Part shown: piece after piece, positions 1-44,891 of the stretch | Numbering within the stretch: the first letter of the stretch is position 1 | How the letters are laid out: each line of letters begins with the position of its first letter | Virus record (IMG/VR): IMGVR_UViG_2802429240_000008 | Reading direction: 5' to 3' (one strand) | Source of the DNA: a virus | Taxonomy: Duplodnaviria > Heunggongvirae > Uroviricota > Caudoviricetes | DNA: 44,891 bases | The notes under the pieces: generated by a model | Seen by the model: the letters and a program-made list of their open reading frames with translations, nothing else | What the model was told of the DNA's origin: nothing | Databases searched by the model: none | Translations under genes and position numbers: made by a program

Positions 1-1131
1 TCAAATAACCAGTTTTTTCCACTCCTTACCGCGTGCGTCGTTGTAAATATCGGTCATTTTTTGATTCGAATGACCCAGCAAAATTTTGGTATCAATTCCC
101 TGTTCTCTGAACAATCTTTCTGATAAAGATCTTTGCTCATGGAAAGAGGGTGGCGTGCCATTAGCACGCCAGTTGTAATCCACAGAATCCCGGGCTTTTT
201 TAAATGCGACTGTTAACGTTGCTGGTTTAACCATCCCGCCGCGCTTACCCATCCCCTTAGCGTGATGATGGTGCAATAACCACGGACTAAGGATGTAATC
301 ACGACAGGATGACACCACGTCACCCAGGGTAAGATTTAATTTGTCGCAACGCAGAGCCAGAGGAATGGCTATCCGGGCTCCTGTTTTTTGCTGTTCGACA
401 TGAAGGTAACCATCCCGGATATCCGAAAACTGCATTTTGCAAATATCCGAAAGACGCTGGCCCGTCATCAGTGCCAGCAGCATGCCGCGCTGTAAAAAGT
501 AACCATCCTTTTCCGCTGCGTTATAAATCATCATCCACTCATCAAAAGTCAGTCGCTGTCTTGATATCCGCACTTGCGGTTTTTTTGCCGATTCAGCCGG
601 GTTAAAGCCTGGCGGGACATCACCCGTTTGTTGAGCCTCCCGGAAAACATCGATCAATACCTTCCTGAAAATTTGTCCCATTCTGTTATGTCCCTTTGCC
701 TTGTATTCTTCCAGCACCGATACCACATCTTTTACGGTTATGGCATCTAGCGGCCTGGCTCCAAAACGTTCATCAAACACCCTGAGAGGAGCCGCTTTTT
801 GCTTCAGCGTGCTGAGTTTGATCTCTCCGTTCTCATATCTTTCCTGTTGAATTTTTCTGTAATTATTCAGAAAAATGGAAACGGTTGATGCGCCGCCGGT
901 ATCACTAATAATTTTCTCCTGCAGACTGAGCATTTGCTCCATTTGTTGTCTGGCAAGACGGCTGTTCGCTTCTGCTGCAATGGTTTCTGCCAGTTTCTGG
1001 TCAATACTGCCGAGTCCATGATTTTTACCTGTGATGGGATGCCTGTAACGCCAGTAAACTTTGTTATTTCTTTTGTCAAAATACGGAGATAAACCCGGAA
1101 CATCGGTTTTATATTTTCGCGGGCGCGCCAT
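1..1131 (-). CDS. int: Phage integrase, tyrosine recombinase family (376 aa)
   Basis: Complete ORF with stop at 1-3; C-terminal LLGHSNQKMTDIY box typical of tyrosine recombinases; its 5' end overlaps the upstream excisionase gene as in lambdoid int-xis pairs. Confidence 0.9.
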   Translation of the reverse strand: MARPRKYKTDVPGLSPYFDKRNNKVYWRYRHPITGKNHGLGSIDQKLAETIAAEANSRLARQQMEQMLSLQEKIISDTGGASTVSIFLNNYRKIQQERYENGEIKLSTLKQKAAPLRVFDERFGARPLDAITVKDVVSVLEEYKAKGHNRMGQIFRKVLIDVFREAQQTGDVPPGFNPAESAKKPQVRISRQRLTFDEWMMIYNAAEKDGYFLQRGMLLALMTGQRLSDICKMQFSDIRDGYLHVEQQKTGARIAIPLALRCDKLNLTLGDVVSSCRDYILSPWLLHHHHAKGMGKRGGMVKPATLTVAFKKARDSVDYNWRANGTPPSFHEQRSLSERLFREQGIDTKILLGHSNQKMTDIYNDARGKEWKKLVI

Positions 1132-1357
1132 CTTCCAGTATCCTCTTCAAAGCAGGGTGATCTGTGGCGATCACCTCAGGCTTGTTTACCATTCCGACAA
1201 AGCGAGCGCGTGGATCCACTCGCCAGTGCCTTCCTACTTTTTTGGGGAGAGGAAATATCATTCCGGCTTTAGCGTATTTACTTAACGTACCCGGAGTAGG
1301 GACCGGTTCACTGAATTCCTCTTTTGCCCACTCAGTGAGCAGAATAAGTCTTGCCAT
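1109..1357 (-). CDS. xis: Excisionase-like small DNA-binding protein (82 aa)
   Basis: Small basic ORF immediately upstream of and overlapping int; size and position as for phage Xis. Confidence 0.65.
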   Translation of the reverse strand: MARLILLTEWAKEEFSEPVPTPGTLSKYAKAGMIFPLPKKVGRHWRVDPRARFVGMVNKPEVIATDHPALKRILEDGAPAKI

Positions 1358-1421
1358 GAGCGTCGTTCGCTAATCATGGTCGCCGCCACTATAGCTGGTG
1401 GGCGACGACCGGGGTTGAACA

Positions 1422-3893
1422 TTAAAAATCAGCCTGATTCGGGATCAGTTTTTGCCAGATAGCTGAAACGTATTTTGCCTGGTAACGGGCGTCATCAAGT
1501 GCATTATGGCGCTCACCTTCGAATGGGATAGCAGTTCTGGCATCGAAGTCTATGGCTTTCCCCAGCTCAACGATTGTGCGTACATCGCGATCGTTGTGGT
1601 AGCGCCACGGGCAGGGGATCCCCTGTCGTTCGTATGAACGGCGTAAAATCACGTTGTCGAAGTTGGCTCCATTTCCCCAGACCTGGACAAAAAATTCACC
1701 GGAGTTTTCGTCGATAAATTCCCGCAATTGCAGTAGTGCATCATCTAACGGAATTTCATCGGTCAGAAGGGCAGATTGCGTCTCACGTGATTGCTTAAGC
1801 CACCATTTAATGACGTCACGATCAATGACTCCGCCAGCAGTATTCAGATCGATGGTCTTGCTAAATTCCGGCCCCATATCTCCGGTTTGTGGATCGAAAA
1901 ATATTGCGCCTATTGAGATAATCGGGGCATCGGGATTTTTTCCCATGGTTTCAAGGTCGATCATCAGATGAATCCCCGCTCTGCTGGTGGATGTGAGATT
2001 ATGATGACTGTTCGCCTTAATTAAGGGATCTGACGCCTCGCCAGTTTCACTATCGCTGGCATGATGCTGATTGCCGCCAGGGTTCTCCTTGTGCTGATGT
2101 GCAGTACCTTCCATTTCCTCCGGATCATTTTCCTGAACTTCAACCTGATTCTCTTCATCGAATGTTTCCTGGTATGTTGCGTCGCCCATCACCGCGCCAC
2201 AATCAGGGCAGCTACCGCCGCCGGTCTGACCGCAGGCGGTGCAGGCTTTTTCCGGCTCCTGTTGCGCTACTGGTTCAACCTGTTTCGTTTCTGGCTCGTT
2301 TTGTTGCGCATTTGGGCTGTTTTGTTCCGTTTTCTGGTCGTTCTGTTCCGATTCTTGCTGGTTCTGGTTTACAGAATCGCGGGTTTCAATCCCCTTCACC
2401 CATTTCGGATCATTCGGGTCGCTAATCCCTGCAACAAATTCTCCGCGAGAGGCAGCAAGCAACTTATCGGCGTCAGGCTGGCTGATATTGGCTGCCTGCA
2501 TAATTTTGTTTACTTCCTCAGCGGTAACTTTTACCGGCTCTGGTTGTGCGGTCGTGTCAGATGCACCAGTATTTTGTTGTGAACCTGAGTATGTACCGTT
2601 TTTGCGGGCAAAATATTCTTCTTTCGTGATTTCAGTAGCCCCTGCAGTCAGCGCCTTATTCAGACCAGAAAGTTTGTTTGCGCGACCATATTTTTCGCCA
2701 TCCTTATCTGTGAAGAGGAAGTAGAACGGCCCCTCACGCTCTACAGATGGTTCGACTTCCACTTTGCATTCGGTTTTTTCGTTGTCCGGAATTGCCGTTT
2801 CCACTGCATCAGTTTCTGGTACTGGCGACGAGAGAGTATCAGTTGCGCTCTGATTTGTTCCTTCATCTTCAAACACGCCCTTTGTAGTCAGGTATTCAGT
2901 AATGTATTTGTTCAGTGCCACAGGGTCTTTGTGAATGTCGATCGGACGTTCACGGACAAGGCCAAAAATAGTCTGGCGGTCGTAGCGAAGGGCATCAGGC
3001 TGTTTGCGCATTGATGCCGAGATACGCTTCCAGTCTTCGCGGTCGTTGTCGATAACTTCATTTTTTGCCCAGCGATGGATGCTGCCGTCAATGTTTCCGG
3101 CATCAATGTCACCAGGCCACAGAGCGTAGGCCAGTTCATCATCCAGTGTTTTCCATGTCTGTTTGTATTCGCGACGAATGGTGGCAGTGGCTGGGGGGAT
3201 TTTCGCTACTGAGTTTTCAGTGTTCTGCCGGTTGACTCTGGCGCAGGCAAGATCAACAACAGACGTGTATTTCCCGGTTTCTTTGCGTTCGGCTTCGCGA
3301 CGTTTTTTCCAGGTGCGTAATTCTGTCTGGATCTCAGGCCATTTTGCACCCGGCTTACATTTATGTTTAACCCACCCGATGGCGAGCAGCTTAAGCTCTG
3401 AATACATGACGTTAACTTCAGGCATTTTCATCAATGCCTCAACGATATGCCCGTCGAATGTTGCCATGTCCTCCTGCAGTAATTCCTGAGCACTAATCAC
3501 CATATCAACGGTGATGTTTTCACATGTACCGAACTTAACCAGGACCGCGTTCTGTACTTCAAGTGACAGCTTGTCAAAATTGACGTTCATCGGATCGGAT
3601 TCTGGTTCGACCGGAATAAAGGAAGCGGATTCCTCATCCCAGCGGTTTTCCTGCATATATTCGGTATCCCAGGAGTCGATAGCAGGACGGGGCATGCCGG
3701 GTTTATCCTCGCAGACAAGAAATTTATAAGCGCAGTCCTGAGCAGCCGGATATTGCTCCAGGAATTGCCAGGTAAATTTGGCACGGGCGCGGCGTTCGTC
3801 ACCGGCTTCAATGGCAGTGGCTACAGCAACTGCACCTTCTTCCTTTATTGCCTGTTCGTCCGGAATGGCGGCGCAAATAAAGACTTTACTCAT
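1422..3893 (-). CDS. RecE-like exonuclease (823 aa): RecE-type N-terminal/central region fused to a C-terminal DnaQ-like DEDDh 3'-5' exonuclease domain
   Basis: Central segment (DKLLAASRGEFVAGISDPNDPKWVKGI...ACTACGQTGGGSCPDCGAVMGDATYQETFDEENQVE) matches my memory of Rac RecE; C-terminal part has DEDDh motifs (MIDLETMG, WGNGANFDNV, HNALDDARY); ATG at 3891-3893 with upstream GAGG. Confidence 0.75.
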   Translation of the reverse strand: MSKVFICAAIPDEQAIKEEGAVAVATAIEAGDERRARAKFTWQFLEQYPAAQDCAYKFLVCEDKPGMPRPAIDSWDTEYMQENRWDEESASFIPVEPESDPMNVNFDKLSLEVQNAVLVKFGTCENITVDMVISAQELLQEDMATFDGHIVEALMKMPEVNVMYSELKLLAIGWVKHKCKPGAKWPEIQTELRTWKKRREAERKETGKYTSVVDLACARVNRQNTENSVAKIPPATATIRREYKQTWKTLDDELAYALWPGDIDAGNIDGSIHRWAKNEVIDNDREDWKRISASMRKQPDALRYDRQTIFGLVRERPIDIHKDPVALNKYITEYLTTKGVFEDEGTNQSATDTLSSPVPETDAVETAIPDNEKTECKVEVEPSVEREGPFYFLFTDKDGEKYGRANKLSGLNKALTAGATEITKEEYFARKNGTYSGSQQNTGASDTTAQPEPVKVTAEEVNKIMQAANISQPDADKLLAASRGEFVAGISDPNDPKWVKGIETRDSVNQNQQESEQNDQKTEQNSPNAQQNEPETKQVEPVAQQEPEKACTACGQTGGGSCPDCGAVMGDATYQETFDEENQVEVQENDPEEMEGTAHQHKENPGGNQHHASDSETGEASDPLIKANSHHNLTSTSRAGIHLMIDLETMGKNPDAPIISIGAIFFDPQTGDMGPEFSKTIDLNTAGGVIDRDVIKWWLKQSRETQSALLTDEIPLDDALLQLREFIDENSGEFFVQVWGNGANFDNVILRRSYERQGIPCPWRYHNDRDVRTIVELGKAIDFDARTAIPFEGERHNALDDARYQAKYVSAIWQKLIPNQADF

Positions 3894-4016
3894 TTTGTTT
3901 TAACCTCATTACAGATTTAAGGATGAACAAATCCCTGCCATTGCTGGCATATAAGAATCAAATCTGATGTATTCATTAAGCTGAATGTCGTATTGTGGCA
4001 GTTATTTTATTACTGC

Positions 4017-4238
4017 TCACCATGACTCTGCTTTTACAGGTAAACCATCACGACCAAGGAAGACTTTAATCATGGTTTCCTTAATACAGTGTTGTGTGGA
4101 AAAATCACGAATATAGAGCCGTTGTTTTTTAATGTTGTTTACCGAAGCAATATATGTTCTTCCTTTATGAATAACATAATCACCGGGAGTCACGCACTGA
4201 CGAGGAATCTCATCAGTTCCGAAGTGATGAGCAATCAT
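4017..4238 (-). CDS. kilR: Kil-like cell-division inhibitor (KilR family, 73 aa from second ATG)
   Basis: [22 protein letters not shown]... resembles Rac KilR as I recall it; the internal ATG at 4236-4238 has a GGAGA RBS 6 nt upstream, whereas the track ORF start at 4250 has none. Confidence 0.5.
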
Positions 4239-4412
4239 AATTATCTCCATTTTTACAAATGAACTTTGTTGATGCGGTGCCTGGTGCCTCCAGGTGACGT
4301 TAACCAGTTAACAATTAACGCCGGATACAGAGAATCCACCCATAACACTGTTTTTGGTTTTAACTGTTCCGCGTGCGCTTAGCCGCATTCACCGCATCAC
4401 AAAATTCACTTT

Positions 4413-4470
4413 AAAAAGGGCGGCAGAGCAGTCACGGAGTAAAACTGATTCCGCCAAACGCCACCAGAAA
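4413..4470 (-). ncRNA. dicF: DicF small RNA (53 nt, 4418-4470) plus 3' U-tract
   Basis: Reverse complement of 4418-4470 is TTTCTGGTGGCGTTTGGCGGAATCAGTTTTACTCCGTGACTGCTCTGCCGCCC, about 2 mismatches from the E. coli K-12 DicF sequence as I remember it, followed by TTTTT; located downstream of small dicB-operon-like ORFs. Confidence 0.8.
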
Positions 4471-4804
4471 ATTGATAACAGAGGGCGTTGTAGCGGGGGT
4501 GTCACTTAAGCGTATGGTCAACCTGACAACCCGGTGTCCTCAACGGGGAAGGAATAACCCCGCCATACTTACCGCCGCGCCATTTCGCGGAGTGCCACAA
4601 CCGGAAGCGCACGGTCGACGAAAATTTAACGACAGGCTATCTATGAACCAGCAACCTCGCCGTGCGCTTTCGTGTTATGGTCTGACTTTTCAGGGAAATA
4701 TCCTTTCAGTAAACTGTCAGTGCCGGATGCTCACCCGTGTCCGGCGCACGCACTCCACCTCACCCGTGGAGAACTCCTTAATCACCAACCCTCAGGAGGG
4801 TGAA

Positions 4805-5080
4805 ATGTCGACTGAAAATGATGAAATCATTAACTCCCTGATACGCCAGATTAATAATTTTGATAAAGCATTGCAGCATGCTGCGGCGCGTAGTGATATA
4901 ACTCTTTTAGCAATTTCATTTCTTGCATCTGTTATGGATAAAAATGAAGTCGTACGACAGAGTCTTGTTGATTATATCGACTCGCTTCAACCCGGCACTT
5001 TCAATCATGAGAGCTTCAATCATGAGAAAGAGCATGTTAAATCTGTTATTAATTCTCTTGTTTTGAATCAAAATAATTAA
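4805..5080 (+). CDS. Hypothetical protein (91 aa), AT-rich accessory gene
   Basis: ATG at 4805 preceded by AGGAGGG RBS; opposite strand to the surrounding leftward operon; the track ORF 4472-5080 extends upstream only because there is no in-frame stop and would run across dicF. Confidence 0.45.
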   Translation: MSTENDEIINSLIRQINNFDKALQHAAARSDITLLAISFLASVMDKNEVVRQSLVDYIDSLQPGTFNHESFNHEKEHVKSVINSLVLNQNN

Positions 5081-5378
5081 TGCTTTTTGTTGCAAAGTAA
5101 TTTTCAAGGGGTTCTATTCGAATCCCTTTCTTTTTCATTAACAAGCCAAACCCCTTATCAATGATGTTCATTAATTCCAGGAAGTATTTTTCATGCAAAT
5201 CCTGGTTATCAGAGAGTTGCTTCTCTTCGTACAACCCGATAAAGGCGCGACGCACGTTACCGGATATATTATCGATGGTTTCTTTTTCTACGGTACTCAG
5301 GTCAAGAGTCGCCAGTTGGGAACGAACTATATTCGCTGCCATTTCCTGGAATGGTATTGGTAAATCTTTAAATTCCAT
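5049..5378 (-). CDS. Hypothetical protein (109 aa from MEFKDL...)
   Basis: ORF in the leftward immunity operon; internal ATG at 5376-5378 has GAGG RBS; 3' end overlaps convergently with the 4805-5080 ORF by about 30 nt. Confidence 0.5.
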   Translation of the reverse strand: MEFKDLPIPFQEMAANIVRSQLATLDLSTVEKETIDNISGNVRRAFIGLYEEKQLSDNQDLHEKYFLELMNIIDKGFGLLMKKKGIRIEPLENYFATKSINYFDSKQEN

Positions 5379-5393
5379 CGTCAACCTCATCAG

Positions 5394-5609
5394 TCAGTAG
5401 TTTTCAATCACTCGTGAAACGTTTAATGCCGCGCTTTTTGCCAGAGTGGTAATATCCTGCTCCGCTGACGCCAGTTCTTTAGAGAGGCGCTCTTTATAGT
5501 CAGCAGCCCGCTTCAGGTCATTAATGGCGCGTATCTTCCCGCACATCCATTCGTAAATTTCATCATCGGTATAGCCTGGTGCGATGATGATGGGTTCTGG
5601 TTTCTGCAT
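5394..5609 (-). CDS. Small hypothetical protein (71 aa), YdfC-like position
   Basis: ATG at 5607-5609 with GAGGA RBS 8 nt upstream; third small ORF downstream of the dicA-like repressor. Confidence 0.55.
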   Translation of the reverse strand: MQKPEPIIIAPGYTDDEIYEWMCGKIRAINDLKRAADYKERLSKELASAEQDITTLAKSAALNVSRVIENY

Positions 5610-5638
5610 ACTGATTCCTCGCGGTGCTGCTTCGCTTA

Positions 5639-5767
5639 TCAGCCGTTAGATTTTGCCGAGCTGGAAAGCGCCTGTTTAAACTCACTGAAGCTGAGAGCTT
5701 CTTCGCCTTCGGCAAGGCCTTCGAAGTATTCTTCGTAAGCCTTTTCCATGATTGTGTCGAAATCCAT
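5639..5767 (-). CDS. Small acidic protein (42 aa, MDFDTIMEKAYEEYFEGLAEGEEALSFSEFKQALSSSAKSNG), YdfB-like position
   Basis: ORF below the track threshold found by manual translation of the minus strand; tightly packed between neighbouring minus-strand ORFs. Confidence 0.4.
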   Translation of the reverse strand: MDFDTIMEKAYEEYFEGLAEGEEALSFSEFKQALSSSAKSNG

Positions 5768-5768
5768 A

Positions 5769-5924
5769 TCACTCACCTGAGTTTCTTTCCAGCCAGCGAC
5801 GGGCACCATTTTCGGTTTTAAACGTTTTGCTTTTGGTATACGTCATCGCGGTGAACGTGCCGTCCTGGTTGGGAAACACGCCGCACACCAGAGATTCGTT
5901 GTTGCCAAGATCGATAGTATCCAT
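5769..5924 (-). CDS. Small protein (51 aa, MDTIDLGNNESLV...), YdfA-like position
   Basis: Internal ATG at 5922-5924 with GAGG RBS 6 nt upstream; the longer track ORF start at 6017 lies inside the predicted promoter/operator. Confidence 0.45.
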   Translation of the reverse strand: MDTIDLGNNESLVCGVFPNQDGTFTAMTYTKSKTFKTENGARRWLERNSGE

Positions 5925-5995
5925 GCTGACCTCATTTCCCCTTAACGCCGGGGGAGCGGAACTGTTTGCTGAGAACACCGTGCGGTGTCTTGATG

Positions 5996-6056
5996 GATGA
6001 TAATTTAGTTTTCTCATGAAAATTGGTCAAGAGTTTTTGGTGAGAAAACTCAATAT
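5996..6056 (-). promoter_or_regulatory. Candidate leftward promoter (TTGACC-N17-TAAATT on minus strand) flanked by two repressor-operator-like inverted motifs
   Basis: Minus strand reads TTGAGTTTTCTCACC..CTCTTGACCAATTTTCATGAGAAAACTAAATT; motif GAGAAAACT occurs at 6041-6052 and inverted at 6007-6016, and again at 6575-6588. Confidence 0.4.
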
Positions 6057-6116
6057 TTAATACAAAATAAAGCCAATACATTGAAATGTAAGGCTTTAAA
6101 ATTTGTGAAGGGGGGG

Positions 6117-6524
6117 TTATTGATGTTTGTTACGTTTGCGAGCTTCTAGTAGCTCGGTGAATAGGCGATTAAAATTCTCAACGCGGGCACGGAGTTCGCT
6201 GATTTGTGCTTGCTGCTCTGATTTTGGAAGTGCGCGATACAATCGCAACATCTCCAACTCATCTTCCGATAAGTCTAAGGCGCTGTTGAGTGCAACTGGT
6301 GGATCTGGTGTTTTATCCTCGTCACCAAACAGTATCCAAGTTGGTGAACATTGCAATACCTCAGCCAGGCGATGCAAATTTTGCCCGCGCGGGGCTGTAT
6401 GGTCGCTTTCCCATAGTGAAATTGATGAGCCAGATACGCCAGCAGCTTTGCTTAAATCGTTTTGACTTAAACCAACCTGTTTGCGTCTTTCTCTAATTCG
6501 TTGACCTAAAGTTTTCTCGTTCAT
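6117..6524 (-). CDS. dicA: DicA-like HTH (XRE family) prophage repressor, 135 aa
   Basis: N-terminal HTH (LGQRIRERRKQVGLSQNDLSKAAGVSGSSISLWE) and C-terminal LQCSPTWILFGDEDK...ELRARVENFNRLFTELLEARKRN closely resemble E. coli DicA as I recall it; same length; divergent from a Cro-like gene. Confidence 0.85.
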   Translation of the reverse strand: MNEKTLGQRIRERRKQVGLSQNDLSKAAGVSGSSISLWESDHTAPRGQNLHRLAEVLQCSPTWILFGDEDKTPDPPVALNSALDLSEDELEMLRLYRALPKSEQQAQISELRARVENFNRLFTELLEARKRNKHQ

Positions 6525-6601
6525 ATTTAGATATCTTAATAACCCTTGACTTGAGATTCCTTGAGTGATTACTATTGAGAAAACTCAACTTTGGAGGGGT
6601 G
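6525..6601. promoter_or_regulatory. Divergent promoter / operator region between the dicA-like and dicC-like genes
   Basis: Contains TTGACT (6546-6551) and the inverted repeat TTGAGAAAACTCAA (6575-6588) just upstream of the dicC-like start. Confidence 0.4.
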
Positions 6602-6829
6602 ATGTTTAAATCAGACGTAATTAATTTTTATGGGACGAAAGCCAAAGTAGCAAAAGCTGCTGGTGTTGATCCATCTGCTGTTTCTCAATGGGGGGAACTG
6701 GTTCCTGAAGGTCGCGCGATGCGCCTGCAAGAGGCATCCGGCGGGGAACTTCAGTACGACCCCAAAGTTTATGACGAATATCGTAAGGCAAAGCGGGCGG
6801 GGCGGTTGAACAATGAAAATCACCCCTGA
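6602..6829 (+). CDS. dicC: DicC/YdaS-type Cro-like regulator (75 aa)
   Basis: ATG at 6602 just downstream of GGAGG; C-terminal PEGRAMRLQEASGGELQYDPKVY...RAGRLNNENH resembles DicC as I recall it; divergent from the repressor gene. Confidence 0.65.
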   Translation: MFKSDVINFYGTKAKVAKAAGVDPSAVSQWGELVPEGRAMRLQEASGGELQYDPKVYDEYRKAKRAGRLNNENHP

Positions 6830-7364
6830 ACAGGTTTGTGAGGCTCTGGATGCCTGGGTATGCCGACCAGGAATGACACAGGAGCAGGCGACGATATTAA
6901 TCACGGAAGCATTCTGGGCTCTGAAAGAACGCCCGAACATCGATGTTCAACGCGTCACGTTTAATGATGGCGAGGTTGATCAACGGGCGCTGGGCGTTAA
7001 CCGGGTGAAGATATTCGAACGCTGGAAAGCTATCGACACCAGGGATAAGCGGGAAAAATTCACGGCGCTGATTCCGGCAATTATGGAGGCTATCCGGATC
7101 AGCGATTTCAGGTTGTATTGTGAAATTACTGACGGAAAAAGCATTACGTACATGATCGCCGGGTTAAACAAAGAATATGGCGATGTGGTGGAGTCCGGGC
7201 TGCTTTTTGCGGATCCATCTGTTGTGGAACGTGAGACTGACGAGCTTATAGAAAAAGCTATTGCTTTCAAGCATGCGTATCGTCAGCAATATCAATATTA
7301 CTTTGCAGATAAACAAATGTCTGCCAGGGGTTCGTATGAGTATCGATGCACTACGATGGGCTAA
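6813..7364 (+). CDS. Hypothetical early protein (183 aa), possibly YdaT/CII-like
   Basis: ORF directly after the cro-like gene with short overlaps at both ends; family assignment is tentative, from memory only. Confidence 0.45.
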   Translation: MKITPEQVCEALDAWVCRPGMTQEQATILITEAFWALKERPNIDVQRVTFNDGEVDQRALGVNRVKIFERWKAIDTRDKREKFTALIPAIMEAIRISDFRLYCEITDGKSITYMIAGLNKEYGDVVESGLLFADPSVVERETDELIEKAIAFKHAYRQQYQYYFADKQMSARGSYEYRCTTMG

Positions 7365-8376
7365 AAAGGTGAAAACCGGCAGTTCATCCAGTAAGTCAGT
7401 ATTGACCTGGCTTGCTGATATGTGCGGTGCCGATTTGTGTGCATACCCGTCTGTATCTGCACTGGCAGAAGTAACGGAACTGAACAAAAAGACTGTGCAG
7501 GACAGCTTACGACATCTGATGGAGATTGGGTTAATTGTTGATACCGGTGAGAGAAAAGGCAGAACAAAGCAAATTGTGGTGTATCGACTTATCGGTGTAG
7601 AAGAAAGTGTTGCCGAGCCTGAATACACCCAAAAACGGGAGTCTTTAAAGGTGGGTAAAATTGGTGCTGTTAATAAAAACAGTACCGAAAATGGTTATGT
7701 TTCAGCACAAAACAGACCCAAAAACGGAACTCTTAGCTGCATGGAAAATAACCAAAGACACCCAAATTTTCCATCAAAGACACCCAAAAACGGATCACGG
7801 AACCCAAAGGAACCCAAAGATCTAAACCCCACACATAACACACGCGAGAGTGCTCCGACCAGTGAGCAGGAAGTTTTGTCGTTACAGGCAGCACCCCCTG
7901 TATTCCTGGATGGCCTGAGCGAACCCATCGGAAAATTTCCGATGACCGATAGCTGGTATCCGTCACGGGATTTTCGACGACGGGCTGCGTTGTGGGGGAT
8001 GGCTTTACCGGAGACAGAATTTACACCTGCTGAACTTGCCGCCTTCCGGGACTACTGGACAGCGGAGGGGAAAGTGTTTACGCAGATTCAGTGGGAGCAG
8101 AAATTCGCCCGTCACGTAAATCACGTCAGGGCGCAGGTTAAACCAGTCAGCAAGGGGGTAAACCATGCAGCAGCACCAGGTGGCACCGCATCACGGGCAG
8201 TTCAGGAAATTCGGGCAGCACGTGAGCAGTGGGAACGTGAAAACGGATTTATCAGCGACGGAAACGGCCTGGAAGCTGTGGGAACTCATGGGGGAGGTTT
8301 ATTCGAACCGCTGGACCCAGAAGAACGGGGCCGCACCTTCGAAGCTCTGGATTGCACAGATTGGCGCGATGACTGA
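7336..8376 (+). CDS. Replication initiation protein (O-like; N-terminal winged-HTH domain, low-complexity linker, C-terminal DnaT-like region)
   Basis: ATG at 7336 with AGGGG RBS; N-terminus MSIDALRWAKKV...LAEVTELNKKTVQDSLRHLMEIGLI; the linker coincides with DNA iterons; followed by a P-like gene. Confidence 0.65.
   Translation: MSIDALRWAKKVKTGSSSSKSVLTWLADMCGADLCAYPSVSALAEVTELNKKTVQDSLRHLMEIGLIVDTGERKGRTKQIVVYRLIGVEESVAEPEYTQKRESLKVGKIGAVNKNSTENGYVSAQNRPKNGTLSCMENNQRHPNFPSKTPKNGSRNPKEPKDLNPTHNTRESAPTSEQEVLSLQAAPPVFLDGLSEPIGKFPMTDSWYPSRDFRRRAALWGMALPETEFTPAELAAFRDYWTAEGKVFTQIQWEQKFARHVNHVRAQVKPVSKGVNHAAAPGGTASRAVQEIRAAREQWERENGFISDGNGLEAVGTHGGGLFEPLDPEERGRTFEALDCTDWRDD
7710..7830. repeat. 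Iteron-like direct repeats (core ACCCAAA, five copies) inside the O-like gene: candidate replication origin
   Basis: gacccaaaaacgga (7716), acacccaaatttt (7757), acacccaaaaacgga (7780), aacccaaagg (7801), aacccaaaga (7811); lambda ori likewise lies within O. Confidence 0.5.
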
Positions 8377-8842
8377 GCAGCAAATCCGGCAGGTCTGCCG
8401 CCAGTGCATGGACCGCTGCCGGGCGGGTGAAACATGGCCTCCGGACCTGGCTGAGTTTGTGGCGCTGATTTCGGAAAGCGGGGCCAATCCATTTGGCCTG
8501 ACGGTGGATGCTGTGATGGAGGAGTACCGCCGCTGGCGTAATGAGTCCTGGCGATATGACGGAAGCGATAAATATCCGTGGTCTCAGCCTGTGCTGTATC
8601 ACATTTGCCTCGAGATGCGTTCAAAGGGGATTGAGCGTCAGATGACCGAAGGGGAGTTAAAACGACTTGCAGAACGGCAGCTGACGAAATGGGCAAAGCA
8701 TGTTGGTGGCGGCTTCAGCGTTCCGCCCGTACGGAGGCAACTGGCAGCACCAGAACGCCCGTCGGGACCAACGCCAATTGAGTTGCTGAAACAGGAATAT
8801 GAACGCCGGAAGGCGGCTGGGTTTGTTTGTGTTGAGAAGTAA
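8165..8842 (+). CDS. Replication protein P-like (helicase loader), 225 aa
   Basis: [19 protein letters not shown]...[14 protein letters not shown] and [39 protein letters not shown] parallel lambda P regions as I recall them; ATG at 8165 with GGGGGT RBS; 5' 212 nt overlap the O-like ORF in another frame. Confidence 0.7.
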
Positions 8843-8862
8843 TTTTTACCGGGAGGAAATTT

Positions 8863-9624
8863 ATGGAGACTGTTTTTGACGCACTGAAAGCGATGGGAAA
8901 AGCCACGTCGGTAGAGCTGGCTGCGCGACTTGATATCAGTCGTGAAGAAGTGCTGAACGAGCTGTGGGAACTGAAAAAGGCTGGCTTCGTTGATAAAAGC
9001 GTATACACCTGGCGTGTGGCTTATAACAACGTTCAGCAGGAACAGCCAGCGCCGGCAGAACTGTCGGAAGAAACCACCACGGCAACAGTCGCTAAAATTT
9101 CGGAGAGCGATTTAACTGCGACGATTGAACAACGTGGACCACAAACGGCGGATGAACTGGCTACGCTGTTCGGTACCACATCCCGCAAAGTGGCGTCAAC
9201 GCTGGCAATGGCAATCGGCAAAGGTCGTCTGATTCGTGTAAACCAGAACGGTAAATTTCGTTACTGCATACCGGGTGATAATTTACCAGCAGAGCCGAAA
9301 GTTGAATCGGTAGCGGAAACCGATGGTAAAGCCTTTCCTCAGCCAGCAGGTGTTGCGTTACCAGTACAGGAAGTTGCAACACAGGAAGATATTAAAACAG
9401 AAACTGTGGCTGATATTGTGCAATCGTTGCCATCGTTTACTGAAACGCGAGCGGATGACCTGGTTTTACCATCGCTGCATATGGCAAACCGCGAATTGCG
9501 TCGGGCGAAAAATCATGTTCAGAAGTGGGAGCGAGTCTGCGCCGCGCTGCGGGAGCTGAACAAGCACCGGGATATTGTTCGACAGATTACTGATTCTTCC
9601 CGCCGTGTTGTATCGGAAAAGTGA
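8863..9624 (+). CDS. Hypothetical phage protein with N-terminal winged-HTH-like region (253 aa)
   Basis: ATG with GGGAGG RBS; N-terminus [43 protein letters not shown]. Confidence 0.6.
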
Positions 9625-9639
9625 TTGCCGGAGGCGCTT

Positions 9640-10062
9640 ATGGCAAAAGTATTTACACAAGAAGAGCGGGAAAAAATTAAAGGGCAGGTTGTTGAGCTGG
9701 TACGCCGGAGTGGGCGCGAGACGTTACGGCAACTGGAAGCCAAGACAGGTGCGACAAGATATCTGATGAGCGTTCTCGCCAGAGAGCTGGTTGCCAGTGG
9801 CGATGTATACAACTCTGGTTACGGGTTATTTCCGTCTGAACAGGCCCGTAAGGATTGGCAAAACGCCCGCAAAAAACTATCCAGGGCAAAGGTGAAAAAA
9901 ACGGTTGTGGTTGATCCTGACCTTATCTGGTCATTACCAGACGGAGAAATACGCCGCTACGACAGGCGCCTGAATATAATCTGTCGCGAGTGCCGGAAGA
10001 GCGAAGCTATGCAGCGTGTACTGGCTTTCTATCAGGGTAATTTTCAGGAGGTAGCGCAGTGA
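9640..10062 (+). CDS. Hypothetical protein (140 aa)
   Basis: ATG at 9640 with GGAGG RBS 6 nt upstream; stop overlaps the next gene start (GTGA). Confidence 0.55.
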   Translation: MAKVFTQEEREKIKGQVVELVRRSGRETLRQLEAKTGATRYLMSVLARELVASGDVYNSGYGLFPSEQARKDWQNARKKLSRAKVKKTVVVDPDLIWSLPDGEIRRYDRRLNIICRECRKSEAMQRVLAFYQGNFQEVAQ

Positions 10063-10532
10063 GTGCACCGGCAACCATTCTTGATATGTGCTGTGGCAGT
10101 CGCATGTTCTGGTTCGATAAGAATGACGACCGGGCGATATTTAGCGATATCATAAAGGAAGAGCACACATTGTGTGATGGACGACGCCTGATTATCAGTC
10201 CTGATCTGATAGCTGATTTTCGTGCACTACCATTTGCAGACGCATCTTTTTCGATGGTTATATTCGACCCTCCGCATCTTGAGCGTGTTGGTGATAACGC
10301 CTGGATGGGAAAGAAATATGGACGGCTGAATAAAGATACCTGGCGTGATGATTTGCGGCAGGGATTTAAAGAAGCCTTTCGTGTGTTGCGTCCATACGGC
10401 GCTCTGATTTTTAAATGGAATGAAACGCAAATACCTGTTCGCCAGATATTGGTACTGACCGACAGAAAACCTGTTATCGGTCAACGAACAGAAAAAAACG
10501 ATAAAACCCACTGGATTATTTTTATGAAATAG
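10059..10532 (+). CDS. Small SAM-dependent methyltransferase-like protein (157 aa), putative orphan DNA methyltransferase
   Basis: GTG start coupled to upstream stop with AGGAGG RBS; motif I-like LDMCCGSRMF and catalytic-like FDPPHL. Confidence 0.55.
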   Translation: MSAPATILDMCCGSRMFWFDKNDDRAIFSDIIKEEHTLCDGRRLIISPDLIADFRALPFADASFSMVIFDPPHLERVGDNAWMGKKYGRLNKDTWRDDLRQGFKEAFRVLRPYGALIFKWNETQIPVRQILVLTDRKPVIGQRTEKNDKTHWIIFMK

Positions 10533-10678
10533 GCATCCAGTGAGTAGGTTCGTAAGGTTACAGATACGTATATCTGAATAATTAAATTCAGTTCTGTAAA
10601 TAAAATTTAATCCTTAACCGGAGGGATTTCTGCACCCTCAAATCATCAGGAGGCCGCCCGAAAGGGCGGTAATGAAAA

Positions 10679-11248
10679 ATGACTGAATTAACCAAAGAGC
10701 AATTAATCGAAGAAGCCAAATTAAAAATAGCGATTGCGAAATGCCATCCCAATTCAGGGGTAGCACGAGTAGAGGGTGAGTTATTCAAAATTGCACTGAC
10801 ATCGCTGGAAGCCGAGCCTGTAAGCCAAACTTACAACTTGCCAGAATTAATCGAAGGCATGGAGGTTTCCATTGATGTAAGCACTTGTGATGCTGATTTA
10901 GGTAATCGCTATTTCGGCACCGTCACCGAGGCGTTAGAACTTGATACAGCCAAGAATGGTTACATCCTCCTGGTTCAGGACGCAGAGCCAAACTTCGATG
11001 TAAATGGCAACTCTCCGGGAACTCCGGATAGTTGGATAAGCTGTAGTGATCGAATGCCTGAAAAGGGCCAGAACGTGCTTATTTCGGTGAATTTCGATAG
11101 CTCTCTGGTTGAACCGCTAATATGCTCCGCATGCTATACCGGAAGCACCTTTCGGCGCGGAGATGCAACGATTAAGCCGGGTAATGGTATTGAGCAAGCA
11201 ACTCACTGGATGCCGCTACCGGAACCACCGCAGGAGGTGAATCAATGA
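10679..11248 (+). CDS. DUF551-like phage protein (189 aa)
   Basis: C-terminal WISCSDRMPEKGQNVLI...HWMPLPEPP resembles the DUF551 signature as I recall it. Confidence 0.55.
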   Translation: MTELTKEQLIEEAKLKIAIAKCHPNSGVARVEGELFKIALTSLEAEPVSQTYNLPELIEGMEVSIDVSTCDADLGNRYFGTVTEALELDTAKNGYILLVQDAEPNFDVNGNSPGTPDSWISCSDRMPEKGQNVLISVNFDSSLVEPLICSACYTGSTFRRGDATIKPGNGIEQATHWMPLPEPPQEVNQ

Positions 11249-11371
11249 CCTGACCTGAGGCATTCACTACGGTAGGAATTGCGATGGCGGTGGCGCTGGT
11301 GGTGCATTCGATTTGCCGATGGGGATAAAAACGGTTTGCGGGAAAAGGAGAGTTAAGTAGAATTGCTGCGG

Positions 11372-11516
11372 GTGCTTGAGGCTATCTGCCTCGGGCATGA
11401 ACACCAACGGCAGATAGATAAAAGCCCCACCCGACTATAAATCGAAGTGAGGCCCCTATATGCTCGTCACATATAGATTGCCTCTTACGGACCGAAAGGT
11501 CAAGGAGAAGCAGGCT
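11372..11516 (+). promoter_or_regulatory. hok mRNA 5' leader with in-frame upstream start (mok-like, ATG 11460); expected location of an antisense Sok-like RNA
   Basis: GCTTGAGGCTATCTGCCTC resembles the 5' end of hok-family mRNAs as I recall it; 8-bp inverted repeat tatctgcc/ggcagata; in-frame ATG at 11460 gives a 70-codon ORF. Confidence 0.4.
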
Positions 11517-11672
11517 ATGAAGCAGCAAAAGGCGATGTTAATCGCCCTGATCGTCATCTGTTTAACCGTCATAGTGACGGCACTGGTAACGAGGAAAGAC
11601 CTCTGCGAGGTACGAATCCGAACCGGCCAGACGGAGGTCGCTGTCTTCACAGCTTACGAACCTGAGGAGTAA
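11517..11672 (+). CDS. hokD: Hok/Gef family type I toxin (51 aa)
   Basis: MKQQKAMLIALIVICLTVIVTALVTRKDLCEVRIRTGQTEVAVFTAYEPEE: single TM helix and conserved C-terminal Hok motif; appears to match HokD (RelF) from memory; AAGGAGAAG RBS. Confidence 0.85.
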   Translation: MKQQKAMLIALIVICLTVIVTALVTRKDLCEVRIRTGQTEVAVFTAYEPEE

Positions 11673-11740
11673 GAGACCAGGCGGGGGAGAAATCCCTCGC
11701 CACCTCTGATGTGTCAGGCATCCTCAACGCACCCGCACTT

Positions 11741-11769
11741 AACCCGCTTCGGCGGGTTTTTGTTTTTAT
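11741..11769 (+). terminator. Rho-independent terminator after hok
   Basis: aacccgc-ttcg-gcgggtt stem-loop followed by tttgttttt. Confidence 0.7.
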
Positions 11770-11892
11770 TTTCAACGCGTTTGAAGTTCTGGACGGTGCC
11801 GGAATAGAATCAAAAATACTTAAGTAGCGCGCAGGGAGAAGAGGGATGGACCCCAAACAGGGGAGTGCTATTTATCTGGAAGGATTCTGTTG

Positions 11893-12153
11893 ATGAAAAT
11901 CGAAGAATTACGTGAAATTTTTAGTGAAGATGGCCTCTATACTGTGCGCGTTGAGAATGGCGCTATTGTCAGCCACTGCCGTATTAAATGTTTACAGTCT
12001 CAACAAAGGAAGAGTGGAGCTGCGTTAATTCATTTGGTGGATGGGCTTGTGACGGATGGTTTTATTTTGCGTGCAAATGAATTTGTCACATCGTTGCCGT
12101 CTCTGAAAGAAGCTGGGATTAAGGCTGGTTTTTCTGCTTTTGAAGATGAGTGA
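11893..12153 (+). CDS. Hypothetical protein (86 aa)
   Basis: ATG at 11893; ORF between the hok locus and the DUF968 gene; no recognisable domain. Confidence 0.45.
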   Translation: MKIEELREIFSEDGLYTVRVENGAIVSHCRIKCLQSQQRKSGAALIHLVDGLVTDGFILRANEFVTSLPSLKEAGIKAGFSAFEDE

Positions 12154-12219
12154 ATTCATCTACAATTCAGCGCAGGGCTGAACCCCTGTTGAGTAACACT
12201 GTGCCACCGGAGAAAGCCG

Positions 12220-12498
12220 ATGGCGCAAAATTCCAGATCACACAATTCTGATAATCTCGCCGTCTTTGCCAGCAGGCACGGGCGGCATTCGCACGCATTC
12301 AAATCTGACTGGTTCCAGCATGATCCATGCACTGAAGAACAGGCAGAGTGGCTAATTCAGAACTACCGCAGACGTGGGTATGAGTTTAGGAAAGCCCTCA
12401 GCCTCGATTATCGTCTCTGGATAATCTACGTCAGACTCCCTTATTCCGAACGCCCACCGCGTCCGTCCCGCACATTCCAGCAACGCATCTGGAGGTAA
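12220..12498 (+). CDS. Hypothetical protein (92 aa)
   Basis: ATG with GGAGA RBS 7 nt upstream; stop immediately precedes the DUF968 gene RBS. Confidence 0.5.
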   Translation: MAQNSRSHNSDNLAVFASRHGRHSHAFKSDWFQHDPCTEEQAEWLIQNYRRRGYEFRKALSLDYRLWIIYVRLPYSERPPRPSRTFQQRIWR

Positions 12499-12499
12499 C

Positions 12500-13549
12500 G
12501 TGCGGGTATTACTTCGACCTGTTCCGGTACCGGAACTTGGGCTGGTGGTGCTAAAACCGGGCCGTGAATCCATGCGGGTATTTCATAATCCTCGCGTGCT
12601 GGTGGAGCCGGAACCAAAAAGCATGTGCGGCCTGCCATCCGGAGTCGTCCCTGCAGTTCGCCAGCCGCTGGCGGAGGATAAATCATTACTGCCATTTTTC
12701 AGCGATGAGCGGGTGATTCGTGCTGCTGGCGGCGCTGGTGCACTGTCTGACTGGCTGTTGCGTCATGTCAAATCCTGCCAGTGGCCTCATGGTGACTATC
12801 ATCACAGTGAAATCGTCATACATCGTTACGGTACCGGCGCGATGGTGTTATGCTGGCACTGCGACAACCAGCTGCGTGACCAGACCTCCGAATCACTCGG
12901 GCAACTTGCTCACCAAAACCTGTCAGCATGGATGATTGACGTCATACGCCATGCAATGAATGGCACGCAGGAGCGGGAATTATCGCTGGCTGAATTATCC
13001 TGGTGGGCGGTCTGCAATCAGGTAGCGGACGCGCTACCGGAGGCAGTATTACGTCGTTCTCTGGGGTTACGTGCTGAAAAAATCCGCTCGCTTTACCGCG
13101 AGAGTGACATCATACCGGGAGAGCAGACAGCCACCAGTATACTGAAGCAGCGCACAAAAAATATTGTGCTACCGCCTCACGCCCACCAGCAACAGAACCC
13201 ACCACAGGAAAAGACGGAGGTCAGCATTGCCGTTGATCCGGAGTCTCCGGAATCTTTCATGAAGCGACCTAAACGTCGCCGCTGGGTAAATGAGAAATAC
13301 ACGCGCTGGGTGAAGACACAGCCGTGTGCGTGTTGTGGTAAGCCAGCTGACGATCCCCATCACCTGATTGGTCATGGTCAGGGCGGAATGGGTACAAAAG
13401 CGCATGACCTCTTTGTGTTGCCTTTGTGCAGAAAGCATCACGACGAGCTGCATGCGGATACCGTGGCATTTGAAAAGAAGTATGGCTCCCAGCTGGAGCT
13501 GATATTTCGTTTTATCGATCGTGCGCTGGCAATTGGCGTATTGGCGTAA
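12500..13549 (+). CDS. DUF968-like protein (YdfU-like, 349 aa)
   Basis: GTG start with GGAGG RBS; Cys/His-rich C-terminus (CACCGKPADDPHHLIGHGQGGMGTKAHDLFVLPLCRKHHDELH); same size as K-12 YdfU as I recall, and located just before Q. Confidence 0.6.
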   Translation: MRVLLRPVPVPELGLVVLKPGRESMRVFHNPRVLVEPEPKSMCGLPSGVVPAVRQPLAEDKSLLPFFSDERVIRAAGGAGALSDWLLRHVKSCQWPHGDYHHSEIVIHRYGTGAMVLCWHCDNQLRDQTSESLGQLAHQNLSAWMIDVIRHAMNGTQERELSLAELSWWAVCNQVADALPEAVLRRSLGLRAEKIRSLYRESDIIPGEQTATSILKQRTKNIVLPPHAHQQQNPPQEKTEVSIAVDPESPESFMKRPKRRRWVNEKYTRWVKTQPCACCGKPADDPHHLIGHGQGGMGTKAHDLFVLPLCRKHHDELHADTVAFEKKYGSQLELIFRFIDRALAIGVLA

Positions 13550-13562
13550 GTGGAGAACGAGC

Positions 13563-14315
13563 ATGAACCTTGAAGCCTTACCAAAATATTACTCCCCAAA
13601 ATCGCCAAAATTGAGCGATGACGCACCGGCGACAGGCTCAGGTGGTTTAACGATTACGGATGTGATGGCTGCGCAGGGGATGGTGCAGTCGAAAGCACCG
13701 CTTGGGTTTGCCTTATTCCTGGCAAAAGTTGGTGTTCAGGATCCTCAGTTTGCTATTGAAGGCCTGCTCAATTACGCGATGGCACTGGGTAACCCGACAT
13801 TGAACAAATTGAGTGAAGAAACACGGCTGCAGATTATTCCTTATCTCGTGAATTTTGCCTTTGCTGATTATTCTAGGTCTGCGGCAAGTAAGGCTCGCTG
13901 TGAACATTGTGCAGGTACGGGATTTCATAATGTATTGCGCGAAGTGGTGAAACACTACAGAAGTGGGGAATCTGTTATCAAGGAAGAATGGGGGAAGGAA
14001 CTATGTCAGCATTGCCATGGTAAGGGCGAAGTCAGCACAGCGTGCAGAGGGTGTAAGGGTAAAGGTATTGTCCTGGATGAAAAAAGAACCCGGCTTCATG
14101 GCGTACCGGTTTATAAGTTTTGTGGGCGTTGTAATGGAAACAGGTTTAGTCGTTTACCGACCACACTGGCACGACGTCATGTCCAGAAGTTGGTACCGGA
14201 CCTGACAGATTATCAGTGGTACAAGGGGTATGCGGACGTCATTGATAAACTGGTAACAAAGTGCTGGCAGGAAGAAGCGTATGCAGAAGCACAACTGAGA
14301 AAAGTGACAAGATAA
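13563..14315 (+). CDS. Late-gene antiterminator Q-like protein (250 aa)
   Basis: ATG at 13563 with GGAGA RBS; several CxxC zinc-binding pairs (CEHCAGTG, CQHCHGKG, CRGCKGKG, CGRCNG); position upstream of the lysis genes. Confidence 0.7.
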   Translation: MNLEALPKYYSPKSPKLSDDAPATGSGGLTITDVMAAQGMVQSKAPLGFALFLAKVGVQDPQFAIEGLLNYAMALGNPTLNKLSEETRLQIIPYLVNFAFADYSRSAASKARCEHCAGTGFHNVLREVVKHYRSGESVIKEEWGKELCQHCHGKGEVSTACRGCKGKGIVLDEKRTRLHGVPVYKFCGRCNGNRFSRLPTTLARRHVQKLVPDLTDYQWYKGYADVIDKLVTKCWQEEAYAEAQLRKVTR

Positions 14316-15076
14316 AAGATTTTCACCGAACGATGGCGACATAACGATTGTATTTTCTAAGGAAACGTGCAAAGAGTTTTCCAATGATGAGCCTTATATG
14401 CATACCGGTGGAAAATATCAATAAGCCGCGCAGAGTGGTTTTTTTGTGGACATAAACTTTGTGCAGAACGGTAACCATTCTGGTTGCCGTGAATGCAGTT
14501 TTTTTACATTGCTGGCTTTTTTAGATTTGTGTTAGTCATTGATATTAACAAGAAGGGGAAAAGACATGCTAAAACGGCAGGATATGAAGGAAACGGTTAT
14601 GCGTGAATGTTCCAGTGTGATTAACCATATCATCTTGGGAAGCCATCCTGATGCAGGGAAGAGGTAACAGTAACGTGCATCAATCAGGCTGCAAATAAAT
14701 GGCTTACGCCGGAAATCTGGCTATCGATGTATTACCGGTTTGTTACCCATGAAGAAAATTAAGGTGATAACGAAACTGATTTTATAGGTGTCTTGTCAGA
14801 GTGTTGCGACGAAACTGGTGTTGGCAGTGTAGGGAAAATAGTAGGATGAAAATTATAAATTGCTTTAAATGAGCTTGATTTCCCTCATGTTATGAGATAT
14901 TTGTCTTATATTGCTGGTTAATTATGAAAATTTTTGTAAATCTACAGCAATAAAATCCATATTAATTAAAGCACTAGATGCGTTTCTGATTTGTGCATGA
15001 AACATACATACCATAATGATTAATTGCATCTATAATTACAGATACAGCATTGTGCTGTTAAAAAACTGGAGTCCCC

Positions 15077-15184
15077 ATGAATACATTATATGTAAGTGAT
15101 TCAAATGAAAAATCTCATGACAGGAATAAAAACAATGAGGATAGTAAGGGTAAGGATAATAAAAAAGACAACCGGAAAGAGTAA
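15077..15184 (+). CDS. Small Lys/Asn-rich hydrophilic ORF (35 aa)
   Basis: Manual translation: MNTLYVSDSNEKSHDRNKNNEDSKGKDNKKDNRKE; weak SD (CTGGAG); in the AT-rich island. Confidence 0.25.
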   Translation: MNTLYVSDSNEKSHDRNKNNEDSKGKDNKKDNRKE

Positions 15185-15219
15185 ATAATCTTTCCTGCAT
15201 AAAAATACTAGGGTGGAAT

Positions 15220-15339
15220 ATGTCAGAACATCCAGATTTTGATGACCGTAAGCCTGATGATGAGCCCGTTGAGCGTCCTGATGAGGGGCAACCATTGAAC
15301 CCTTTTTCACCGGATGATAAAAGAGAACCTATTATTTAG
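15220..15339 (+). CDS. Small acidic ORF (39 aa)
   Basis: Manual translation: MSEHPDFDDRKPDDEPVERPDEGQPLNPFSPDDKREPII; followed about 50 nt later by a strong terminator. Confidence 0.3.
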   Translation: MSEHPDFDDRKPDDEPVERPDEGQPLNPFSPDDKREPII

Positions 15340-15390
15340 ATATAGCAGAATATAGCCGTTTAAAGTAGGTTGTGTTTTGTTGCTATCCTT

Positions 15391-15419
15391 AAACCACCTC
15401 CACAGGAGGTGGTTTTTTA
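15391..15419 (+). terminator. Rho-independent terminator
   Basis: aaaccacctcc-acag-gaggtggttt followed by tttt. Confidence 0.65.
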
Positions 15420-15475
15420 CTAATGGAACATTAATTGGTAGATGTGATTGTGTACGACTTATGGGAGGCTTAAGA

Positions 15476-15661
15476 TTATTTTCTGCCAATAATAAAACCA
15501 AGCGTTAACCCTATGCTTAGAGCGACCACCACGCTAGTCAGTGGATAATTTCTAAATTTATCTTTAACGTTTTCTTTGCCTGCCTGCAAAGCATCGTCAG
15601 CACATGATGCATATTTTTTGACAGTATTAACTATTTCGTTTTCAGATTGATTTGAAGTCAT
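15476..15661 (-). CDS. Small tail-anchored membrane protein (61 aa) with a DUF883/ElaB-like C-terminus
   Basis: Internal ATG at 15659-15661 (the track ORF starts at a TTG); C-terminal LTSVVVALSIGLTLGFIIGRK resembles the membrane anchor of ElaB/YqjD-type proteins. Confidence 0.45.
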   Translation of the reverse strand: MTSNQSENEIVNTVKKYASCADDALQAGKENVKDKFRNYPLTSVVVALSIGLTLGFIIGRK

Positions 15662-16116
15662 GTTTGAAGTCCTGATGTTAAGTGGCTTTTTAATTATAGC
15701 AGATATGCTTTCAATGATAGGGCGAAGAGCTGTTATTGAGGTGATACTATGACCACTCAATCAACATTACATAAAATGACGTTTACTCCTGTTTGGCACA
15801 GTAGCAGAATTTTGCTTCTGCTACTGAAGTCGCTTTAGCACTAGAATATGCTGATGGATAAAGCAGTTCAGCGTATGTACTGCGTCATGCATATCGGTCT
15901 TGCAGATATGACGAGAAGGGGAGACAAGGTGTGTGTAATGTAGAAGTCTTTAAAGTGCTGCCTGGGATAACTCTATGCTGAAGTGCAATTGATAAAAGTA
16001 ACACGATAAAGGTTTTTCAATGAAGATGGCAACGTGATGCTTGCATTTTTCAAAAAATATGGATAAGATTCCCTCAATGATGGGCTTTGTATATCTGATG
16101 TTTAGAAAGAAATTAG

Positions 16117-16146
16117 AAAACCCGCTGATGAGCGGGTTTTGTGCTT
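16117..16146. terminator. Stem-loop terminator, possibly bidirectional
   Basis: aaaacccgct-gatg-agcgggtttt with flanking A/T runs. Confidence 0.55.
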
Positions 16147-16432
16147 TAAATGGGGCAATGGTGATGTTGAACCTCATCCCGGGACCCATGTCTGTTAACT
16201 TATTATTTAACTGGTGACTTAGTTATTTGCCTGATGTTTAAAATGTTTTCTTCCAGTACAATGTCCCTAAACACAATGAGTCTGCTTATTATATTATTAG
16301 CAGAGCTATTACGGCCAAAGTACAGCATAAGCTTTTAAAGCCAATCAACCAGTCATCAAGGCAGACGGGGTTATTCATAAAAACTCTCCATGTGTGATCC
16401 GATGGGGCTTAAAGTAAAAGCTTTAATATAGC

Positions 16433-16633
16433 TCATGAAAGATAAACATTGGCAGCTGAAGGTCCACGTAGACCATTGATTCGGCAAAATTCCACGCGTA
16501 ATCCTGTGGTAATTTCTTCTGCATCGCGGAGATTGAGAGCAGAAACGTGCAGCTGGACATCGATACGGCCATCGGATGGTATGATAAGACCTTTGCCGCT
16601 TTTGTAGTCAAAGGTTTTGACAATTCCTGTCAT
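16433..16633 (-). CDS. cspF: Cold-shock protein, CspA family (CspF-like, 66 aa)
   Basis: [34 protein letters not shown]...[16 protein letters not shown]: cold-shock domain with RNP-like motifs; divergent from a second csp gene. Confidence 0.8.
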
Positions 16634-16946
16634 TTTACGGGACAAAAAAAATTCCTTAATACTGATAACTTGGCGCACTATACACACGTTCCTGAAGAAA
16701 GCTATAGTTTTTTGATGGGGTTGAAGATGGCTGGATGTCTAAAATAAACATTGCTTCATATGTTCAACTATGCGTTAATGATTGCGTCGGTTTGAAGAAC
16801 AGACGATATACGAAGTAGTTTACTAAAGCAGTTCTCATTTCAGGTGTTATTCACTTATTCCTTCTTTGAGTCTCTCCAATTAAGTACGAAGTCGTTTCTG
16901 TTATACAAACCATTTATGCCGAAAGGCTCAAGTTAAGGAATGTAGA

Positions 16947-17162
16947 ATGTCAAATAAAATGACTGGTTTAGTAAAATGGTTTAACGCTGATAAAGGTTTT
17001 GGCTTTATTTCTCCTGTTGATGGTAGTAAAGATGTGTTTGTGCATTTTTCTGTGATTCAGAATGATAATTATCGAACCTTATTTGAAGGTCAAAAGGTTA
17101 CCTTCTCTGTAGAGAGTGGTGCTAAAGGTCCTGCAGCAGCAAATGTCATCATTAATGATTAA
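16947..17162 (+). CDS. cspB: Cold-shock protein, CspA family (CspB-like, 71 aa)
   Basis: [53 protein letters not shown]...: canonical cold-shock domain; AAGGA RBS. Confidence 0.9.
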
Positions 17163-17443
17163 AATTCATAGTTTGTCTGTATACGATAACGAAGAAGGCT
17201 GATGCCTGAGTGGAGATACAGACAGAGTGGTGAATATTGGATCTCTTTAATAAAGAGTAAGGAGGTCCAATACATGAAACAATGGCCAGCATATTTGGTA
17301 ATAACTTAATCAGGAAAAGTATGCTAACCATTGTGGTGAAGTGCAGGTTTGCTGCATGAATAGTTTTACAGCAGAAGCTAACTGCTGGCATAGCAAAACA
17401 AAGTGCGTAAGTGGATGACTCTCACAAAAAGCACCACAATATT

Positions 17444-17468
17444 AAACCCGCTCAGGCGGGTTTTTTAT
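17444..17468. terminator. Rho-independent terminator between convergent genes
   Basis: aaacccgc-tcag-gcgggttt followed by tttttatt. Confidence 0.7.
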
Positions 17469-17525
17469 TATCTGCTTTAAATATATTATTAAAATATAAA
17501 AAATACTTGTTGCGAATAAAATCAA

Positions 17526-17696
17526 TCAGGCTACAGCTTTAAGATTTGTCTGGAATACTTTGTTGCAATGAGGGCAGATCAAAAGGGCACCTTTTTGTAC
17601 TCTTGAAAAACTGTGTTCTGACTCTTGGGTGCAGTTTGGGCAGGAACATTTAACGAGATAATTACGGCGTGATTTTGAGTCTTTACGTTCTGACAT
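17526..17696 (-). CDS. Small zinc-ribbon protein (56 aa)
   Basis: Internal ATG with AGGAAAAG RBS; CSCPNC...CPHC cysteine pairs. Confidence 0.5.
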   Translation of the reverse strand: MSERKDSKSRRNYLVKCSCPNCTQESEHSFSRVQKGALLICPHCNKVFQTNLKAVA

Positions 17697-17914
17697 AGGC
17701 TTTTCCTGTATAAATGGCCGTATACAGTACACTAAATATGAAAACATTTCTCGTATTATTAATTAATATATGATTTTCTTTAAAATAATTAACCACATTT
17801 TTAATGTGTATGTTTTTTTAGCGCCGTTGAGAACAACGTGTGCTGTAAAAACTACCCCGTAGACTCCGATATTTTCAAACATATTGCACCATCCGTGTAC
17901 ATCGGGGTGAGGAT

Positions 17915-18130
17915 ATGAAATCAATGGATAAGTTAACAACAGGTGTTGCCTATGGCACATCGGCGGGTAATGCTGGTTTCTGGGCATTGCAGTTACTCGA
18001 TAAAGTAACTCCGTCACAGTGGGCTGCAATCGGTGTGCTGGGTAGCCTGGTTTTTGGCCTGCTGACGTATCTGACAAATCTTTATTTCAAGATTAAAGAA
18101 GACAGGCGTAAGGCTGCGAGAGGAGAGTAA
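17915..18130 (+). CDS. Holin (EssD/EssQ-like, 71 aa)
   Basis: [71 protein letters not shown]: two hydrophobic segments and charged C-tail; resembles DLP12/Qin holin as I recall it; possible dual start (M1/M4). Confidence 0.8.
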
Positions 18131-18134
18131 TCCA

Positions 18135-18686
18135 ATGACTCAAGACTATGAACTGGTTGTGAAAGGAGTCCGTAATTTTGAGCATAAAGTTACGGTAACT
18201 TTAGCCTTACAGGACAAAGAACGCTTTGACGGTGAGATTTTTGAGCTGGATATCACTATGGATCGTGTTGAAGGTGCTGCACTGGAGTTTTATGAGGCAG
18301 CAGCCAGAATGAGAATCAGACAGGTATTCCTGGATGTTGCTGCCGGGTTATGTGAAGGGGATGAGCAGTCGCCGGAAAAGCGCCCCATAATTTTAGAGGC
18401 GCAGAATGTGTGGATAACCTACAAAGGAAAGCTACCGGGAAGAATTACTGGTTCTCTGAAGACGCCACCGACGGCATTGCGGTCAGAAAAAGATGATATT
18501 GAATCGCTCATTGAAAAACTGGAGGGCAGCGTCGCTGATCTGAATAAAAAATTGTCGGTGCTTATTCCTTCTGAAGATGAAAAAAAACGCCGCGATGAGC
18601 AGTTTGCGGCGTTTTACGATTATTGCATTGAAGTTACTCGCAGGAATTTTGTGAAGATTTTTGAGGAGGGTAAATCTCTTCAGTAA
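18135..18686 (+). CDS. Hypothetical protein (183 aa) inserted between holin and endolysin
   Basis: ATG 4 nt after the holin stop with AGGAGAG RBS; hydrophilic, predicted helical C-terminal half; no recognisable domain. Confidence 0.6.
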   Translation: MTQDYELVVKGVRNFEHKVTVTLALQDKERFDGEIFELDITMDRVEGAALEFYEAAARMRIRQVFLDVAAGLCEGDEQSPEKRPIILEAQNVWITYKGKLPGRITGSLKTPPTALRSEKDDIESLIEKLEGSVADLNKKLSVLIPSEDEKKRRDEQFAAFYDYCIEVTRRNFVKIFEEGKSLQ

Positions 18687-18894
18687 GCTTAATGGCGGAC
18701 GCTGCAATTAATTCAGGAAGGTCCGCAAGGTCATCTGTCAGTGGATATGATGAAAAATCGGCGGCAGTTCTGTTAAGAAGCGCTTTAACTAATTCCTTTT
18801 CCTTCTCCGGCAACAAGTTGATTAGAGCTACGACTGCTTGCCTGAGTGCGATTAAATCAGCAAAAGTTTGTTTTGGTAGATTTGTGTAATCCAT
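18634..18894 (-). CDS. Hypothetical protein (86 aa), convergent with and overlapping the preceding gene
   Basis: ATG at 18892-18894 with GAGG RBS 7 nt upstream; 3' end overlaps 18135-18686 by about 52 nt. Confidence 0.45.
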   Translation of the reverse strand: MDYTNLPKQTFADLIALRQAVVALINLLPEKEKELVKALLNRTAADFSSYPLTDDLADLPELIAASAIKLTEEIYPPQKSSQNSCE

Positions 18895-19007
18895 AGTCAC
18901 CTCTGTGTTTATCAGATTGACATCCTCCTCCCGCCAGTGCCCATCACTGGCGAGGTAAGATTTAACATATCCGGGGATTTGAAGCCGATAAATCCTGATA
19001 AATATCC

Positions 19008-19541
19008 ATGAACGTAAAAATCAGATACAGCCTGTCGGCTGCTGTTCTGGCTCTGATTGCCGCCAGTGCTCCTGCCCCTGACATTCTCGATCAGTTTCTG
19101 GATGAAAAAGAGGGGAATCACACCACTGCATACCGCGATGGCTCCGGCATATGGACCATCTGTCGGGGAGCAACGATGGTGGACGGTAAACCTGTTATTC
19201 CGGGAATGAAACTGTCGAAGGAAAAATGCGCCCAGGTTAACGCCATTGAGCGGGATAAGGCGCTGGCATGGGTGGAGCGCAATATAAAAGTTCCACTGAC
19301 CGAGCCACAGAAAGCCGGTATCGCGTCATTCTGTCCCTATAACATTGGCCCCGGTAAGTGTTTTCCGTCGACGTTTTATAAGCGGCTGAATGCCGGTGAT
19401 CGTAAAGGCGCATGCGAGGCGATTCGCTGGTGGATAAAGGACGGTGGACGTGATTGCCGCATTCGTTCAAATAATTGTTACGGTCAGGTTATTCGTCGTG
19501 ACCAGGAAAGCGTATTAGCCTGTTGGGGGATAGAGCAGTGA
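19008..19541 (+). CDS. SAR-endolysin (T4 lysozyme-like muramidase with N-terminal signal-anchor-release domain)
   Basis: N-terminal [14 protein letters not shown] hydrophobic segment; catalytic motif [20 protein letters not shown] (E..D..T spacing); stop overlaps the Rz start. Confidence 0.85.
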
Positions 19542-20002
19542 GCAGAGTTGCCGCGATTATTTATGCTCTGGCTATCTGCATCATCGTCTGCCTGTCATGG
19601 GCTGTTAATCATTACCGTGATAACGCCATCGCCTACAAAGAACAGCGTGATAAAAAAGTCAGTGAGCTGAAGCAGGTGACCGCCACCATTACTGACATGC
19701 AGCAGCGCCAGCGTGCTGCTGATGCACTCGATGCTAAATACACGAAGGAGTTAGCTGATGCGAAAGCTGAAAATGATACTCTGCGTGATGATGTTGCCGC
19801 TGGTCGTCGTCGGTTGCACATCAAAGCAGTCTGTCAGTCAGTGCGTGAAGCCACCACCGCCTCCGGCGTGGATAATGCAGCCTCCCCCCGACTGGCAGAC
19901 ACCGCTGAACGGGATTATTTCACCCTCAGAGAGCGGCTGATATTGATGCAAAAACAACTGGAGGGGGCACAGCTATATATTAGCGAGCAATGCCTCAGAT
20001 AA
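19538..20002 (+). CDS. Rz (i-spanin)
   Basis: GTG start overlapping the endolysin stop (GTGA); N-terminal TM segment [17 protein letters not shown] followed by a predicted coiled-coil periplasmic domain. Confidence 0.8.
19758..19940 (+). CDS. Rz1 (o-spanin lipoprotein) embedded in Rz in the +1 frame
   Basis: AAGGAG RBS; signal peptide with lipobox LVVVGC; proline-rich mature region ([15 protein letters not shown]). Confidence 0.8.
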
Positions 20003-20419
20003 AAAACCGGCCAAGGATAATCCGCTGAAGATTCGCCGGCGGCAAAAGAATGCCAATACATGAGCATAGGCGATTACCTGTGCTCATGCAATGTATTGCC
20101 TTTATGTGGATTGTGGGCAATAGATTTCTGATCTATTTCTGTGCGCCGTATCGTCGCCGTATTCCCCCATTAACAGAGACCGTAGCCCGACGGGGAACTC
20201 CTTCTGCGCGAGTGTGCGGGAATAATCAAAAACGATGCACACAGGGTTTTTAGCGCGTTTATGGTTCGCGGGTTTGCCCCTCATGCTCGCCAGTCCTGTG
20301 CGGGGATGGAAGAAACAGGACACTTACACAGATTCTTGTGGGCACGATGCTATGCCTTTCTGGATTATTCCGATGCCATTCATGCAGGGCGTTGTATCAG
20401 ACGTTCGTCAGAGCTGTCA

Positions 20420-20475
20420 GGCTGACGGGTCCTCCCGGAGGGGTGGCCTGCCACGGGGCGGGAGCGGCGCGGAAA
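20420..20475 (+). other. Candidate cos site (cosQ/cosN-like) about 185 bp upstream of the small terminase gene
   Basis: GACGGGTCCT and ACGGGGCGGGAGCGGCGCGG resemble the lambda cosQ/cosN region (ACGGGTCCT...GGGCGGCGACCT) as I recall it; lambda-like spacing to the Nu1-like start. Confidence 0.45.
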
Positions 20476-20641
20476 AAGGCTAGTTTTTGAAATTTCATTC
20501 GTCATCACCACAACTGTAATGAATTGATATTCAAGAAATTTTATTTTTCCGGTGTCGATTTTGATTGTTTTTTGTTCATCACTAACACCATTTATCTAAA
20601 GTTGTTCGCAAGATGCATGTTTAAAACATTCCGGAGCGGGT

Positions 20642-21136
20642 ATGGATCGAGAGTTAAAAAATCTGACGCTGAATATCAGTCAACTGGCAGCACTGTCAGG
20701 TGTACATCGCCAGACTGCTGCGGCAAGGCTGCAAAATCTACCCGTTGCAGGGGGGCATGAAAGCAACCTCAAGCTTTATCGGGTGGTTGATATTGTGTCG
20801 GCATTTCTGGCATTACCACCGCCGGTTGCAGAAGGCGAAATGGACGCGCATGAGCGCAAAGCCTGGTATCAGTCTGAACGTGAGCGTCTTAAGTTCGAAC
20901 AGGAAACGGCGCAACTCATTCCGGCCAGTGATGTCAGACGGGAGTTTGCCATCTGGGCAAAAGCGGTCGTGCAGGTGCTGGAGACATTACCGGATATTCT
21001 GGAACGTGACTGCGGTCTGCAGCCTGCCGCTGTGAGCCGTGTTCAGTCCATTATTGATGATCTGCGCGATCAGATAGCCCTGCGGGTGACCGAAGCAGGT
21101 GCGGATGATGAGGAGGAATTACAGCAGGAGGAGTAA
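20642..21136 (+). CDS. Terminase small subunit (Nu1-like, 164 aa)
   Basis: N-terminal HTH-like segment (LNISQLAALSGVHRQTAAARL), acidic C-terminus; stop overlaps the large terminase start (TAATG). Confidence 0.7.
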   Translation: MDRELKNLTLNISQLAALSGVHRQTAAARLQNLPVAGGHESNLKLYRVVDIVSAFLALPPPVAEGEMDAHERKAWYQSERERLKFEQETAQLIPASDVRREFAIWAKAVVQVLETLPDILERDCGLQPAAVSRVQSIIDDLRDQIALRVTEAGADDEEELQQEE

Positions 21137-23238
21137 TGCTGAATCAGGAAACCGCAAAGGCAGCACGAACCGATTCAGGTTATATCCTTCGCGCACCGAG
21201 ACGAATGCGGGTTGCTGATGCCGTTGCTCAATATATGCGGGTGCCCATGGGGGCCGGGAACTCAGTCCCGTGGGATCCGCTGGTGGCACCGTATGTTATT
21301 GAGCCGATGAACTGCCTGGCCTCGCGTGAATACGACGCAGTGATATTTGTTGGCCCGGCACGAACCGGCAAGACTATCGGCCTGATTGACGGCTGGGTGA
21401 TTTACAACGTGATTTGCGATCCTGCGGATATGCTGATCATTCAGATGACGGAGGAAAAAGCCCGCGAACACTCCAAAAAACGACTTGCCAGAACGTTTCG
21501 CGTCATCCCGGAAGTGGTCAGTCGCCTGAGTCCGAACAAAAATGACAACAACGTTTATGACAGAACATTCCTTGCTGGCAACTACCTGAAAATCGGCTGG
21601 CCGTCAGTCAATATCATGTCCTCATCAGATTATAAATGCGTGGCGCTGACGGATTATGACCGTTTTCCGGAAGATATTGATGGCGAGGGGGATGCCTTCT
21701 CTCTTGCCTCAAAACGTACCACCACATTTATGTCCAGTGGTATGACGCTGGTGGAGAGTTCCCCCGGCAGGGATGTGAAGGATGTGAAATGGCGACGGAC
21801 TTCACCGCATGAGGCTCCACCAACCACGGGGATACTGTCGCTCTATAACCGTGGCGATCGCCGTCGCTGGTACTGGCCCTGTCCACACTGTGGTGAGTAT
21901 TTTCAGCCCTGCGGCGATGTGGTTGCTGGTTTCCGTGATATTGCCGATCCCGTGCTGGCAAGTGAGGCGGCTTATATTCAGTGTCCTTCCTGTTCAGGAC
22001 GGATTATGCCTGAACAAAAACGTGAGCTGAACGGACGTGGGGTCTGGTTGCGGGATGGTGAATCCATCAATGCGGATGGCAGTCGTTATGGTGATCCCCG
22101 ACGCTCACGTATTGCGTCATTCTGGATGGAGGGTCCGGCAGCTGCTTACCAGACACTCTCGCAACTCGTTTACAAACTGCTTACTGCAGAACAGGAATAC
22201 GAGACAACCGGAAGTGAAGAAACACTCAAGACGGTTATCAATACCGACTGGGGATTACCTTATCTTCCCCGTGCCAGCATGGAGCAACGAAAAAGTGAAC
22301 TGCTTGAGCAGCGGGCAGAGCCAGTTCCTTCCCGCAGTGTGCCGGATGGCGTTAATTTCCTGGTGGCGACAGTGGATGTGCAGGCGGGACGTCATCGCCG
22401 TTTTGTGGTTCAGGTAACGGGCTATGGCAGCCGTGGCGAACGCTGGATTATTGATCGTTACAACATCACGCAGTCATTGCGCGGTGACAGCGACGGGGAG
22501 AGCCAGCGAATTGATCCGGCCAGCTATCCGGAAGACTGGGATGTCCTGCTGACGGATGTTTTTCATAAAAGCTGGCCGCTGGCCTCCGATCCTTCTCAAC
22601 AAATGCGACTGATGGCAATGGCGGTGGACTCCGGCGGTGAAGACGGGGTCACTGATAATGCCTATAAATTCTGGCGTCGTTGCCGTCGTGATGGCCTTGG
22701 TAAACGTATTTACCTGTTTAAGGGCGACAGCATCCGGCGCGCAAAACTGATCACCCGTACATTCCCTGATAACACCGGACGAACAGGCCGACGGGCGCAG
22801 GCCGCAGGTGATGTGCCGCTCTGGCTTCTTCAGACGGATGCCCTGAAAGACCGGGTGAATAACGCGTTATGGCGTGACTCTCCAGGTCCCGGCTATGTGC
22901 ATTTCCCTGACTGGCTGGGGAGCTGGTTTTACGACGAACTGACGTATGAAGAGCGGAGTAGTGACGGGAAATGGAGTAAGCCGGGTCGCGGTGCCAACGA
23001 AGCTTTTGACCTGATGGTGTATGCCGAGGCTCTGGTCATTCTGCATGGATACGAAAAGATCCGCTGGCCGGATGCACCGGGGTGGGCGAGCCGGGAAACC
23101 TGGCTGGAGTGTGTCCCGGACAGTACCGAACCGTCACCCTCACCGGAACCGGTATCCACGCCTGTTAAAAAACAAAAACGGAAGAAAACAGTAACTGACG
23201 ATGTTAACCCCTGGCTGACTTCCGGAGGATGGTTATGA
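21136..23238 (+). CDS. A: Terminase large subunit (lambda gpA family, 700 aa)
   Basis: Walker A (GPARTGKT), zinc-binding WPCPHCGEYF segment, large ATPase/nuclease ORF coupled to the small subunit. Confidence 0.9.
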   Translation: MLNQETAKAARTDSGYILRAPRRMRVADAVAQYMRVPMGAGNSVPWDPLVAPYVIEPMNCLASREYDAVIFVGPARTGKTIGLIDGWVIYNVICDPADMLIIQMTEEKAREHSKKRLARTFRVIPEVVSRLSPNKNDNNVYDRTFLAGNYLKIGWPSVNIMSSSDYKCVALTDYDRFPEDIDGEGDAFSLASKRTTTFMSSGMTLVESSPGRDVKDVKWRRTSPHEAPPTTGILSLYNRGDRRRWYWPCPHCGEYFQPCGDVVAGFRDIADPVLASEAAYIQCPSCSGRIMPEQKRELNGRGVWLRDGESINADGSRYGDPRRSRIASFWMEGPAAAYQTLSQLVYKLLTAEQEYETTGSEETLKTVINTDWGLPYLPRASMEQRKSELLEQRAEPVPSRSVPDGVNFLVATVDVQAGRHRRFVVQVTGYGSRGERWIIDRYNITQSLRGDSDGESQRIDPASYPEDWDVLLTDVFHKSWPLASDPSQQMRLMAMAVDSGGEDGVTDNAYKFWRRCRRDGLGKRIYLFKGDSIRRAKLITRTFPDNTGRTGRRAQAAGDVPLWLLQTDALKDRVNNALWRDSPGPGYVHFPDWLGSWFYDELTYEERSSDGKWSKPGRGANEAFDLMVYAEALVILHGYEKIRWPDAPGWASRETWLECVPDSTEPSPSPEPVSTPVKKQKRKKTVTDDVNPWLTSGGWL

Positions 23239-23447
23239 ACCAGAATGATATCGAAGCCATGATTCAGCGTTATACGGAAGCTGAAATGGCGGTGCTGGAC
23301 GGAAAATCCGTCACCTTTAATGGTCAGCAGATGACCATGGAAAACTTATCTGAGATCCGGCAGGGACGGCAGGAGTGGGAGCGCCGCCTTGCGGCTCTGA
23401 TTACACGACGACGGGGGCATCCCGGGTACCGGCTGGCGAGGTTCTGA
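23235..23447 (+). CDS. W: Head-tail joining protein gpW-like (70 aa)
   Basis: ATG at 23235 with GGAGG 6 nt upstream; C-terminal ...RRRGHPGY... resembles lambda W; stop overlaps the portal start. Confidence 0.7.
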   Translation: MNQNDIEAMIQRYTEAEMAVLDGKSVTFNGQQMTMENLSEIRQGRQEWERRLAALITRRRGHPGYRLARF

Positions 23448-24955
23448 TGGCAATTCTTGATGATGTGATTGGCGTTTTTTCACCAGGATGGAAAGCGGCA
23501 AGGCTGCGTTCCCGTGCGGTGATCCAGGCTTATGAGGCCGTAAAAACGACGCGGACACACAAAGCCCGGCGGGAAAACCGAACTGCCGACCAGTTAAGCC
23601 AGTACGGGGCCGTGTCGTTACGTGAGCAGGCCCGTTACCTTGATAACAACCACGATCTGGTTATTGGTGTATTTGACAAGCTGGAAGAACGGGTGGTGGG
23701 GAAAAACGGGATTATTGTCGAGCCACATCCGGTATTACGCAATGGGGCCATTGCCCGTGATCTGGCAGCAGAGATACGCACCCGATGGAGTGAATGGTCT
23801 GTCAGTCCGGAAGTCACCGGGCAGTTTACCCGTCCGATGCTGGAACGTCTGATGCTGCGTACCTGGCTGCGCGATGGTGAGGTGTTTGCCCAGATGGTTT
23901 CCGGGCGCATAAACAGCCTGACGCCTTCTGCCGGTGTTCATTTCTGGCTGGAGGCGCTCGAGCCGGACTTTATTCCCATGACCAGTGATGAGAGCAACAG
24001 GCTGAATCAGGGCGTGTTTGTTGATGACTGGGGGCGTCCCGAAAAATATCTGGTGTATAAAAGCCGTCCCGTATCCTGGCGGCAGATGGAAACCAAAGAA
24101 GTGGATGCAGAGCGAATGCTGCATCTTAAATTTGTTCGCCGTCTGCACCAGATGCGCGGGACGTCTTTGTTGTCCGGTGTGCTGATCCGCCTCAGTGCCC
24201 TGAAAGAGTATGAAGATTCTGAGCTGACTGCAGCAAGGGTCGCCGCTGCTCTGGGGATGTACATCCGGAAAGGCGACGGGCAGAGCTATGAACCGGATGG
24301 TAATGGCAGCAAGGAGAATGAACGCGAGCTTACCATTCAGCCAGGCATTATTTACGACGATCTGAAACCCGGCGAAGAAATCGGAATGGTGAAGTCGGAT
24401 CGTCCCAATCCTAACCTTGAAACTTTTCGTAATGGTCAGTTGCGTGCCGTGGCGGCGGGCAGTCGTCTGAGTTTTTCCAGTACGGCACGCAACTATAACG
24501 GCACTTACAGCGCCCAGCGTCAGGAACTGGTTGAGTCTACTGATGGCTACCTGATCCTGCAGGACTGGTTTATTGGTGCCGTCACCCGCCCGATGTATCG
24601 TGCCTGGCTGAAACAGGCTGTGGCATCCGGTGTTATCAGGCTACCCCGCGATCTTGACCGTTCTTCACTGTATACCGCGGTGTATTCCGGACCGGTGATG
24701 CCGTGGATTGACCCTGTTAAGGAGGCTGAGGCCTGGAAAATCCAGATTCGTGGTGGAGCGGCGACAGAATCAGACTGGGTACGTGCAGGTGGTCGTAATC
24801 CGGATGATGTCAAACGTCGGCGCAAGGCCGAAATTGATGAAAACCGCAAGCTGGATCTGGTATTTGATACCGATCCAGCCAGTGATAAAGGAGGCAGCAG
24901 TGCCGCAACGAAACGACAGGAGCCGCAGCATACCGACGACCAGTCCGAAGAATAA
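23447..24955 (+). CDS. B: Portal protein (lambda gpB family)
   Basis: ATG at 23447 overlapping the W stop; about 500 aa; position between W and the head protease. Confidence 0.85.
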   Translation: MAILDDVIGVFSPGWKAARLRSRAVIQAYEAVKTTRTHKARRENRTADQLSQYGAVSLREQARYLDNNHDLVIGVFDKLEERVVGKNGIIVEPHPVLRNGAIARDLAAEIRTRWSEWSVSPEVTGQFTRPMLERLMLRTWLRDGEVFAQMVSGRINSLTPSAGVHFWLEALEPDFIPMTSDESNRLNQGVFVDDWGRPEKYLVYKSRPVSWRQMETKEVDAERMLHLKFVRRLHQMRGTSLLSGVLIRLSALKEYEDSELTAARVAAALGMYIRKGDGQSYEPDGNGSKENERELTIQPGIIYDDLKPGEEIGMVKSDRPNPNLETFRNGQLRAVAAGSRLSFSSTARNYNGTYSAQRQELVESTDGYLILQDWFIGAVTRPMYRAWLKQAVASGVIRLPRDLDRSSLYTAVYSGPVMPWIDPVKEAEAWKIQIRGGAATESDWVRAGGRNPDDVKRRRKAEIDENRKLDLVFDTDPASDKGGSSAATKRQEPQHTDDQSEE

Positions 24956-24968
24956 TTCCTGGTTCAGG

Positions 24969-26927
24969 ATGCAGGCTGGTCACCAGAGTGACGCGGATAT
25001 TTATATTTATGACGAGATTGGTTTCTGGGGTGTTACAGCGAAGCAGTTTATCAGTGATCTGAATGCACTGGGCGATATCACCCACATTAATCTCCATATT
25101 AATTCACCGGGTGGCGATGTCTTTGAAGGCATCGCCATTTTTAATGCGCTGAAAACACATGGTGCGTCCATTACCGTTTATGTCGACGGTGTGGCGGCGT
25201 CAATGGCGTCGGTCATTGCGATGGTGGGAAACCCGGTCATTATGCCGGAAAACACCTTCATGATGATTCATAAACCATTTGGCTTTACGGGCGGTGATGC
25301 GGAGGACATGCGCACCTATGCCGACCTGCTCGATAAGGTTGAGGCGGTTCTGTTACCCGCTTATGCACAGAAAACCGGGAAAACCACCGATGAAATTGCT
25401 GCCATGCTGGCGGATGAGACCTGGATGTCCGGTGCCGAATGTCTGGCACATGGATTTGCTGATCAGGTAACTCCAGCCGTTAAGGCAATGGCATGTATTC
25501 AGTCAAAACGTACAGAGGAATTTAAAAAGATGCCGGAATCCATTCGAAACATGATTACTCCGCCACGCAACAGTGCTCCACGCGTACAGGATGATGAACC
25601 TGCAGCCTCCCGGACGCCAGTGCAGGCAGCAGCACCCGTGGTGGATGAAAACAGTATCCGTGCGCAGGTACTGGCAGAGCAAAAAGCGCGTGTAAACGGT
25701 ATTAATGATTTGTTTGCCATGTTTGGCGGGCGTTATCAGACGCTGCAGGCTCAGTGTCTTGCCGATCCTGAATGTTCGCTGGAGCAGGCCCGCGAAAAGC
25801 TGTTGAACGAGATGGGGCGCGAGTCCACGCCATCCAATAAAAATACCCCGGCTCATATTTATGCCGGTAACGGTAATTTTGTGGGGGACGGGATCCGCCA
25901 GGCGCTGATGGCGCGTGCCGGATTTGAAAAAACCGAACGTGATAATGTCTACAACGGGATGACCCTGCGTGAATATGCCCGTATGTCACTGACTGAACGG
26001 GGGATTGGGGTTTCCAGTTATAACCCGATGCAGATGGTCGGTGCGGCGTTCACACACAGTACGTCTGACTTCGGTAATATTCTGCTGGATGTTGCGAACA
26101 AAGCCATTCTGCAGGGCTGGGAAGATGCCCCTGAAACCTATGAACAGTGGACGCGGAAAGGTCAGTTGTCTGATTTTAAAATTGCCCATCGTGTGGGTAT
26201 GGGGGGCTTCAGTGCTCTGCGTCAGGTGCGTGAAGGGGCGGAATATAAATACGTCACCACCGGAGATAAACAGGCCACTATTGCACTGGCGACCTATGGC
26301 GAGCTGTTCAGTATCACCCGTCAGGCCATTATCAATGATGATCTGAATATGCTGACCGATGTCCCGATGAAACTGGGCCGTGCGGCGAAATCCACTATTG
26401 CCGATCTGGTTTATGCCATTCTGACGTCTAACCCGAAAATCTCCACAGATAATGTAAGTCTGTTCGATAAAGCGAAACATGCAAACGTACTGGAGAGCGC
26501 TGCAATGGACGTGGCATCGTTGGATAAAGCCCGCCAGTTGATGCGTGTTCAGAAAGAGGGGGAGCGTCATCTGAATATTCGTCCTGCGTTCGTACTGGTA
26601 CCGACGGCGATGGAGTCTGTTGCTAACCAGGTCATTCGCTCCTCAAGTGTCAAGGGGGCTGACATTAACGCCGGTATTATTAACCCGGTGAAAGATTTTG
26701 CGACCGTTATTGCAGAGCCTCGTCTTGATGATAACAGCCAGACCACTTTCTACCTGGCTGCGTCAAAAGGCTCCGATACGATTGAAGTGGCTTATCTCAA
26801 CGGTGTGGATACGCCATATATTGATCAGATGGAGGGCTTCAGTGTGGATGGCGTGACAACGAAAGTGCGTATTGACGCCGGTGTCGCGCCAGTTGATCAC
26901 CGCGGTCTGGTGAAATGTACGGCGTAA
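24969..26927 (+). CDS. Head maturation protease (ClpP-like) fused to scaffold/major capsid protein (652 aa)
   Basis: N-terminal ClpP-like region (IYIYDEIGFWG...INSPGGDVFEGIAIFNAL...ASMASVIAMVG...MIHKP) followed by a capsid-like C-terminal region; ATG at 24969 after the portal stop. Confidence 0.8.
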   Translation: MQAGHQSDADIYIYDEIGFWGVTAKQFISDLNALGDITHINLHINSPGGDVFEGIAIFNALKTHGASITVYVDGVAASMASVIAMVGNPVIMPENTFMMIHKPFGFTGGDAEDMRTYADLLDKVEAVLLPAYAQKTGKTTDEIAAMLADETWMSGAECLAHGFADQVTPAVKAMACIQSKRTEEFKKMPESIRNMITPPRNSAPRVQDDEPAASRTPVQAAAPVVDENSIRAQVLAEQKARVNGINDLFAMFGGRYQTLQAQCLADPECSLEQAREKLLNEMGRESTPSNKNTPAHIYAGNGNFVGDGIRQALMARAGFEKTERDNVYNGMTLREYARMSLTERGIGVSSYNPMQMVGAAFTHSTSDFGNILLDVANKAILQGWEDAPETYEQWTRKGQLSDFKIAHRVGMGGFSALRQVREGAEYKYVTTGDKQATIALATYGELFSITRQAIINDDLNMLTDVPMKLGRAAKSTIADLVYAILTSNPKISTDNVSLFDKAKHANVLESAAMDVASLDKARQLMRVQKEGERHLNIRPAFVLVPTAMESVANQVIRSSSVKGADINAGIINPVKDFATVIAEPRLDDNSQTTFYLAASKGSDTIEVAYLNGVDTPYIDQMEGFSVDGVTTKVRIDAGVAPVDHRGLVKCTA

Positions 26928-26947
26928 ACGTCGCAGACAACAACTCT

Positions 26948-26967
26948 GATGGCCCGTAAGGGCTTTT
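26948..26967 (+). terminator. Weak stem-loop / U-tract after the capsid gene
   Basis: gccc-gtaa-gggc (4-bp stem) followed by ttttttt. Confidence 0.3.
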
Positions 26968-27013
26968 TTTGTACCTGAAATCAGCCCATGAACGGGGCTG
27001 TGCGGAGACAGTT

Positions 27014-27337
27014 ATGGCAAAGAATTTTGTAGAAGAAGGAAAAACGGTGGCGATTGTTGCCAGTGCAGCCATCAGCAGCGGAGATCTGGTGCAGGTGGGT
27101 GATGTTTTTGCGGTGGCACTGACCGATATTCCACAGGGTGAAACAGGCGACGGCCTGACCGAAGGTGTGTTTATGCTGCCTAAGCTAAAAACGGATGACA
27201 TGAAAACGGGTAAGAAGGTTTATCTGAAGTCCGGAAAAGTTCAGCTGACTAACAGCGGCTCTGATCCGCTGGTCGGGGTTGTCTGGGCAGATGCCGGAAC
27301 CAGTGCAGAAGAAGTGCCGGTAAAACTCAATGTCTGA
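27014..27337 (+). CDS. Small head-associated protein (107 aa), function not assigned
   Basis: ATG at 27014 with GGAGA RBS; Gly/Val-rich; positioned between capsid and connector genes. Confidence 0.5.
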   Translation: MAKNFVEEGKTVAIVASAAISSGDLVQVGDVFAVALTDIPQGETGDGLTEGVFMLPKLKTDDMKTGKKVYLKSGKVQLTNSGSDPLVGVVWADAGTSAEEVPVKLNV

Positions 27338-27605
27338 TCCCTTTTCCCGGCTGGCAGCGCGTATGGATGCGATCACGGTCAGAAAGATGGGAAAGACAGC
27401 CTCGATTAATGATGTCGATATGACTGTGATCCCGGGAGAAACACTGGCAGAGCTGAATGCTCTGTCCGGACCTGCGGTCTCTCTGGTGGTGTTTTCTTCG
27501 GGATACCGCCCACGGCGCGGGGATCGCGTTGTTTATGACGGACAACAATGGACGGTCACACGGCATGAACGCTTTAACGGTAAGCCAATGATCTTTATTG
27601 AGTAA
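27330..27605 (+). CDS. Head-tail connector / head completion protein-like (91 aa)
   Basis: ATG overlapping the upstream stop; position before gpZ; function inferred from position only. Confidence 0.45.
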   Translation: MSDPFSRLAARMDAITVRKMGKTASINDVDMTVIPGETLAELNALSGPAVSLVVFSSGYRPRRGDRVVYDGQQWTVTRHERFNGKPMIFIE

Positions 27606-27616
27606 AGAGGTGTGGG

Positions 27617-28207
27617 ATGAAGGGGCTTGAGAATGCCATCCGCAATCTAAACAGCCTTGATACCCGTATGGTGCCACAGGCCAGCGCATGGGCGATAAAC
27701 CGTGTGGCACAGAAAGCGGTCTCGGTTGCCACCCGGCAGGTTGCCGGGAATACCGTTGCGGGAGATAACCAGGTGAAAGGGATCCCCCTGAAACTGGTAC
27801 GTCAGCGTGTCCGGGTGTTTAAAGCCAGTCCGTCAGGAAAAATGACGGCCAGGATCCGCGTTAACCGGGGCAATCTGCCCGCCATCAAACTGAACACAAC
27901 ACGGCGGCGTGCTGGTGAAGGACTGAGAGTGGGAAAATACTTTTTCCGGGGGGCATTTGTTCAGCAACTGGCGAATGGCCGCTGGCATGTTCTGAGGCGT
28001 CTTCCTGAAGCGCGTTTTGCAACAGGGCATGACCATCAGGGCAGGCCAAGAAAAAATCGTCTTCCTGTGGAGGTAGTGAAAATCCCGCTGTCCGGACCGC
28101 TGACACAGGCATTTGAAGATGCCCGCGACCGCATCATTGCTGCGGAAATGCCGAAACAGCTGGGGTATGCACTGAAACAACAACTGAGGTTATGGCTGAC
28201 CCGATGA
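27617..28207 (+). CDS. Z: Minor tail protein Z (lambda gpZ family)
   Basis: MKGLENAIRNLN...AINRVAQKA...FVQQLANGRWHVLRR...VVKIPLSGPLTQAF...LGYALKQQLRLWL parallels lambda Z as I recall it. Confidence 0.85.
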   Translation: MKGLENAIRNLNSLDTRMVPQASAWAINRVAQKAVSVATRQVAGNTVAGDNQVKGIPLKLVRQRVRVFKASPSGKMTARIRVNRGNLPAIKLNTTRRRAGEGLRVGKYFFRGAFVQQLANGRWHVLRRLPEARFATGHDHQGRPRKNRLPVEVVKIPLSGPLTQAFEDARDRIIAAEMPKQLGYALKQQLRLWLTR

Positions 28208-28605
28208 ACCGACATACACAAATCCGCCAGGTCGTACTGGCACGCCTTCGGGAACAGTGTGGAGACAGCGCCACGTTTTTTGACGGGCTTCCGGCATTTA
28301 TTGATGCGCAGGAACTGCCTGCCGTGGCGGTGTGGCTGAGTGATGCTCAGTACACCGGAAAAATGACGGATGAAGATGACTGGCAGGCTGTTCTGCATAT
28401 TGCCGTCTTCATCCGGGCACAGGCACCGGATTCAGAGCTGGATATGTGGATGGAGAGCACCATTTTCCCGGCCCTGAATGATGTACCGGCACTTTCCGGA
28501 CTCATCGACACCCTGAACCCACTCGGTTTTAACTATCAACGTGATAATGAGATGGCCACCTGGGCGATGGCGGAAATCACGTACCAGATCACGTACACGA
28601 ATTAA
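28192..28605 (+). CDS. U: Tail terminator protein U (lambda gpU family)
   Basis: ATFFDGLPAF...LPAVAVWLSDAQYTG...WQAVLHIAVF...APDSELDMWMES...PALSGLI parallels lambda U as I recall it. Confidence 0.85.
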   Translation: MADPMNRHTQIRQVVLARLREQCGDSATFFDGLPAFIDAQELPAVAVWLSDAQYTGKMTDEDDWQAVLHIAVFIRAQAPDSELDMWMESTIFPALNDVPALSGLIDTLNPLGFNYQRDNEMATWAMAEITYQITYTN

Positions 28606-28615
28606 GGAGGTGGTA

Positions 28616-29359
28616 ATGACCACACCAAATCCACTGGCAAAGACGAAAGGTGCGGGGACGACGTTCTGGATGTATACCGGCAACGGCGACGCATTTGCGA
28701 ACCCTTTGTCGGACACTGACTGGCTGCGTCTTGCGATGGTGAAGGATCTGCAACCTGGCGAAATGACCGCTGATGCAGAAGATGATACTTATCTCGATGA
28801 TGAAGATGCAGACTGGAAAACGACAACCCAGGGGCAGAAATCAGTCGGTGATACTTCGGCGACGCTGGCCTGGCGTCCGGGTGACAGCGGGCAGAAAAAA
28901 CTGGTTCAGTTGTTCGACTCCGGTGAAGTCTGCGCGTTTCGTATCAAATATCCCAACGGTACTGTTGATGTTTTCCGTGGCTGGCTGAGTTCACTGGGTA
29001 AAACCATTGCCTCAAAAGACGTGATGACCCGCACTGTGAAAATCAGCGGTGTGGGGCGTCCGTATCTGGCAGAGGAAGGCACTGAAACAGTGAGCGTTAC
29101 CGGGCTGATGGTGGCACCGGCATCTGCCAGTGTAAAAGTGGGAGCAACCACCACGCTGACCTTTACAGTAAAACCTGACGGAGCCAGTGACAAAGCGATC
29201 AGTGTGCATTCGTCAGATCCACAGACTGCCACGGTGACCCTGAACGGGCTTGTAGCCACGGTGAAAGGCGTGAAGCAGGGCAGTGTCAGCATTGTGGGCA
29301 TGACCGCTGACGGGAATTTTGTGGCTGTGGCTGCGGTGACTGTCAGCGCCGCAGGTTAA
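28616..29359 (+). CDS. V: Major tail protein V (lambda gpV family, with C-terminal Ig-like domain)
   Basis: AAGGAGG RBS; KTKGAGTTFWMYTGNGDAFANPLSDTDW...YLDDEDADW...YPNGTVDVFRGWLSS parallels lambda V as I recall it. Confidence 0.9.
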   Translation: MTTPNPLAKTKGAGTTFWMYTGNGDAFANPLSDTDWLRLAMVKDLQPGEMTADAEDDTYLDDEDADWKTTTQGQKSVGDTSATLAWRPGDSGQKKLVQLFDSGEVCAFRIKYPNGTVDVFRGWLSSLGKTIASKDVMTRTVKISGVGRPYLAEEGTETVSVTGLMVAPASASVKVGATTTLTFTVKPDGASDKAISVHSSDPQTATVTLNGLVATVKGVKQGSVSIVGMTADGNFVAVAAVTVSAAG

Positions 29360-29379
29360 CAGGACGATACTCATCATTT

Positions 29380-29406
29380 GCCCCGGTTATCCGGGGCTTT
29401 TTTGCA
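29380..29406 (+). terminator. Rho-independent terminator after V
   Basis: gccccgg-ttat-ccggggc followed by tttttt. Confidence 0.7.
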
Positions 29407-29416
29407 GGTGGAGAAC

Positions 29417-29806
29417 ATGATGTTTCTGAAACAGGGCACGTTTAATTATGAAAAACAGTCCGTGGTGCTCAGTGAGCTGTCCGGGCTGCAGAGAATTGAA
29501 TATCTGGCGTTTGTTCAGCAGCGAACGGCAAAGTTTGATGCCGGTGAGGGAGAACTGCCGGAGGCTGAACGACAGATTGCTTTTCTGCGGATGGGGATGG
29601 ATATCAATGCCTGGCTGGTTTCCCGCTCACTGTGGAATGCGGATCAGTCTAAGGATGTAGAGACGCTTTGCGCATCCGTTATTACAACATGGTCGTATGA
29701 TGCCCTGGGAGCGGGGGCGGAGATGGTTCTGTCGCTGAGCGGTATGGGAGCCATTGAGAATGCCGGGGATTTGGAGCATGAGGTGCTGACGCCGGAAAAG
29801 TCCTGA
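29417..29806 (+). CDS. G: Tail assembly chaperone G
   Basis: MMFLKQGTFNYEKQSVVLSELSGLQRIEYLAF... resembles lambda G as I recall it; followed by a -1 frame T ORF. Confidence 0.85.
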   Translation: MMFLKQGTFNYEKQSVVLSELSGLQRIEYLAFVQQRTAKFDAGEGELPEAERQIAFLRMGMDINAWLVSRSLWNADQSKDVETLCASVITTWSYDALGAGAEMVLSLSGMGAIENAGDLEHEVLTPEKS

Positions 29807-30144
29807 CGCGGGAAATGCAGTTTGTCATGCGGCTTGCCCGGGAGTTCCGGCGGGCAGACTGGCGGCGGATGCTGTCGGAAATGTCGGCCACTGAGCTTGG
29901 TGAGTGGGGCGATTATTTCCGGATGCAGAGCTTCAGTGATGTGTGGATGGATGCGCAGTTTGCCTCGCTGAAGGCATTGATCGTGAGAATGGTGTCCGGT
30001 AGCAGTGATGCTGCGGTGGCTGATTTCAGCCTTTTACCGGAAGAGAACGGGATACCGGAGCGAACGGACGAAGAACTGATGCATCTTGGGGAAGGTATTT
30101 CCGGAGGTGTGCGTTATGGACCAGATAGCCAACCTGGTCATTGA
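29791..30144 (+). CDS. T: T frame of the tail assembly chaperone; expected to be made only as a G-T fusion by -1 programmed frameshift near 29794-29800
   Basis: The ORF in the -1 frame opens at 29791, just before the G stop at 29804-29806; GGAAAAG lies at the G/T junction; conserved G-T arrangement in lambdoid tails. Confidence 0.7.
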   Translation, partial: AGKVLTREMQFVMRLAREFRRADWRRMLSEMSATELGEWGDYFRMQSFSDVWMDAQFASLKALIVRMVSGSSDAAVADFSLLPEENGIPERTDEELMHLGEGISGGVRYGPDSQPGH

Positions 30145-33100
30145 TTTGGGGATTGATGCGGCAGAGTTTAAAAATGAAATCCCCCGTATCAAAAACCTTC
30201 TGAATGGTGCAGCCAGCGATGCAGAACGGTCTTCTGCCCGTATGCAGCGTTTTATGGAGCGTCAGACTCAGGCCGCCCGGCAGACAACGCAGGCGGCTTC
30301 TTCGGCTGCAACAGCCGCATCCGTCCATGCGCAGACGGTGGAGAAGAACGCACAGGCTCATGAACGCATGGCCCGCGAGGTGGAGAAAACCCACCAGCGC
30401 ATGGAGGCGCTGAGCCAGAAAATGCGCGAGGAACAGGCGCAGGCCATGGCTCTGGCGGAGGCTCAGGATAAAGCGGCTGCTGCGTTTTATCGTCAGATTG
30501 ACAGTGTGAAACAGGCCAGTGCGGGGCTGCAGGAATTACAGCGTATTCAGCAGCAGATCCGACAGGCCAGAAACAGTGGCGGGATTGGTCAGCAGGATTA
30601 TCTGGCGCTGATTTCTGAGGTTACTGCGAAAACCCGTGTTCTTACACAGGCTGAGGAAGAGTCTACCCGACAGAAAGTGGCGTTTATCCGTCAGCTTAAA
30701 GAGCAGGCAACCCGCCAGAATCTTTCTTCTTCTGAGTTGCTTCGTGCTAAGGCTGCCCAACTGGGGGTAAGCAGTGCTGCAGAAGTGTATATCCGCAAAA
30801 TGGAGCAGGCAGGAAAAGCCACGCATTCGCTGGGTCTGAAAAGTGCAGCGGCCCGCCAGGAGATAGGCGTTCTGATAGGTGAACTGGCCCGCGGCAATTT
30901 AGGTGCGCTGAGGGGATCCGGGATAACGCTGGCTAACCGTGCCGGATGGATAGACACACTGATGTCACCGAAAGGCATGATGCTGGGCGGGGTTATTGGC
31001 GGTATTGCCGCGGCCGTCTATGGTCTGGGTAAAGCCTGGTATGACGGTCAGAAGGAGGGGGAAGAATTTAACCGCCAGTTGTCGCTGACGGGGCATTATG
31101 CCGGAGTCACTGCCGGGCAACTGTGGACGCTCAGTCGTGCTATTTCCGGGAATGGTATCACGCAACATGCTGCAGCCGGTGCGCTGGCTCAGGTGGTGGG
31201 GAGTGGTGCATTTCGTGGAAACGATATCGGTATGGTGGCGAGAGCTGCCGCACAGATGGAGCGATCGGTTGGCCAGTCGGTCAGCGATACCATAAGTCAG
31301 TTTAAGCGGCTGAAGGATGATCCTGTAAATGCCGCGAAGGCTCTGGACAATGAGCTGCATTTTCTTACTGCCACTCAGCTTGAGCAGATACGCGTCCTTG
31401 GGGAGCAGGGGCGGTCCAGTGATGCTGCACGGATAGCCATGTCTGCACTGGCAGAGGAAACCGATCGTCGTACTGCGGATATTGATAATAACCTCAATGC
31501 GCTGGGTAGCACGCTGCAAACCTTGTCTGACTGGTGGAAGCAGTTCTGGGATGCGGCCATGAATATTGGTCGTGAAGACTCGCTGGATGAACAGATTGCC
31601 GCTTTACAGGAGAAAGTGTCGCGGGCGAAAAGACTCCCCTGGACGGCATCATCTTCTCAGGTTGAATACGATCAGCAGCGTCTTAACGATCTTCAGGAGA
31701 AAAAACGCCAGAAGGATTTGCAGGATGCAAAAGAGCAGGCAGAGCGGAATTATCAGGAGCAACAGAAACGCCGTAATGCTGAAAATGCTGCACTGAACCG
31801 GATGAATGAAACGGAAGCAGCACGGCATCAGCGTGAAATTGCGCGTATTAATGCCATGCAGTACGCCGATCAGGCTGTCAGGGATGCGGCGATACAACGT
31901 GAAAATGAACGTTACGAGAAAGCCCTGGCATCCGGTAAGAAAAAAACACGCGAAACCCGTAATGATGAGGCCACCCGGTTATTGCAGCAGTACAGTCAGC
32001 AACAGGCACAGGTGGAAGGGCAGATTGCTGCTGCAAGACAGTCAGCAGGCATTGCCACTGAAAAGATGACAGAAGCGCATAAACAGCTTCTGGCTCTGCA
32101 GCAGCGCATCAGCGACCTGGACGGGAAAAAACTGACGGCAGATGAAAAGAGTGTGCTTGCCCGTAAAGATGAACTGATTCAGGCATTGACGCTGCTGGAT
32201 GTAAAACAGCAGGAGCTTCAGAAACAGACGGCACTCAACGAGCTGAAGAAAAAAACAATTCAGCTGACCAGTCAACTGGCTGAAGAAGAGCGCGCTCAGC
32301 GTCAGCAACATGACCTGGATATCGCCACGGTGGGTATGGGTGATCAGCAGCGGCAGCGATATCAGGTACAACTGAGTCTTCGCCAGAAATACCAGCAACA
32401 GCTGGAGCAGTTGAGGCGGGATAGTGAGCAGAAAGGGACATATAACACGGATGACTACAGAAAGGCCGAGCAGGCGCTGACGGAGAGCCTGAACCGACAA
32501 CTGAATGAGAATCGCCGTTACTGGCAACAGCTTGAAATTGCTCAGGGTAACTGGAAAAACGGTGCCATGCGGGCGTTTCAGAATTTCACGGCAGATGCGG
32601 ATAATGCGGCAGGCACTGCTGAGCAGATGCTTACAGCGGCATTTAACAGTGCAGGTAATGCACTGGCAACCTTCTGTACCACCGGAAAACTGAACTTCAA
32701 ATCTTTTACCGCCTCGCTCCTTTCTGATCTGGCAAAAATCATGGCCCAGATGTCCATGATGCAGGCAGTTAAGGGGATTGGTTCGGCGTTTGGCTGGGGG
32801 AGTGCAGCAACTGCCAGTGTGACGCCCAATGCTGATGGTGGTGTTTATCAGTCTGCTGATTTGAGTCGCTACAGTGGCACGGTGGTTAACCGTCCGACGT
32901 TTTTTGCTTTTGCAAAAGGTGCAGGTGTGATGGGGGAAGCTGGGCCTGAAGCCATTCTGCCTCTGCGTCGTGGTGCTGATGGTAAGCTGGGGGTTGTGGC
33001 GGATATTGGTGGTTCAGGTATGGCGATGTTTGCCCCGCAGTACAACATTGAGATCAAGAACGATGGCACGAACGGGCAGATAGGTCCGGCTGCCCTGAAG

Positions 33101-33190
33101 GTGGTTTATGACCTCGGGAAAAAAGCAGCAGCGGACTTTATGCAACAGCAGTCCCGTGATGGTGGTCTGTTCTCCGGAGGTGGACGATGA
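30116..33190 (+). CDS. H: Tail tape measure protein H (1024 aa)
   Basis: ATG at 30116 with GGAGG RBS; very long predicted helical, Ala/Gln/Glu/Arg-rich protein; C-terminal Gly-rich region; position between G-T and M. Confidence 0.9.
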   Translation: MDQIANLVIDLGIDAAEFKNEIPRIKNLLNGAASDAERSSARMQRFMERQTQAARQTTQAASSAATAASVHAQTVEKNAQAHERMAREVEKTHQRMEALSQKMREEQAQAMALAEAQDKAAAAFYRQIDSVKQASAGLQELQRIQQQIRQARNSGGIGQQDYLALISEVTAKTRVLTQAEEESTRQKVAFIRQLKEQATRQNLSSSELLRAKAAQLGVSSAAEVYIRKMEQAGKATHSLGLKSAAARQEIGVLIGELARGNLGALRGSGITLANRAGWIDTLMSPKGMMLGGVIGGIAAAVYGLGKAWYDGQKEGEEFNRQLSLTGHYAGVTAGQLWTLSRAISGNGITQHAAAGALAQVVGSGAFRGNDIGMVARAAAQMERSVGQSVSDTISQFKRLKDDPVNAAKALDNELHFLTATQLEQIRVLGEQGRSSDAARIAMSALAEETDRRTADIDNNLNALGSTLQTLSDWWKQFWDAAMNIGREDSLDEQIAALQEKVSRAKRLPWTASSSQVEYDQQRLNDLQEKKRQKDLQDAKEQAERNYQEQQKRRNAENAALNRMNETEAARHQREIARINAMQYADQAVRDAAIQRENERYEKALASGKKKTRETRNDEATRLLQQYSQQQAQVEGQIAAARQSAGIATEKMTEAHKQLLALQQRISDLDGKKLTADEKSVLARKDELIQALTLLDVKQQELQKQTALNELKKKTIQLTSQLAEEERAQRQQHDLDIATVGMGDQQRQRYQVQLSLRQKYQQQLEQLRRDSEQKGTYNTDDYRKAEQALTESLNRQLNENRRYWQQLEIAQGNWKNGAMRAFQNFTADADNAAGTAEQMLTAAFNSAGNALATFCTTGKLNFKSFTASLLSDLAKIMAQMSMMQAVKGIGSAFGWGSAATASVTPNADGGVYQSADLSRYSGTVVNRPTFFAFAKGAGVMGEAGPEAILPLRRGADGKLGVVADIGGSGMAMFAPQYNIEIKNDGTNGQIGPAALKVVYDLGKKAAADFMQQQSRDGGLFSGGGR

Positions 33191-33516
33191 AAACCTTCCG
33201 CTGGAAAGTGAAACCCGGTATGGATGTGGCTTCGGCCCCTTCCGTAAGAAAGGTGCGCTTTGGTGATGGCTATTCTCAGCGTGCGCCTGCCGGGCTGAAC
33301 GCTGACCTGAAAACGTACAGCGTGACGCTTTCTGTTCCCCGCGAGGAGGCCACGGCACTGGAATCGTTTCTGGCTGAGCACGGGGGCTGGAAGGCCTTTC
33401 TGTGGACGCCACCTTATGGCTACCGGCAGATAAAGGTGACCTGCGCAAAATGGTCGTCGCGGGTCAGTATGTTGCGTGTTGAGTTTAGCGCAGAGTTTGA
33501 ACAGGTGGTGAACTGA
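33187..33516 (+). CDS. M: Minor tail protein M
   Basis: 109 aa, same length and position as lambda M; start overlaps the H stop. Confidence 0.85.
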   Translation: MKTFRWKVKPGMDVASAPSVRKVRFGDGYSQRAPAGLNADLKTYSVTLSVPREEATALESFLAEHGGWKAFLWTPPYGYRQIKVTCAKWSSRVSMLRVEFSAEFEQVVN

Positions 33517-34214
33517 TGCAGGATATCCGACAGGACACACTGAATGAATGCACCCGTGCGGAGCAGTCGGCCAGCGTGGTGCTCTGGGAAATCGATCTGA
33601 CAGAGATCGGTGGAGAACGTTATTTTTTCTGTAATGAGCAGAACGAAAAAGGTGAGCCGGTCACCTGGCAGGGGAGACAGTATCAGGCGTATCCCATTCA
33701 GGGGAGTGGTTTTGAACTGAATGGCAAAGGCACCAGTACGCGCCCCACGCTGACGGTTTCTAACCTGTACGGTATGGTCACCGGGATGGCGGAAGATCTG
33801 CAGAGTCTGGTCGGCGGAACGGTGGTCAGGCGTAAGGTTTATGCCCGTTTTCTGGATGCGGTGAACTTCGTCAACGGAAACAGCGAAGCCGATCCGGAGC
33901 AGGAGGTGATCAGCCGCTGGCGCATCGAGCAGTGCAGCGAACTGAGCGCGGTCAGTGCCTCCTTTGTGTTGTCCACGCCGACGGAAACGGATGGTGCCGT
34001 TTTTCCGGGGCGCATCATGCTGGCCAACACCTGCACCTGGACCTATCGCGGTGATGAGTGCGGTTATCACGGTCCGGCTGTCGCGGATGAATATGACCAG
34101 CCGACGTCCGATATCACGAAGGATAAATGCAGCAAATGCCTGAGTGGCTGTAAGTTCCGCAATAACTTCGGCAACTTTGGCGGCTTCCTTTCCATTAACA
34201 AACTTTCGCAGTAA
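33516..34214 (+). CDS. L: Minor tail protein L
   Basis: 232 aa, same size and position as lambda L; conserved C-terminal Cys cluster (CTWTYRGDECGY...CSKCLSGC). Confidence 0.85.
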   Translation: MQDIRQDTLNECTRAEQSASVVLWEIDLTEIGGERYFFCNEQNEKGEPVTWQGRQYQAYPIQGSGFELNGKGTSTRPTLTVSNLYGMVTGMAEDLQSLVGGTVVRRKVYARFLDAVNFVNGNSEADPEQEVISRWRIEQCSELSAVSASFVLSTPTETDGAVFPGRIMLANTCTWTYRGDECGYHGPAVADEYDQPTSDITKDKCSKCLSGCKFRNNFGNFGGFLSINKLSQ

Positions 34215-34219
34215 ATCCC

Positions 34220-34963
34220 ATGACAGAGACAGAATCAGCGATTCTGGCGCACGCCCGGCGATGTGCGCCAGCGGAGTCGTGCGGCTTTGTGGTGAGAACG
34301 CCGGAGGGGGAAAGATATTTTCCCTGCGTGAATATCTCCGGTGAGCCGGAGGATTATTTCCGGATGTCGCCGGAGGACTGGCTGCAGGCAGAGATGCAGG
34401 GTGAGATTGTGGCGCTGGTCCACAGTCATCCCGGTGGGCTGCCCTGGCTGAGTGAGGCAGACCGGCGGCTGCAGGTGCAGAGTGATTTGCCGTGGTGGCT
34501 GGTCTGCCGGGGGGCGATTCACAAGTTCCGCTGTGTGCCGCATCTCACCGGGCGGCGCTTTGAGCACGGGGTGACGGACTGTTACACGCTGTTCCGGGAC
34601 GCTTACCATCTGGCGGGGATTGAGATGCCGGATTTTACGCGGGAGGATGACTGGTGGCGTAACGGTCAGAATCTCTATCTGGATAATCTGGAGGCCACGG
34701 GGCTGTATCAGGTGCCGTTGTCATCAGCACAGCCGGGCGATGTGCTGTTGTGCTGTTTTGGTTCATCGGTGCCGAATCATGCCACCATTTACTGTGGTGA
34801 CGGCGAGCTGCTGCACCATATTCCTGAACAACTGAGCAAACGAGAGAGGTATACCGACAAATGGCAGCGACGCACACACTCCCTCTGGCGTCACCAGGCA
34901 TGGCACGCATCTGCCTTTACGGGGATTTACAACGATTTGGCCGCCGCGTCGACCTTCGTGTGA
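34220..34963 (+). CDS. K: Tail assembly protein K (MPN/JAB and NlpC/P60-like motifs)
   Basis: HSHP...SEAD (JAB-like) and a C/H pair typical of NlpC/P60; 3' end overlaps I. Confidence 0.85.
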   Translation: MTETESAILAHARRCAPAESCGFVVRTPEGERYFPCVNISGEPEDYFRMSPEDWLQAEMQGEIVALVHSHPGGLPWLSEADRRLQVQSDLPWWLVCRGAIHKFRCVPHLTGRRFEHGVTDCYTLFRDAYHLAGIEMPDFTREDDWWRNGQNLYLDNLEATGLYQVPLSSAQPGDVLLCCFGSSVPNHATIYCGDGELLHHIPEQLSKRERYTDKWQRRTHSLWRHQAWHASAFTGIYNDLAAASTFV

Positions 34964-35502
34964 AAACGGGAGCCGAAGCCATCCGGGCGCTGGCCACGCA
35001 GCTACCGTCGTTTCGCCAGAAACTGAATGAGGGCTGGTATCAGGTGCGCATTGCCGGGCGTGATGCAGGCGAAAACGAATTATCTGCCCGTCTTAATGAG
35101 CCGCTGGCAAATGGTGCCGTGATCCACATCGTACCGCGTCTGGCGGGTGCCAAAAGTGGCGGTATTTTTCAGGCAGTGCTGGGTGCGGCGCTAATTGCTA
35201 CGGCAATCTGGATGCCGGGGCTTAGTATTGTTGCAAGTAATCTCATGTTCTCTCTTGGGGCAGGTATGGTTTTAGGCGGTGTTGCGCAGATGCTGGCACC
35301 GAAAGCCAAAACGCCTAAAGTGTCAGCCACTGATAACGGTAAGCAAAATACCTATTTTTCCTCATTGGATAACATGGTTGCCCAGGGCAATGTCCTGCCT
35401 GTTCTGTACGGTGAAATGCGCGTGGGGTCACGTGTGGCATCTCAGGAGATCAGCACGGCAGATGAAGGGGATGGTGGTCAGGTTGTGGTAATTGGGCGGT
35501 AA
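34861..35502 (+). CDS. I: Tail assembly protein I
   Basis: MAATHTLPLASPGMARICLYGDLQRFGRRVDLRVKTGAEAIRALATQLP... and C-terminal ...YGEMRVGSRVASQEISTADEGDGGQVVVIGR parallel lambda I as I recall it. Confidence 0.85.
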   Translation: MAATHTLPLASPGMARICLYGDLQRFGRRVDLRVKTGAEAIRALATQLPSFRQKLNEGWYQVRIAGRDAGENELSARLNEPLANGAVIHIVPRLAGAKSGGIFQAVLGAALIATAIWMPGLSIVASNLMFSLGAGMVLGGVAQMLAPKAKTPKVSATDNGKQNTYFSSLDNMVAQGNVLPVLYGEMRVGSRVASQEISTADEGDGGQVVVIGR

Positions 35503-35574
35503 TATTATTTACTCATGTTCTAACTGATTTAATATTTATATCGAACACTGATAATTATTCTGTTGGTTAGCTAT

Positions 35575-35913
35575 ATGAACAAAACGATTTTATTCTGCAC
35601 GATTATTGCCTTAACAGGATGTAAATCTTTGGATTACGTAAAATCCGGCAAGCCTGTAATGGAAGGTAATTCATTAAAAAATATTGATGAATTGTCAGGC
35701 TGCATATCCAGACAATGGGCTGGTAATGGAACACCTATAACATCCATTCCTATTGAGAATGGGGTAAGCCTTTTAGTTCCACAGGCTATGGGTGGGTATG
35801 ATGTTGTGCTTGATATCAAAAAAGCAGGAAATGGCAGTAGTTTTACTCTTTATGAACGCGTACCAGCATTAACGCCAAAAATTTTTGCTGATAGTGTTAA
35901 TGCATGTAAATAA
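35575..35913 (+). CDS. Moron lipoprotein (112 aa) inserted between I and J
   Basis: Signal peptide with lipobox (MNKTILFCTIIALTGC); AT-rich gene with upstream TTTAAT-N16-GATAAT promoter-like sequence and its own downstream terminator. Confidence 0.65.
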   Translation: MNKTILFCTIIALTGCKSLDYVKSGKPVMEGNSLKNIDELSGCISRQWAGNGTPITSIPIENGVSLLVPQAMGGYDVVLDIKKAGNGSSFTLYERVPALTPKIFADSVNACK

Positions 35914-35937
35914 TAGTTAATCCTGCCGTAACTCATG

Positions 35938-35964
35938 AGCCGCCTTTTGGGCGGCTTTGTTGTT
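35938..35964 (+). terminator. Rho-independent terminator after the lipoprotein moron
   Basis: agccgcc-tttt-gggcggct followed by ttgttgttt. Confidence 0.7.
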
Positions 35965-35979
35965 TATGGAGTGTGAGGA

Positions 35980-38900
35980 ATGGGTAAAGGTAGCAGTAAG
36001 GGGCATACCCCGCGCGAAGCGAAGGACAACCTGAAATCCACGCAGCTGCTGAGTGTGATCGATGTCATCAGCGAAGGGCCGATTGAAGGTCCGGTGGATG
36101 GGTTAAAAAGCGTGCTGCTGAACAGTACGCCGGTGCTGGACAGTGAGGGGAATACCAATATCTCCGGTGTCACGGTGGTGTTCCGGGCAGGTGAGCAGGA
36201 GCAGACTCCGCCGGAGGGGTTTGAATCCTCCGGCTCCGAGACGGTGCTGGGTACGGAAGTGAAATATGACACGCCGATAACCCGCACCATCACGTCGGCA
36301 AACATCGACCGTCTGCGTTTTACCTTCGGTGTGCAGGCACTGGTGGAAACCACTTCAAAGGGTGACCGGAATCCGTCGGAAGTTCGCCTGCTGGTTCAGA
36401 TACAGCGTAACGGTGGCTGGGTGACGGAAAAAGACATCACCATTAAGGGCAAAACCACCTCGCAGTATCTGGCCTCGGTGGTGGTGGATAACCTGCCTCC
36501 GCGCCCGTTCAATATCCGGATGCGCAGGATGACACCGGACAGCACCACAGACCAGCTGCAGAACAAAACGCTCTGGTCGTCATACACCGAAATCATCGAT
36601 GTGAAACAGTGCTACCCGAACACGGCACTGGTCGGCGTGCAGGTGGACTCGGAACAGTTCGGCAGCCAGCAGGTGAGCCGTAATTATCATCTTCGCGGGC
36701 GCATTCTGCAGGTGCCGTCGAACTATAACCCGCAGACGCGGCAATACAGCGGTATCTGGGACGGAACGTTTAAGCCAGCATACAGCAACAATATGGCCTG
36801 GTGTCTGTGGGATATGCTGACCCACCCGCGCTACGGCATGGGGAAACGTCTTGGTGCGGCGGATGTGGACAAATGGGCGCTGTATGTCATCGGCCAGAAT
36901 TGCGACCAGTCGGTGCCGGACGGTTTTGGTGGCACGGAGCCGCGCATCACCTGTAATGCCTGGCTGACCACACAGCGTAAGGCGTGGGATGTGCTCAGCG
37001 ATTTCTGCTCGGCGATGCGCTGTATGCCGGTATGGAACGGGCTGACGCTGACGTTCGTGCAGGACCGACCGTCGGATAAGGTGTGGACCTATAACCGCAG
37101 TAATGTGGTGATGCCGGATGATGGCGCGCCGTTCCGCTACAGCTTCAGCGCCCTGAAGGACCGCCATAATGCCGTTGAGGTGAACTGGATTGACCCGGAT
37201 AACGGCTGGGAAACGGCAACAGAGCTTGTGGAGGACACGCAGGCCATTGCCCGTTACGGTCGTAACGTCACGAAGATGGATGCCTTTGGCTGTACCAGCC
37301 GGGGACAGGCACACCGCGCCGGGCTGTGGCTGATTAAAACGGAGCTGCTGGAAACGCAGACCGTGGACTTCAGCGTGGGCGCAGAAGGGCTTCGCCATGT
37401 ACCGGGTGATGTCATTGAAATCTGTGATGATGACTATGCGGGGATCAGCACCGGCGGGCGCGTGCTGGCGGTGAACAGCCAGACCCGGACGCTGACGCTC
37501 GACCGTGAAATCACGCTGCCATCCTCCGGTACCACGCTGATAAGCCTGGTTGACGGAAGTGGCAATCCGGTCAGCGTGGAGGTCCAGTCCGTCACCGACG
37601 GCGTGAAGGTAAAAGTGAGCCGTGTTCCTGACGGCGTTGCAGAATACAGCGTGTGGGGGCTGAAGTTGCCGACGTTGCGCCAGCGCCTGTTCCGCTGTGT
37701 GAGTATCCGTGAGAACGATGACGGCACGTATGCCATCACTGCCGTGCAGCATGTACCGGAAAAAAAAGCCATCGTGGATAACGGGGCGCACTTTGACGGC
37801 GACCAGAGCGGCACGGTGAATGGTGTCACGCCGCCAGCGGTGCAGCACCTGACTGCCGAAGTCACCGCAGACAGCGGGGAGTATCAGGTACTGGCCCGCT
37901 GGGACACGCCGAAGGTGGTGAAGGGCGTGAGTTTCCTGCTTCGCCTGACCGTGGCAGCGGATGACGGCAGTGAGCGGCTGGTCAGCACGGCCCGGACGGC
38001 GGAAACCACATACCGCTTCAGGCAGCTGGCGCTGGGGAACTACAGGCTGACAGTCCGGGCGGTAAATGCGTGGGGACAGCAGGGCGATCCGGCATCGGTA
38101 TCGTTCCGGATTGCCGCACCGGCAGCGCCGTCTCGGATTGAGCTGACACCGGGCTATTTTCAGATAACCGCCACGCCGCATCTTGCGGTTTATGACCCGA
38201 CGGTACAGTTTGAGTTCTGGTTCTCGGAAAAACGGATTGCGGATATCAGGCAGGTTGAAACCACAGCCCGCTATCTTGGCACGGCGCTGTACTGGATAGC
38301 TGCCAGTATCAATATCAGGCCGGGCCATGATTATTATTTTTACGTTCGCAGTGTGAACACCGTTGGCAAATCGGCATTCGTGGAGGCTGTTGGTCAGCCG
38401 AGTGATGATGCTTCCGGCTATCTGGATTTTTTCAAAGGAGAGATAGGGAAAACCCATCTGGCTCAGGAGCTGTGGACGCAAATTGATAACGGTCAGCTTG
38501 CGCCTGACCTGACTGAAATCAGGACGTCCATTACGGATGTCAGCAATGAAATCACGCAGACTGTCAATAAGAAACTGGAAGACCAGAGTGCGGCAATCCA
38601 GCAGATACAGAAGGTTCAGGTTGATACAAATAATAACCTGAACAGCATGTGGGCTGTGAAGATGCAGCAGGTGCAGGACGGACGCCTTTATATCGCGGGC
38701 ATCGGTGCCGGTATTGAGAATACGCCAGCAGGAATGCAGAGTCAGGTGCTGCTGGCGGCAGACAGGATTGCGATGATTAATCCTGCGAATGGCAACACAA
38801 AGCCGATGTTTGTTGGTCAGGGCGATCAGATATTCATGAACGAAGTGTTCCTGAAATATCTGACGGCTCCCACCATTACCAGCGGCGGTAATCCTCCGGC

Positions 38901-39462
38901 ATTTTCCCTGACACCGGACGGGCGGCTGACGGCGAGAAATGCTGATATCAGCGGTAACGTGAATGCGAACTCCGGGACGCTCAACAACGTCACGATAAAT
39001 GAGAACTGTCAGATTAAGGGGAGACTGTCAGCCAACCAGATTGAAGGCGATATTGTCAAAACGGTCAGCAAGTCTTTCCCCCGCACGAGCACTTATGCCA
39101 GCGGCACCATCACGGTAAGAATCAGTGATGATCAGAAATTTGATCGGCAGGTCATGATACCGCCAGTGTTGTTCCGTGGTGGTAAGCATGAGAATTTCAA
39201 CAGTAATAACCAACAGTCATACTGGTATTCAACCTGCCGGTTAAGAGTGACCCGCAATGGTCAGGAGATTTTTAATCAGTCCACGACGGATGCTCAGGGC
39301 GTATTTTCCTCGGTTATAGATATGCCTGCCGGACAGGGGACGCTGACACTGACATTCACCGTATCTTCATCAGGAGCGAATGACTGGACACCAACAACCA
39401 GTATCAGTGATCTGCTGGTTGTGGTGATGAAGAAATCCACAGCAGGTATCAGTATCAGCTGA
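35980..39462 (+). CDS. J: Central tail fibre / host specificity protein J (1160 aa)
   Basis: Size and position as lambda J; N-terminal two-thirds has the conserved tip-attachment architecture, C-terminal region divergent; GAGGA RBS. Confidence 0.9.
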
Positions 39463-39480
39463 ATTTTATAACCCAGAACG

Positions 39481-39507
39481 GGCGTCAGAAATGACGCCTT
39501 TTTTTAT
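39481..39507 (+). terminator. Rho-independent terminator after J
   Basis: ggcgtca-gaaa-tgacgcc followed by ttttttt. Confidence 0.7.
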
Positions 39508-39529
39508 CGCAGAAAAGCGAGAGGTACTT

Positions 39530-40129
39530 ATGCGTAAACTTTATGCCGCCATTTTGTCCGCAGCCATTTGTCTGGCCGTATCCGGTGTGCCTGCATGGGC
39601 GTCTGAACATCAGTCCACGCTGAGCGCGGGGTATCTTCATGCCCGGACCAACGTTCCCGGCAGCGATGATCTGAACGGGATTAACGTGAAATACCGTTAT
39701 GAGTTTACGGACACACTGGGGATGGTGACGTCATTCAGCTATGCAGGAGACAAGAATCGCCAGCTTACCCGTTACAGCGATACCCGCTGGCATGAAGATT
39801 CCGTGCGTAACCGCTGGTTCAGCGTGATGGCGGGGCCGTCTGTGCGCGTGAATGAATGGTTCAGCGCGTATGCGATGGCGGGTATGGCTTACAGCCGTGT
39901 GTCGACTTTTTCCGGGGATTACCTCCGCGTAACTGACAACAAGGAGAAAACGCACGATGTGCTGACCGGAAGTGATGACGGTCGCCACAGCAACACGTCT
40001 CTGGCGTGGGGGGCTGGCGTGCAGTTTAACCCGACCGAATCCTTGGCCATTGATATTGCTTATGAAGGTTCCGGCAGTGGTGACTGGCGCACTGACGGTT
40101 TCATCGTGGGTGTCGGTTATAAATTCTGA
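39530..40129 (+). CDS. lom: Lom-like outer-membrane beta-barrel protein (Ail/Lom/OmpX family)
   Basis: [41 protein letters not shown]...[10 protein letters not shown]: signal peptide, alternating beta-strand pattern, C-terminal aromatic; appears nearly identical to lambda Lom from memory. Confidence 0.9.
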
Positions 40130-40154
40130 TTAGCCAGGTAACACAGTGTTATGA

Positions 40155-40181
40155 CAGCCCGCCGGTTCAGGCGGGCTTTTT
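40155..40181 (+). terminator. Rho-independent terminator after lom
   Basis: cagcccgcc-ggttcag-gcgggc followed by ttttttg. Confidence 0.7.
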
Positions 40182-40193
40182 TGTGGGGTGAAT

Positions 40194-42596
40194 ATGGCAG
40201 TAAAGATTTCAGGTGTACTGAAAGACGGTGCAGGTAAACCGGTACAGAACTGCACAATCCAGCTGAAAGCAAAACGTAACAGCACCACGGTGGTGGTGAA
40301 CACGCTGGCCTCAGAAAATCCGGATGAAGCCGGGCGTTACAGCATGGATGTTGAGTATGGCCAGTACAGCGTCACCCTGCTGGTTGAAGGTTTTCCGCCT
40401 TCACATGCCGGGACCATTACCGTCTATGAAGGTTCCAGACCAGGTACGCTGAATGATTTTCTCGGTGCCATGACGGAAGATGATGTCATGCCGGAGGCAT
40501 TGCGTCGTTTTGAGGAAATGGTGGAAGAAGCGGCACGCAACGCCGAAGCCGCCTCTCAGAGCGCAGCGGCGGCAAAGAAATCCGAAACGGCTGCGGCATC
40601 ATCGAAGAACGCGGCGAAAAGCTCAGAAACGAATGCAGCTAACAGCGCCCAGGCGGCAGCGGCCTCACAGACTGCATCGGCAAACTCCGCGACAGCAGCC
40701 AAAAAATCAGAAACCAACGCGAAAAACAGCGAGACAGCAGCAAAGACGAGCGAAACCAACGCAAAGTCCAGCCAGACGGCAGCGAAGACCAGCGAAACGA
40801 ATGCCAAAGCCAGTGAAACTGCGGCGAAAAGCAGTCAGGCTGCAGCAGCCGAAAGCGAGAGCGCGGCAGCCGGTTCTGCGACTTCAGCAGCCGGATCAGC
40901 AACTGCTGCGGCTAACAGCCAGAAAGCTGCGAAGACGAGTGAAACTAACGCAAAGTCCAGCCAGACGGCAGCGAAGACCAGCGAAACGAATGCCAAAGCC
41001 AGCGAAACTGCGGCGAAAAGCAGTCAGGATGCAGCAGCCGAAAGCGAGAGTGCCGCAGCTGGTTCTGCAAGTGCGGCGGCTACTTCTGCCACTGCATCAG
41101 CCAACAGCCAAAAAGCAGCAAAAACCAGTGAAACCAACGCACAGGCGAGCGAAACAGCGGCTGCGAACTCAGCGAAAGCATCGGCAGCAAGCCAGACGGC
41201 AGCTAAAGCAAGTGAAGACGCAGCCAGAGAGTATGCAAGCCAGGCAGCAGAGCCGTATAAATATGTCTTACAGCCGCTGCCTGATGTGTGGATACCGTTT
41301 AACGATTCACTGGATATGATTGCGGGCTTTTCGCCATCATATAAAAAGATTGTTATTGGTGATGATGAAATAACAATGCCTAGCGATAAGGTTGTTAAAT
41401 TTAAACGAGCGTCGAAAGCAACCTATATTAATAAGGCGGGGATGCTGACAGAGGCTGCAATCGATGAAGCACGATTTGAACGCAACGGCCTGCTTATTGA
41501 AGGGCAGAGAACTAACCTGCTAATCAATTCAACCAATCCGACTAAATGGAACAAGTCGTCAAATATGATCTTAAGTGCATCAGGTGTAGATGATTTCGGA
41601 TTCCAGTACGCAAAATTTACATTAAAACCAGAAATGGTAGGGCAAACTTCATCGATTAACATAGTAACCGTTTCTGGCAGTAAAGGTTTTGACGTAACAG
41701 GCGGAGAAAAGTATGTAACCGTATCATGCAGAGTGCAAAGTGGCACTCCAAATTTAAGATGTCGATTACGATTTGAAAACTATGATGGTTCTACCTACAC
41801 ATTCTTAGGTGACGCTTACTTAAATACGACAGATTTATCTATTGATAAGACGGGGGTGGCCGCTAATCGCATTACTGCTAGGGCTGTTAAAGATGAAGCA
41901 AGCAAATGGATCTTTTTTGAGGCGACAATTAAGGCACTTGATACAGAAAATATGATAGGTGGAATGGTTCAGTATACCCCGGCAAAAGGAGTGGGCACTG
42001 GCGCGGATGATTATATTTATATTGCGACCCCTCAAGTTGAAGGTGGGGCGTGCGCTTCATCGTTTATTATAACAGGCGCATCCCCTGTAACACGCGCCAG
42101 CGATATTGTAACGGTCCCCATTTCTCTAAACTGGTGCAATCCCGCTATTAGTTCATTAGCAGAAGTTAATACCAATTGGGATGAATCGCCAAACAAAGAA
42201 GGTAGCGCACGTATTCTTAATATTTCCACTACGGGAGATACAACTGAAATTGCAGATGAAAGTTATATGTATTTGGGATATACATCGTTGGGAGCACGCG
42301 CAATCATTACAAATGGTAAAGGCACTAAAACAGAATATAAAAGTGTTGTAGAACGACCAGAGAGAAAATGCATTATCGGCTTTAGATTCACAGAAAGTCG
42401 AGAGTTGTGTGTTGTGGTTAACGGTAATATTGGTGCTAAGGCAGTTTCTCCTTATAAAAAACACAAATATACAGGAGGTTTCATTAATATTGGTGGTCAA
42501 TCATCATCCGGCAACCGTCACCTATTTGGACACGTTCGAAATCTGCGTATTTGGCACAAGGCATTGACTGATGCCCAGATGGGGGAGTCAATCTAA
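40194..42596 (+). CDS. stf: Side tail fibre protein (Stf-like, 800 aa) with lambda-Stf-like N-terminus, repetitive Ala/Ser/Thr/Lys-rich shaft and a non-canonical C-terminal LamG/ConA-like domain
   Basis: MAVKISGVLKDGAGKPVQNCTIQLKAKRNSTTVVVNT... matches the lambda Stf N-terminus as I recall it; C-terminus ends ...FGHVRNLRIWHKALTDAQMGESI, typical of LamG-like jellyroll domains. Confidence 0.85.
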   Translation: MAVKISGVLKDGAGKPVQNCTIQLKAKRNSTTVVVNTLASENPDEAGRYSMDVEYGQYSVTLLVEGFPPSHAGTITVYEGSRPGTLNDFLGAMTEDDVMPEALRRFEEMVEEAARNAEAASQSAAAAKKSETAAASSKNAAKSSETNAANSAQAAAASQTASANSATAAKKSETNAKNSETAAKTSETNAKSSQTAAKTSETNAKASETAAKSSQAAAAESESAAAGSATSAAGSATAAANSQKAAKTSETNAKSSQTAAKTSETNAKASETAAKSSQDAAAESESAAAGSASAAATSATASANSQKAAKTSETNAQASETAAANSAKASAASQTAAKASEDAAREYASQAAEPYKYVLQPLPDVWIPFNDSLDMIAGFSPSYKKIVIGDDEITMPSDKVVKFKRASKATYINKAGMLTEAAIDEARFERNGLLIEGQRTNLLINSTNPTKWNKSSNMILSASGVDDFGFQYAKFTLKPEMVGQTSSINIVTVSGSKGFDVTGGEKYVTVSCRVQSGTPNLRCRLRFENYDGSTYTFLGDAYLNTTDLSIDKTGVAANRITARAVKDEASKWIFFEATIKALDTENMIGGMVQYTPAKGVGTGADDYIYIATPQVEGGACASSFIITGASPVTRASDIVTVPISLNWCNPAISSLAEVNTNWDESPNKEGSARILNISTTGDTTEIADESYMYLGYTSLGARAIITNGKGTKTEYKSVVERPERKCIIGFRFTESRELCVVVNGNIGAKAVSPYKKHKYTGGFINIGGQSSSGNRHLFGHVRNLRIWHKALTDAQMGESI
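40740..41140 (+). repeat. Tandem direct repeat, 2 x 189 bp (63 codons) plus partial flanking copies, inside stf
   Basis: Units 40740-40928 and 40929-41117 are near-identical (gcaaagtccagccagacggcagcgaagaccagcgaaacgaatgccaaagccag...); they encode repeated AKSSQTAAKTSETNAKASETAAKSSQ segments. Confidence 0.8.
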
Positions 42597-42877
42597 TGAA
42601 AGATTTAACACTCAAATTTGCCGACAGGGCCGACTTTTCGGCCTTTATGGAGAGTATTGGCTATTATGATGACGAGTCGATGCAGGATGATATTCTTATT
42701 GACGTGATAGGTAACGTGTACAAAGAAACCGGAGAACTGACTGAAGATGGCGAACCGGTATGTGTTAAGGAAGATGGATATTTTGTAAACGTGCGCATCA
42801 TTAATGATGCAAAAAAATCGTCAATATTCGATGAATACGCGGTTGTAGTTGAACATCAACTTCGTGGCTGGATGTGA
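42596..42877 (+). CDS. Hypothetical protein (93 aa) translationally coupled to stf; candidate fibre-tip accessory protein or chaperone
   Basis: ATG overlaps the stf stop (TAATG); acidic; occupies the position usually held by a tail-fibre assembly gene but does not look like lambda Tfa. Confidence 0.5.
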   Translation: MKDLTLKFADRADFSAFMESIGYYDDESMQDDILIDVIGNVYKETGELTEDGEPVCVKEDGYFVNVRIINDAKKSSIFDEYAVVVEHQLRGWM

Positions 42878-42886
42878 GGGAGACAA

Positions 42887-43591
42887 ATGGCTACATCGAC
42901 AGTAATTCCAGGAGACATCACCACGTTAAAGGGAGATGTCAGTAAAGCCAAGGAAGATATTTCCTCAATTAACGGAAAAGTATCAACGCTTCAGGCTGAT
43001 ATGACCAGTGCAAAGCAGGATATCAGCACCAGATACACAAAAACTGAAGTTGATAATAAGCTGAAAAACAAACTGGAAGTGAACGCTCTGGAAAGCGGTC
43101 GTTATGGTGGAGATTTTTACCCGTTGACTGGCCGTGAAGCGTTTTATTTGTGGGGATTGGGCACGACTACAGCGGCGGCAAACCTTTATCTTAATCCTGA
43201 CCCCGCAATTTCGTCTGTGCTGCGGTCAACATCGTCTATCCGCTATAAACATTCAGTAGAGACAATAGATTCAGAGCACGCCGATCTCATTTTCAGGATG
43301 CGCCCTGTGTGGTACAGGTCACAATGCGAAAATGACAGGCGTGACTGGGGATTCTACGGATTGATTGCCGAGGAAGTAGGAGAAATTGCCCCTCAGTTTG
43401 TACACTGGCGACCAGCTAACGAAGATGATGCACCGGAAGCTATTTCCAGCAATGGCCTTGTTGCCGAAGGTGTAATGTACGAACGTCTGGTTGTTCCACT
43501 GATTCACCATATCCAGAAGCTGACTGAAAGAGTTGATGAACTTGAGTCAGAATTAAAGTTGTTATCCGTTTCCCGAAGCGATATCGGATAA
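42887..43591 (+). CDS. Coiled-coil protein with a C-terminal peptidase S74-like intramolecular chaperone domain (234 aa)
   Basis: GAGGGAGA RBS; N-terminal heptad-like region; C-terminal SSIRYKH ... YGLIAEEVGEIAPQFV ... YERLVVPLIHHIQKL resembles the S-x-x-R-x-K and GFIAQEV motifs of tail-spike chaperone domains. Confidence 0.6.
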   Translation: MATSTVIPGDITTLKGDVSKAKEDISSINGKVSTLQADMTSAKQDISTRYTKTEVDNKLKNKLEVNALESGRYGGDFYPLTGREAFYLWGLGTTTAAANLYLNPDPAISSVLRSTSSIRYKHSVETIDSEHADLIFRMRPVWYRSQCENDRRDWGFYGLIAEEVGEIAPQFVHWRPANEDDAPEAISSNGLVAEGVMYERLVVPLIHHIQKLTERVDELESELKLLSVSRSDIG

Positions 43592-43601
43592 AGGAGGAGT
43601 A

Positions 43602-43895
43602 ATGGATATAACACCTTTCCTTCACGCGCTTTGTGCTGTGGCTGCGCAGGTACTGATTAGTCTTTTTACCGGAAACTGGGCTTACGGTGCGATAGCCGGT
43701 TGTACGTTCTTCATTGCGCGTGAACACACCCAGGCAGAATATCGCTGGATTGAAATGTTCGGGCATGGCAAGAGGATTAACATGCCGTGGTGGGGCGGTT
43801 TTGATCCACGTGCATGGGATATGGCAAGCCTGATGGATTTTGCTGTGCCGGTGGTGGCGTGTCTGCTGATCTGGCTGTTGGTTAATCACGGGTGA
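43602..43895 (+). CDS. Small integral membrane protein (97 aa)
   Basis: AAGGAGG RBS; predicted TM helices (LCAVAAQVLISLFTGNWAYGAIAGCTFFIA and LMDFAVPVVACLLIWLLV). Confidence 0.6.
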   Translation: MDITPFLHALCAVAAQVLISLFTGNWAYGAIAGCTFFIAREHTQAEYRWIEMFGHGKRINMPWWGGFDPRAWDMASLMDFAVPVVACLLIWLLVNHG

Positions 43896-44050
43896 AAAAG
43901 GTGAGCTGTAAATGTCGGAGGAAGAACCATCATTGTTGGCGTGGAAGAAGTATTTGTGTTGTTGAATCATGGTCAGCGGGAGATGAAGGAAGAACTGAAT
44001 AACTTGGAGGATTTGAAGTCGATACGAATGTTAAGTATTGAATAATGAAT

Positions 44051-44073
44051 AAACCGCGATGAGCGGTTTTTTT
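44051..44073 (+). terminator. Rho-independent terminator
   Basis: accgc-gatga-gcggt followed by ttttttt. Confidence 0.65.
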
Positions 44074-44087
44074 GTACCTGAAAAATG

Positions 44088-44120
44088 AAAGCCCGGCTGC
44101 GTCAACAGTCGGGCTTTTAG
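44088..44120 (-). terminator. Candidate terminator for the convergent minus-strand gene
   Basis: gcccgg ... ccgggc stem with T-rich tail on the minus strand. Confidence 0.35.
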
Positions 44121-44327
44121 CTTTTGATAATTGCGAGTTCTAATATGGAGGTCTTCCGTGTTCAATTTTAGCGGAGTAGACTGGATAGTGAAAGCCCTAA
44201 AATTACTGGCAAGAAGCCGAAGATTACGCCAGATTTATTATTCCACATTAGTTGCTGCGCTGATATATGCCCTGATACGTTCCCCCGTATTGGTTGAGTT
44301 GGTAAAACTATACGGGAATTAATAAAA

Positions 44328-44891
44328 TCAGAGTCGCATCAATCGTTCCACCAGTTGTTCTTTACGGGCAACGATCCACCCGTGTTGTTCCAGATAAAAT
44401 TTAAACCGTTCCAGAGTGCATACCATCGCATCGGCGGGTACTTTTTCCGTGAAGTCGACCTGACCGTGTTTATCGAAGTGGATCAGTAATGTGCATCCAT
44501 TATTTTCGTTGAGGGAGTTTTGTGCTGCTGGTGGTTGTTTTTGGCTGAAATAACAGTCTTCGAGTTTTTCGAACACTTCCCACGCCTGATCGGTTTCGAG
44601 CATTTTTGCGTGGCGGGCTGCTCCGCGTTCTGTCCATAGGATGAGGGAGCGGGCTTTGGGAGATATGGGGTTTTGTGACTTACTTAAAGTAAGTCGCAAA
44701 TTTTTTAATTCTTCACCCGATGCTTTAAAAAAGTGCTTTCCTTCGACAAAACGCTCTTTGTTTCTGGTGAAGTTAACCTGGATATTCAGAATTTCGGTGC
44801 CATAAAGCTGCGCCAAAAGTTCGGTGGTAATAACAGGGATCTGGTTATGGGTGATCGGGGAGAGAGTTTCAACAGAGATTTGAGTGGCCAT
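44328..44891 (-). CDS. ORF6N-domain protein (antirepressor/DinD-like, 187 aa)
   Basis: ...RSLILWTERGAARHAKMLETDQAWEVFEKLED... resembles ORF6N-type domains as I recall them; ATG at the very end of the window, so the upstream region is not visible. Confidence 0.55.
   Translation of the reverse strand: MATQISVETLSPITHNQIPVITTELLAQLYGTEILNIQVNFTRNKERFVEGKHFFKASGEELKNLRLTLSKSQNPISPKARSLILWTERGAARHAKMLETDQAWEVFEKLEDCYFSQKQPPAAQNSLNENNGCTLLIHFDKHGQVDFTEKVPADAMVCTLERFKFYLEQHGWIVARKEQLVERLMRL

Follow-up and report, generated by a model that had tools for sequence, protein, structure and literature searches.

A YdfE-family prophage protein that joins a RecE-like scaffold to a predicted DEDDh 3'-5' exonuclease domain

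The gene at positions 1422-3893 of the viral DNA analysed here (44,891 nucleotides of a Caudoviricetes virus, IMG/VR record IMGVR_UViG_2802429240_000008, called the window throughout) probably encodes a DNA exonuclease of 3'-5' polarity that belongs to the early-left operon and works independently of an annealase, and we give this reading a probability of roughly 0.6. The gene falls in the YdfE family, a group of exonucleases from lambdoid prophages. Judged by its sequence, the 823-residue product joins the non-catalytic part of RecE to a different, predicted 3'-5' exonuclease domain of the DnaQ/DexA type. The practical value of this assignment is corrective, as many database records label such genes "exodeoxyribonuclease VIII" or "RecE", names that wrongly imply RecET-type recombination and 5'-3' polarity. 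The remaining interest lies in the role of the YdfE/RecE scaffold, and in that of a 3'-5' exonuclease placed in the lambdoid recombination-gene slot.

Identity and distribution of the gene

The open reading frame is intact and can be described as follows:

1422-3893, minus strand: complete YdfE-family exonuclease gene; open reading frame for 823 amino acids with an ATG start and its stop codon at 1422-1424

As a sequence, the gene is already known from PHROG 2082, from the Pfam families YdfE_N, YdfE_C and Rv2179c-like, and from exonuclease annotations by PGAP. The protein aligns with the PHROG profile phrog_2082, "exonuclease", over positions 1-823 of 823. Precomputed matches to PF27430 (YdfE_N) and PF27432 (YdfE_C) are held by proteins 98-99% identical to residues 1-640 and by one relative, near-identical proteins also carry the Rv2179c-like family, and many PGAP records name the copies "3'-5' exoribonuclease". 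A copy that is 100% identical is carried by IMG/VR locus L008, and of 5426 complete E. coli genomes, 3531 (~65%) contain a match with at least 80% query coverage. The YdfE-type gene is among the commonest prophage genes in Escherichia, and in view of this distribution and of its presence in PHROG 2082 and Pfam it is no unusual one-off. Literature searches on the YdfE-type exonuclease family found no functional study, and no activity, substrate or phenotype for any full-length member.

On sequence grounds, the gene is the intact form of ydfE (b1577), a pseudogene of the Qin prophage of E. coli K-12. The K-12 ydfE product is 86% identical to the first 256 residues of the present protein and is cut off after about residue 256 by IS2 (IS2E), with the linker and the exonuclease domain gone. 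The two genes belong to the same family and the same kind of neighbourhood (dicF, a cell-division inhibitor gene, ydfE and int), but the copy in the window is complete. Some other database copies of the family are also truncated.

Domain architecture and the limit of RecE homology

The predicted catalytic activity lies in the last fifth of the protein:

1455-1970, minus strand: DEDDh (DnaQ-fold) 3'-5' exonuclease domain, residues 642-813; PF16473, catalytic residues D646, E648, D746, H796 and D801

PF16473 (Rv2179c-like) is the only strong Pfam match in the 823 residues and covers residues 642-813 with an E-value of 2.1e-65 (220.2 bits against a cut-off of 27; profile positions 2-177 of 177). 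The motifs that the initial annotation had listed, DLET, FDNV and HNALDDA, lie where it had placed them (residues 646, 745 and 796), and the residues of Exo I (DxE), Exo II (D) and Exo III (Hx4D) are all present. Of 78 copies, 73-78 keep the catalytic residues; the substitution D646N occurs in five of 79 relatives, so that catalysis is not universally retained in the family. For residues 642-813 dN/dS is 0.17. AF2 models the C-terminal part with only moderate confidence (pLDDT 59 on average and ~70-88 inside the domain). The top Foldseek match of this model is T4 DexA (8kel_A; probability 1.00, TM 0.55), with RNase T, ERI3, 3'hExo and Orn next in line. The nuclease matches in Pfam and the top Foldseek matches are all to DEDDh enzymes, which bears out the earlier claim that the C-terminal domain lacks the RecE nuclease fold. 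In a PDB sequence search the same DexA chain, 8kel_A, was the only match with an E-value below 0.01 (1.4e-4), with no Rv2179c chain among the matches.

T4 DexA (PDB 8KEL) and EcD, a standalone DexA homologue of E. coli, belong to the same DEDDh subfamily, PF16473, and all catalytic residues of the present domain align to those of DexA. However, DexA (227 residues) and EcD are standalone enzymes, whereas here the domain forms the C-terminal fifth of a much longer protein; the identity to DexA is only 19-30% and the extra loops of DexA are missing. Rv2179c of Mycobacterium tuberculosis, RNase T, Orn and ERI share the Pfam family name or the DnaQ fold, with the same DEDDh set, but they are cellular RNA-processing enzymes without a phage scaffold.

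The match to RecE in the centre of the protein, also noted initially, is real but partial. BLASTP against K-12 RecE aligns residues 262-625 with RecE 278-591 (E 2e-61) and stops there, exactly at a domain boundary of RecE. Over residues 478-625 the protein alignment is near-identical, and at the DNA level blastn gives 77% identity between positions 2020-2469 of the window and recE codons 455-591. The NCBIfam model PRK09709 (NF007259) aligns residues 219-626 with profile positions 243-603 of 877, while the whole protein scores 271 bits against the RecE equivalog cut-off of 1269. The RecE-type PD-(D/E)XK nuclease is absent from the protein, in which the sole Pfam nuclease matches are to DEDDh families; a phmmer search with RecE 592-866 finds other relatives, but P0121, which represents the cluster of this protein, is not among them. 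The first ~260 residues are of the YdfE_N type, not of the Exonuc_VIII (PF06630) type found in RecE.

Rac RecE and the present protein occupy the same slot, from kil to xis/int, in a Rac/Qin-like lambdoid prophage and share a homologous non-catalytic region that includes a CxxC...CxxC motif. They differ in their N-terminal type and in their catalytic domain, which in RecE is a PD-(D/E)XK 5'-3' dsDNA exonuclease (~564/606-866) with recT as the next gene, and which here is predicted to be a DEDDh 3'-5' exonuclease with xis as the next gene. The initial annotation had proposed a "domain-swapped recombination exonuclease". The first half of this phrase fits the break at residue 625 (RecE 591); the recombination role finds no support, given the opposite predicted polarity and the family-wide absence of RecT, Bet and Erf.

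Ahead of the exonuclease domain, the protein is made up of several modules:

3270-3893, minus strand: N-terminal module, residues 1-208; corresponds to the surviving part of K-12 YdfE
2874-3161, minus strand: helical middle domain (AF2), residues 245-340; RecE homology starts here (RecE ~278-350), by BLASTP
2598-2732, minus strand: small beta-hairpin/helix domain, residues 388-432, with disordered linkers on both sides; AF2
2019-2471, minus strand: segment closest to RecE (RecE 455-591), residues 475-625, ending at the mosaic junction; blastn and BLASTP
2196-2243, minus strand: CxxC-x7-CxxC motif CTACGQTGGGSCPDCG, residues 551-566; common to RecE, aligned with RecE 518-533

The scaffold proper is modelled as four small folded domains within the ~430 N-terminal residues. 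Residues 1-208 would form an alpha/beta domain (1-100) and a helical domain (105-208), the helical middle domain is modelled with a pLDDT of 80-91, and the beta-hairpin/helix domain with 76-83 between flanks below 50. A fold search with the scaffold models gave no match to any known fold. The linker is long, acidic, Q/E-rich and mostly disordered, with the segment of residues 475-625 modelled as disordered from residue 540 onward, and it carries the CxxC...CxxC motif in a stretch near-identical to the matching part of RecE. This motif is kept in 78 of 79 relatives and is possibly a zinc ribbon, with putative metal binding. All modules are under purifying selection: dN/dS is 0.20 overall (against 77 relatives) and 0.09-0.47 per module, with 0.09 for residues 245-340 and 0.11 for residues 388-432, and the length is exactly 823 residues in 77 of 79 relatives.

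Gene neighbourhood and the search for an annealase

The genes around the exonuclease gene lie on the same strand:

4418-4469, minus strand: DicF small RNA, upstream of kil; Rfam RF00039, 69 bits against a gathering score of 48
4017-4250, minus strand: kil (KilR-like FtsZ inhibitor), immediately upstream of the exonuclease gene in the same leftward string; phrog_294, E 2.6e-34
1109-1357, minus strand: excisionase gene (xis), immediately downstream of the exonuclease gene; phrog_629, E 4.6e-34
1-1131, minus strand: putative integrase gene at the left prophage end; 376-residue open reading frame directly downstream of xis, with an integrase annotated at the equivalent position in related prophages

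The kil product is 81% identical to Rac KilR, and DicF lies 525 bp upstream of the exonuclease gene. The order DicF, kil, exonuclease, xis and int mirrors dicF, dicB, ydfD, ydfE and intQ of K-12 Qin. The exonuclease gene stands at the distal end of a string of leftward early genes (cI-side, DicF, kil, exonuclease, xis, int), and gene order suggests that it belongs to an operon; a scan for the promoters and terminators of such a transcription unit gave counts not above shuffled expectation. Lambda exo-bet-gam, P22 erf-abc and Rac recE-recT occupy the same lambdoid early-left slot; in the window, by contrast, neither an annealase nor a 5'-3' exonuclease was found, nor a RecBCD modulator such as Gam or Abc.

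Two earlier statements, that no RecT-like gene lies between xis and the exonuclease gene and that a partner annealase is missing, were upheld. The two genes are separated by 64 bp, too little to hold an annealase gene. PHROG scans of the 50 other open reading frames across the window found no annealase, and tblastn of the window with Rac RecT, lambda Bet, Exo and Gam, and P22 Erf, Abc1, Abc2 and Arf gave nothing better than E ~0.06 (3.3 for RecT); the window ends within the right-hand accessory region, where an anti-repressor open reading frame reaches base 44891, and a few prophage genes lie beyond this search. RusA, NinB and other recombination accessory genes were likewise not found in the window. 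RecT, Bet and Erf are present at 0 of 80 related viral loci, and two divergent relatives (P0251 and P0140), which stand directly before xis or int, have none of the three. In contrast, Rac recE, which served as the positive control, is followed by recT. A diverged relative of the RecE type (L094), for which a RecT neighbour was expected, is adjacent to a 271-residue protein without RecT similarity that falls in an uncharacterised PHROG. Across the family, the DEDDh versions examined share the lack of RecT, Bet and Erf.

Polarity, substrate and alternative roles

If the prediction holds, the C-terminal domain would remove nucleotides from free 3'-OH ends via two-metal-ion catalysis. Its substrate is most likely DNA, since T4 DexA, a DNA exonuclease, is the solved protein nearest to it in both sequence and fold. 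Such an enzyme would trim or destroy 3' tails and would create none of those that RecE or lambda Exo pass to an annealase, and so it would act without one. To our knowledge, every exonuclease of the known exonuclease-annealase pairs has the polarity opposite to that of the DEDDh 3'-5' type. DEDDh enzymes often act on DNA and RNA alike, and PF16473 is named after the RNA exonuclease Rv2179c, so that specificity for DNA is at best probable. The most speculative steps concern targeting and purpose: the RecE-type scaffold might bring the nuclease to a target recognised by the RecE front part, presumably DNA ends or a host factor, and physiologically the enzyme might serve to degrade or trim linear DNA in the early lytic phase.

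A possible but rather unlikely alternative is that the gene encodes an HREX-like nuclease with which the prophage excludes or fends off incoming phages with modified DNA. EcD reportedly digests 5hmC-modified T4 DNA, spares unmodified DNA and protects against T4, and Escherichia is the genus in which bacterial homologues of DexA are most frequent (PMC12153337). The domain described here belongs to the same DexA/PF16473 family, and exclusion genes are frequent in prophages. However, the HREX claim itself comes from a single paper, and EcD is a different protein, a short standalone enzyme by its cloning primers. The idea that it is a C-terminal fragment of the 823-residue protein was rejected, as these primers encode a protein running from MIDTET to TIPETY, where the present domain has MIDLET and NQADF. 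The features reported to define the 5hmC-only state are also not clearly reproduced in alignments with DexA. D90 of DexA, a tetramer contact, aligns with D718 by both HMMER and MAFFT, the aspartate being kept where EcD has alanine; the 5hmC-reading W152 aligns with H766, with W763 nearby; and D169 is ambiguous, with D782 or D784 as its possible counterpart according to where the gaps are placed. Further points against this role are the position of the gene beside kil, xis and int in the leftward early string, a region that lambdoid phages keep repressed during lysogeny, and the PADLOC result, which consists only of a match to a generic CRISPR-associated DEDDh model (E 8e-5).

That the exonuclease acts on RNA or short oligonucleotides, like Rv2179c, RNase T and Orn, is unlikely, although several observations point this way. 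It might in that case trim phage or host transcripts, the co-transcribed DicF precursor or nucleotide signals, and DicF does lie on the same strand a short distance upstream. The family name of PF16473, the PGAP name given to many copies and the fold matches that follow DexA (RNase T, ERI3, 3'hExo and oligoribonucleases) would all agree with an RNA substrate. Against this stand the sole PDB sequence match under the threshold, which is to a DNA exonuclease and not to Rv2179c, the scaffold held in common with the DNA enzyme RecE, and a genomic slot that otherwise holds DNA-metabolism modules.

We are more doubtful still that the protein is a true RecE-like recombination exonuclease working with an unrecognised or host partner, be it a novel annealase among the small open reading frames or RecA/RecFOR. 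The gene does sit in the lambdoid recombination-module slot, among several small neighbouring open reading frames without known function. It also shares the front part of RecE. According to a review (PMC11611040), nuclease activity does not require this part, which in the full-length protein enhances recombination between linear DNAs, its function being otherwise unexplained. However, the open reading frames between the gene and cI encode 56-113 residues, too few in comparison with known annealases of ~200-270 residues, and the negative searches for RecT, Bet and Erf extend over the window and 80 related loci, with those for accessory genes covering the window. The predicted polarity would moreover remove the very 3' tails that annealases use.

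That the gene is a decaying, non-functional mosaic left by prophage recombination, as the IS2-cut K-12 pseudogene, the truncated database copies and the D646N relatives might suggest, is highly improbable and largely refuted by the selection analysis, with the open reading frame intact, its length and catalytic residues conserved and dN/dS below 0.5 in every module.

Returning to the annealase-independent DNA exonuclease favoured above, a tentative and rather improbable extension would make the YdfE/RecE front part a portable targeting platform with interchangeable catalytic ends. The DEDDh version would then be no recombinase and would serve, independently of any annealase, as a weapon against competing phage DNA (as in HREX), host DNA or a host defence intermediate such as 3'-ended DNA. 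If true, this would provide the first function for the RecE front part, which has gone unexplained for decades, and for a gene carried by about two-thirds of E. coli genomes. The shuffling of modules offers a concrete handle for testing what the N-terminal region of RecE does. A third tail type was considered as a diverged RecE nuclease and rejected (hhalign probability 2% and no Pfam match), and one of its representatives (P0136) has no PDB sequence match. Overall, relatives combine two N-terminal types with three C-terminal ends, namely DEDDh, RecE nuclease and the tail without a known match; among 50%-identity representatives mapped with phmmer, seven long ones end in DEDDh, others end in the RecE nuclease and 25 carry the unmatched tail.

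Domain architecture of the exonuclease and its relatives

The 823-aa protein carries the motifs DLET at residue 646, FDNV at 745 and HNALDDA at 796, and these complete a DEDDh set (D646, E648, D746, H796, D801). The initial annotation had read all three motifs, proposing a RecE-like body, a DEDDh catalytic domain swapped in for the RecE nuclease and no annealase partner, and this structural reading is correct. Residues 642-813 match the Rv2179c-like 3'-5' exonuclease family in Pfam (PF16473, E 2.1e-65); this stretch also matches RNase_T weakly, and Pfam gave no further match. The model of residues 540-823 is disordered as far as ~640 and then adopts, with moderate confidence, a DnaQ-type fold. 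Among PDB structures it most resembles phage T4 DexA (8kel_A), then RNase T, ERI3, 3'hExo and oligoribonucleases; a sequence search of the PDB likewise returned DexA, and nothing else, at E <0.01. An in-frame methionine, M644 (MIDLET), opens the domain, with GGGGA eight bases upstream (window 1962-1990 (-)), and EcD, a standalone homologue, starts at the equivalent position as MIDTET. Both points are consistent with a domain derived from a gene that formerly stood alone, and translation might also initiate internally at M644.

The resemblance to RecE is real but limited in extent. Residues 262-625 align with residues 278-591 of K-12 RecE (BLASTP, E 2e-61), becoming near-identical from residue 478 and ending at 625, and window 2020-2469 shares 77% DNA identity with recE codons 455-591. 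The homology therefore breaks at the border between the non-catalytic part of RecE and its nuclease. The match to the NCBIfam exodeoxyribonuclease VIII equivalog is confined to residues 219-626 (profile positions 243-603 of 877), and its 271 bits fall short of the 1269-bit cut-off. The useful outcome is an annotation correction, as this exonuclease gene is not RecE.

Residues 1-640 were searched with HMMER against 1.84 billion 50%-identity representatives (E <=0.001), returning only 254 clusters, many of them fragments, and modules were mapped with phmmer on the long representatives. A middle module and a CxxC-containing module recur in most of these, the N-terminus is of YdfE or RecE type (Pfam Exonuc_VIII), and the C-terminus takes three forms. 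The first is the DEDDh domain, found in seven long representatives; one relative, P0129, joins it to a RecE-type N-terminus. The second is the RecE PD-(D/E)XK nuclease (for example in P0142, P0189 and P0243). The third is a tail of ~150-510 aa on the YdfE scaffold, common to 25 representatives (P0126, P0131, P0134, P0136, P0150 and P0166 among others; loci L088/L089, 6001-8370). Since N- and C-terminal modules are combinatorial, the domain swap of the initial annotation is real and recurrent. The third tail gave no Pfam match in the eight members scanned and no PDB sequence match for one member, P0136. Profile comparison did not relate it to the RecE nuclease either (hhalign probability 2%), and we rejected a diverged RecE nuclease on this basis. 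The next gene after the third-tail gene in an Enterobacter prophage is of the Sipho_Gp157 / 'Mu Gam-like end protection' type.

That three kinds of C-terminal end occur on one scaffold suggests that it may serve in targeting or assembly. The sole functional hint is that full-length RecE performs better in linear-linear recombination than the nuclease domain by itself (PMC11611040), and such a function of the scaffold common to YdfE and RecE is a testable idea.

An intact ydfE gene under purifying selection

The left arm of the window contains the following features:

1-1131, integrase ORF, on the same flank as xis
1109-1357, excisionase xis (phrog_629)
1422-3893 (-), 823-aa exonuclease ORF (ORF list)
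4017-4250, KilR-like cell-division inhibitor kil (phrog_294), on the flank opposite xis and int
4418-4469 (-), DicF small RNA, upstream of kil and on the strand of the exonuclease gene (Rfam RF00039, 69 bits; gathering score 48)

The gap between the exonuclease gene and xis is only 64 bp. With DicF at 4418-4469, the order DicF, kil, exonuclease, xis, int mirrors that of the K-12 prophage Qin (dicF, dicB, ydfD, ydfE, intQ). In Qin, ydfE is a pseudogene interrupted by IS2E, whose product corresponds to residues 1-256 at 86% identity, and this identity and the mirrored order make the window gene the intact form of ydfE. From gene order, it would be expressed together with the leftward early genes after induction; consensus promoters and terminators scanned for to define the transcription unit were no more numerous than in shuffled sequence. 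A 202-aa ORF with a TTG start and no PHROG match lies on the strand opposite the leftward genes (4472-5080 (+)), and is probably no gene, or a gene in its last ~90 codons only.

Of 5426 complete E. coli genomes, 3531 carry the gene at >=80% coverage (megablast), and genomes with any match have a median of two matching places. It also occurs in cultured phages including mEp460, Tritos, HannyBb and the PPompW group, one IMG/VR contig has a 100% identical copy, and the nearest proteins are from Escherichia albertii (99%). Copies are named 'exonuclease', '3'-5' exoribonuclease' or, in older records, 'exodeoxyribonuclease VIII'. The full protein length matches phrog_2082, and near-identical proteins have precomputed Pfam matches to PF27430 (YdfE_N) and PF27432 (YdfE_C). 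These records indicate a gene that is neither rare nor unrecorded, belonging to a catalogued, abundant prophage family of clear biochemical class; as a sequence entity it is already known and its interest is modest.

Length is exactly 823 aa in 77 of 79 relatives. Against 77 relatives, dN/dS is 0.20 overall, indicating purifying selection. It is lowest in the middle domain (0.09) and the small domain at residues 388-435 (0.11), reaches 0.15 in the N-terminal module and 0.17 in the DEDDh domain, and is highest in the linker segments (0.27 and 0.47). Almost every copy keeps the catalytic residues and the CxxC...CxxC motif. The first catalytic motif is altered by D646N in five of 79 copies, which may be clonal (IMG/VR loci among L008-L087), with HMMINLETMG replacing HLMIDLETMG. 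These proteins, otherwise intact at 823 aa, could be catalytically dead variants.

Absence of a recognisable annealase and the inferred activity

The initial annotation's absence of an annealase held within the window. A PHROG scan of another 50 ORFs from the early, nin, lysis, head and tail regions found none, within a window that ends inside the accessory region at the right end of the prophage. Matches comprised a repressor, Cro, CII-like, O- and P-like replication proteins and a Ren-like protein; a methyltransferase, a DUF968/HNH protein and Q; and lysis, terminase, portal, protease-capsid, tail, Lom, tail fibre and anti-repressor proteins. Searching the window by tblastn with Rac RecT, lambda Bet/Exo/Gam and P22 Erf/Abc1/Abc2/Arf gave a best E of ~0.06, and the ORFs from the exonuclease gene to the repressor are 56-113 aa, below known annealase length. 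RecT, Bet, Erf, lambda Exo, Gam and Abc had 0 matches in 80 related viral loci, a total of ~1 Mb that extends as far as 10 kb upstream of the exonuclease gene. In Rac, recE is followed by recT, whereas the divergent DEDDh-type relatives P0251 and P0140 directly precede xis or int. A diverged RecE-type relative (Exonuc_VIII + DUF3799; locus L094) is followed, in the place of recT, by a 271-aa protein (7565-8380 (+)) that lacks RecT similarity and belongs to phrog_3657 (function not assigned); this may be an unrecognised annealase. The nin-like region (8800-14400) yielded no recombination accessory gene of the RusA, NinB or NinG type. RusA adjoins the DUF968 gene in the related prophages mEp460 and the H26 locus, whereas in the window DUF968/HNH (12500-13549) is followed directly by Q.

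DEDDh enzymes hydrolyse in the 3'-5' direction from a 3'-OH, using two metal ions. By analogy, the C-terminal domain would use two metal ions to cleave nucleotides off free 3'-OH ends, and its polarity would therefore be opposite to that of RecE and lambda Exo. The 3' tails used by annealases would be removed rather than made, which is in keeping with the absent annealase gene and leaves the recombination function implied by the initial annotation unsupported. DNA is a likelier substrate than RNA, given DexA as the nearest relative and a scaffold in common with the DNA enzyme RecE.

A defence or exclusion role is a rival reading that we do not prefer. EcD, the one characterised bacterial relative, is reported to digest 5hmC-modified T4 DNA while sparing unmodified DNA, and to protect cells from T4 (PMC12153337). 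However, the loss of D90 is said to give EcD its modified-DNA specificity (PMC12153337), and the equivalent of this DexA residue is retained in the window protein (D718); DexA W152 aligns with H766, and the equivalent of D169 is ambiguous in the alignment. The genes around it would, moreover, be expected to stay repressed in a lysogen, and PADLOC returned a generic DEDDh match only. EcD is not itself the exonuclease of the window, as its cloning primers encode the start MIDTET and the end TIPETY.

Other features of the window

The O-like (7261-8376 (+)) and P-like (8165-8842 (+)) ORFs share 212 bp, read in different frames. Each matches part of phrog_15931 (482 positions), at 163-347 and 281-482 respectively, and the two may therefore form one fused protein in some phages, or the P-like start may lie further downstream. 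A hok/sok-type toxin-antisense locus occupies 11370-11672, where sok RNA (RF01794, 104 bits) overlaps a Mok/Hok-like ORF (11460-11672). Between Q and the lysis genes lies an AT-rich island (~14300-18100; 37-41% GC vs ~50% elsewhere), which holds small ORFs of unassigned function and the following:

16433-16687 (-), cold-shock-like ORF, by sequence
16786-17227, cspA thermoregulator match (151 bits)
16947-17162 (+), cold-shock-like ORF, by sequence

Follow-up and report, generated by a model that had tools for sequence, protein, structure and literature searches.

Which division inhibitor follows the small RNA DicF in this phage genome, and does its presence there make the operon a new type of system? 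In the K-12 prophage Qin, the dicBF operon and its regulators are arranged as dicA / dicC and ydfA-ydfB-ydfC-dicF-dicB-ydfD. The 44.9-kb stretch of DNA analyzed here, hereafter called the window, follows the same order on the same strand, running from a divergent dicC and dicA through ydfA, ydfB, a ydfC-like gene, DicF, kil and an exonuclease gene to xis and int (Table 1). A sequence-only reading had placed a Kil-type gene after DicF in the position of dicB, and this proposal was confirmed by the comparisons described below. The locus is very probably the early-left operon, serving recombination and host takeover, of a lambdoid prophage of the Qin/PPompW type with a DicA/DicC immunity switch.

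Table 1. Features of the locus, listed by position in the window, and the evidence on which each was assigned
Feature	Coordinates	Strand	Evidence
Integrase	1-1131	-	ORF list; synteny with annotated relatives
Excisionase-like gene	1109-1357	-	ORF list; synteny with annotated relatives
Exonuclease gene, 823 aa, directly downstream of kil	1422-3893	-	PF16473, 220 bits; PHROG 2082, full length
Swapped cassette: kil, its ribosome-binding site and 3' flank	3951-4270	-	Three-way alignments; PPompW annotation
kil, KilR-family FtsZ inhibitor, 73 aa plus stop	4017-4238	-	NF008465; PHROG 294; identity to KilR
Structured leader, DicF terminator to kil ribosome-binding site	4239-4412	-	Fold; covariation; conservation
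U-tract (TTTTT) immediately following the GC-rich stem of DicF	4413-4417	-	Sequence
DicF sRNA gene, 53 nt, allele G10/A20	4418-4470	-	RF00039; alignment to K-12 dicF
Qin-type precursor region upstream of DicF	4471-4560	-	97-100% to K-12 Qin (sliding identity)
Convergent 90-aa ORF, no family match	4808-5080	+	ORF list; hypothetical on the + strand in relatives
113-aa ORF between ydfC and DicF	5049-5390	-	PHROG 6937
ydfA-ydfB-ydfC-like block	5394-5924	-	tblastn; Pfam DUF1391
ydfC-like gene	5394-5609	-	56% to K-12
ydfB	5639-5767	-	100% to K-12
ydfA	5769-5924	-	98% to K-12
Candidate sigma-70 promoter TTGACC-17-TAAATT between dicA and ydfA	6002-6030	-	Consensus scan; position
DicA-type repressor gene, 135 aa	6117-6524	-	NF007257, 238 bits; Pfam HTH_3; 57% to K-12 DicA
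DicC/Cro-type regulator, divergent from dicA	6575-6829	+	NF007282, 167 bits; Pfam P22_Cro

The product of the gene downstream of DicF was compared with family models and with the known division inhibitors. It matched NCBIfam NF008465, 'FtsZ inhibitor protein', over positions 1-73 of 73, its 140 bits exceeding the cut-off of 92; PHROG 294, 'Kil protein for bacterial septation inhibition', gave 113 bits. The protein is 81% identical to KilR of the K-12 Rac prophage, and its last 18 residues are the same as those of KilR, whose C-terminal region is reported to be critical for function and toxicity (PMC12482147). In contrast, BLASTP against K-12 DicB (62 aa) returned zero alignments at E<=100, and tblastn searches of the entire window with K-12 DicB, PPompW DicB and YdfD gave no significant match. 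The 73-aa product is therefore Kil-like and not DicB, as had been read from the sequence. It has been reported that lambda Kil and Rac Kil are unrelated in sequence (PMC3961180); Kil-like here means the Rac KilR type, not lambda Kil, and a tblastn search of the window with an approximate lambda Kil query gave no match. KilR disrupts Z-rings and, at higher levels, also MreB, and FtsZ overproduction relieves its effect (PMC12482147). A GGAG motif (4245-4248) is located six nt before the kil ATG, and an alternative 77-aa reading from an in-frame upstream ATG (4250) is likewise open. The product name given to kil in annotation, 'cell division protein FtsZ', is misleading.

The small RNA was then assigned by covariance model and by alignment. 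A cmscan search with 4227 families over both strands of the entire window gave a match to RF00039 at 4418-4469(-), with 69.0 bits against a gathering score of 48 (E=3e-13) and coverage of model positions 1-52 of 52. Aligned to the annotated K-12 dicF gene (53 nt, NC_000913 1649382-1649434), the window DicF carries exactly two substitutions, A10G and U20A, and nt 21-53 are the same base for base. The earlier expectation of a 53-nt sequence about two mismatches from DicF, followed by a U-tract, was thus correct, and it holds under the Rfam model as well. In K-12, DicF has been shown experimentally to be a trans-acting, Hfq-dependent sRNA that represses ftsZ translation through its 3' region, which is the part that pairs with the ftsZ ribosome-binding site (PMC5069750). 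An intrinsic terminator sets the 3' end of the 53-nt K-12 form, and the precursor upstream of DicF holds a 5' processing site (PMC5069750, PMC9438474). The hairpin and U5 of DicF are present in the window sequence, and by analogy the U-tract is the presumptive tail of the DicF intrinsic terminator. Further upstream of DicF, likeness to related prophages reaches ~4808.

The two substitutions were also considered in terms of structure and target pairing. U20A removes one stem pair, appearing as one non-canonical pair in the covariance-model alignment, and it was absent at that position from all other canonical DicF copies among the sampled loci. In the predicted equilibrium fold of the G10 and G10/A20 alleles, which reflects thermodynamics alone with co-transcriptional folding and Hfq outside the model, nt 6-12, the 5' seed, pair with nt 46-52 on the 3' side of the terminator, and the canonical stem makes up ~0% of the ensemble. 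Duplex energies of the DicF alleles and KilS against ftsZ (-60 to +30) were not significantly better than those of shuffled sequences for any allele; shuffled sequences equalled or undercut the observed energy in a fraction of 0.04 of cases for K-12 DicF and 0.14 for the window DicF. Since these energies are non-discriminating, the assignment of ftsZ as target is based on identity to the tested 3' region of K-12 DicF, through which the window DicF would be expected to act on ftsZ.

kil begins 179 nt downstream of DicF, and nearly all of this interval is taken up by a 174-nt structured leader in which a long closing stem encloses three hairpins. The 23-nt arms of the closing stem pair 4390-4412 (AAAGUGAAUUUUGUGAUGCGGUG) with 4257-4279 (CACCGCAUCAACAAAGUUCAUUU). 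The fold of window 4225-4475 had a predicted energy of -85.6 kcal/mol (z=-4.7), with zero shuffles as stable, and an alignment of 42 distinct homologues showed compensatory changes in the closing stem and in two inner hairpins. The closing helix and inner hairpins are the same as those of STnc100, a prophage-associated structured RNA, and the leader matched the Rfam model of that family (RF02076) over its full length, 1-206, with 38.3 bits (E=4e-6). This score lies below the gathering score of 47, and therefore the leader is not assignable as an STnc100 member; its relatives in other loci score 30-46 bits on the same model. In K-12, RNase III yields a 72-nt DicF end, 19 nt beyond the 53-nt end (PMC5069750, PMC9438474). 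Because this published end maps within the 5' arm of the closing stem, the stem is probably an RNase III site. We also considered that the stretch between DicF and kil might be a remnant of dicB, as annotated by PGAP in relatives ('DicB, missing C-terminus'). The leader appears DicB-like because in Qin a GTG-started ORF across it is in frame with dicB. However, the leader also precedes kilR in K-12 Rac, and the remnant reading was rejected in favor of a shared leader, which stands before dicB in K-12 Qin and is present in 88 of 88 kil loci.

Next, the window was compared with the known systems. In a three-way alignment with K-12 Qin and K-12 Rac, window 4276-4560, comprising the DicF upstream region and the leader, was 97-100% identical to Qin, whereas from ~4275 onward in the downstream direction the window tracks Rac and not Qin, with 37 of 37 positions identical over 4239-4275 and 81% identity over kil. 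Qin and the window further share the DicA/DicC pair, ydfA, ydfB and, apart from its two substitutions, DicF, while DicA and YdfC are only 57% and 56% identical. The window differs from Qin in holding kil in place of dicB and ydfD, in having two extra ORFs between ydfC and DicF (the 113-aa one on the minus strand and the 90-aa one on the plus strand), and in its intact downstream part (exonuclease, xis, int). Since only dicB and ydfD are missing, the window operon is a variant and not a full member of the Qin type.

With the Rac kilS-kilR module, the following is common to the window. The KilR-family protein, an identical ribosome-binding region, the structured leader and an sRNA with a GGCGG...CCGCCC-U5 terminator immediately upstream are shared. 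The window sRNA is a canonical DicF (69 bits), in contrast to KilS, which scores 39 bits on the DicF model and is without the ACUCCGUG loop. ydaE, racC and recT do not follow kil in the window, and the repressor is of the DicA type, not RacR. When the window was examined for a complete Rac-type module, kilR and the leader alone were shared; YdaE and RacC gave no matches, and RecE matched over residues 278-591 only.

The closest overall backbone was found in the PPompW prophages of EHEC (for example LC567822.1), with 94.6% identity over ~38% of window 1-25000. These prophages share intE, xisE, the same exonuclease, DicF, the leader, ydfC, dicA and dicC with the window; their slot after the leader holds dicB and a ydfD-like gene, whereas that of the window holds kil. 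A kil cassette of ~310 bp, including a 66-nt 3' flank, thus replaces dicB and the ydfD-like gene of otherwise near-identical prophages. Its upstream junction maps to the 3' end of the stem in the leader, in the interval of about 4257-4280, and its downstream junction lies at ~3950, just ahead of the hairpin TGCCAGCAATGGCA (3936-3949). Because the window and PPompW are near-identical on both sides, the replacement of dicB by kil is literally a cassette exchange. By these alignments, the operon is evidently a mosaic in which dicA-ydfABC-DicF-leader is of the Qin type and the cargo slot after the leader carries a Rac-type kil cassette. The same combination is found in Escherichia phage Evi (LR597642.1), where a 544-nt segment with DicF (G10), leader and kil shows 99.3% identity to the window and precedes an exonuclease gene of the same type. 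Phage Evi differs in having U20 where the window has A20 and in its immunity region; kil is annotated in its record, but DicF is not.

How widely DicF precedes kil was analyzed with a 461-nt query that starts 90 nt ahead of DicF and runs through DicF and the leader to nt 139 of kil, a design by which loci of the Qin type or the K-12 Rac type must stay under 80% coverage. The query was covered by at least 80% in 135 of 5,426 complete E. coli genomes. The top 54 showed 100% coverage with at least 97% identity, including O121:H19 STEC, ECOR29 and ETEC TW11681, and O145:H28 strains and ML35 came next at 93.6% identity. The arrangement is thus carried by at least 54 and up to 135 of these genomes. 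In addition, 88 kil loci were taken from IMG/VR and from GTDB genomes, in a sample ordered by how similar their Kil is to that of the window. Canonical DicF was present in 43 of them and KilS-type or other heads in the remaining 45; the canonical alleles in the parsed loci carried A10 or G10 about equally often. Hybrid heads directly before Rac-type kilR pass the DicF gathering score (60.9, 49.9 and 49.3 bits), while KilS-type heads stay below it (39-43 bits against 48). A separate scan of genome contigs gave eight loci, all on Escherichia/Shigella or MAG contigs, and is uninformative on spread beyond Escherichia.

The K-12 counterpart fits this series. The Rac prophage has an annotated sRNA, KilS (b4833), in the kilR 5' UTR, and the 3' part of KilS is a sub-threshold relative of DicF. 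KilS has been described in that position with no mention of DicF there (PMC8175672). With intermediate hybrids still passing the DicF model, KilS appears to be a diverged DicF. Given KilS before kilR in K-12 and the heads found across the sampled loci, kil is as a rule preceded by an sRNA of the DicF family, and what varies is which sRNA head allele accompanies which Kil allele. The unusual character implied by the sequence-only reading was accordingly overstated, since all 88 kil loci carry a DicF-family or KilS-type sRNA with the leader, and dozens of complete E. coli genomes, as well as phage Evi, have the canonical pairing. Among the papers covered by a full-text search for DicF together with kilR or kil, none was found to describe the adjacency. 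DicF followed by kil is a common recombination between prophage modules that are both known, rather than a new system type; each component is assignable to a known family, and no new mechanism is revealed.

We then considered whether DicF and kil form one repressor-controlled operon, as had been proposed. Both lie on the same strand, downstream of the DicA-type gene, and this part of the proposal holds; their co-transcription would follow from synteny with dicBF. The DicC-type product is 71% identical to K-12 DicC over 6602-6823. The candidate promoter between dicA and ydfA occupies the position of the K-12 dicB-operon promoter, and conservation with K-12 extends over its -35 region and the leader of ydfA. 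It was the sole minus-strand sigma-70-like site in 3800-6900, although the count of matches was not above that in shuffled sequences. The N-terminus of the 113-aa ORF is 75% identical to a PPompW gene in the same place. Downstream, the exonuclease combines a RecE-like middle with an Rv2179c-like 3'-5' exonuclease domain at the C-terminus and matches NF007259 partially, and the excisionase-like and integrase genes close the leftward gene string, with the integrase stop codon at window position 1. Two elements separate the candidate promoter from kil, namely the DicF terminator and the convergent 90-aa ORF, which has a terminator-like hairpin after it at 5106-5128(+). The convergent ORF is thus placed within the presumed leftward transcription unit, and both elements count against a single-unit reading. 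By analogy with K-12, DicF and kil would nevertheless belong to one DicA-controlled operon.

Based on this arrangement, we propose the following course of events. Relief of DicA repression would, as in K-12, allow leftward transcription through ydfA-C. Part of this transcription would stop at the DicF terminator, and 5' processing by RNase E would give the 53-nt Hfq-dependent sRNA, whose 3' region would pair with the ftsZ ribosome-binding site and lower FtsZ synthesis. Transcripts that read through would enter the long-stem leader, where RNase III, which produces the 72-nt DicF form in K-12, would leave a kil mRNA with a short 5' UTR. Kil would then block Z-ring assembly and, at high dose, also MreB organization. 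The outcome would be a division block in two layers, FtsZ synthesis and FtsZ assembly, from one transcription unit, with the same logic as DicF plus DicB in Qin and KilS plus KilR in Rac. Qin already provides an example of an early operon under repressor control that joins an sRNA to a protein inhibitor of division, and Rac has a diverged version of it.

The conserved element could instead be chiefly a cis-acting gate, with the terminator and leader throttling and processing transcription into a toxic cargo and a trans-acting DicF being secondary or allele-specific. The stem GGCGG.AUCAG...CCGCCC, the U-tract and the leader are the invariant parts of the 88 kil loci, whereas the 5' region and loop depend on whether the allele is of the DicF type, the KilS type or a hybrid. 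The leader core also stands ahead of the unrelated terB/tciA in phages P7 and D6, and no DicF-like sequence was seen upstream of it there. The G10 allele is, moreover, predicted to sequester its own 5' seed. However, the DicF-type alleles keep the ftsZ-pairing 3' region exactly, including loop positions that are unneeded by the terminator, and the trans activity and Hfq dependence of K-12 DicF are experimental findings (PMC5069750). We therefore regard a mainly cis-acting element as unlikely. The cis-gate and trans-sRNA roles are compatible with each other.

It is less likely still that modular recombination alone placed DicF next to kil, with the two expressed independently, kil from an internal start, and with no functional pairing. 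The junction is indeed a recombination scar between shared sequences, and at some other loci a module of isrK and C4 antisense RNA, or a Phd/RelE-like pair, is inserted between the leader and kil. An internal start for kil is possible because K-12 KilS has been reported with a possible promoter of its own, from which it can arise independently (PMC8175672). Against this, a consensus scan found no minus-strand sigma-70-like site between DicF and kil (4238-4470), the kil ribosome-binding site lies 9 nt past the leader stem as it does in Rac, and the sRNA and leader are kept upstream in all sampled kil loci. A decaying, non-functional remnant like the defective Qin and Rac is very improbable: K-12 Qin and Rac are cryptic prophages, the integrase is frameshifted in one related genome and the exonuclease in PPompW, and A20 was seen in no other canonical DicF copy of the sampled loci, but every ORF of the gene string (int, xis, exonuclease, kil, ydfA-C, dicA and dicC) is intact, an identical Kil protein occurs in 28 IMG/VR contigs, and the same module is present in phage Evi, which was deposited as a phage genome.

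The preferred reading, with function assigned by homology, is thus that the locus combines an sRNA of the DicF family with a conserved leader and a toxic cargo that can be exchanged. A wider generalization, which we put forward tentatively and consider somewhat doubtful, is that the sRNA and its STnc100-like leader may act as a portable, RNase III-processed 'launch pad' for interchangeable toxic cargo in lambdoid and P1-like phages. The cargos would then be dicB, kilR, the isrK/C4 module, the toxin-antitoxin pair and terB/tciA. Recombination would also involve the sRNA head itself, giving DicF, KilS and hybrid alleles, and the pairing of trans-targets with protein inhibitors would thereby differ from one prophage to another. 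Under the same assumption, the common A10G allele might act as a structural switch, concealing the 5' seed used for xylR/pykA-type targets and keeping the part that pairs with ftsZ.

These results show that the association of DicF with DicB is not a fixed one; two division inhibitors that are unrelated to each other can each follow this sRNA and its leader, and exchange takes place in the slot behind the leader. The consequences for annotation are direct. DicF is missing from the annotation of the related records that were inspected, which comprise five E. coli loci in RefSeq and the records of phage Evi, 75/02 Stx and PPompW, and phage Tritos alone listed DicF under a match, while the leader has been mislabelled as a DicB pseudogene. 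The arrangement also bears on how DicF phenotypes are read in pathogenic E. coli with several dicF copies in different contexts, and the apparent kinship of KilS and DicF is relevant to sRNA evolution. The finding is of use chiefly for annotation and as a case in which the cargo has been exchanged while the sRNA-leader platform ahead of it is conserved.

The leader lying between the DicF terminator and the kil ribosome-binding site (window 4239-4412, minus strand) was then analyzed. It constitutes a conserved structured RNA whose closing stem has 23-nt arms and shows compensatory changes, and it gave a sub-threshold STnc100 match of 38.3 bits. The leader core was also observed in the P1-like phages P7 and D6, where it is located upstream of terB/tciA. 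Because the core also precedes terB/tciA, the leader is a mobile 5′-UTR module specific to neither dicB nor kil.

The sRNA heads preceding the leader were also compared. KilS, the annotated sRNA in the kilR 5′ UTR of the K-12 Rac prophage (7411-7466, minus strand, in our Rac record), scored 39 bits against the DicF model, which was below the threshold. Hybrid heads, located immediately 5′ of Rac-type kilR, scored above it (49-61 bits); their 5′ part is KilS-like and their loop, ACUCCGUG, is DicF-like. Given these scores, KilS looks like a diverged DicF, with the hybrids as recombinant intermediates. Short contigs of two metagenome-assembled genomes, L008 ("Proteobacteria bacterium") and L010 ("Candidatus Nanosynbacter sp."), bear a KilS head of the K-12 Rac type together with the leader and kilR; these contigs are probably mis-binned Escherichia prophage DNA. 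The annotation is faulty in related PGAP RefSeq records (e.g., L001, 4553-4636 and 4663-4884): the kil product is named "cell division protein FtsZ," a partial DicB pseudogene is annotated on the leader, and DicF is without annotation.

Regarding the window DicF allele, A10G was common in DicF copies adjoining kil, and U20A was found only in the window copy among the canonical DicF copies sampled. A10G is predicted by folding to switch the equilibrium structure: the canonical stem would give way to pairing between nt 6-12 and nt 46-52.

Coordinates of the features described in this section
Feature	Record	Position	Strand	Remark
Hybrid sRNA head	L076	2778-2829		passes DicF threshold
Hybrid sRNA head	L089	2778-2829		passes DicF threshold
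Hybrid sRNA head	L087	2770-2819		passes DicF threshold
Leader core	phage P7 (L097)	2501-2616		precedes terB/tciA
Leader core	phage D6 (L098)	2501-2621		precedes terB/tciA
DicF nt 10, A->G	window	4461
DicF nt 20, U->A	window	4451
isrK sRNA + C4 antisense RNA module	L045	2154-2342		between DicF leader and kil
isrK sRNA + C4 antisense RNA module	L049	2154-2342		between DicF leader and kil
isrK sRNA + C4 antisense RNA module	L050	2158-2346		between DicF leader and kil
Convergent 90-aa ORF, then terminator-like hairpin	window	4808-5128	+
823-aa "exonuclease" gene	window	1422-3893	-
sok antitoxin RNA	window	11370-11519	+	Rfam, 103.9 bits vs 59
cspA thermoregulator	window	16786-17227	+	Rfam, 150.8 bits vs 78

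Within the leftward early operon, the convergent 90-aa ORF and its hairpin hold the position that sieB occupies in Rac; searches of Pfam, NCBIfam, and PHROGs assigned the ORF to no family. The 823-aa exonuclease is RecE-like in its middle part (39% to RecE residues 278-591) and carries a C-terminal Rv2179c-like 3′-5′ exoribonuclease domain (Pfam PF16473, 220 bits), and neither recT nor bet was found between its gene and xis. Elsewhere in the prophage, the sok match implies a putative hok/sok-type toxin-antitoxin locus, comparable to hokD of the K-12 prophage Qin. Likewise, the cspA thermoregulator match indicates a candidate prophage-borne cold-shock protein gene with its long 5′ UTR, comparable to cspB/cspF/cspI of Qin.

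Additional genes were observed after the leader. Some prophages carry the isrK/C4 module there (64-80 bits, Rfam), overlapped by a 283-aa ORF, and the comparison loci L045 and L047 carry a Phd/YefM-like and RelE/ParE-like pair. The slot downstream of the DicF leader looks like an insertion hot spot.

Follow-up and report, generated by a model that had tools for sequence, protein, structure and literature searches.

The dicBF locus is a textbook prophage operon, encoding a small RNA together with an inhibitor of cell division. Early-left operons of this type (ydfABC-dicF-dicB) are repressed by DicA and are silent in standard growth (PMC5069750). In the Rac prophage of K-12 the gene order is racR(-), ydaG(-), ydaF(-, DUF1391), sieB(+), kilS(-), kilR(-), with sieB on the plus strand, convergent to the small early-left genes and a few hundred bp from the repressor. 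SieB is membrane-associated. In phage P22, sieB is under the control of an antisense RNA, sas (PMC12197685), and accessory (“moron”) loci characteristically have genes that run antisense to lytic ones (PMC7067206). Lambdoid morons and accessory loci such as lom, bor, rexAB and bstA are, by the Juhala/Hendrix definition, present or absent between collinear genes. In polymorphic toxin/immunity loci a conserved N-terminus is followed by a variable C-terminus, and a small cognate gene lies next to the toxin gene. The immunity gene is convergent in the operons of pore-forming colicins.

The window that we analysed (the whole stretch of 44,891 nt; IMG/VR virus record IMGVR_UViG_2802429240_000008) carries a Qin/Rac-like lambdoid prophage. 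Along its minus strand lie, in order, the repressor, a PL-like promoter, ydfA (DUF1391), a ydfB-like ORF, ydfC, a 109-aa gene, a leader, DicF and kilR, and a 91-aa ORF runs in the opposite direction between the 109-aa gene and DicF. The resulting arrangement (repressor(-), ydfA-C(-), 109-aa gene(-), plus ORF(+), DicF(-), kilR(-)) places this plus ORF in the topological slot of sieB, as the original prediction had suggested by analogy: Rac sieB(+) is likewise convergent to ydaF, between the early-left genes and kilS/kilR. Like the lambdoid morons, the plus ORF is present or absent between collinear genes; it resembles them further in its deviant GC content, its candidate promoter and terminator, and its orientation opposite to the lytic genes. 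With slightly better than even odds (roughly 55%), we read it as an independently transcribed moron gene that is probably on in the lysogen and is shut off by convergent early-left transcription. It is best filed with the prophage accessory genes of the moron, sieB-slot kind; the architecture of the cassette that carries it is unusual.

We also considered the plus ORF as a SieB and rejected this assignment. BLASTP of the plus protein against Rac SieB gave E 1.7 over 10 residues, with no Pfam match, and a protein of 91 aa, soluble and acidic, contrasts with the 162 aa of Rac SieB and with the membrane protein of ~160-190 aa that would be expected. No internal Esc-type start is evident in the plus ORF.

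The features of the locus are collected in Table 1. The original prediction described two AT-rich ORFs without a recognisable domain, converging and overlapping between a ydfC-like gene and dicF, the plus-strand one behind a strong ribosome binding site, and this description stands throughout. The two frames converge and share their 3' ends, the Shine-Dalgarno (SD) sequence of the plus ORF has near-optimal spacing, and ydfC and DicF flank the pair, both on the minus strand. GC content is 0.348 in the plus ORF and 0.370 in the minus ORF, against 0.546 in the dicF leader, 0.487 in ydfA-ydfC and 0.498 in the whole window. Searches of Pfam, NCBIfam and PADLOC returned no domain for either protein, and RefSeq annotates both as hypothetical. 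The minus frame also allows a longer reading from an ATG at 5390, which has no SD.

Table 1. Features of the convergent pair and its surroundings (positions in the window).
Feature	Position	Strand	Remarks
kilR	4017-4250	-	Rac-type FtsZ inhibitor; NCBIfam E 2e-41; phrog_294
DicF sRNA	4418-4469	-	Rfam 69 bits
Candidate sigma-70 promoter of plus ORF	4687-4715	+	TTTTCA, 17-nt spacer, TAAACT; PWM 11.0
Predicted structured 5' UTR	4720-4804	+	hairpins 4720-4747, 4753-4771, 4782-4803
SD and almost whole plus ORF	4769-5058	both	replaced by 61 nt in L004 and L005
Whole two-gene module	4791-5405	both	absent from K-12 Qin
Shine-Dalgarno AGGAGGG	4794-4800	+	4 nt upstream of plus-ORF ATG; within start context CCCTCAGGAGGnTGA(A)ATG
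Plus ORF (type A)	4805-5080	+	91 aa; ATG 4805-4807, TAA 5078-5080
Minus gene	5049-5378	-	109 aa from MEFKD; early-left gene
3'-3' coding overlap of plus ORF and minus gene	5049-5080	both	32 nt
Terminator-like hairpin	5106-5136	+	9 bp (5106-5128), then TCTTTTTC; z -2.9
ydfC	5394-5609	-	phrog_1744; named ydfC in related E. coli loci
PL-like promoter	6002-6030	-	TTGACC, 17-nt spacer, TAAATT; early-left operon incl. minus gene; just downstream of repressor gene
DicA-like HTH repressor gene	6117-6524	-	separate unit from early-left operon

In one respect the original prediction has to be corrected. It had embedded the pair in a “lysogeny-expressed immunity operon,” and the host operon is instead of the DicA-repressed, dicBF early-left type, silent in standard growth (PMC5069750), with the repressor gene forming a separate unit. 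Lying inside this operon, the minus ORF should therefore be off in a lysogen; the plus ORF would be the only one of the two expressed there, provided that its candidate promoter works. The leader upstream of DicF (4470-4790, ~320 nt) has 96.7% identity to K-12. Beyond DicF, kilR stands where dicB-ydfD would be expected, and homology to K-12 Qin resumes at 3978-3900; with kilR in place of dicB-ydfD, the early-left arm is a Qin/Rac mosaic. Between DicF and kilR, 4231-4416 on the minus strand matches STnc100 in Rfam below threshold (38.3 bits against a gathering score of 47), and K-12 Rac has an annotated sRNA, kilS, at the corresponding place upstream of kilR.

Comparison with related prophages, which the original prediction had proposed as a check, identifies the pair as an insertion relative to K-12 Qin. 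The latter aligns to window positions 5995-5406 and 4790-4258 and has 36 nt where the window has ~615 nt, in agreement with the original prediction that the K-12 locus has no genes here. The plus ORF alone is missing from L004 and L005, prophages of O111 and O157 in which the minus gene, in a 124-aa version, stands by itself. Of 5426 complete E. coli genomes, 1597 have homologues of the minus gene and 198 have the plus ORF, so that the minus gene is often found without its convergent neighbour.

The conserved part of the minus protein is its N-terminus. The whole protein matches phrog_6937 (E 9.1e-67, residues 1-107 on profile 1-107 of 124), and further matches, to phrog_1363, 2151 and 9419, cover its first ~55-65 residues; together with the aligned C-terminal variants, these matches define a conserved N-domain (~55 aa, MEFKDLP...) joined to interchangeable C-termini. 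The gene has a pN/pS of 0.39, its homologues form 232 protein clusters, and the AF2 model is helical (pLDDT 66.5). PADLOC 2.0 gave no match for the minus protein, and all matches of a profile search with the N-domain were hypothetical proteins or fragments from Escherichia. The N-domain is also found away from dicF in Stx phages, e.g., PA2 gp25.

Scanning IMG/VR for the end of the leader with its SD (pattern GGAGAACTCCTTAATnACnAACCCTCAGGAGGnTGA) retrieved at least 120 loci, in which five ORF families share the leader, the SD and the ATG, 123/128 loci being intact. These families are type A (91 aa, possibly a distant phrog_18692 relative, partner variant of 106/109 aa, 198/5426 E. coli genomes), type B (77 aa, phrog_10348, partner 135 aa, 650/5426), type C (92 aa, phrog_18692, partner 133 aa, 127/5426), type D (73 aa, phrog_7249, partner 124 aa, 88/5426) and type E (63 aa, phrog_2605, partner 201 aa, 8/5426); with the per-family counts summed, they occupy 1071/5426 complete E. 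coli genomes, or about a fifth. Within-family pN/pS is 0.31 for A, 0.37 for B, 0.15 for D and 0.77 for E. All five ORFs run into the 3' end of the N-domain gene, with an overlap of 11-41 nt, and each family is paired with one C-terminal variant across ~125 loci. The C-domains that accompany types A, B and C have no detectable homology to one another. The same C-domain, differing only in its last 4-22 residues, accompanies ORF A, the unrelated ORF D or no ORF at all.

A second IMG/VR scan, anchored further upstream in the leader, added three states: empty K-12-like sites, sites with the 124-aa gene only, and sites with a second start context (ATGGAGGATAAAATG) behind the same leader (loci L135-L233). 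The second context carries six more convergent ORF families of 57-101 aa, most with an N-domain partner of their own (112-216 aa), which they overlap by 0-44 nt or not at all. One of these families has a CPxC...CPxH zinc-ribbon-like motif. Type I (94 aa, MAKFTVRIEL...), also of the second context, reaches the threshold of Pfam GhoS PF11080 (21.2 bits vs a cut-off of 21); types A-H, J and K have no toxin, antitoxin or immunity match in Pfam, NCBIfam or PADLOC, and the other slot ORFs were also negative in PADLOC 2.0. Among loci with complete flanks, a sample picked by sequence pattern and hence biased, the N-domain gene is present in 115 and absent from 5 where there is a convergent ORF, and present in 19 and absent from 41 where there is none. 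This co-occurrence (115 vs 5) makes the convergent pair a recurrent architecture rather than a one-off. Judged by sequence comparison, the pair is the type A allele of an accessory module of two genes that recurs between ydfC and the DicF leader and is highly polymorphic.

This module departs from ordinary morons in having a fixed leader, SD and start behind which unrelated ORFs are exchanged, and in that the convergent ORF directly adjoins, mostly with an overlap, a partner gene that changes its C-terminus along with the ORF. The last feature is shared with polymorphic toxin/immunity loci, from which the module differs in its very small domains and in lacking both toxin/immunity homology and a secretion signal; unlike a strict toxin/immunity pairing, it also joins one C-domain to two unrelated ORFs or to none. 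The PHROG families concerned (phrog_6937, 1363 and 2151 for the minus gene, phrog_18692 for the plus gene) have no assigned function, and our literature searches found no description of the convergent module. Published leads on antisense transcription at dicF (PMC10349824) and on Gifsy-1 STMMW_26411 (PMC7067206) could not be linked to the locus. ORF type is associated neither with the downstream DicB/KilR nor with the presence of ydfC. Type A carriers include NCTC86 and M1/5. Carriers of type B include EHEC O157:H7 strains, and this type also occurs in the isolated temperate phage Evi and in PPompW prophage records; the type A ORF is in no deposited phage genome, and many carriers may be cryptic prophages. 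Two scans of the GTDB species-representative genomes gave no match to the start context.

The plus ORF is preceded by elements that could make it a transcription unit of its own. The candidate promoter is among 5 plus-strand sites that score at least 11 in a PWM scan of the 44.9-kb window, where the score is 10.98 for the PR-like and 13.1 for the PL-like site; it falls under the cut-off of a simple consensus scan. Judging from the position of the -10 hexamer, transcription would start at the base of the first 5' hairpin (~4721-4723). The plus-strand RNA of 4720-4812 has a predicted fold of -37.3 kcal/mol (z -3.86, 0/200 shuffles as good), whereas the strand complementary to the 5' UTR gives a z of only -0.78. 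Across 17 leader variants 99% of the cells in the hairpins are paired, and helix 1 has three invariant G-U pairs. The changes among these variants are one-sided (CG to UG, GU to AU) with no compensatory ones, so that covariation speaks neither for nor against the fold. Both promoter hexamers are kept in all leaders, and promoter candidate and hairpins are equally conserved in loci without a convergent ORF, K-12 included, so that the ORF cannot be given as the reason for their conservation.

The SD lies within an imperfect palindrome, CCCTC-AG-GAGGG (4789-4800), and is partly paired in the predicted plus-strand fold (4782-4786 with 4799-4803; 4789-4790 with 4795-4796), which hints at regulated initiation of translation. 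At the other end of the unit, the terminator-like hairpin begins 26 nt past the plus-ORF stop, inside the minus gene, and has two stem mismatches in the ORF-less locus L004; no such hairpin is evident after the ORFs of types B, C and E.

The plus protein is predicted to be small, soluble and helical: it is acidic (pI 5.1), with a GRAVY of -0.31, a longest hydrophobic run of ~13 residues and no TM segment, and the AF2 model (pLDDT 67.6) has four short amphipathic helices. It may be a distant relative of phrog_18692, to judge from a weak profile match (E 0.018, residues 9-88 on profile 6-89 of 92); the type C ORF is a strong member of that family (E 5.9e-63), and hhalign of the plus ORF with type C gives E 5.7e-4 over 78 columns at a probability of 29.5%. 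Fold, domain and defence-library searches gave no match that would assign a function to either protein. Among the PADLOC 2.0 component models there was no accepted match for the plus protein (best BrxA, E 0.014, 12.7 bits), and sequence searches of PDB chains found nothing below E 0.17.

What the sequences show is the anatomy of the locus, its polymorphism, the selection on the coding frames and the joint occurrence of the two genes; promoter activity, lysogen expression, the antisense shut-off and any phenotype belong to an inferred course of events. In this scenario the minus gene would be an ordinary member of its operon, transcribed from the PL-like promoter near 6030 only once the DicA-like repressor is lifted. 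The plus gene would form a separate, opposite unit made up of candidate promoter, structured 5' UTR, SD, ORF and terminator-like hairpin; its transcription in the repressed prophage would yield a helical protein, small and soluble, that serves as an accessory factor of the moron type. Firing of the early-left operon would turn the plus gene off, through collision of polymerases and pairing with the fully complementary operon RNA, in a geometry that resembles the sas/sieB antisense switch of P22. Transcription of the plus strand should also lessen leaky read-through into the toxic dicF and kilR. The shut-off and the damping of leakage are read from geometry and sequence predictions. As to the role of the plus protein, our leading guess is that it excludes other phages or modulates the host, and it may be matched to its neighbour's variable C-terminus.

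We weighed other readings of the locus as well. That it is a chance opening in AT-rich filler, with only the minus gene real, we regard as very improbable, even if its relatives form an orphan set (only 15 protein clusters, all Escherichia and all close, with no distant homologues found by phmmer among 1.84 billion representative proteins), some alleles are frameshifted (P0131, P0133) and the structure model is of low confidence. The check on plus-ORF conservation that went with the original prediction found its reading frame under purifying selection: pN/pS is 0.36 against the diverged allele in L006 (87% identical), the lowest among the six frames, and 0.31 across 10 alleles; indels between alleles of the ORF are in frame. 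The ORF is intact in 32/32 type A loci, the other five frames over it hold 2-18 stops each, and only 0.135% of shuffles of 4808-5077 lack an in-frame stop, i.e., the chance probability of such an open frame is 0.00135. Near-optimal SD spacing points the same way, as do the hundreds of genomes with unrelated, intact ORFs beginning at this start; on this evidence the plus ORF appears to be a true gene. The selection on its frame also bears on an RNA role, in which the antisense leader transcript would block or process leaky early-left RNA ahead of dicF and kilR/dicB and the protein would be secondary. The promoter candidate and plus-strand-specific hairpins conserved without an ORF, as in K-12, would suit this role, as would a convergent geometry upstream of two toxic products (PMC5069750). 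A role confined to RNA needs neither coding selection, nor a strong SD kept before unrelated ORFs, nor at least 10 other ORF families kept open, all of which count against it, and we consider it unlikely.

A further reading takes the two genes as a cognate pair, with the plus ORF an exclusion or abortive-infection effector or a toxin and the N-domain protein its neutraliser by way of the variable C-terminus; by analogy with Esc for SieB or with BstA/aba self-immunity, the neutraliser would let the phage's own growth proceed. Such a dependence would fit the rarity of convergent ORFs without the N-domain gene (115 with, 5 without), the occurrence of the N-domain gene alone (19 loci, and Stx phages such as PA2), the single C-terminal variant per ORF family across ~125 loci and again in the second start-context set, and the 3' overlap in types A-E and several families of the second set. 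The same C-domain nevertheless stands beside ORF A, the unrelated ORF D or nothing; co-variation would also arise, with no interaction, from linkage between two conserved recombination anchors, namely the leader and the coding region of the N-domain; the loci were sampled by pattern, which makes the set biased; and homology to toxin, antitoxin or immunity families is absent. On balance we hold the cognate pair possible, though doubtful. Its extension to the whole slot as an exclusion/escape locus, in which the ORFs would be anti-phage or toxic effectors, the N-domain protein an allele-specific neutraliser and antisense transcription of the DicF operon the shut-off on induction, is a long shot. 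If true, it would mean at least 11 new mini defence/self-immunity pairs on one regulatory chassis in ~20% of complete E. coli genomes.

The reading of the plus ORF as a moron gene has consequences of its own. If the ORFs are expressed in lysogens, the slot is a compact natural library of at least 11 unrelated proteins of 57-101 aa behind one promoter, UTR and SD, and such a library would be a convenient source of new exclusion, anti-defence and host-modulating factors. The locus also offers a simple model of antisense or transcriptional-interference control over toxic prophage genes. Should the ORFs have no phenotype, it would be an ordinary mosaic hot spot.

Several smaller observations concern the plus ORF and the leader. 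The plus frame stays open for 111 codons further upstream, through the antisense of the DicF leader, and several public records give an N-terminally extended product (e.g., P0122, 145 aa, 481 member sequences). Two observations led us to reject this long reading (4472-5080, 202 aa; given as 145 aa in some records): L009 and L011 do not keep the frame open, and out-of-frame indels occur in the leader alignment. The extension is probably a misannotation. Within the plus ORF, 5000-5029 (+) is a 15-nt tandem duplication (TTCAATCATGAGAGC / TTCAATCATGAGAAA, coding FNHES / FNHEK), one copy of which is missing in alleles P0125 and P0126; H52 spans 245/260 nt. In the leader, L106 and 3 other IMG/VR loci have a deletion between direct repeats CACCCGTG (equivalent to ~4737-4768), which joins the 5' half of hairpin 1 to the 3' half of hairpin 2 ahead of a type B ORF. 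K-12 Qin (L003 3563-3640; window 4687-4790) has the plus-strand promoter candidate and the two upstream hairpins without a convergent ORF, helix 1 differing from the window by a single G-to-T mismatch; if active, this promoter candidate would drive an RNA antisense to ydfC. Lastly, E. coli RM8082, a type A carrier, has a RelE/ParE-family toxin gene with a small upstream ORF between the repressor and ydfA (L007 3922-4395), and this interval is a second accessory insertion point of the early-left arm.

Follow-up and report, generated by a model that had tools for sequence, protein, structure and literature searches.

Putative operators of a P22-C2/DicA-type immunity switch in a common Escherichia coli prophage

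Closest described immunity systems

The repressor of phage P22 binds six symmetric sites (PMC4267663), and the P22 OR and OL can be aligned site for site with those of the locus described here. This locus lies in a 44.9-kb stretch of viral DNA that was analyzed as a whole and is called the window below. P22 and the window share a right-hand scaffold consisting of the repressor CAT, a first operator, TTGACT, a second operator, -10, a third operator, ribosome-binding site and cro, and on the left both place two operators around GGTCAAG, though only two left-hand sites are evident in the window as compared with OL1-3 in P22. In both, arms flank a 4-bp A/T centre (5+4+5), which is the contact layout in P22 (PMC4267663) and is read from the sequence in the window. 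P22 OL TTTGAAGAAAACTTAAAT and the window OL1 share a GAAAAC centre, whereas the P22 arm TTAAG becomes TTGAG in the window, with G for A as the third arm base counted from the centre. The window arms, (A/T/G)TGAG or TTTAG, also depart from the P22 arm consensus ATTTAAG, whose outer positions 1-2 are not conserved in the window. The recognition helix is S-N-V-A-I-S-Q in P22 C2 and S-G-S-S-I-S-L in the window, and C2 carries an S24 autocleavage domain where the 135-aa window repressor has a short helical C-terminal part. Judged from the sequence, it is nevertheless the P22 operators to which the window operators are closest in half-site and geometry, and the N-terminal domain of the window repressor matches that of P22 C2 (PDB 1adr, E 2e-15; 2r1j, E 8e-15).

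The Qin prophage of K-12 is the second close relative. Its repressor DicA (56% identity, E 2e-51), its Cro-like protein DicC (71% identity, E 2e-41), ydfA, ydfB, DicF and Rem are orthologous to those of the window, its operators stand at the same places in OR and around the dicBp -35, and its left-hand sites are 35-36 bp apart. As in the window, the repressor is not cleavable and an antirepressor is encoded (PMC10448788). In vivo, DicA binds Oc and loses this binding on a single base change, and the Om and Oa equivalents are not bound by DicA on their own (PMC3441716). For DicC, ChIP shows peaks to either side of dicA, together with a palindromic TT(A/C/T)G...C(G/A/T)AA motif (PMC11430063). 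The comparison with mapped DicA operators suggested in the preliminary description of this DNA gave agreement in position but not in sequence, K-12 having TTGTTAGTCATAACTAACAA at the same position. K-12 Oc reads TTGTTAGTTATGACTAACAA, with TTAG arms and a 6-bp centre, as opposed to TTGAGAAAACTCAA in the window, and by this sequence difference the window belongs to a separate immunity type. Since the helix-turn-helix (HTH) segments of DicA and DicC both differ from those of the window regulators, the K-12 and window prophages should be heteroimmune. In addition, dicB of Qin is replaced in the window by a Kil-like gene.

More distant systems share parts of this arrangement. Lambda has divergent repressor and cro genes, three OR sites at 24-25 bp spacing overlapping two promoters and a second operator cluster at a leftward promoter downstream of the repressor gene, all of which recur in the window. 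Its operators, however, are unrelated 17-bp sequences, its OL has three adjacent sites and its cI is RecA-cleavable, unlike the window repressor. Long-range looping between OL and OR has been shown for lambda; in the window OL and OR are 535 bp apart. The sites of phage 434 are 14 bp long, with contacted arms of about 4-5 bp and an uncontacted central 4-6 bp, the A/T content of which modulates how tightly they are bound. In the PDB, 434 Cro and 434 repressor match the N-terminal domain of the window repressor less strongly. The 434 arms (ACAA...TTGT) and promoter scaffold differ from those of the window, and the homology is more distant. The Gifsy repressors GfoR and GfhR, likened here by description, are short, non-cleaved and inactivated by small antirepressors (PMC10448788); the window has a Rem homologue. 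The architecture itself is the classical lambdoid one and no concept is changed by it.

Two control regions around the repressor gene

The repressor gene (6117-6524, minus strand) encodes 135 aa with an N-terminal HTH and the recognition helix S-G-S-S-I-S-L-W-E. HTH_3 (E 1.2e-16) was the sole kind of domain found with Pfam, which gave no Peptidase_S24 match in this protein. The preliminary description had placed a DicA-like repressor between the motif copies, and the domain and the identity to K-12 DicA agree with this. Divergent from it, on the plus strand, is the dicC/cro-like gene (6602-6829, 75 aa), a member of the P22_Cro family (E 1.1e-17) with the ribosome-binding sequence GGAGG upstream (6593-6597). 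The HTH segment of its product, GVDPSAVSQW, is different from that of K-12 DicC.

In the intergenic region, a consensus scan placed a rightward early promoter at 6546-6575 (plus strand), with a -35 TTGACT (6546-6551), an 18-bp spacer and a -10 TACTAT (6570-6575), from which transcription would start near 6582. By sequence it is the homologue of dicCp and PR, and its -35 is invariant across four immunity types. The strong candidate operator of the Oc/OR1 type, the inverted repeat TTGAGAAAACTCAA at 6575-6588, has perfect 5-bp arms and extends from the last -10 base to about +6, directly after the -10 of the dicC promoter as K-12 Oc does. The earlier claim of a site between dicA and dicC stands, this copy lying over the -10/+1 of the promoter from which the dicC/cro-like gene would be transcribed. 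Two further candidates, weaker and with 8/10 half-site matches each, complete an OR of three sites at 24-25 bp spacing. The Om/OR2-type site TTGAGATTCCTTGA (6551-6564) overlaps the rightward -35 and spacer, is nearly invariant in 51 unique same-type sequences and aligns with P22 OR2 (ACTAAAGATTCCTTTAGT), the two having the centre GATTCCTT in common. The Oa/OR3-type site TTTAGATATCTTAA (6526-6539) adjoins the repressor start codon, at the position of P22 OR3 and K-12 Oa, and is invariant in the 51 sequences and in a Buttiauxella relative. Both weak sites were chosen after the fact. The Oa-type site also overlaps a -10-like TAAGAT (6538-6533, minus strand), which, if it were the -10 of the repressor gene, would yield a nearly leaderless repressor mRNA. 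In our own reading of the window for a PRM-like repressor promoter this -10-like element had no convincing -35; the K-12 dicA promoter is not recognizable either (PMC3441716, PMC7567609).

A further partial copy (minus strand ACGAGAAAACTTTA) lies at 6507-6520, inside the repressor gene. It contains an exact 9-mer (6510-6518, minus strand, within codons 3-5), but both of its arms are poor (6/10). It is missing from Buttiauxella L090, L120 and L201 and altered in L080 and L180, and in L159 (TGAGAAAACTCT) it is nearer to the consensus, 11/12 through two synonymous changes. A general, conserved operator at this place was rejected, since diverged repressors with this specificity have changed or lost the copy although their three main sites are retained. 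The copy is either coincidental or an auxiliary site particular to the lineage.

On the other side of the repressor gene, a leftward early promoter was found by consensus scan at 6002-6030 (minus strand), with a -35 TTGACC (6030-6025), a 17-bp spacer and a -10 TAAATT (6007-6002). Transcription from it would start near 5995, and its sequence identifies it as the homologue of K-12 dicBp and P22 PL; K-12, P22 and PPompW have all kept the GGTCAAG scaffold. The inverse copy AGTTTTCTCA (6007-6016) extends on the minus strand to TGAGAAAACTAA (6005-6016), with one mismatch. Written as a 14-mer, this is the OL2-type candidate operator TTTAGTTTTCTCAT (minus strand ATGAGAAAACTAAA) at 6004-6017, which covers the spacer and four bases of the -10, and its single mismatch can be explained by the outer CTAAA arm doubling as part of the -10 TAAATT. 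OL2 is nearly invariant across the 51 unique sequences while both its flanks vary, and it is invariant in Buttiauxella. The direct copy TGAGAAAACTCA (6041-6052) is part of the OL1-type candidate GTGAGAAAACTCAA (6040-6053), which can be aligned both with P22 TTTGAAGAAAACTTAAAT and with the upstream site of K-12 dicBp. Both left-hand sites had been described as overlapping the leftward -35/-10. Together they bracket the -35; 6004-6017 does overlap the -10, but 6040-6053 lies 10 bp upstream of the -35, at about -58 to -45. The centres of OL1 and OL2 are 36 bp, or about 3.4 helical turns, apart, with no obvious fit to side-by-side cooperativity.

Between the repressor stop codon and OL1, an intrinsic-terminator-like hairpin followed by a U-rich run occupies 6062-6106 (minus strand). 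It folds at -13.7 kcal/mol (z-score -4.1), a stability that none of 200 shuffles reached. Downstream of the leftward promoter, the conserved leader 5925-5995 was considered as a put- or nut-like antiterminator RNA; its fold is unremarkable (z -0.16), with only two compensatory pairs in a 4-bp stem. The leftward operon, presumably repressed from OL, occupies 4017-5924 (minus strand; tblastn, Rfam and phrog matches). It contains ydfA (5772-5924, 98%), ydfB (5642-5767, 100%) and a ydfC-like gene (5394-5609, 56%), all by tblastn, a 113-aa ORF (5049-5390), the DicF sRNA (4418-4469; Rfam DicF, 69 bits) and a Kil-like septation inhibitor (4017-4250; phrog_294 Kil, E 2.6e-34), which stands in the place of dicB, for which tblastn found no match. 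Much farther to the right, on the plus strand, is a homologue of the antirepressor Rem (11890-12150; tblastn, 70% identity to K-12 Rem). By analogy with the function described for Rem (PMC10448788), it is likely the inducer route for the non-cleaved repressor; motif scans of the window found no operator copy near it.

Clustering, conservation and co-variation of the motif

The motif copies are concentrated in the control regions to an extent that excludes chance. Allowing one mismatch, the 12-mer has three matches in the window, at the positions originally described, against 0.32 ± 0.58 expected from shuffles that preserve dinucleotide content, and 0 of 100 shuffles reached three. The exact 9-mer GAGAAAACT occurs four times in the window (0.31 expected), each time inside 6007-6585. 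Within the window, this answers the whole-prophage motif scan that had been proposed as a check: no excess was found elsewhere in the window, and near rem, the Q gene, the late genes and the rest of the prophage nothing rose above chance in the 44.9-kb scan. At two mismatches the 12-mer has nine matches against four expected, the six additional ones, all elsewhere in the window, being close to the chance level. Likewise, sites with 8/10 half-site matches are no more frequent overall than expected (18 vs. 18.0), but within the 148 bp that make up the two control regions there are five against 0.06 (Poisson P about 6e-9). The three copies of the preliminary description are thus present as the strong ones, with arms TTGAG/CTCAA around AAAA, but they are not the full set, which comprises three strong and two weak copies besides the intragenic 9-mer. 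In the literature, the motif string was matched only by unrelated eukaryotic primer sequences, and no description of the binding sequence was found in the literature searched.

Conservation follows the boundaries of the motif. Among 51 distinct same-type sequences, motif columns average 1.5 variant sequences as compared with 7.7 in the 6-bp flanks (P 3e-6). A Buttiauxella relative with a 75% identical repressor keeps all three motifs although the surroundings of the two left-hand sites have diverged; its right-hand control region, being 92% conserved over its whole length, is less informative for a footprint. In the reverse direction, all 73 IMG/VR loci with the OL pair and enough flanking sequence encode a repressor with S-x-S-(S/T)-I-S-L-W-E, and in 72 of the 73 TGAGAAAACTCA is found 523-526 bp from the OL pair. 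Of 5426 complete E. coli genomes, 797 (about 15%) carry the immunity type.

Across about nine immunity types (that of the window, K-12, PPompW, P22 and five or six more among loci L091-L104), each has its own palindromes in both OR and OL on a shared promoter scaffold. The best 12-mer match of an OR has a mean of 1.08 mismatches to its own OL and 2.33 to the OL of other loci. Heteroimmune relatives swap exactly the operator blocks and keep the promoter hexamers, and the palindromes that they have there change in step with the recognition helices of both regulators. Some natural prophages with an identical repressor carry a mutated OL1 or OR1 (TGATAAAACTCAA, TAAGAAATCTCAA, TTAAGAAAACTCAA), implying either that single sites tolerate changes or that those prophages are decaying. 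For the variants in L044 and L059, a sub-immunity type was rejected given the unchanged DicC HTH and, in L059, the damage to both -35 hexamers as well; they look more like cryptic-prophage decay.

Competing readings and the proposed switch

We put at roughly 0.9 the probability that the motifs serve as operators in a lambdoid immunity switch related to those of P22 C2 and DicA. An alternative that we regard as quite improbable is that the sites serve one regulator alone, for example the DicC homologue, and that the repressor reads something else or mainly the weak sites. In K-12 it is indeed for DicC that direct genome-wide evidence places sites to either side of dicA (PMC11430063), the DicA site at dicBp is rated as low-evidence with its location unknown (PMC7567609), and co-variation with the operators is as good for the HTH segment of the DicC homologue as for the repressor helix. 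Set against this are the in vivo binding of K-12 DicA at Oc, abolished by one base change (PMC3441716), the strong repression of dicBp by DicA (PMC10448788), the occupancy of all six sites by the repressor in the homologous P22 system (PMC4267663) and the tracking of operator type by the repressor recognition helix over about nine types.

It is less probable still that the repeats act as RNA or DNA structure, with 6005-6016 and 6041-6052 forming a hairpin that serves as terminator, processing site or cruciform. The two leftward copies are mutually inverted and could pair over about 10 bp, and each site is partly palindromic by itself. This hairpin reading was rejected, since its loop would be about 24 nt long with no U-run after it, the inverted pair has no Rfam family match, a far better terminator hairpin lies separately at 6062-6106, the third copy is 535 bp away in a different transcription unit, and relatives show whole-motif swaps that track protein helices in place of compensatory stem changes. 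Incidental similarity with no sequence-specific regulator (UP-element-like A-tracts or remnants of a duplicated promoter) would suit an A-rich motif in A/T-rich promoter DNA and the common ancestry of leftward and rightward control regions in lambdoid phages, but it can hardly be sustained when dinucleotide-preserving shuffles give 0.3 matches vs. 3-4 observed, the motif is conserved while nearby A/T-rich bases drift, and heteroimmune relatives replace exactly the motif blocks with the promoter hexamers kept.

Very probably, then, judging from sequence comparison, the motif set consists of the sites through which the repressor and its Cro-like partner keep a common E. coli prophage silent. The DicA-type control of the dicC and dicB promoters that had been proposed fits the positions, homology and co-variation, but with a different immunity specificity and with no dicB in the operon. 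We infer that a dimer of the 135-aa repressor would bind each roughly 14-bp site, TTGAG-AAAA-CTCAA, each HTH reading one 5-bp arm, with the A-tract centre probably uncontacted and read via DNA shape as in P22. The leftward promoter, predicted to drive ydfABC, DicF, kil, recE, xis and int, would be silenced by repressor bound at 6004-6017 (spacer and -10) and at 6040-6053 (upstream of the -35). The rightward promoter, predicted to drive the dicC/cro-like gene, a cII-like gene and replication genes, would be silenced from 6575-6588 (-10 to +1) with help from the weak site 6551-6564. The weak site 6526-6539 would be the OR3 equivalent, where the Cro-like protein or excess repressor could turn the repressor gene down. 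Because the repressor lacks an autocleavage domain, induction is expected via the Rem-like antirepressor or by spontaneous switching.

A broader idea, which we hold tentatively and consider rather doubtful, is that the DicA/P22-C2 family forms an orthogonal repressor-operator series with a fixed scaffold and a readable code, and that the lineage of the window uses an extra operator inside repressor codons 2-6, which could serve to autoregulate a nearly leaderless transcript. Under such a code, Leu for Gln at helix position 37 may accompany G for A as the third arm base (TTGAG for TTAAG/TTAG), and His32 may accompany G as the second.

The operators define the probable immunity specificity of a prophage type carried by about 15% of complete E. 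coli genomes, in which silencing holds back cell-division inhibitors (DicF, Kil) as well as lytic functions. Known operators would allow co-resident or incoming phages to be predicted as homo-immune or heteroimmune, and would aid the annotation of control regions and the mining of orthogonal repressor/operator pairs.

Operator-type sites at both early control regions

The three sequences that the preliminary description placed around the DicA-like repressor gene are all present exactly as described, the motif is real, and the comparisons presented here support its interpretation as repressor operators, with corrections to the promoter overlap and the addition of further sites. With up to one mismatch, the 12-mer TGAGAAAACTCA has three copies in 44,891 bp (6005-6016 on the minus strand, 6041-6052 and 6576-6587), where 0.32 are expected and none of 100 dinucleotide-preserving shuffles gave three. 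All four exact copies of the 9-mer GAGAAAACT (0.31 expected in the whole window) lie between 6007 and 6585. Allowing two mismatches adds six matches outside the control regions, about the chance level; across the whole prophage, copies cluster at the control regions and occur elsewhere at roughly chance frequency. An arm-only score, counting matches in two 5-bp arms (TTGAG, 4 bp, CTCAA) with a threshold of at least 8 of 10, gives 18 sites in the window, no more than the 18.0 that shuffles average; the two control regions, 148 bp in all, contain five of these (0.06 expected; P about 6e-9). This scoring adds two weak sites, TTTAGATATCTTAA (6526-6539) and TTGAGATTCCTTGA (6551-6564).

A promoter consensus scan of 5700-6900 found two promoters, a predicted leftward one on the minus strand (-35 TTGACC 6030-6025, 17 bp, -10 TAAATT 6007-6002) and a predicted rightward one on the plus strand (-35 TTGACT 6546-6551, 18 bp, -10 TACTAT 6570-6575). 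The earlier statement that the left-hand copies overlap the -35/-10 is only half right: the 14-mer at 6004-6017 lies over the spacer and some of the -10, with one mismatch because its outer arm CTAAA belongs to TAAATT, but the 14-mer at 6040-6053 sits 10 bp upstream of the -35. The right-hand 14-mer (6575-6588) starts on the final base of the -10, extends to about +6 and, together with the weak sites, makes a three-site region with centres at 6532.5, 6557.5 and 6581.5, spaced by 25 and 24 bp. Downstream of the repressor gene and ahead of the leftward operators is a terminator-like hairpin with a U-rich tail (6062-6106, minus strand; -13.7 kcal/mol, z -4.1), which would shield the leftward promoter from read-through of the repressor transcript. 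Before this hairpin, three bases past the repressor stop, is a run of seven G (6107-6113; C7 on the coding strand), whose length ranges from about 5 to 8 across prophages that hardly differ otherwise; a comparable G-run is present in PPompW.

The fourth exact GAGAAAACT, overlooked initially, lies within the repressor gene (6510-6518, minus strand; codons 3-5, N-E-K-T). By our rough estimate about 0.005 exact 9-mers are expected in 600 bp. As a 14-mer (6507-6520) it has poor arms (ACGAG/TAAAG), and it is lost in Buttiauxella L090, L120 and L201; two synonymous changes in L159 turn it into TGAGAAAACTCT (11/12), nearer the consensus. Either chance or an auxiliary role particular to this lineage may explain it.

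Conservation and co-variation with the repressor helix

At 99-100% identity the repressor is encoded in 80 IMG/VR loci; of 5426 complete E. coli genomes, 797 carry the 645-bp immunity block. In an alignment of 51 distinct same-type sequences covering 5975-6612, the 42 motif columns have a mean of 1.5 variant sequences, compared with 3.7 in other intergenic columns (P 0.002) and 7.7 in the 6-bp flanks (P 3e-6); weak site 6526-6539 is invariant and 6551-6564 nearly so. Buttiauxella gaviniae, with a 75% identical repressor (helix S-D-S-S-I-S-L-W-E) and a diverged surrounding leftward promoter region, retains all three strong motifs. A reverse search of IMG/VR for AGTTTTCTCA-N16-30-TGAGAAAACT returned 80 loci. 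Wherever the flanks were long enough (73 loci), a DicA-like repressor with helix S-x-S-(S/T)-I-S-L-W-E is encoded, and some of these repressors (e.g., L120, L183) are unlike that of the window at many positions; TGAGAAAACTCA lies 523-526 bp from the leftward pair in 72 of the 73.

Some prophages with an identical repressor have an altered upstream left site (OL1) or strong right site (OR1). Both TTAAGAAAACTCAA (right) and TAAGAAATCTCAA (left) are found in L044 and L059, and TGATAAAACTCAA in L013, L009 and L025, with the repressor and DicC HTH unchanged; L016 likewise has a natural operator variant. Both -35 hexamers of L059 are mutated too, which suggests a decaying cryptic prophage. In some relatives (HannyBb, L003, 1951-2409; L088-L090) an in-frame ATG arises from a C/T difference shortly before the right-hand operator, so that the repressor is annotated as 152 aa, reading through the whole rightward region. 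This is probably an annotation artefact, given a length of 135 aa for K-12 DicA as well as for the window protein.

Species-representative genomes were scanned with the family alignment, giving 20 loci, which together with K-12, PPompW and P22 form about nine immunity types. All share a scaffold (right -35 TTGACT; left GGTCAAG/GGCAAG), and each has its own palindrome in both control regions: TGTTAGAAAAGTCTAACA with helix A-H-V-T-I-S-Q in L095, CCTTAGGAAAATCTAAGG in PPompW, TAACAAAAGTTA with S-S-V-S-V-F-K in L101, and CTCAACAA-type arms with H-A-T-I-S-L and Y-A-S-I-S-L in L091 and L092. At their best 12-mer match, the promoter-proximal part of the right-hand operator region and the left-hand region differ by a mean of 1.08 mismatches within a locus and 2.33 between loci. 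TTGAG arms accompany Leu at helix position 37, TTAG/TTAAG arms accompany Gln, and the Cro-like HTH segment splits likewise (D-P/R-S-A-V-S-Q-W versus R-L-A-S). Judged from sequence, this co-variation is as expected for operators and unlike incidental promoter sequence. PPompW (L006) and L095/L096 have the helix A-H-V-T-I-S-Q-W-E-R-D in common and differ in outer arm bases (CCTTAGG versus TGTTAGA), thus residues beyond the helix must add to specificity.

Correspondence with K-12 Qin and P22

The 20-bp inverted repeat Oc of K-12 Qin (TTGTTAGTTATGACTAACAA) occupies the position equivalent to 6575-6588: it directly follows the dicC -10 and precedes the ribosome-binding site. DicA binds Oc in vivo, and one base change abolishes binding (Yun et al., PMC3441716); Om and Oa, predicted from sequence, did not bind DicA on their own in that work (PMC3441716). 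At dicBp, TTAGCCATGACTAA and a degenerate copy around GGTCAAG correspond to the two leftward sites of the window. This promoter is repressed by DicA and relieved by Rem (PMC10448788), and its DicA site continues to carry a low-evidence rating (PMC7567609). A 2024 preprint reports that DicC ChIP-seq signal is strongest in the regions flanking dicA, and gives a palindromic motif, TT(A/C/T)G...C(G/A/T)AA (PMC11430063).

In its N-terminal domain the repressor shows homology to the DNA-binding domain of P22 C2 (1adr, 2r1j; E 2e-15). Aligning the window with a P22-type immunity region (L229) matches the two site by site: OR3 adjoins the repressor start, as does 6526-6539, OR2 (ACTAAAGATTCCTTTAGT) aligns with TTGAGATTCCTTGAG, OR1 sits after the -10, and ATTTAAGACTTCTTAATT and TTTGAAGAAAACTTAAAT lie around GGTCAAG on the left. 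P22 repressor binds six symmetric 18-bp sites, contacting positions 2-7 and 12-17 and reading the central four bases indirectly, with A/T favoured (PMC4267663). The geometry of the window motif is the same, whereas the third base of each arm is G in the window and A in P22, and residues 44 and 46 are Ala and Arg as opposed to Glu and Asn. The P22 E44A mutant has reduced sensitivity to non-contacted central bases (PMC4267663). The window repressor has Ala44, yet each of the three strong sites keeps AAAA at its centre, which would fit a P22-like indirect readout through a narrow minor groove.

Prophage context and proposed switch

The window is a Qin-like lambdoid prophage, with integrase, excisionase and RecE-like exonuclease at its left end, a cII-like/YdaT-family gene and replication genes. 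The 135-aa HTH repressor (6117-6524, minus) is 56% identical to K-12 DicA, conserved in its C-terminal half and divergent in the HTH region; the divergent P22_Cro-family gene (6602-6829, plus) encodes a protein 71% identical to DicC, with divergence restricted to the HTH segment. The leftward operon holds ydfC-like, ydfB and ydfA genes and DicF sRNA (4418-4469, minus; Rfam, 69 bits). No dicB match was found in the window by tblastn, and its K-12 dicB/ydfD place is taken by a 77-aa Kil-like septation inhibitor (4017-4250, minus; phrog_294, E 2.6e-34). The roughly 70-nt leader of the leftward transcript (5925-5995, minus), upstream of ydfA, is near-identical in K-12, PPompW and L095 despite different operators and contains a pair of small hairpins (ACACCG..CGGTGT and CCCC..GGGG); less closely related loci retain a GTTC(C/T)G box and a hairpin with other stem sequences. 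This leader could act in processing or as a nut- or put-like site; its fold energy is unremarkable (z -0.16), with only two compensatory pairs. As in K-12 Qin, cspB/cspF-like cold-shock genes lie inside the prophage (16436-17227), with a full-length cspA thermoregulator element (RF01766, 150.8 bits). A homologue of the DicA antirepressor Rem (11890-12150, plus; 70% identity) adjoins a hokD/sok module (11370-11669); in the DNA upstream of the Rem homologue we saw nothing resembling an operator, nor any other obvious control element.

Elements of this kind are already thoroughly known; because the motif is in no phage or repressor paper of the literature searched, operators of this immunity type appear to be undescribed there. 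The classical operator reading is the best one. Repressor dimers on the two leftward sites and on 6575-6588 (with 6551-6564) would block RNA polymerase at both early promoters, and the Cro-like protein would act at the same sites, the weak site at the repressor start being a likely route to shutting off repressor synthesis. Binding, promoter start sites, any cooperativity (the 36-bp leftward spacing is not obviously in phase for it) and the role of each weak site are what we infer. Since the repressor is without an S24 domain, derepression would be expected to proceed through the Rem-like antirepressor.

Follow-up and report, generated by a model that had tools for sequence, protein, structure and literature searches.

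The repeat array at positions 7622-7819 of the 44.9-kb stretch of DNA analysed here (the window) is probably the replication origin, or at least the initiator-binding core, of a lambdoid prophage of the PPompW type, a reading based on analogy with lambda to which we assign a probability of about 0.75. The array sits in the replication module, and the best reading of its position is that the putative origin lies within the very gene that encodes its initiator, following a lambda-style plan. The repeats are under selection at the DNA level that is specific for orientation and position, and they are inherited together with the N-terminal domain of the initiator.

The repeat array and the initiator gene

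The genes surrounding the array are ordered as repressor (minus strand), cro-like, ydaT-like, initiator and P-like (Table 1). The initiator is composed of an HTH_36-type winged-helix N-domain, a disordered linker and a DnaT-like, single-stranded DNA binding C-domain. In the AF2 model the N-domain presents four helices and a beta-hairpin wing, with mean pLDDT values of 89-97 in 10-residue blocks, and Foldseek retrieved weak matches to winged-helix regulators. The window protein scores 20.9 bits against HTH_36 (PF13730), under the 25-bit cut-off, and a match to this family at E<=0.001 was found in all 71 of the 71 homologues scanned (best, 5e-14). The C-domain matches the Pfam DnaT family with 61.2 bits (E 8e-17), and was aligned by Foldseek to the DnaT structures 6aeq/4ou6 at E ~3e-6, with a target TM of 0.83-0.92 and 53-58% identity. 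No Rep-family Pfam match reached the cut-off for the window protein (the RP-C match, at 16.5 bits for a cut-off of 24.4, was faint), and a profile search of PDB sequences returned nothing under E 0.09.

Along the linker, the mean pLDDT of 10-residue blocks is 36-62, mostly below 50, and there is no secondary structure. Since it is predicted to be disordered, the linker can tolerate the DNA-level constraint of the array. The GC content is 33-47% in 60-nt windows inside 7620-7839, as compared to 50-68% across most other parts of the gene.

Table 1. Positions of the features in and around the repeat array (window coordinates)
Feature	Position	Strand	Basis or remark
Sigma-70-like promoter before the cro-like gene	6546..6575	+	consensus match only
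Replication initiator gene, 346 aa	7336..8376	+	ORF, translation; "phage replication protein" in PPompW records
N-terminal winged-helix domain, coding region, aa 1-90	7336..7605	+	AF2 model
Disordered linker, coding region, aa 92-200	7609..7936	+	contains the whole repeat array
Iteron 1, AATACACCCAAAAACGGGAGT	7622..7642	+	PWM 24.5 bits; read EYTQKRE
Most A+T-rich stretch of the gene	7643..7712	.	40-nt windows reach 70% A+T
Iteron 2, degenerate, AACAGTACCGAAAATGGTTAT	7678..7698	+	PWM 20.9 bits; direct-repeat family D4; read NSTENGY
Iteron 3, best match, AACAGACCCAAAAACGGAACT	7711..7731	+	PWM 31.1 of possible 33.1 bits; read NRPKNGT
Variant element, AAGACACCCAAATTTTCCATC	7755..7775	+	iteron 5' half, then T-tract; read KTHPNFP
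Iteron 4, last, AAGACACCCAAAAACGGATCA	7777..7797	+	PWM 25.2 bits; read KTPKNGS
10-nt tandem units, GGAACCCAAA x2.1	7799..7819	+	TRF
Right boundary, AGATCTAAACCCCACACATAAC	7818..7839	+	conserved in enterobacterial relatives; mosaic junction with Rac-type ydaU genes
DnaT-like single-stranded DNA binding domain, coding region, aa 201-267	7936..8136	+	Pfam PF17948
Lambda-P-family gene, 157 aa	8369..8842	+	Pfam Phage_lambda_P PF06992, 56.9 bits

Scanning both strands of the window retrieved ACCCAAA at 7627, 7716, 7760, 7782, 7802 and 7812, all on the plus strand, with no further copy on either strand outside 7627-7818. This total of six is ordinary for the window (7.2 expected), and it is the clustering that is unusual: by our own arithmetic, 6 x (192/44885)^5 / 32, the chance of six random sites falling on one strand within 192 nt is ~3e-13. 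One other short-range direct-repeat cluster is present in the window, at 40.6-41.1 kb, where a late gene contains in-frame repeats.

The array contains three kinds of elements, namely four copies of a 21-nt iteron, AAcAGtCCCAAAAACGGnAC, one T-tract variant and one 10-nt tandem pair. A family PWM, built only from homologous genes in other genomes, matched the window above 20 bits at precisely the four iterons, with a runner-up of 7.6 bits in the 89.8 kb scanned. The iterons share one orientation and lie within the initiator ORF (7622-7797), in the stretch separating the two domains, at irregular spacings of 56, 33 and 66 nt; their coordinates place iteron 1 in a codon phase different from that of iterons 2-4, such that two phases are used in the window. 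A longer core, ACCCAAAAACGG, is found in exact copies at 7627, 7716 and 7782. The ACCCAAA at 7760 is part of the variant element AAGACACCCAAATTTTCC, which has no score with the family PWM and whose position, just before the last iteron, is taken in relatives by 1-3 copies of CCCGTTTTTCCC or CCCAAATTTCCC. The sites at 7802 and 7812 form the tandem duplication, which is the form taken in the window by the phased GAAYC units located, across the family, after the last iteron. Loss of one 10-nt unit frameshifts the initiator gene of E. coli 2013C_3963, and it is because these tandem units are frameshift-prone that the initiator gene is often split in two by annotators. The core of iteron 4, CCCAAAAACGG, does not vary among 7 enterobacterial relatives, and the copy of iteron 3 carries CAG in place of CGG in PPompW_132418 and E. 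coli 2013C_3963.

These results confirm and refine the initial annotation, which had described five ACCCAAA-core direct repeats at 7710-7830, coinciding with the linker. Five of the six sites indeed fall in that interval, and the peptides given for the linker (NRPKNGTLS ... KTPKNGSRNPKEPKDL) are located in the ORF. The array, however, begins ~90 nt further upstream, with iterons 1 and 2, and the five repeats that had been taken as one class are not equivalent, as only two of them are full iterons and the remaining three belong to the two further element classes.

The promoter upstream of the cro-like gene could drive rightward transcription through the array. On the other side, the ATG of the P-like gene overlaps the initiator stop codon, placing a helicase-loader gene directly downstream of the initiator; this start was assigned from the 8-nt overlap, as in ydaU/ydaV of Rac-SA53. 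The most A+T-rich stretch of the gene, which lies inside the array, is a weak candidate for the first-melting region; in relatives it is not kept as a spacer, its place being taken by further iterons. On the right-hand side of the array the GC content is 50-58%, and there is no lambda-like block of 80% A+T next to the array, the best 40-nt window (70% A+T, at 7640-7712) being the one inside it. No DnaA boxes were found between 4941 and 11320. A hairpin at 7741-7774 (9-bp A/T stem, -5.8 kcal/mol, z -2.1) was too weak for use.

Conservation of the repeats in related initiator genes

Conservation in homologous O-like genes, the check that the initial annotation had proposed, was found to be extensive. 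Of 78 distinct homologous genes, mostly from gamma-, beta- and alpha-proteobacteria, 77 carry at least one PWM match and most have 3-6 copies, although these absolute numbers are somewhat circular because the PWM and the counts in related loci share the same loci. The 21-nt motif is always found on the coding strand, in the corresponding linker, and each of the three codon phases is represented. The pattern CCNA[AC]AA[CT]GG has 204 coding-strand matches in 81 initiator ORFs (80 related loci and the window; 69.8 kb), nearly all at nt 260-480, whereas the opposite strand of the ORFs has only 2 matches and the flanks, 425 kb with both strands, have 11; the family PWM has 8 matches in 819 kb of the relatives' flanks (both strands counted). 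This contrast between the inside and the outside of the ORFs, as well as the scan of the window, is free of the PWM circularity.

These counts bear on the strongest alternative, that the array consists of initiator-binding sites serving mainly for control (roadblock autoregulation, titration or handcuffing), with initiation taking place elsewhere in the prophage. Oriented, N-domain-linked conservation at the DNA level suits any initiator-binding function, no strong A+T-rich unwinding element lies beside the array, and iteron plasmids employ their iterons for initiation and control alike. However, the window holds no other iteron-like cluster, and the scarcity of PWM matches in the relatives' flanks means that a second origin for the same initiator would have no visible binding sites. 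Moreover, control and origin functions are not mutually exclusive, and we consider a role restricted to control unlikely.

The array goes with the N-domain while the C-domains are exchanged: among the 71 family members scanned, the C-domain is DnaT in 9, Phg_2220_C in 2 and DnaA_N in 2, with the others giving no match, and the downstream genes of relatives are P-like, DnaB or IstB/DnaC-like. The residues invariant in these 71 proteins (K52, T53, D69, T70, G71, E72, R73, G75 and T77) map to the start of helix 4 and to the wing, in parallel with the invariant DNA core CC.A.AA.GG, and the N-domain is presumed to be the iteron-binding module. As we infer this binding, and as the iteron core varies unusually little between hosts that differ widely, one may ask whether another protein, of host or phage, binds the repeats as a site for partition, transcription control or another non-replication role. 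This is quite improbable: the repeats occur with this N-domain and are absent once it is replaced, the only constantly linked gene is the initiator, there are no DnaA boxes nearby, and a shared host factor would have to be universal, since the hosts span several classes. Related initiators are found in Acinetobacter, Vibrio, Edwardsiella, Burkholderia and Escherichia phages, and 908 of 5426 complete E. coli genomes, among them strains of O157:H7, O145 and O111, carry the segment of N-domain plus array at >=95% identity. An Acinetobacter variant of the iteron is CCCAACAAYGG.

In codon phases 0, 1 and 2 we counted 63, 94 and 39 sites, encoding VPTTEQ, xPKNGT and SQKRN, respectively, and at least two phases are used by 63 of the 73 genes having at least two copies. 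Such reading of one 21-nt consensus in all three phases indicates that the DNA, rather than the peptide, is under selection. One could still suppose that the linker needs repeated short peptide motifs (PKNGT-like), for example for host-factor docking, with the likeness of the DNA as a by-product; PKNG(T/S), TENG, QKR(N/D/E) and PFFP do recur in the linkers of distant homologues, and at least one of these motifs is found at aa 86-185 in 98 of 115 representative family proteins. But these differing peptides correspond to a single consensus whose phase shifts even within single genes, the AA at -6/-5, outside the search pattern, is conserved in 150 of 154 sites whatever the phase, strand polarity is strict, and the domesticated protein DopC has no detectable iterons (PMC5509034), such that a peptide role is already largely refuted and has very little probability left.

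That the array is neutral low-complexity sequence, which either arose when replication slipped within a tolerant linker or marks a module recombination junction, is the least probable explanation of all: the 10-nt tandem pair is slippage-prone, with a unit lost in one E. coli genome, and the array is immediately followed on its right by a Rac-type mosaic boundary, but slippage cannot explain a near-invariant core in loci from gamma-, beta- and alpha-proteobacteria with N-domain identities of only 35-45%, nor dispersed copies at irregular spacings (17-66 nt), nor their strict polarity.

The GAAYC units after the last iteron also recur, with at least two in 50 of 78 loci and at least three in 30 of 78, whereas in 9041 control windows these figures were 0.23% and 0, respectively. 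Successive units are spaced by 11-13 nt in 79 of 90 pairs. The phased-GAAYC count replaced a plain autocorrelation for short units (best self-match of 0.49 vs 0.39 in controls), which is too blunt because the period of the units varies. Helical phasing of the iterons was also considered: the spacings in the window resemble multiples of 11, but those common in the family (17, 24, 46 and 61) do not, and we therefore make no claim of phasing.

Comparison with known replication systems

In the literature searched, we found no origin mapping or binding experiments on any member of the family and no paper mapping or naming an origin for such initiators; searches with the motif strings retrieved only unrelated papers (primers, papillomavirus E2 sites). 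In lambda ori, as in the window, direct repeats lie inside the initiator gene, in a flexible-linker stretch between the N-terminal DNA-binding and the C-terminal domains, and are read in differing codon phases; a P-family gene follows immediately and overlaps the initiator stop codon, and the replication module is located to the right of the repressor/cro switch. The lambda ori arrangement that the initial annotation had put forward thus holds for the winged-helix N-domain, the linker repeats, the exchangeable C-domain and the P-family gene, but not for the 80% A+T block, which in lambda lies to the right of the iterons. In addition, the four lambda sites are 18 nt long, tightly spaced and internally dyad-symmetric, whereas the sites of the window are 21 nt long, non-palindromic and irregularly spaced, and are accompanied by two extra repeat classes, the T-tract variant and the phased GAAYC units. 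The lambda iterons have no score with the family PWM, the two least-bad positions being lambda iterons 2 and 3.

Similarly, the designation "O-like" is appropriate for the layout and the inferred role of the initiator, and does not extend to profile matches. The window protein has no match to Phage_rep_O (PF04492) at E<=0.01, while lambda O itself scores 123 bits, and an hhalign comparison of 24 family N-domains with lambda O was not significant (probability 3.4%, E 0.013), such that homology to lambda O is not claimed from that comparison. HHpred was reported to link the lambda O N-terminus to HTH_36, and the lambda O C-domain was reported as Phg_2220_C (Brezellec et al. 2017, PMC5509034), as opposed to the DnaT-like C-domain of the window protein.

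The ydaU-ydaV region of Rac-SA53 (KU052037) has the same gene order as the window, with dicA-like, dicC-like, ydaT, initiator and small P-like genes. The C-half of its YdaU is 87% identical to the window initiator and the downstream DNA is ~92% identical, whereas the N-half of this YdaU bears no relation to that of the window protein, and family iterons are absent from its linker. The similarity starts at 7818..7839, placing the swap point directly to the right of the window's array.

The DopC/DopE pair of Cellvibrionales and Oceanospirillales is chromosomal, vertically inherited and domesticated (Brezellec et al. 2017, PMC5509034). It follows the same two-gene plan as the window, with a protein carrying HTH_36 and a DnaT C-terminal domain followed by a lambda-P-like protein. 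The window pair differs in being prophage-borne and accompanied by iterons, and it therefore resembles the phage form proposed as the source of DopC/DopE. The DopC locus is not at the replication origin (PMC5509034); an iteron-free DopC away from the origin fits the view that it is origin function, rather than the protein, that requires the repeats.

Several same-oriented repeats of ~20 bp are also characteristic of iteron plasmids (RK2/TrfA, pPS10/RepA, F/RepE, R6K/pi), and, as there, the repeats of the window would presumably be bound by a winged-helix initiator encoded at the same locus. Recruitment of the helicase via the initiator appears to be a logic common to both. In the plasmids, the iterons are intergenic, beside DnaA boxes and A+T-rich 13-mers, and the Rep protein carries two winged-helix domains in tandem. 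In contrast, the window protein has a single winged-helix domain, and its repeats lie within the coding sequence, without DnaA boxes.

Proposed mechanism and implications

By analogy with lambda, derepression would lead to rightward transcription and to synthesis of the initiator, whose winged-helix N-domain would bind the four same-oriented 21-nt iterons to form a multimeric complex. Following assembly of this complex the adjoining DNA would open, and the DnaT-like C-domain together with the downstream P-like protein would recruit the host DnaB helicase. PPompW prophages were described as defective, yet they excise and circularise (PMC8112680); given this description, the copy in the window need not be active.

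It is also possible, though doubtful, that the array is more than a further lambdoid origin and offers the first view of an origin type found throughout the Proteobacteria, with a constant grammar of three parts set in a coding linker. This grammar would comprise same-oriented 21-nt iterons, 1-3 T-tract "half-inverted" variants located just before the last iteron, and 2-4 GAAYC units with a phase of 11-13 nt. The core of these iterons has hardly changed between bacterial classes, in contrast to the rapid divergence of the iterons in lambdoid phages and in plasmids. If this reading is true, it would imply cross-recognition among the origins of thousands of unrelated prophages, and would suggest the phased GAAYC units as a non-A+T-rich opening element or single-strand-binding element.

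The defined 21-nt consensus provides a simple predictor of origins in such prophages and supplies concrete sites to mutate. It also explains the "conserved" linker peptides, which are only translated DNA sites. Finally, the window pair is a candidate for the iteron-bearing phage form of the chromosomal DopC/DopE pair, which is itself iteron-free.

Repeats within the initiator gene

Counting both strands, the 44.9-kb window has six copies of the heptamer ACCCAAA, an unremarkable total against the 7.2 expected; all of them lie on the plus strand in a 192-nt stretch inside the initiator gene, an arrangement for which we estimate a chance of ~3×10−13 for random sites, so that the clustering is not ordinary. 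The initial annotation, which had noted five ACCCAAA-core repeats at 7710-7830, is thereby confirmed as to the cluster and extended: the repeats are real, but the array begins at 7622 and comprises three classes of element. The 12-mer ACCCAAAAACGG is present in three exact copies, translated as T-Q-K-R at 7627 and P-K-N-G at 7716 and 7782, and the heptamer at 7760 uses the third codon phase (H-P-N). GC content is 33-47% in 60-nt windows within 7620-7839 and mostly 50-68% in the remainder of the gene, and the plus strand of this segment has a strong skew of A over T and C over G. The only other short-range direct-repeat cluster of the window consists of in-frame coding repeats at 40.6-41.1 kb (periods 42, 84 and 147 nt; families of 31 and 189 nt), which probably encode a repetitive tail-fibre-type protein.

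Across the initiator region the window is ~97% identical to the "PPompW" lambdoid prophages of E. coli O145:H28, which are lambda-like and, upon mitomycin C treatment, excise and circularise, yet are packaging-defective (Nakamura et al., PMC8112680). The start of the lambda-P-family gene was put at 8369 on account of the overlap between its ATG and the preceding stop codon, an arrangement shared with ydaU/ydaV of the Rac-SA53 prophage. Two CDS under the initiator gene are also annotated in several phage records (Vibrio H20-like, Bcep176, EPP-1). No tRNA genes were found in the window.

Features of the window (bit scores refer to the iteron weight matrix of the initiator family)
Feature	Position	Strand	Remark
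DicF antisense RNA match	4418-4469	-	Rfam gathering level
DicA-like repressor gene	6117-6524	-	
P22-Cro-like gene	6575-6829		
YdaT-like gene	6813-7364		
Initiator gene	7336-8376		346 aa
Iteron 1	7622-7642	+	24.5 bits
Iteron 2	7678-7698	+	20.9 bits
Iteron 3	7711-7731	+	31.1 bits
Iteron 4	7777-7797	+	25.2 bits
ACCCAAA sites	7627, 7716, 7760, 7782, 7802, 7812	+	
Inverted repeat arms	7741-7749, 7766-7774		perfect, 9 bp
Tandem pair	7799-7819		10-nt unit
Exchange point with Rac-SA53	7818-7839		
Lambda-P-family gene	8369-8842		
sok antitoxin RNA match	11370-11519	+	hok/sok-type module; Rfam gathering level
cspA thermoregulator 5' UTR match	16786-17227	+	Rfam gathering level
In-frame coding repeats	40606-41140		

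The first class consists of four 21-nt iterons, scored with a matrix derived from other genomes alone; the best score outside them was 7.6 bits in 89.8 kb scanned. In iteron 3 (window 7726; 3726 of locus L001) the window reads ...AAAAACGGAAC and its close relatives PPompW_132418 and E. coli 2013C_3963 read ...AAAAACAGAAC; the family-consensus CGG is kept by the window and not by these two. The repeat at 7760 belongs to a separate class, AAGACACCCAAATTTTCC, in which the 5' half of the iteron is followed by a T-tract, and relatives carry CCCGTTTTTCCC or CCCAAATTTCCC, in 1-3 copies, at its exact place, directly before the last iteron. The inverted repeat ATGGAAAAT/ATTTTCCAT flanks this variant element, and for the span 7741-7774 as single-stranded DNA the folding energy is -5.8 kcal/mol (z -2.1). 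The T-tract element of relatives, CCCGTTTTT, is complementary instead to AAAAACGGG of the next iteron.

The last two of the initially noted repeats form a tandem pair (GGAACCCAAA x2.1), which is the window's form of the third class, GAAYC units 3' of the last iteron. Across the family, that is, homologous initiator genes sharing the window's N-domain, 79 of 90 successive pairs of these units have a spacing of 11-13 nt. Two or more units occur in 50 of 78 loci versus 0.23% of 9041 control windows, and three or more in 30 of 78 loci versus none of the controls. In E. coli 2013C_3963 the loss of one GGAACCCAAA unit (1160-1180 of that locus) has frameshifted the initiator gene, which RefSeq calls an HTH protein plus a partial DnaT-like pseudogene.

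Conservation of the iteron as DNA

Relatives were gathered with the N-terminal 169 aa of the window initiator, which yielded 80 related loci on contigs limited to one genome per species (Enterobacterales, Acinetobacter, Burkholderiales, Sphingomonadales and others; N-domain identity 33-64%). The loose pattern CCNA[AC]AA[CT]GG, derived from the window, has 204 coding-strand matches in the 69.8 kb of initiator ORFs from these loci and the window, almost all between nt 260 and 480 of the gene, 2 antisense matches within the ORFs, and 11 in 425 kb of flanks on both strands. From the flanks of the pattern sites emerges a 21-nt unit, AAcAGtCCCAAAAACGGnAC, with the AA at -6/-5, outside the search pattern, kept in 150 of 154 distinct sites. 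This consensus is found in every codon phase (63, 94 and 39 sites, giving VPTTEQ-like, xPKNGT-like and SQKRN-like peptides, respectively), and more than one phase is used by 63 of the 73 genes with at least two copies. The linker peptides that look "conserved" in protein alignments thus come from translating a single DNA element, which occurs in three phases that are mixed within genes. It is the DNA of the repeats that is under selection.

With the 21-nt unit conserved in homologous genes, the proposal that the origin lies within the initiator gene is supported as far as sequence analysis goes, and we put the probability that the array is an iteron origin bound by its own initiator at roughly 0.75. 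That the array holds initiator-binding sites mainly for control, with initiation elsewhere, seems unlikely. Still smaller shares fall to neutral slippage, to sites for another protein, and to a peptide motif, which is contradicted by the different linker peptides arising from one DNA consensus in three phases and by the GAAYC spacings, which include 11 and 13 nt and so exclude a purely peptide-level origin of these units.

Inheritance of the array with the N-terminal domain

In the 346-aa protein, aa 201-267 match Pfam DnaT (61 bits), and there is a weak HTH_36 match of 20.9 bits. In an AlphaFold2 model built with 59 sequences, aa 1-89 form a confident winged helix (10-residue-block mean pLDDT 89-97), aa 92-200 are unstructured (block means 36-62, mostly <50), and the C-domain is confident; since aa 92-200 correspond to nt 7609-7936, the array lies wholly within the unstructured part. 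The predicted C-domain superposes on the DnaT ssDNA-binding domain (6aeq, 4ou6; E ~3e-6, target TM 0.83-0.92, 53-58% identity), and the predicted N-domain has a general resemblance to winged-helix regulators. The 71 family members compared all share K52 and T53, where the fourth helix begins, and the wing residues D69-T70-G71-E72-R73, G75 and T77; we infer that these invariant residues occupy typical DNA-contact positions.

HTH_36 is matched by all 71 family initiators scanned (E<=0.001), and their C-domains vary (DnaT 9, Phg_2220_C 2, DnaA_N 2, the rest without a Pfam match). The two with the DnaA N-terminal domain (PF11638) as C-terminal module are among the related loci L003-L082. The gene after the initiator, where recognisable, is P-like, DnaB-like or IstB/DnaC-like, with a methyltransferase in some related loci. 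YdaU, the Rac-SA53 initiator, has only the DnaT-like C-half in common with the window protein (from aa 161, 87% identity); its N-half is unrelated, and its gene contains no family iterons. The exchange point, AGATCTAAACCCCACACATA, adjoins the right side of the array; the sequence at the swap is AGATCTAAA..CCCCACACATA. Because C-domains vary and Rac-SA53, with its other N-half, lacks iterons, the array is co-inherited with the N-domain rather than the C-domain. Co-inheritance of this kind would be expected between a domain that binds DNA and the sites it recognises, and it fits the two-domain logic established for lambda O, whose N-domain binds ori and whose C-domain binds P. At the same position the Rac-SA53 linker (~2850-2990 of its locus) is A+T-rich, contains the inverted repeat GTTCAAACA/TGTTTGAAC, and may be an origin of another type.

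Comparison with lambda and extent of the family

Lambda's four annotated iterons likewise lie mid-gene in different codon phases. Lambda O matches Phage_rep_O with 123 bits, whereas the window protein has no match to this Pfam family. It is O-like in layout, not in family. An hhalign comparison of the family N-domain with lambda O was not significant, the aligned stretch being the equivalent helix-wing region. No lambda iteron scores positively with the family matrix. Within the 1.9-kb lambda O-P locus the two highest-ranking positions, both with negative scores, coincide with iterons 2 and 3 and share one register (552-596 of the locus), which hints at a distant and only faint resemblance, AAnnTCCCnnAAAnnGnGG. 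Lambda has an 80% A+T block to the right of its iterons, whereas the window's maximum is 70%, inside the array and unconserved; no clear unwinding element is visible at the array. No DnaA boxes were found near the array, DnaA-box-like 9-mers being absent from 4941-11320. The whole window holds 22 such 9-mers (TTATCCACA, at most 1 mismatch) versus 10.3 expected, a number reached in 0 of 100 shuffles, and 17 of the 22 are on the minus strand.

Chromosomal DopC (HTH_36 plus DnaT_C) and DopE (P-like) were described as products of domesticated lambda O/P-like genes in a study that also linked the lambda O N-terminus to HTH_36 by HHpred and found neither iterons nor an origin at dopC (Brezellec et al. 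2017, PMC5509034). An iteron-less dopC away from an origin is expected if the role of the repeats lies in origin function and not in the protein. HTH_36 and YdaT-like proteins have been recorded in Stx-phage replication modules, with iterons unmentioned (Fagerlund et al. 2022, PMC8951638), and our searches of the literature on iterons and such proteins, and with motif strings, found no published description of this origin type.

Of 5426 complete E. coli genomes, 908 carry the N-domain-plus-array segment with at least 95% identity. Homologues occur in phiV10-like, Vibrio H20-like, Acinetobacter AP22/AB1-like, Edwardsiella and Burkholderia phages, and a search of 1.84 billion proteins with the N-domain retrieved 2274 cluster representatives (E<=0.001). 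What may be unexpected to specialists is the family-wide constancy of the iteron core, together with the three-part grammar of the array.

Follow-up and report, generated by a model that had tools for sequence, protein, structure and literature searches.

What could be the substrate of a methyltransferase of only 157 amino acids, encoded with no restriction endonuclease at its side and too short for a target-recognition domain? This question is raised by a gene in a 44,891-nucleotide stretch of viral DNA (IMG/VR record IMGVR_UViG_2802429240_000008), the whole of which is referred to below as the window. An earlier note on this DNA had described the gene product as an orphan methyltransferase with an atypical DPPH motif and had placed it either among anti-restriction DNA methyltransferases or among non-DNA methyltransferases.

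The gene and its setting in a lambdoid prophage

The window was found to cover an entire lambdoid prophage, i.e., a lambda-like prophage of E. coli. Its genes follow the order integrase, 823-aa exonuclease, CI-type repressor, YdaT-like protein, DnaT-domain replication protein, lambda-P-like protein, DUF1627, DUF977, methyltransferase, DUF551, Hok, DUF968 and antiterminator Q, followed by lysis and morphogenesis genes. The gene of the lambda-type integrase spans positions 1–1131 on the minus strand, and that of the CI-type repressor (HTH_3/Phage_CI_repr) positions 6117–6524 on the same strand.

The methyltransferase gene is real and intact. According to both the ORF list and the sequence, it occupies positions 10059–10532 (plus strand) and runs from a GTG start to a TAG stop, encoding 157 amino acids. 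The gene directly upstream (9625–10062, plus strand) codes for a DUF977 protein (Pfam PF06163, E = 1.5e-29), and its TGA stop shares bases with the GTG start of the methyltransferase gene in the sequence GTGA at 10059–10062. A Shine-Dalgarno-like AGGAGG box can be read from the sequence at 10046–10051 (plus strand), 7 nt before the start codon. The overlap of start and stop together with this box suggests that translation of the methyltransferase is coupled to that of the DUF977 gene.

No restriction endonuclease gene lies beside the window methyltransferase, whose direct neighbors are the DUF977 and DUF551 genes; the designation as an orphan in the earlier note is therefore borne out. A Type II restriction-modification system was rejected on the same grounds, with neither an adjacent endonuclease nor a nuclease recurring near the gene in 78 species.

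A consensus scan placed a pR-like promoter candidate at 6546–6575 (plus strand), adjoining the divergent CI-type repressor gene. The same kind of scan revealed no strong terminator-like site between this candidate and the methyltransferase gene, the first one being located at 11741–11758; thus, the gene is probably carried on the early-right transcript. Its position after the replication genes and before Q makes it a probable member of the early-right operon. As this operon would be controlled by the repressor, no expression of the gene would be expected in a lysogen, and a comparison of the methylome of a lysogen with that of a deletion mutant would probably be uninformative.

A widespread family with a DPPH signature

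The window protein is matched by the PHROG profile phrog_954, labeled "DNA methyltransferase" (residues 5–157, E = 6.6e-84), and by two PADLOC models, PDLC03288 for Type II methyltransferases (MTase_II; residues 6–157, E = 1.9e-70) and PDLC03730 for orphan methyltransferases (oMTase; residues 6–157, E = 2.9e-48). The first two matches, along with the ORF list and the sequence itself, confirm the earlier reading of a 157-aa protein with the motifs DMCCGSRMF and FDPPH. PADLOC PDLC03265 and phrog_67 matched weakly. In Pfam searches (E ≤ 1), Methyltransf_11 proved borderline (21.8 bits vs. a cut-off of 21.2) and Methyltransf_25 stayed under its cut-off, while none of the DNA amino-methyltransferase models N6_N4_Mtase, N6_Mtase, MethyltransfD12, MT-A70 and Dam gave a match. 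Among NCBIfam models, none reaches its cut-off for the window protein, and the weak matches are generic or of small-molecule type; overall, the weak Pfam and NCBIfam matches are to Methyltransf_11, UbiE, BioC and similar models.

An exhaustive profile-free search (E ≤ 0.001) yielded 1,943 family clusters at 50% identity. Copies are carried by 947 of the 5,426 complete E. coli genomes, or about one in six, where a copy is defined by DNA at least about 80% identical; these are annotated alike and mostly adjoin DUF977. In tblastn searches, a family member was detected in 253 phage genomes, including phages of Streptococcus, Vibrio, Acinetobacter, Porphyromonas, Listeria and Gordonia, as well as of Lactobacillus, Enterococcus, Staphylococcus, Corynebacterium, Bacteroides and Akkermansia. 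Members from phages of different phyla share 45–60% identity across their whole length in these searches, and the homologue of the haloarchaeal virus HSTV-1 retains 35%. Such cross-phylum conservation is unusually high and would fit a universally conserved non-DNA substrate as well. Selection across genera is strongly purifying, with dN values of 0.11–0.32; dS is saturated in all comparisons but one, so that a single dN/dS ratio could be measured across genera, which amounts to 0.047.

The family is thus very widespread in phages and prophages and is already catalogued in PHROG, PADLOC and RefSeq; the rarity implied by the earlier note was mistaken. In public databases, an identical protein from unclassified Escherichia has the accession WP_105281614.1 and the name "class I SAM-dependent methyltransferase." With an identical protein in RefSeq, models in PHROG and PADLOC and copies in so large a share of E. 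coli genomes, the finding is in itself largely ordinary.

Members of the family share the signature LDxCCGxR (motif I), D30, PD...DF (motif III), FDPPH (motif IV) and RVL...G.L.FKW. In the window protein, motif I, the SAM-binding loop, takes the variant form ILDMCCGSRMF (residues 7–17; 10077–10109, plus strand), in which D9 and G13 are invariant in the family and C11, C12 and R15 nearly so. Motif IV, FDPPH (residues 69–73; 10263–10277, plus strand), has a histidine in the aromatic position of the catalytic tetrapeptide. D70 was found in 515, P71 in 517, and P72 and H73 each in 518 of the 521 aligned relatives. Further invariant or nearly invariant positions include P48-D49 and D53-F54 in the motif III region, K86-Y87-G88, R108 and K119-W120. 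Across 81–521 relatives, all positions for SAM binding and catalysis are invariant, and the window protein has all the family invariants, namely D9, G13, D30, P48, D70-P-P-H73, R108 and W120.

The tetrapeptide (D/N/S)PP followed by an aromatic residue is the hallmark of methylation at an exocyclic or amide nitrogen, as in DNA m6A and m4C, RNA m2G and m6A, and protein glutamine-N5 methylation. It makes amino-nitrogen chemistry reasonably clear and the substrate less so. The canonical motif (D/N/S)PP(Y/F/W) does not describe the family, since its last residue is replaced by histidine both in the window protein and in nearly all relatives. The earlier note was correct in that DPPH differs from the usual tetrapeptide, but it is no quirk of the window copy: DPPH is the signature of the whole family. 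A literature search on the DPPH motif returned no match.

A minimal catalytic domain

The AlphaFold2 model of the window protein is confident (pLDDT 95, pTM 0.89). It is predicted to form a Rossmann-type sheet with just three helices, all in the C-terminal half (residues 82–87, 95–109 and 127–131). Residues 10–25 and 47–63 are modeled as loops where class I methyltransferases normally have their first helices, and a β-hairpin (34–37/43–46) fills the β2-β3 region. The conserved core of the family is basic, with a median pI of 8.7 and a net charge of +3.

Longer relatives possess no fused recognition or binding domain; their 41 N-terminal and 28 C-terminal extensions are mutually dissimilar and probably represent miscalled starts or read-through into neighboring ORFs. 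As these extensions are unrelated to one another, the functional unit is the core of about 150 amino acids. The remark that the protein is too short for a target-recognition domain therefore extends to the whole family; the window protein is a catalytic domain alone.

DNA methyltransferases of such small size do exist, as the small phage Dam enzymes (e.g., HP1 orf13) show. Like the window protein, HP1 orf13 is an orphan encoded by a phage at the end of an early operon, and with 173 aa it has no separate recognition domain. Yet, it carries an NPPY motif and a different motif order, and this family was rejected as a relative, with an hhalign probability of 0.4%. Weak local similarity, around motif IV and the "RVLkpgG" strand that comes after it, links the window protein with beta-class N4/N6 enzymes such as TTHA0409 (2zie) and cds16 of pneumophage SpSL1. 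In these enzymes, however, motif I is C-terminal and the chain is 220–330 aa long, whereas the window protein has motif I first and 157 aa. The SpSL1 protein, reported as an "N6-adenine methylase with no detectable methylation" (PMC6755750), was accordingly rejected as a family member, being a 224-aa beta-class enzyme.

Gene neighborhood across species

We surveyed the neighborhood of the gene in 78 genomes, one per species, which gave 147 immediate neighbors. These are mixed prophage early genes from replication/recombination modules, including those for CII, P, O, SSB, NinB, RusA and RdgC. Seven of the 147 encode other DNA methyltransferases (five of the C5 type, one Dam-D12 and one MT-A70). 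No conserved partner gene was detected in the 78 species. In E. coli, DUF977 usually adjoins the gene, yet it is found only once among 75 upstream neighbors in other species. In Enterococcus and Listeria phages, the methyltransferase gene is likewise located in the early region. In Listeria phage LP-101, it adjoins an ORF annotated with an N6-adenine DNA-methylase conserved site.

DNA as the probable substrate and a possible link to M.NgoMXV

The library labels attached to the family in PHROG (phrog_954) and PADLOC all read DNA methyltransferase; these labels are annotations and not tests. A more specific name comes from a homologue of Klebsiella variicola At-22 (ADC57975.1, P0317), 79% identical to the window protein, which its depositor named "DNA N-4 cytosine methyltransferase M.NgoMXV." Independent annotators likewise named the homologues of Enterococcus phage phiFL1B and of HSTV-1 cytosine methyltransferases. 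The literature treats M.NgoMXV of N. gonorrhoeae MS11 as an unusual N4-cytosine DNA methyltransferase of the gamma class (Loenen et al.) and as a known N4mC methylase (Xu et al., 2010; PMC2890505). NgoAXV of strain FA1090, an m5C enzyme acting on GGNNCC, was rejected as a synonym, being a different enzyme.

The family is represented in Neisseriaceae by Snodgrassella alvi (57% identity) and Neisseria dumasiana. In addition, IMG/VR prophage contigs with a family member contain Neisseria DNA-uptake sequences of the AGGCCGTCTGAA dialect, up to eight of them within 7 kb. One of these Neisseria prophages (L110) encodes a 159-aa homologue, 59% identical to the window protein, directly followed by a C5-cytosine methylase gene which a stop codon and a frameshift have split into three PF00145 fragments. 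In five other contigs (L105, L107, L117, L118 and L125), the tandem C5-cytosine methylase gene is in one frame. The original description of M.NgoMXV reportedly concerned tandem genes in MS11, one for the active m4C enzyme M.NgoMXV and the other for a non-functional m5C-type protein, M.NgoMorf2P. M.NgoMXV itself is said to have a DPPH tetrapeptide, to be without most of the target-recognition domain and to be of relaxed specificity. The tandem arrangement of L110 matches the layout reported for M.NgoMXV and M.NgoMorf2P, while the window prophage differs from it in having no adjacent m5C gene. The Neisseria prophages found are of the commensal type, with the AG-type uptake sequence, and a N. gonorrhoeae member was absent among the matches listed from genome contigs, from protein searches seeded with the Snodgrassella and N. 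dumasiana sequences, and from IMG/VR. The window protein also resembles the M.NgoMXV type in its gamma-like motif order, I (residues 7–17) followed by IV (69–73). The putative relationship between M.NgoMXV and the window protein is drawn indirectly from the depositor's label, the presence of the family in the genus Neisseria and the reported features of M.NgoMXV.

Between the two options of the earlier note, the evidence leans to DNA over a non-DNA substrate, on account of the library labels, the M.NgoMXV name and the gene neighborhood, although fold searches do not discriminate between them. On balance, we favor the reading that the window enzyme is an early-expressed orphan DNA amino-methyltransferase, probably forming N4-methylcytosine with relaxed specificity and protecting phage DNA. 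According to this proposal, the enzyme would be produced together with the replication proteins once the prophage is induced or a cell is infected, at the time of phage DNA synthesis. It would bind SAM through motifs I–III, and the target base would be flipped into the DPPH pocket, where its exocyclic amino group would be methylated. If M.NgoMXV is taken as a model, the target is most likely N4 of cytosine, and a short or degenerate context may be read via loops of the catalytic domain. Replicating phage DNA would be marked in this manner, so that the progeny would be protected in advance from the restriction systems of the next host.

Alternative products and substrates

The same role on DNA could also be played with N6-methyladenine as the product, perhaps with little sequence specificity, similar to phage orphan adenine methylases. 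We regard this as rather unlikely, although a motif IV tetrapeptide that begins with aspartate (DPPx) is generally known to be typical of adenine-N6 enzymes, m4C enzymes usually having serine, and although the Foldseek matches include M.TaqI and M.BceJIV. Gamma-class enzymes also methylate mainly adenine (PMC3874165), a habit which would point in the same direction. Set against this, the sole named relative is an m4C enzyme, both phage annotators independently chose "cytosine," and the PROSITE-type N6 pattern demands F, Y or W, and not H, as the last residue.

Since fold searches do not separate DNA, RNA and protein amino-methyltransferases, a non-DNA substrate retains some probability. The reading that the family methylates a universally conserved non-DNA target, its DNA label being an inherited annotation error, seems to us improbable. 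It has a precedent in HemK, which was once misannotated as a DNA methylase owing to its NPPY motif. Among the conceivable targets are bases of rRNA or tRNA, translation factors and nucleotides that serve an immune system as second messengers. If the target is RNA in particular, the enzyme would act as an m2G or m6A amino-methyltransferase of rRNA or tRNA, retuning or protecting the host translation apparatus. A universally conserved target of this kind would account for the identity retained across phyla, and some of the top matches are minimal methyltransferases (Bud23, Trm9 and Trm11). Trm11 (m2G10), TrmN, RsmC, Trm14, UPF0020, RsmD (HI0767) and TrmM, which came up in profile and fold searches, are as weak as any other match, their profile E-values being 0.03–0.6. 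The RNA m2G enzymes (Trm11, RsmC, RsmD and TrmN/Trm14) bind RNA through an N-terminal domain, THUMP or another, or depend on Trm112, whereas in the window family neither an RNA-binding domain (THUMP, PUA or other) nor any conserved extension is present. None of these enzymes is borne by phages within replication modules, where the window gene is located. For the class Trm11/RsmC/RsmD/UPF0020, we found no significant sequence match, a merely generic likeness in fold, no extra domain and, in 78 species, no conserved partner. The family is co-located with DNA methyltransferases and replication genes, and the curated phage and defense libraries are unanimous in their DNA label, all of which renders an RNA target very unlikely. 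Least probable is a protein methyltransferase (e.g., a glutamine-N5 enzyme of the HemK/PrmC type) or a small-molecule or nucleotide methyltransferase. Fold matches do include HemK/PrmC, KMT9, NRMT1 and many small-molecule methyltransferases, and the weak Pfam and NCBIfam matches are of the generic or small-molecule kind; these matches, however, span the generic SAM-binding core only. With HemK/PrmC the Foldseek E-value is about 6e-4 for the core alone, and the window protein has DPPH instead of NPPY and no N-terminal domain. Furthermore, the DPP(aromatic)-type motif and the conserved basic surface would better suit a flipped nucleobase, and no conserved neighbor offers itself as a substrate or pathway partner.

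The window allele

Whatever the function of the family, the window copy departs from it at one conserved position. Residue 32 is isoleucine (ATA) in the window protein and arginine in 510 of 521 relatives (98%). It belongs to the stretch D30-I31-I32 (10146–10154, plus strand), in which the invariant D30 ends strand β2. In class I methyltransferases, the acidic residue ending β2 (the motif II position) binds the ribose of SAM. In the nearest E. coli allele (L001, strain O177:H21), Arg32 is encoded by AGA, so that the window differs from it by AGA to ATA at nucleotide 10153. In total, the two alleles differ by five nucleotides, all of them non-synonymous (dS = 0), corresponding to R32I and to the window/L001 residues Y/S113, A/V115, V/I132 and E/G145.

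The change of a highly conserved arginine close to the ribose-binding D30 means that the window allele may be weakened or inactive. We consider it possible, if doubtful, that this allele is decaying or hypomorphic and is carried without contributing function. The near-invariant arginine lost in R32I lies two residues past D30, and the changes of Val115 to Ala and of Gly145 to Glu look derived when compared with eleven other aligned homologues. A set of exclusively non-synonymous differences is, in addition, improbable under the strong purifying selection seen across genera and fits relaxed constraint, although with five substitutions the case is no more than suggestive. The reading frame, start codon, ribosome-binding site and strictly invariant residues are nevertheless all intact, and public data contain the identical allele on 7 contigs, both of which argue against decay.

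Implications for temperate phages

The interest of the gene lies in how a 150-residue enzyme without a recognition domain selects its target, in the reason for its strong conservation across phyla, and in whether the M.NgoMXV-type N4-cytosine assignment is valid for the enterobacterial prophage copies. Should the target prove to be other than DNA, the function would be one of host takeover or counter-defense. As for the favored DNA methyltransferase reading, if phage DNA is widely marked with m4C by enzymes of this family, these would constitute a common and overlooked anti-restriction device of temperate phages and would also be one cause of m4C signals in induced cultures that otherwise lack an explanation.

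Sequence and prophage context of the methyltransferase gene

The small methyltransferase with the DPPH motif (157 aa; window 10059-10532, + strand) departs from its relatives at codon 32 (window position 10153), which reads ATA (Ile) in the prophage copy, whereas the alignment shows Arg at this site in 98% of the 521 relatives. We also found that all five of the five nucleotide differences between this copy and L001, the nearest E. coli allele, are non-synonymous. The non-Arg codon together with the exclusively non-synonymous differences suggests that the window copy may be under relaxed constraint.

The nin-like region of the prophage carries an ORF for a Hok/Gef-family toxin (11460-11672, + strand; Pfam, 2.9e-23), which is followed by a terminator-like hairpin at 11741-11758, the strongest such site of the early region. 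Further downstream, the stretch of approximately 3.5 kb between the antiterminator gene Q and the lysis genes (14400-17900) is almost devoid of long ORFs and includes two ORFs for CspA-like cold-shock proteins, located on opposite strands (16433-16687, - strand, and 16947-17162, + strand). This stretch is similar to the region of the Qin-type prophage that carries csp cargo. A search of the whole window for tRNA genes found none. The early-left operon encodes an 823-aa "exonuclease" (1422-3893, - strand), the C-terminal part of which is an Rv2179c-like 3'-5' exoribonuclease domain (2.1e-65), while its initial ~640 residues are without a Pfam match.

Fused and tandem forms in the methyltransferase family

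Many of the copies encoded by Enterobacteriaceae (Leclercia, Enterobacter, and others; e.g., P0010, P0025, P0081, and P0121) reach 248-251 aa, as they extend beyond the methyltransferase core by a fused, conserved C-terminal segment of ~90 aa (containing LPAHHQRRLKHHINRMWL). Neither the window copy nor the majority of family members has this segment. In Listeria phage LP-101 (L003), the family member is directly preceded upstream by a second small ORF of 176 aa (L003:3456-3986), which is annotated as having a conserved site of N6-adenine DNA methylases; thus, some phages may possess tandem methyltransferase genes.

A further methylase neighbor is encountered in prophage contigs of the Neisseria type from IMG/VR. 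Immediately 3' of the small methyltransferase in L110 lies a C5-cytosine DNA methylase gene (L110:5348-6651), broken into three fragments by one stop and one frameshift; the gene is a single frame in the related loci L105, L107, L117, L118, and L125. A methylome study of N. gonorrhoeae reported m4C at AAANCGGTTNNC in more than 14 of 25 strains; only 17-20% of the sites were methylated, and the signal was not attributed to any enzyme (PMC6789123). As pure speculation, a candidate source of this gonococcal signal could be a prophage m4C methylase of relaxed specificity belonging to the DPPH methyltransferase family.

What the first reader, a model, noticed from the sequence alone, without database searches (positions are those of the whole stretch)
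11372..11770. Complete-looking hok toxin locus with an in-frame mok-like extension
The region has a leader resembling hok-family mRNAs, an in-frame upstream start giving a 70-codon ORF, the 51-aa Hok toxin and a terminal stem-loop/terminator. Whether a functional antisense Sok promoter is present on the minus strand (about 11440-11520) cannot be decided by eye. If it is absent, the toxin would depend on other control.
Basis: partly seen in the sequence, partly recalled or inferred. Interest (0 to 1): 0.45.

Follow-up and report, generated by a model that had tools for sequence, protein, structure and literature searches.

The report
Complete prophage hok/mok/sok toxin-antitoxin locus
This is an ordinary, complete copy of the well-known hok/sok toxin-antitoxin module (HokD-type membrane toxin, leader ORF mok, antisense RNA Sok) sitting in a lambda-like prophage, and an identical copy is found in hundreds of sequenced E. 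coli genomes.

Summary
Window 11370-11766 (+) has every sequence feature of a hok-family mRNA:
- A 5' tac element that pairs with a 3' fbi element.
- A metastable 5' hairpin.
- A ucb box that sequesters the mok Shine-Dalgarno.
- A 70-codon mok ORF in frame with hok.
- A 51-aa Hok identical to K-12 HokD.
- A terminator.

The answer is most probably yes, at the position homologous to characterised loci: -35 TTGACC (11503-11498), 17-nt spacer, -10 CAATCT (11480-11475), +1 G at 11468. The predicted RNA is about 59 nt and ends near 11410.

The -10 is poor (2 of 6, but A-11 and T-7 are kept). It is almost the same as K-12 sokC (TTGACC-17-CACTCT), which is transcribed in vivo. The consensus scanner found nothing on the minus strand here, but it also misses the Sok promoter in all three characterised loci used as controls, so that negative carries no weight.

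The Sok hairpin is selected on the antisense strand. It is 96.8% paired there against 81.8% on the mRNA strand, with 38 G-U pairs against none and four compensatory pairs.

Sok expression from this exact allele was not shown. Novelty is low: the locus is already known.

The parts
11335..11363 (+). hok/mok mRNA promoter: -35 TTTGCG (11335-11340), 17-nt spacer, -10 TAGAAT (11358-11363)
   Evidence: Read from the sequence. The -10 column is TANNNT in all but two of the 44 aligned homologues (L014 is misaligned there and L060 reads GAAAAT). The scanner calls the same site in the sokW-type locus L017 as TTTGCA-17-TAGAAT. It misses the site here because the -35 matches only 3 of 6.
11370..11766 (+). 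Full-length hok mRNA (about 397 nt), inferred +1 at G11370
   Evidence: The Rfam leader match starts at 11370. Fold: -166.3 kcal/mol, z -7.7.
11370..11381 (+). tac element (GGGUGCUUGAGG), also the 5' arm of a metastable 5' hairpin (11370-11398)
   Evidence: It pairs with fbi in the minimum-free-energy structure. The first 40 nt alone fold into a -19.0 kcal/mol hairpin.
11421..11428 (+). ucb box (AAGCCCC). It pairs with the mok SD region in the full-length fold and with tac in the 3'-truncated fold
   Evidence: Compare. The published model is summarised in PMC9841398.
11449..11452 (+). mok Shine-Dalgarno (GAGG), 7 nt before the mok ATG
   Evidence: Sequence context printed.
11460..11672 (+). 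mok ORF (70 aa), in frame with hok; MLVTYRLPLTDRKVKEKQA + Hok
   Evidence: Alignable with K-12 MokC (MLNTCRVPLTDRKVKEKRA + HokC).
11502..11507 (+). hok Shine-Dalgarno (AAGGAG), 9 nt before the hok ATG. Its complement overlaps the Sok -35
   Evidence: Conserved as CAAGGAG in most homologues.
11517..11672 (+). hok toxin ORF, 51 aa, identical to K-12 HokD (RelF)
   Evidence: RefSeq annotates the same protein as HokD.
11722..11734 (+). fbi element (CCUCAACGCACCC), complementary to tac with one bulged C
   Evidence: Duplex of -21.5 kcal/mol, starting 48 nt after the stop codon. tac changes are compensated in fbi in Photorhabdus and Citrobacter homologues.
11741..11768 (+). Intrinsic terminator of the hok mRNA (7-bp stem, GC-rich, then a T run)
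11475..11503 (-). Predicted Sok promoter: -35 TTGACC (11503-11498), 17-nt spacer, -10 CAATCT (11480-11475)
   Evidence: Same alignment columns as the sokW -10 TAACCT (mutagenised in PMC8621323) and the K-12 sokC TTGACC-17-CACTCT. Not called by the consensus scanner, which also misses the known Sok promoters.
11410..11468 (-). Predicted Sok antisense RNA (about 59 nt). It has a 5' tail complementary to the mok start codon and SD, then a bulged hairpin followed by UUUUAU
   Evidence: The +1 was mapped from the annotated sokC 5' end, which lies 51 nt from the end of the Rfam match in both loci. Antisense fold -24.8 kcal/mol (z -4.9) against sense -13.2 (z -1.9). The 3' end is approximate.

Best explanation
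A complete, probably functional hok/mok/sok type I toxin-antitoxin module lies in the early-right (nin) region of a lambdoid prophage. It is the intact form of the gene that survives only as a truncated remnant (hokD/relF) in the K-12 Qin prophage.

**Mechanism, inferred from the family model and supported here by sequence and folding**
1. A constitutive promoter makes a stable ~397-nt mRNA.
2. A 5' tac / 3' fbi clamp keeps that mRNA closed. The ucb box sequesters the mok SD, so neither ribosomes nor Sok can act.
3. Slow 3' trimming removes fbi. tac then re-pairs with ucb, which frees the mok SD.
4. Translation of mok, which runs in frame into hok, allows Hok synthesis.
5. A short unstable antisense RNA, Sok, is transcribed from 11468 leftwards. 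It pairs with the mok translation-initiation region and blocks this. The duplex is presumably cut by RNase III.
6. Hok, a 51-aa membrane peptide, is made only when Sok supply stops.

**Shown versus inferred**
- Shown here: the ORFs, the homology, the predicted folds, tac/fbi covariation, the strand-specific Sok hairpin, and the promoter homology.
- Inferred: Sok transcription from this allele, 3' processing, RNase III cleavage and toxicity.

**Likely role.** By analogy with hokW-sokW of prophage Sp5, the module may help prophage retention and/or speed up lysis after induction. hok points the same way as the early rightward genes and Q. Read-through from the early promoter could therefore collide with the convergent Sok promoter. 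That last step is my speculation.
For: **The locus itself**
- Rfam leader match, 103.9 bits.
- Pfam HOK_GEF, 81.6 bits.
- Hok is identical to K-12 HokD. Homology to K-12 starts only at window 11503, so K-12 lacks the promoter, tac, ucb, the mok start and Sok.
- In the full-length fold tac pairs with fbi and ucb pairs with the mok SD region (z -7.7).
- In the truncated fold tac pairs with ucb.
- A 5' metastable hairpin is predicted.
- tac and fbi covary across genera, and fbi lies 44-55 nt after the stop codon in almost all intact homologues.

**Sok hairpin**
- The antisense strand is more stable than the sense strand in 43 of 44 homologues (mean -28.2 against -19.3 kcal/mol).
- The 11-bp stem is 96.8% paired on the Sok strand against 81.8% on the mRNA strand. 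There are 38 G-U pairs against none, and four pairs change on both sides.

**Sok promoter**
- It is homologous to the K-12 sokC promoter.
- The sokC 5' end was matched exactly by 5'-end sequencing (PMC2912661).
- mokC/sokC double-stranded RNA has been captured (PMC7373196).
- CRISPRi knockdown of sokC is deleterious (bioRxiv 10.1101/2020.03.04.975888).
- It is also homologous to sokW, whose -10 was inactivated experimentally (PMC8621323).

**Distribution**
- The 116-nt Sok/promoter allele is at least 99% identical in 592 E. coli records, and the 40 best hits listed are 100% identical.
Against: - The -10 hexamer CAATCT matches the consensus at only 2 of 6 positions and has C at -12. A T-12C change abolished transcription of the R1 hok promoter (PMC9841398). 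A low-activity Sok promoter is therefore conceivable.
- The consensus scanner found no minus-strand promoter. It also fails on the three known Sok promoters.
- No RNA-seq, Northern or 5'-end data for this exact allele were found.
- RefSeq annotates nothing under the Sok region.
- Conservation of the promoter hexamers cannot be separated from constraint on the overlapping mok codons, the hok SD and the mRNA structure.
Confidence: 0.85

Rival explanations
1. The toxin and mRNA elements are intact, but the Sok promoter is crippled by loss of the -12 T. Hok would then be held in check mainly by the tac/fbi-closed mRNA fold, or by Sok RNAs made from paralogous hok loci in the same genome.
For: The -10 is CAATCT, 2 of 6 matches, with C at -12. 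T-12C inactivated another promoter in this family. E. coli genomes carry up to 10 related places, and O157 Sakai carries 14 Hok genes (PMC2887945).
Against: - K-12 sokC has an equally poor -10 (CACTCT) with the same -35 and spacer, yet it is transcribed and needed.
- The -35 is near-consensus (TTGACC) at the optimal 17-nt spacing.
- The antisense hairpin with its U tail is maintained with G-U pairs that would be A/C mismatches on the mRNA strand.
- The Sok target hairpin of this allele differs in sequence from the sokW and sokC types, so cross-protection would be poor.
Confidence: 0.1
2. The locus is an inert relic, like most K-12 chromosomal hok loci, kept only by hitch-hiking in the prophage.
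For: Several K-12 loci are inactivated by IS elements or rearrangement. Some homologues fetched here have lost fbi or carry a truncated hok (L015, L038, L071, L067).
Against: No element is damaged here. Both ORFs, both SDs, tac/fbi, ucb, the terminator, the Sok hairpin and both promoters are all present. Identical copies occur in hundreds of genomes. The closely related prophage locus hokW-sokW is functional.
Confidence: 0.05

Closest known systems
hokW-sokW of Stx2 prophage Sp5 / 933W-type phages (Takada et al. 2021, PMC8621323)
   Same: - Setting: a lambdoid prophage.
- Architecture: the same hok/mok/sok layout.
- 5' leader: window 11368-11417 is identical to the first 50 nt of their primer YO-351.
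- mok: in frame, 57 nt upstream of hok.
- fbi and terminator: the same sequence.
- Sok promoter: in the same alignment columns.
   Different: - The Sok/target hairpin is a different allele. sokW-type leaders carry an extra ~21-nt insert, and sokW is stated to be 71 nt against ~59 nt predicted here.
- The promoter is TTGCCT-17-TAACCT there and TTGACC-17-CAATCT here.
- The Hok C-terminus differs.
- hokW has been tested experimentally. This allele has not.
hokC (gef)/mokC/sokC of E. coli K-12
   Same: - The same -35 (TTGACC), 17-nt spacer and C at -12 in the Sok promoter.
- The same short-type Sok layout.
- The Mok N-termini are alignable (MLNTCRVPLTDRKVKEKRA against MLVTYRLPLTDRKVKEKQA).
- mok is in frame with hok.
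   Different: - About 80% DNA identity.
- K-12 hokC has lost fbi to an IS186 insertion, whereas the window copy is intact.
- hokC is chromosomal, not in a prophage.
- The hairpin arms differ through compensatory changes.
hokD (relF) of the K-12 Qin prophage
   Same: The Hok protein is identical. The DNA is 99.3% identical from window 11503 to 11790, including fbi and the terminator. The downstream neighbour is rem in both.
   Different: K-12 keeps only the part from the hok SD onwards. Its promoter, tac, ucb, mok start and Sok are replaced by relBE. The window holds the complete form.
hok/sok (parB) of plasmid R1
   Same: The family prototype, with all named elements: tac, fbi, ucb, mok, Sok. 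RF01794 hits both loci. mok is in frame in the R1-like sequence too.
   Different: It is on a plasmid. Hok has 52 aa and is distantly related (Takada et al. give 44% identity between R1 Hok and HokW). From the alignment I read the R1-type Sok promoter as TTGCGC-17-TATCCT, which has a better -10.

Membership tests
hok/sok type I toxin-antitoxin (Hok/Gef family) | Small (~50 aa) Hok/Gef membrane toxin ORF | tested here: met
   PF01848 at 81.6 bits over the full profile. The 51 aa are identical to K-12 HokD.
hok/sok type I toxin-antitoxin (Hok/Gef family) | Overlapping leader ORF mok with its own SD, upstream of and reading into hok | tested here: met
   ATG at 11460 with GAGG 7 nt upstream. It is 57 nt upstream of the hok ATG and in frame, as in 30 of 44 homologues. 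Translational coupling itself cannot be tested here.
hok/sok type I toxin-antitoxin (Hok/Gef family) | Long-range 5' tac / 3' fbi pairing that closes the full-length mRNA | tested here: met
   Present in the minimum-free-energy fold. The duplex is -21.5 kcal/mol, and changes in tac are compensated in fbi across genera.
hok/sok type I toxin-antitoxin (Hok/Gef family) | ucb sequesters the mok SD in the full-length form; tac/ucb pairing after 3' truncation; metastable 5' hairpin | tested here: met
   Met in silico only. The predicted folds of 11370-11766 and 11370-11722 switch as the published model describes. The first 40 nt form a -19 kcal/mol hairpin.
hok/sok type I toxin-antitoxin (Hok/Gef family) | cis-antisense Sok RNA: hairpin with U tail, complementary to the mok initiation region | tested here: met
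   The antisense strand folds at -24.8 kcal/mol (z -4.9) against -13.2 for the sense strand. Family-wide, the stem is 96.8% paired on the Sok strand against 81.8%, with 38 G-U against none and four compensatory pairs.
hok/sok type I toxin-antitoxin (Hok/Gef family) | Active Sok promoter inside mok | tested here: inconclusive
   TTGACC-17-CAATCT lies at the homologous site. It is nearly the same as the expressed sokC promoter. The -10 matches only 2 of 6, and no expression data exist for this allele. The scanner is uninformative.
hok/sok type I toxin-antitoxin (Hok/Gef family) | 3' exonucleolytic activation, RNase III cleavage of the duplex, toxicity of Hok | not testable with these tools
   These need Northern blots, rifampicin chase and expression experiments. 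They were shown for R1 and in part for hokW.

The most novel reading that the evidence does not exclude
This allele shares a re-registered Sok promoter with the hokC type. A 1-nt deletion removed the -12 T of the -10, and a 1-nt insertion created a near-consensus -35 (TTGACC). Together they keep the 17-nt spacer and also keep mok in frame with hok. If this makes Sok output lower or differently regulated, the module could be tuned to fire easily. One trigger could be early rightward prophage transcription running into the convergent Sok promoter on induction, so that Hok acts as an accessory lysis timer, as proposed for hokW.
Probability: 0.25. Interest if true: 0.3.

Novelty: already known. 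Interest (0 to 1): 0.1.

Why it matters
It matters little for discovery. The module is textbook, the toxin is already annotated as HokD in RefSeq, and a sister prophage locus has been characterised.

The practical value lies in annotation:
- mok and Sok of this widespread allele carry no annotation in the E. coli records checked.
- The Rfam family named "sok" matches the hok-mRNA strand, so automatic pipelines would place the antitoxin on the wrong strand.
- The window shows what the complete ancestor of the truncated K-12 hokD/relF locus looks like.

Tried and rejected
- **Consensus promoter scan** of 11200-11900. It found no minus-strand site. I rejected this as evidence after controls showed the scanner also misses the Sok promoter in K-12 hokC/sokC, a sokW-type locus and an R1-type locus.
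- **Alternative -10 registers** on the minus strand (AATCTA, TCTATA, CTATAT, TATATG). All were rejected. They lack A-11 and/or T-7, or they need 18-22-nt spacers or a poor -35. The mapped sokC 5' end fits only the CACTCT/CAATCT register.
- **sokW annotation in phage 933W** (AF125520, 12-24 kb). The locus is not in that stretch, and I did not pursue it.
- **Viral-contig scan** for related loci. The server gave no answer, and I did not repeat it because genome contigs gave 61 loci.
- **Literature search** for RNA-seq or Northern evidence on this exact allele in STEC. Nothing specific was found.
- **Rfam "sok" hit as evidence for the antisense gene.** Rejected. In K-12 the model hits the mokC/hokC strand, not the annotated sokC strand.

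Full report
**1. Observation**

- Leader: the region 11370-11519 (+) matches Rfam RF01794 over the whole model (103.9 bits, E 1.2e-22).
- ORFs: an ATG ORF at 11460-11672 encodes 70 aa. The internal ORF 11517-11672 encodes a 51-aa peptide.
- Toxin: the long product hits Pfam HOK_GEF over the full profile (81.6 bits). The short one is identical to K-12 HokD.
- Terminator: a GC-rich stem at 11741-11758 with a T run ends the unit.

**2. Anatomy of the mRNA**

- Promoter: TTTGCG-17-TAGAAT (11335-11363) lies 6 nt upstream of G11370. The -10 column is TANNNT in all but two of the 44 aligned homologues. The scanner calls the same site in the sokW-type locus L017.
- Full-length fold: the 397-nt transcript folds at -166.3 kcal/mol (z -7.7).
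  - The 5' GGGUGCUUGAGG (tac) pairs with CCUCAACGCACCC at 11722-11734 (fbi).
  - AAGCCCC (ucb) pairs with the GAGG Shine-Dalgarno region of mok.
  - A hairpin covers the mok AUG.
  - GCCUCUU pairs with the hok SD region.
- Truncated fold: without the last ~44 nt, tac re-pairs with ucb and the mok SD region loosens.
- Metastable hairpin: the first 40 nt alone form a -19 kcal/mol hairpin.
- These steps reproduce the published hok folding pathway, as summarised in PMC9841398.
- Covariation: tac and fbi covary across homologues.
  - GGGCGCUUGAGAC pairs with UCUCAAGCGCCC in Photorhabdus.
  - GGGUGCUUGAAGC pairs with CUUCAUAGCACCC in Citrobacter.
  - fbi lies 44-55 nt after the stop codon in almost all intact loci.

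**3. The in-frame mok**

- The mok ATG has GAGG 7 nt upstream, and lies 57 nt upstream of the hok ATG, in frame with it.
- The same spacing holds in 30 of 44 homologous leaders.
- K-12 mokC/hokC are annotated as nested in-frame CDSs.
- An in-frame mok is therefore normal for the family, not a peculiarity.

**4. Sok**

*Strand of the Rfam match.* The Rfam match is on the hok strand. In K-12 the same model hits the mokC/hokC strand (L001 402-554, minus), while the annotated sokC is on the other strand at 453-511. The Rfam hit therefore proves leader homology, not an antisense gene.

*Position of +1.* The sokC 5' end lies 51 nt from the end of the Rfam match. The same offset puts the predicted Sok +1 at G11468 on the minus strand.

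*Promoter.* Upstream of +1 on that strand lie TTGACC (11503-11498), a 17-nt spacer and CAATCT (11480-11475).

| Locus type | -35 | Spacer | -10 |
|---|---|---|---|
| Window | TTGACC | 17 | CAATCT |
| K-12 sokC | TTGACC | 17 | CACTCT |
| sokW type | TTGCCT | 17 | TAACCT |
| Third class | TTGACC | 18 | TAATCT |

*Experimental support in relatives.*
- The sokW -10 was destroyed experimentally. Primers YO-421/422 change TAACCT to GAGCCG, and this unleashed HokW toxicity.
- The SokC 5' end was recovered exactly by 5'-end sequencing.
- mokC/sokC double-stranded RNA has been captured.
- sokC knockdown is deleterious.
- So a promoter with C at -12 and only A-11 and T-7 in the -10 works in this family.

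*Scanner control.* The consensus scanner found nothing on the minus strand here. It also finds no Sok promoter in the sokC, sokW-type or R1-type loci.

**5. Strand-specific selection on the Sok hairpin**

- Window: the predicted Sok (11468 to 11408) folds at -24.8 kcal/mol (z -4.9). The sense strand of the same interval folds at -13.2 (z -1.9).
- Family: the antisense strand is more stable in 43 of 44 homologues (mean -28.2 against -19.3).
- Alignment of 23 short-type sequences, 11-bp stem:
  - 96.8% of cells are paired on the Sok strand, against 34-55% when partners are slid by 1-3 columns.
  - Four pairs change on both sides.
  - The stem holds 38 G-U pairs and no A/C cells on the Sok strand, so only 81.8% of cells pair on the mRNA strand.
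- The hairpin is followed by UUUUAU.
- This asymmetry is what an RNA read from the minus strand predicts.

**6. Context and distribution**

- The window is a mosaic lambdoid prophage. From the left it carries integrase, exonuclease, replication genes, a DUF551 ORF, hok, rem-like, DUF968/ydfU, rusA and Q.
- hok has the same orientation as the early rightward genes.
- Related DNA occurs in 4723 of 5426 complete E. coli genomes.
- The exact 116-nt Sok/promoter allele is at least 99% identical in 592 records, many of them STEC. No feature is annotated under it.
- K-12 hokD is identical in protein and 99.3% identical in DNA, but only from window 11503 onwards. Upstream of that it has relBE instead.

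**7. Verdict**

This is a complete hok/mok/sok module of a known kind, already annotated as hokD and ordinary. What remains uncertain is whether Sok is expressed from this allele, and what the module does for the prophage: retention, abortive infection, or lysis timing as shown for hokW.

Noticed in passing
window 4418-4469 (-): Full-length DicF antisense sRNA (Rfam RF00039, 69 bits against a gathering score of 48), as in Qin-like lambdoid prophages.
   Followed up: no
window 16786-17227 (+): Match to the cspA thermoregulator 5' UTR plus coding region (RF01766, 150.8 bits). This suggests a prophage-borne cold-shock protein gene downstream of the Q region.
   Followed up: no
L001 402-554 (-) against annotated sokC at 453-511 (+); window 11370-11519 (+): Rfam RF01794, named 'sok antitoxin', is oriented like the hok mRNA leader and ends at the hok AUG. 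It is not oriented like the antisense RNA. Pipelines that use it would annotate the antitoxin on the wrong strand and about 2.5 times too long.
   Followed up: yes
window 11475-11503 and homologous columns in L011-L071: Two 1-nt indels co-vary: TTAGCC against TT-GCC at the Sok -10, and GG-CAAGG against GGTCAAGG at the Sok -35. Loci with both or neither keep a 17-nt spacer and an in-frame mok (57 nt). Loci with only the insertion have an 18-nt spacer and a +1-frame mok (58 nt).
   Followed up: partly
window 11328 (left edge of homology in most hits): Most E. coli and phage matches begin at window 11328, just upstream of the hok -35. Upstream, this window has a DUF551 ORF (10679-11248), whereas PPompW-type phages carry a Paa/AdfO gene there. 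This looks like a mosaic junction at the edge of the module.
   Followed up: partly
window 1-44891: ARAGORN finds no tRNA genes in the window. Closely related prophages carry tRNA genes just downstream of Q.
   Followed up: no
L016, L035, L039 (genome contigs): E. coli-like hok loci appear in assemblies labelled Veillonella parvula MAG, Xanthomonas pisi (431-nt contig) and Acinetobacter idrijaensis (275-nt contig). These are probably contamination or mis-binning rather than real host range.
   Followed up: no
L044 1411 and 2040; L040 1356 and 1874: Photorhabdus temperata and Pseudocitrobacter faecalis carry two hok loci in tandem, about 520-630 nt apart.
   Followed up: no
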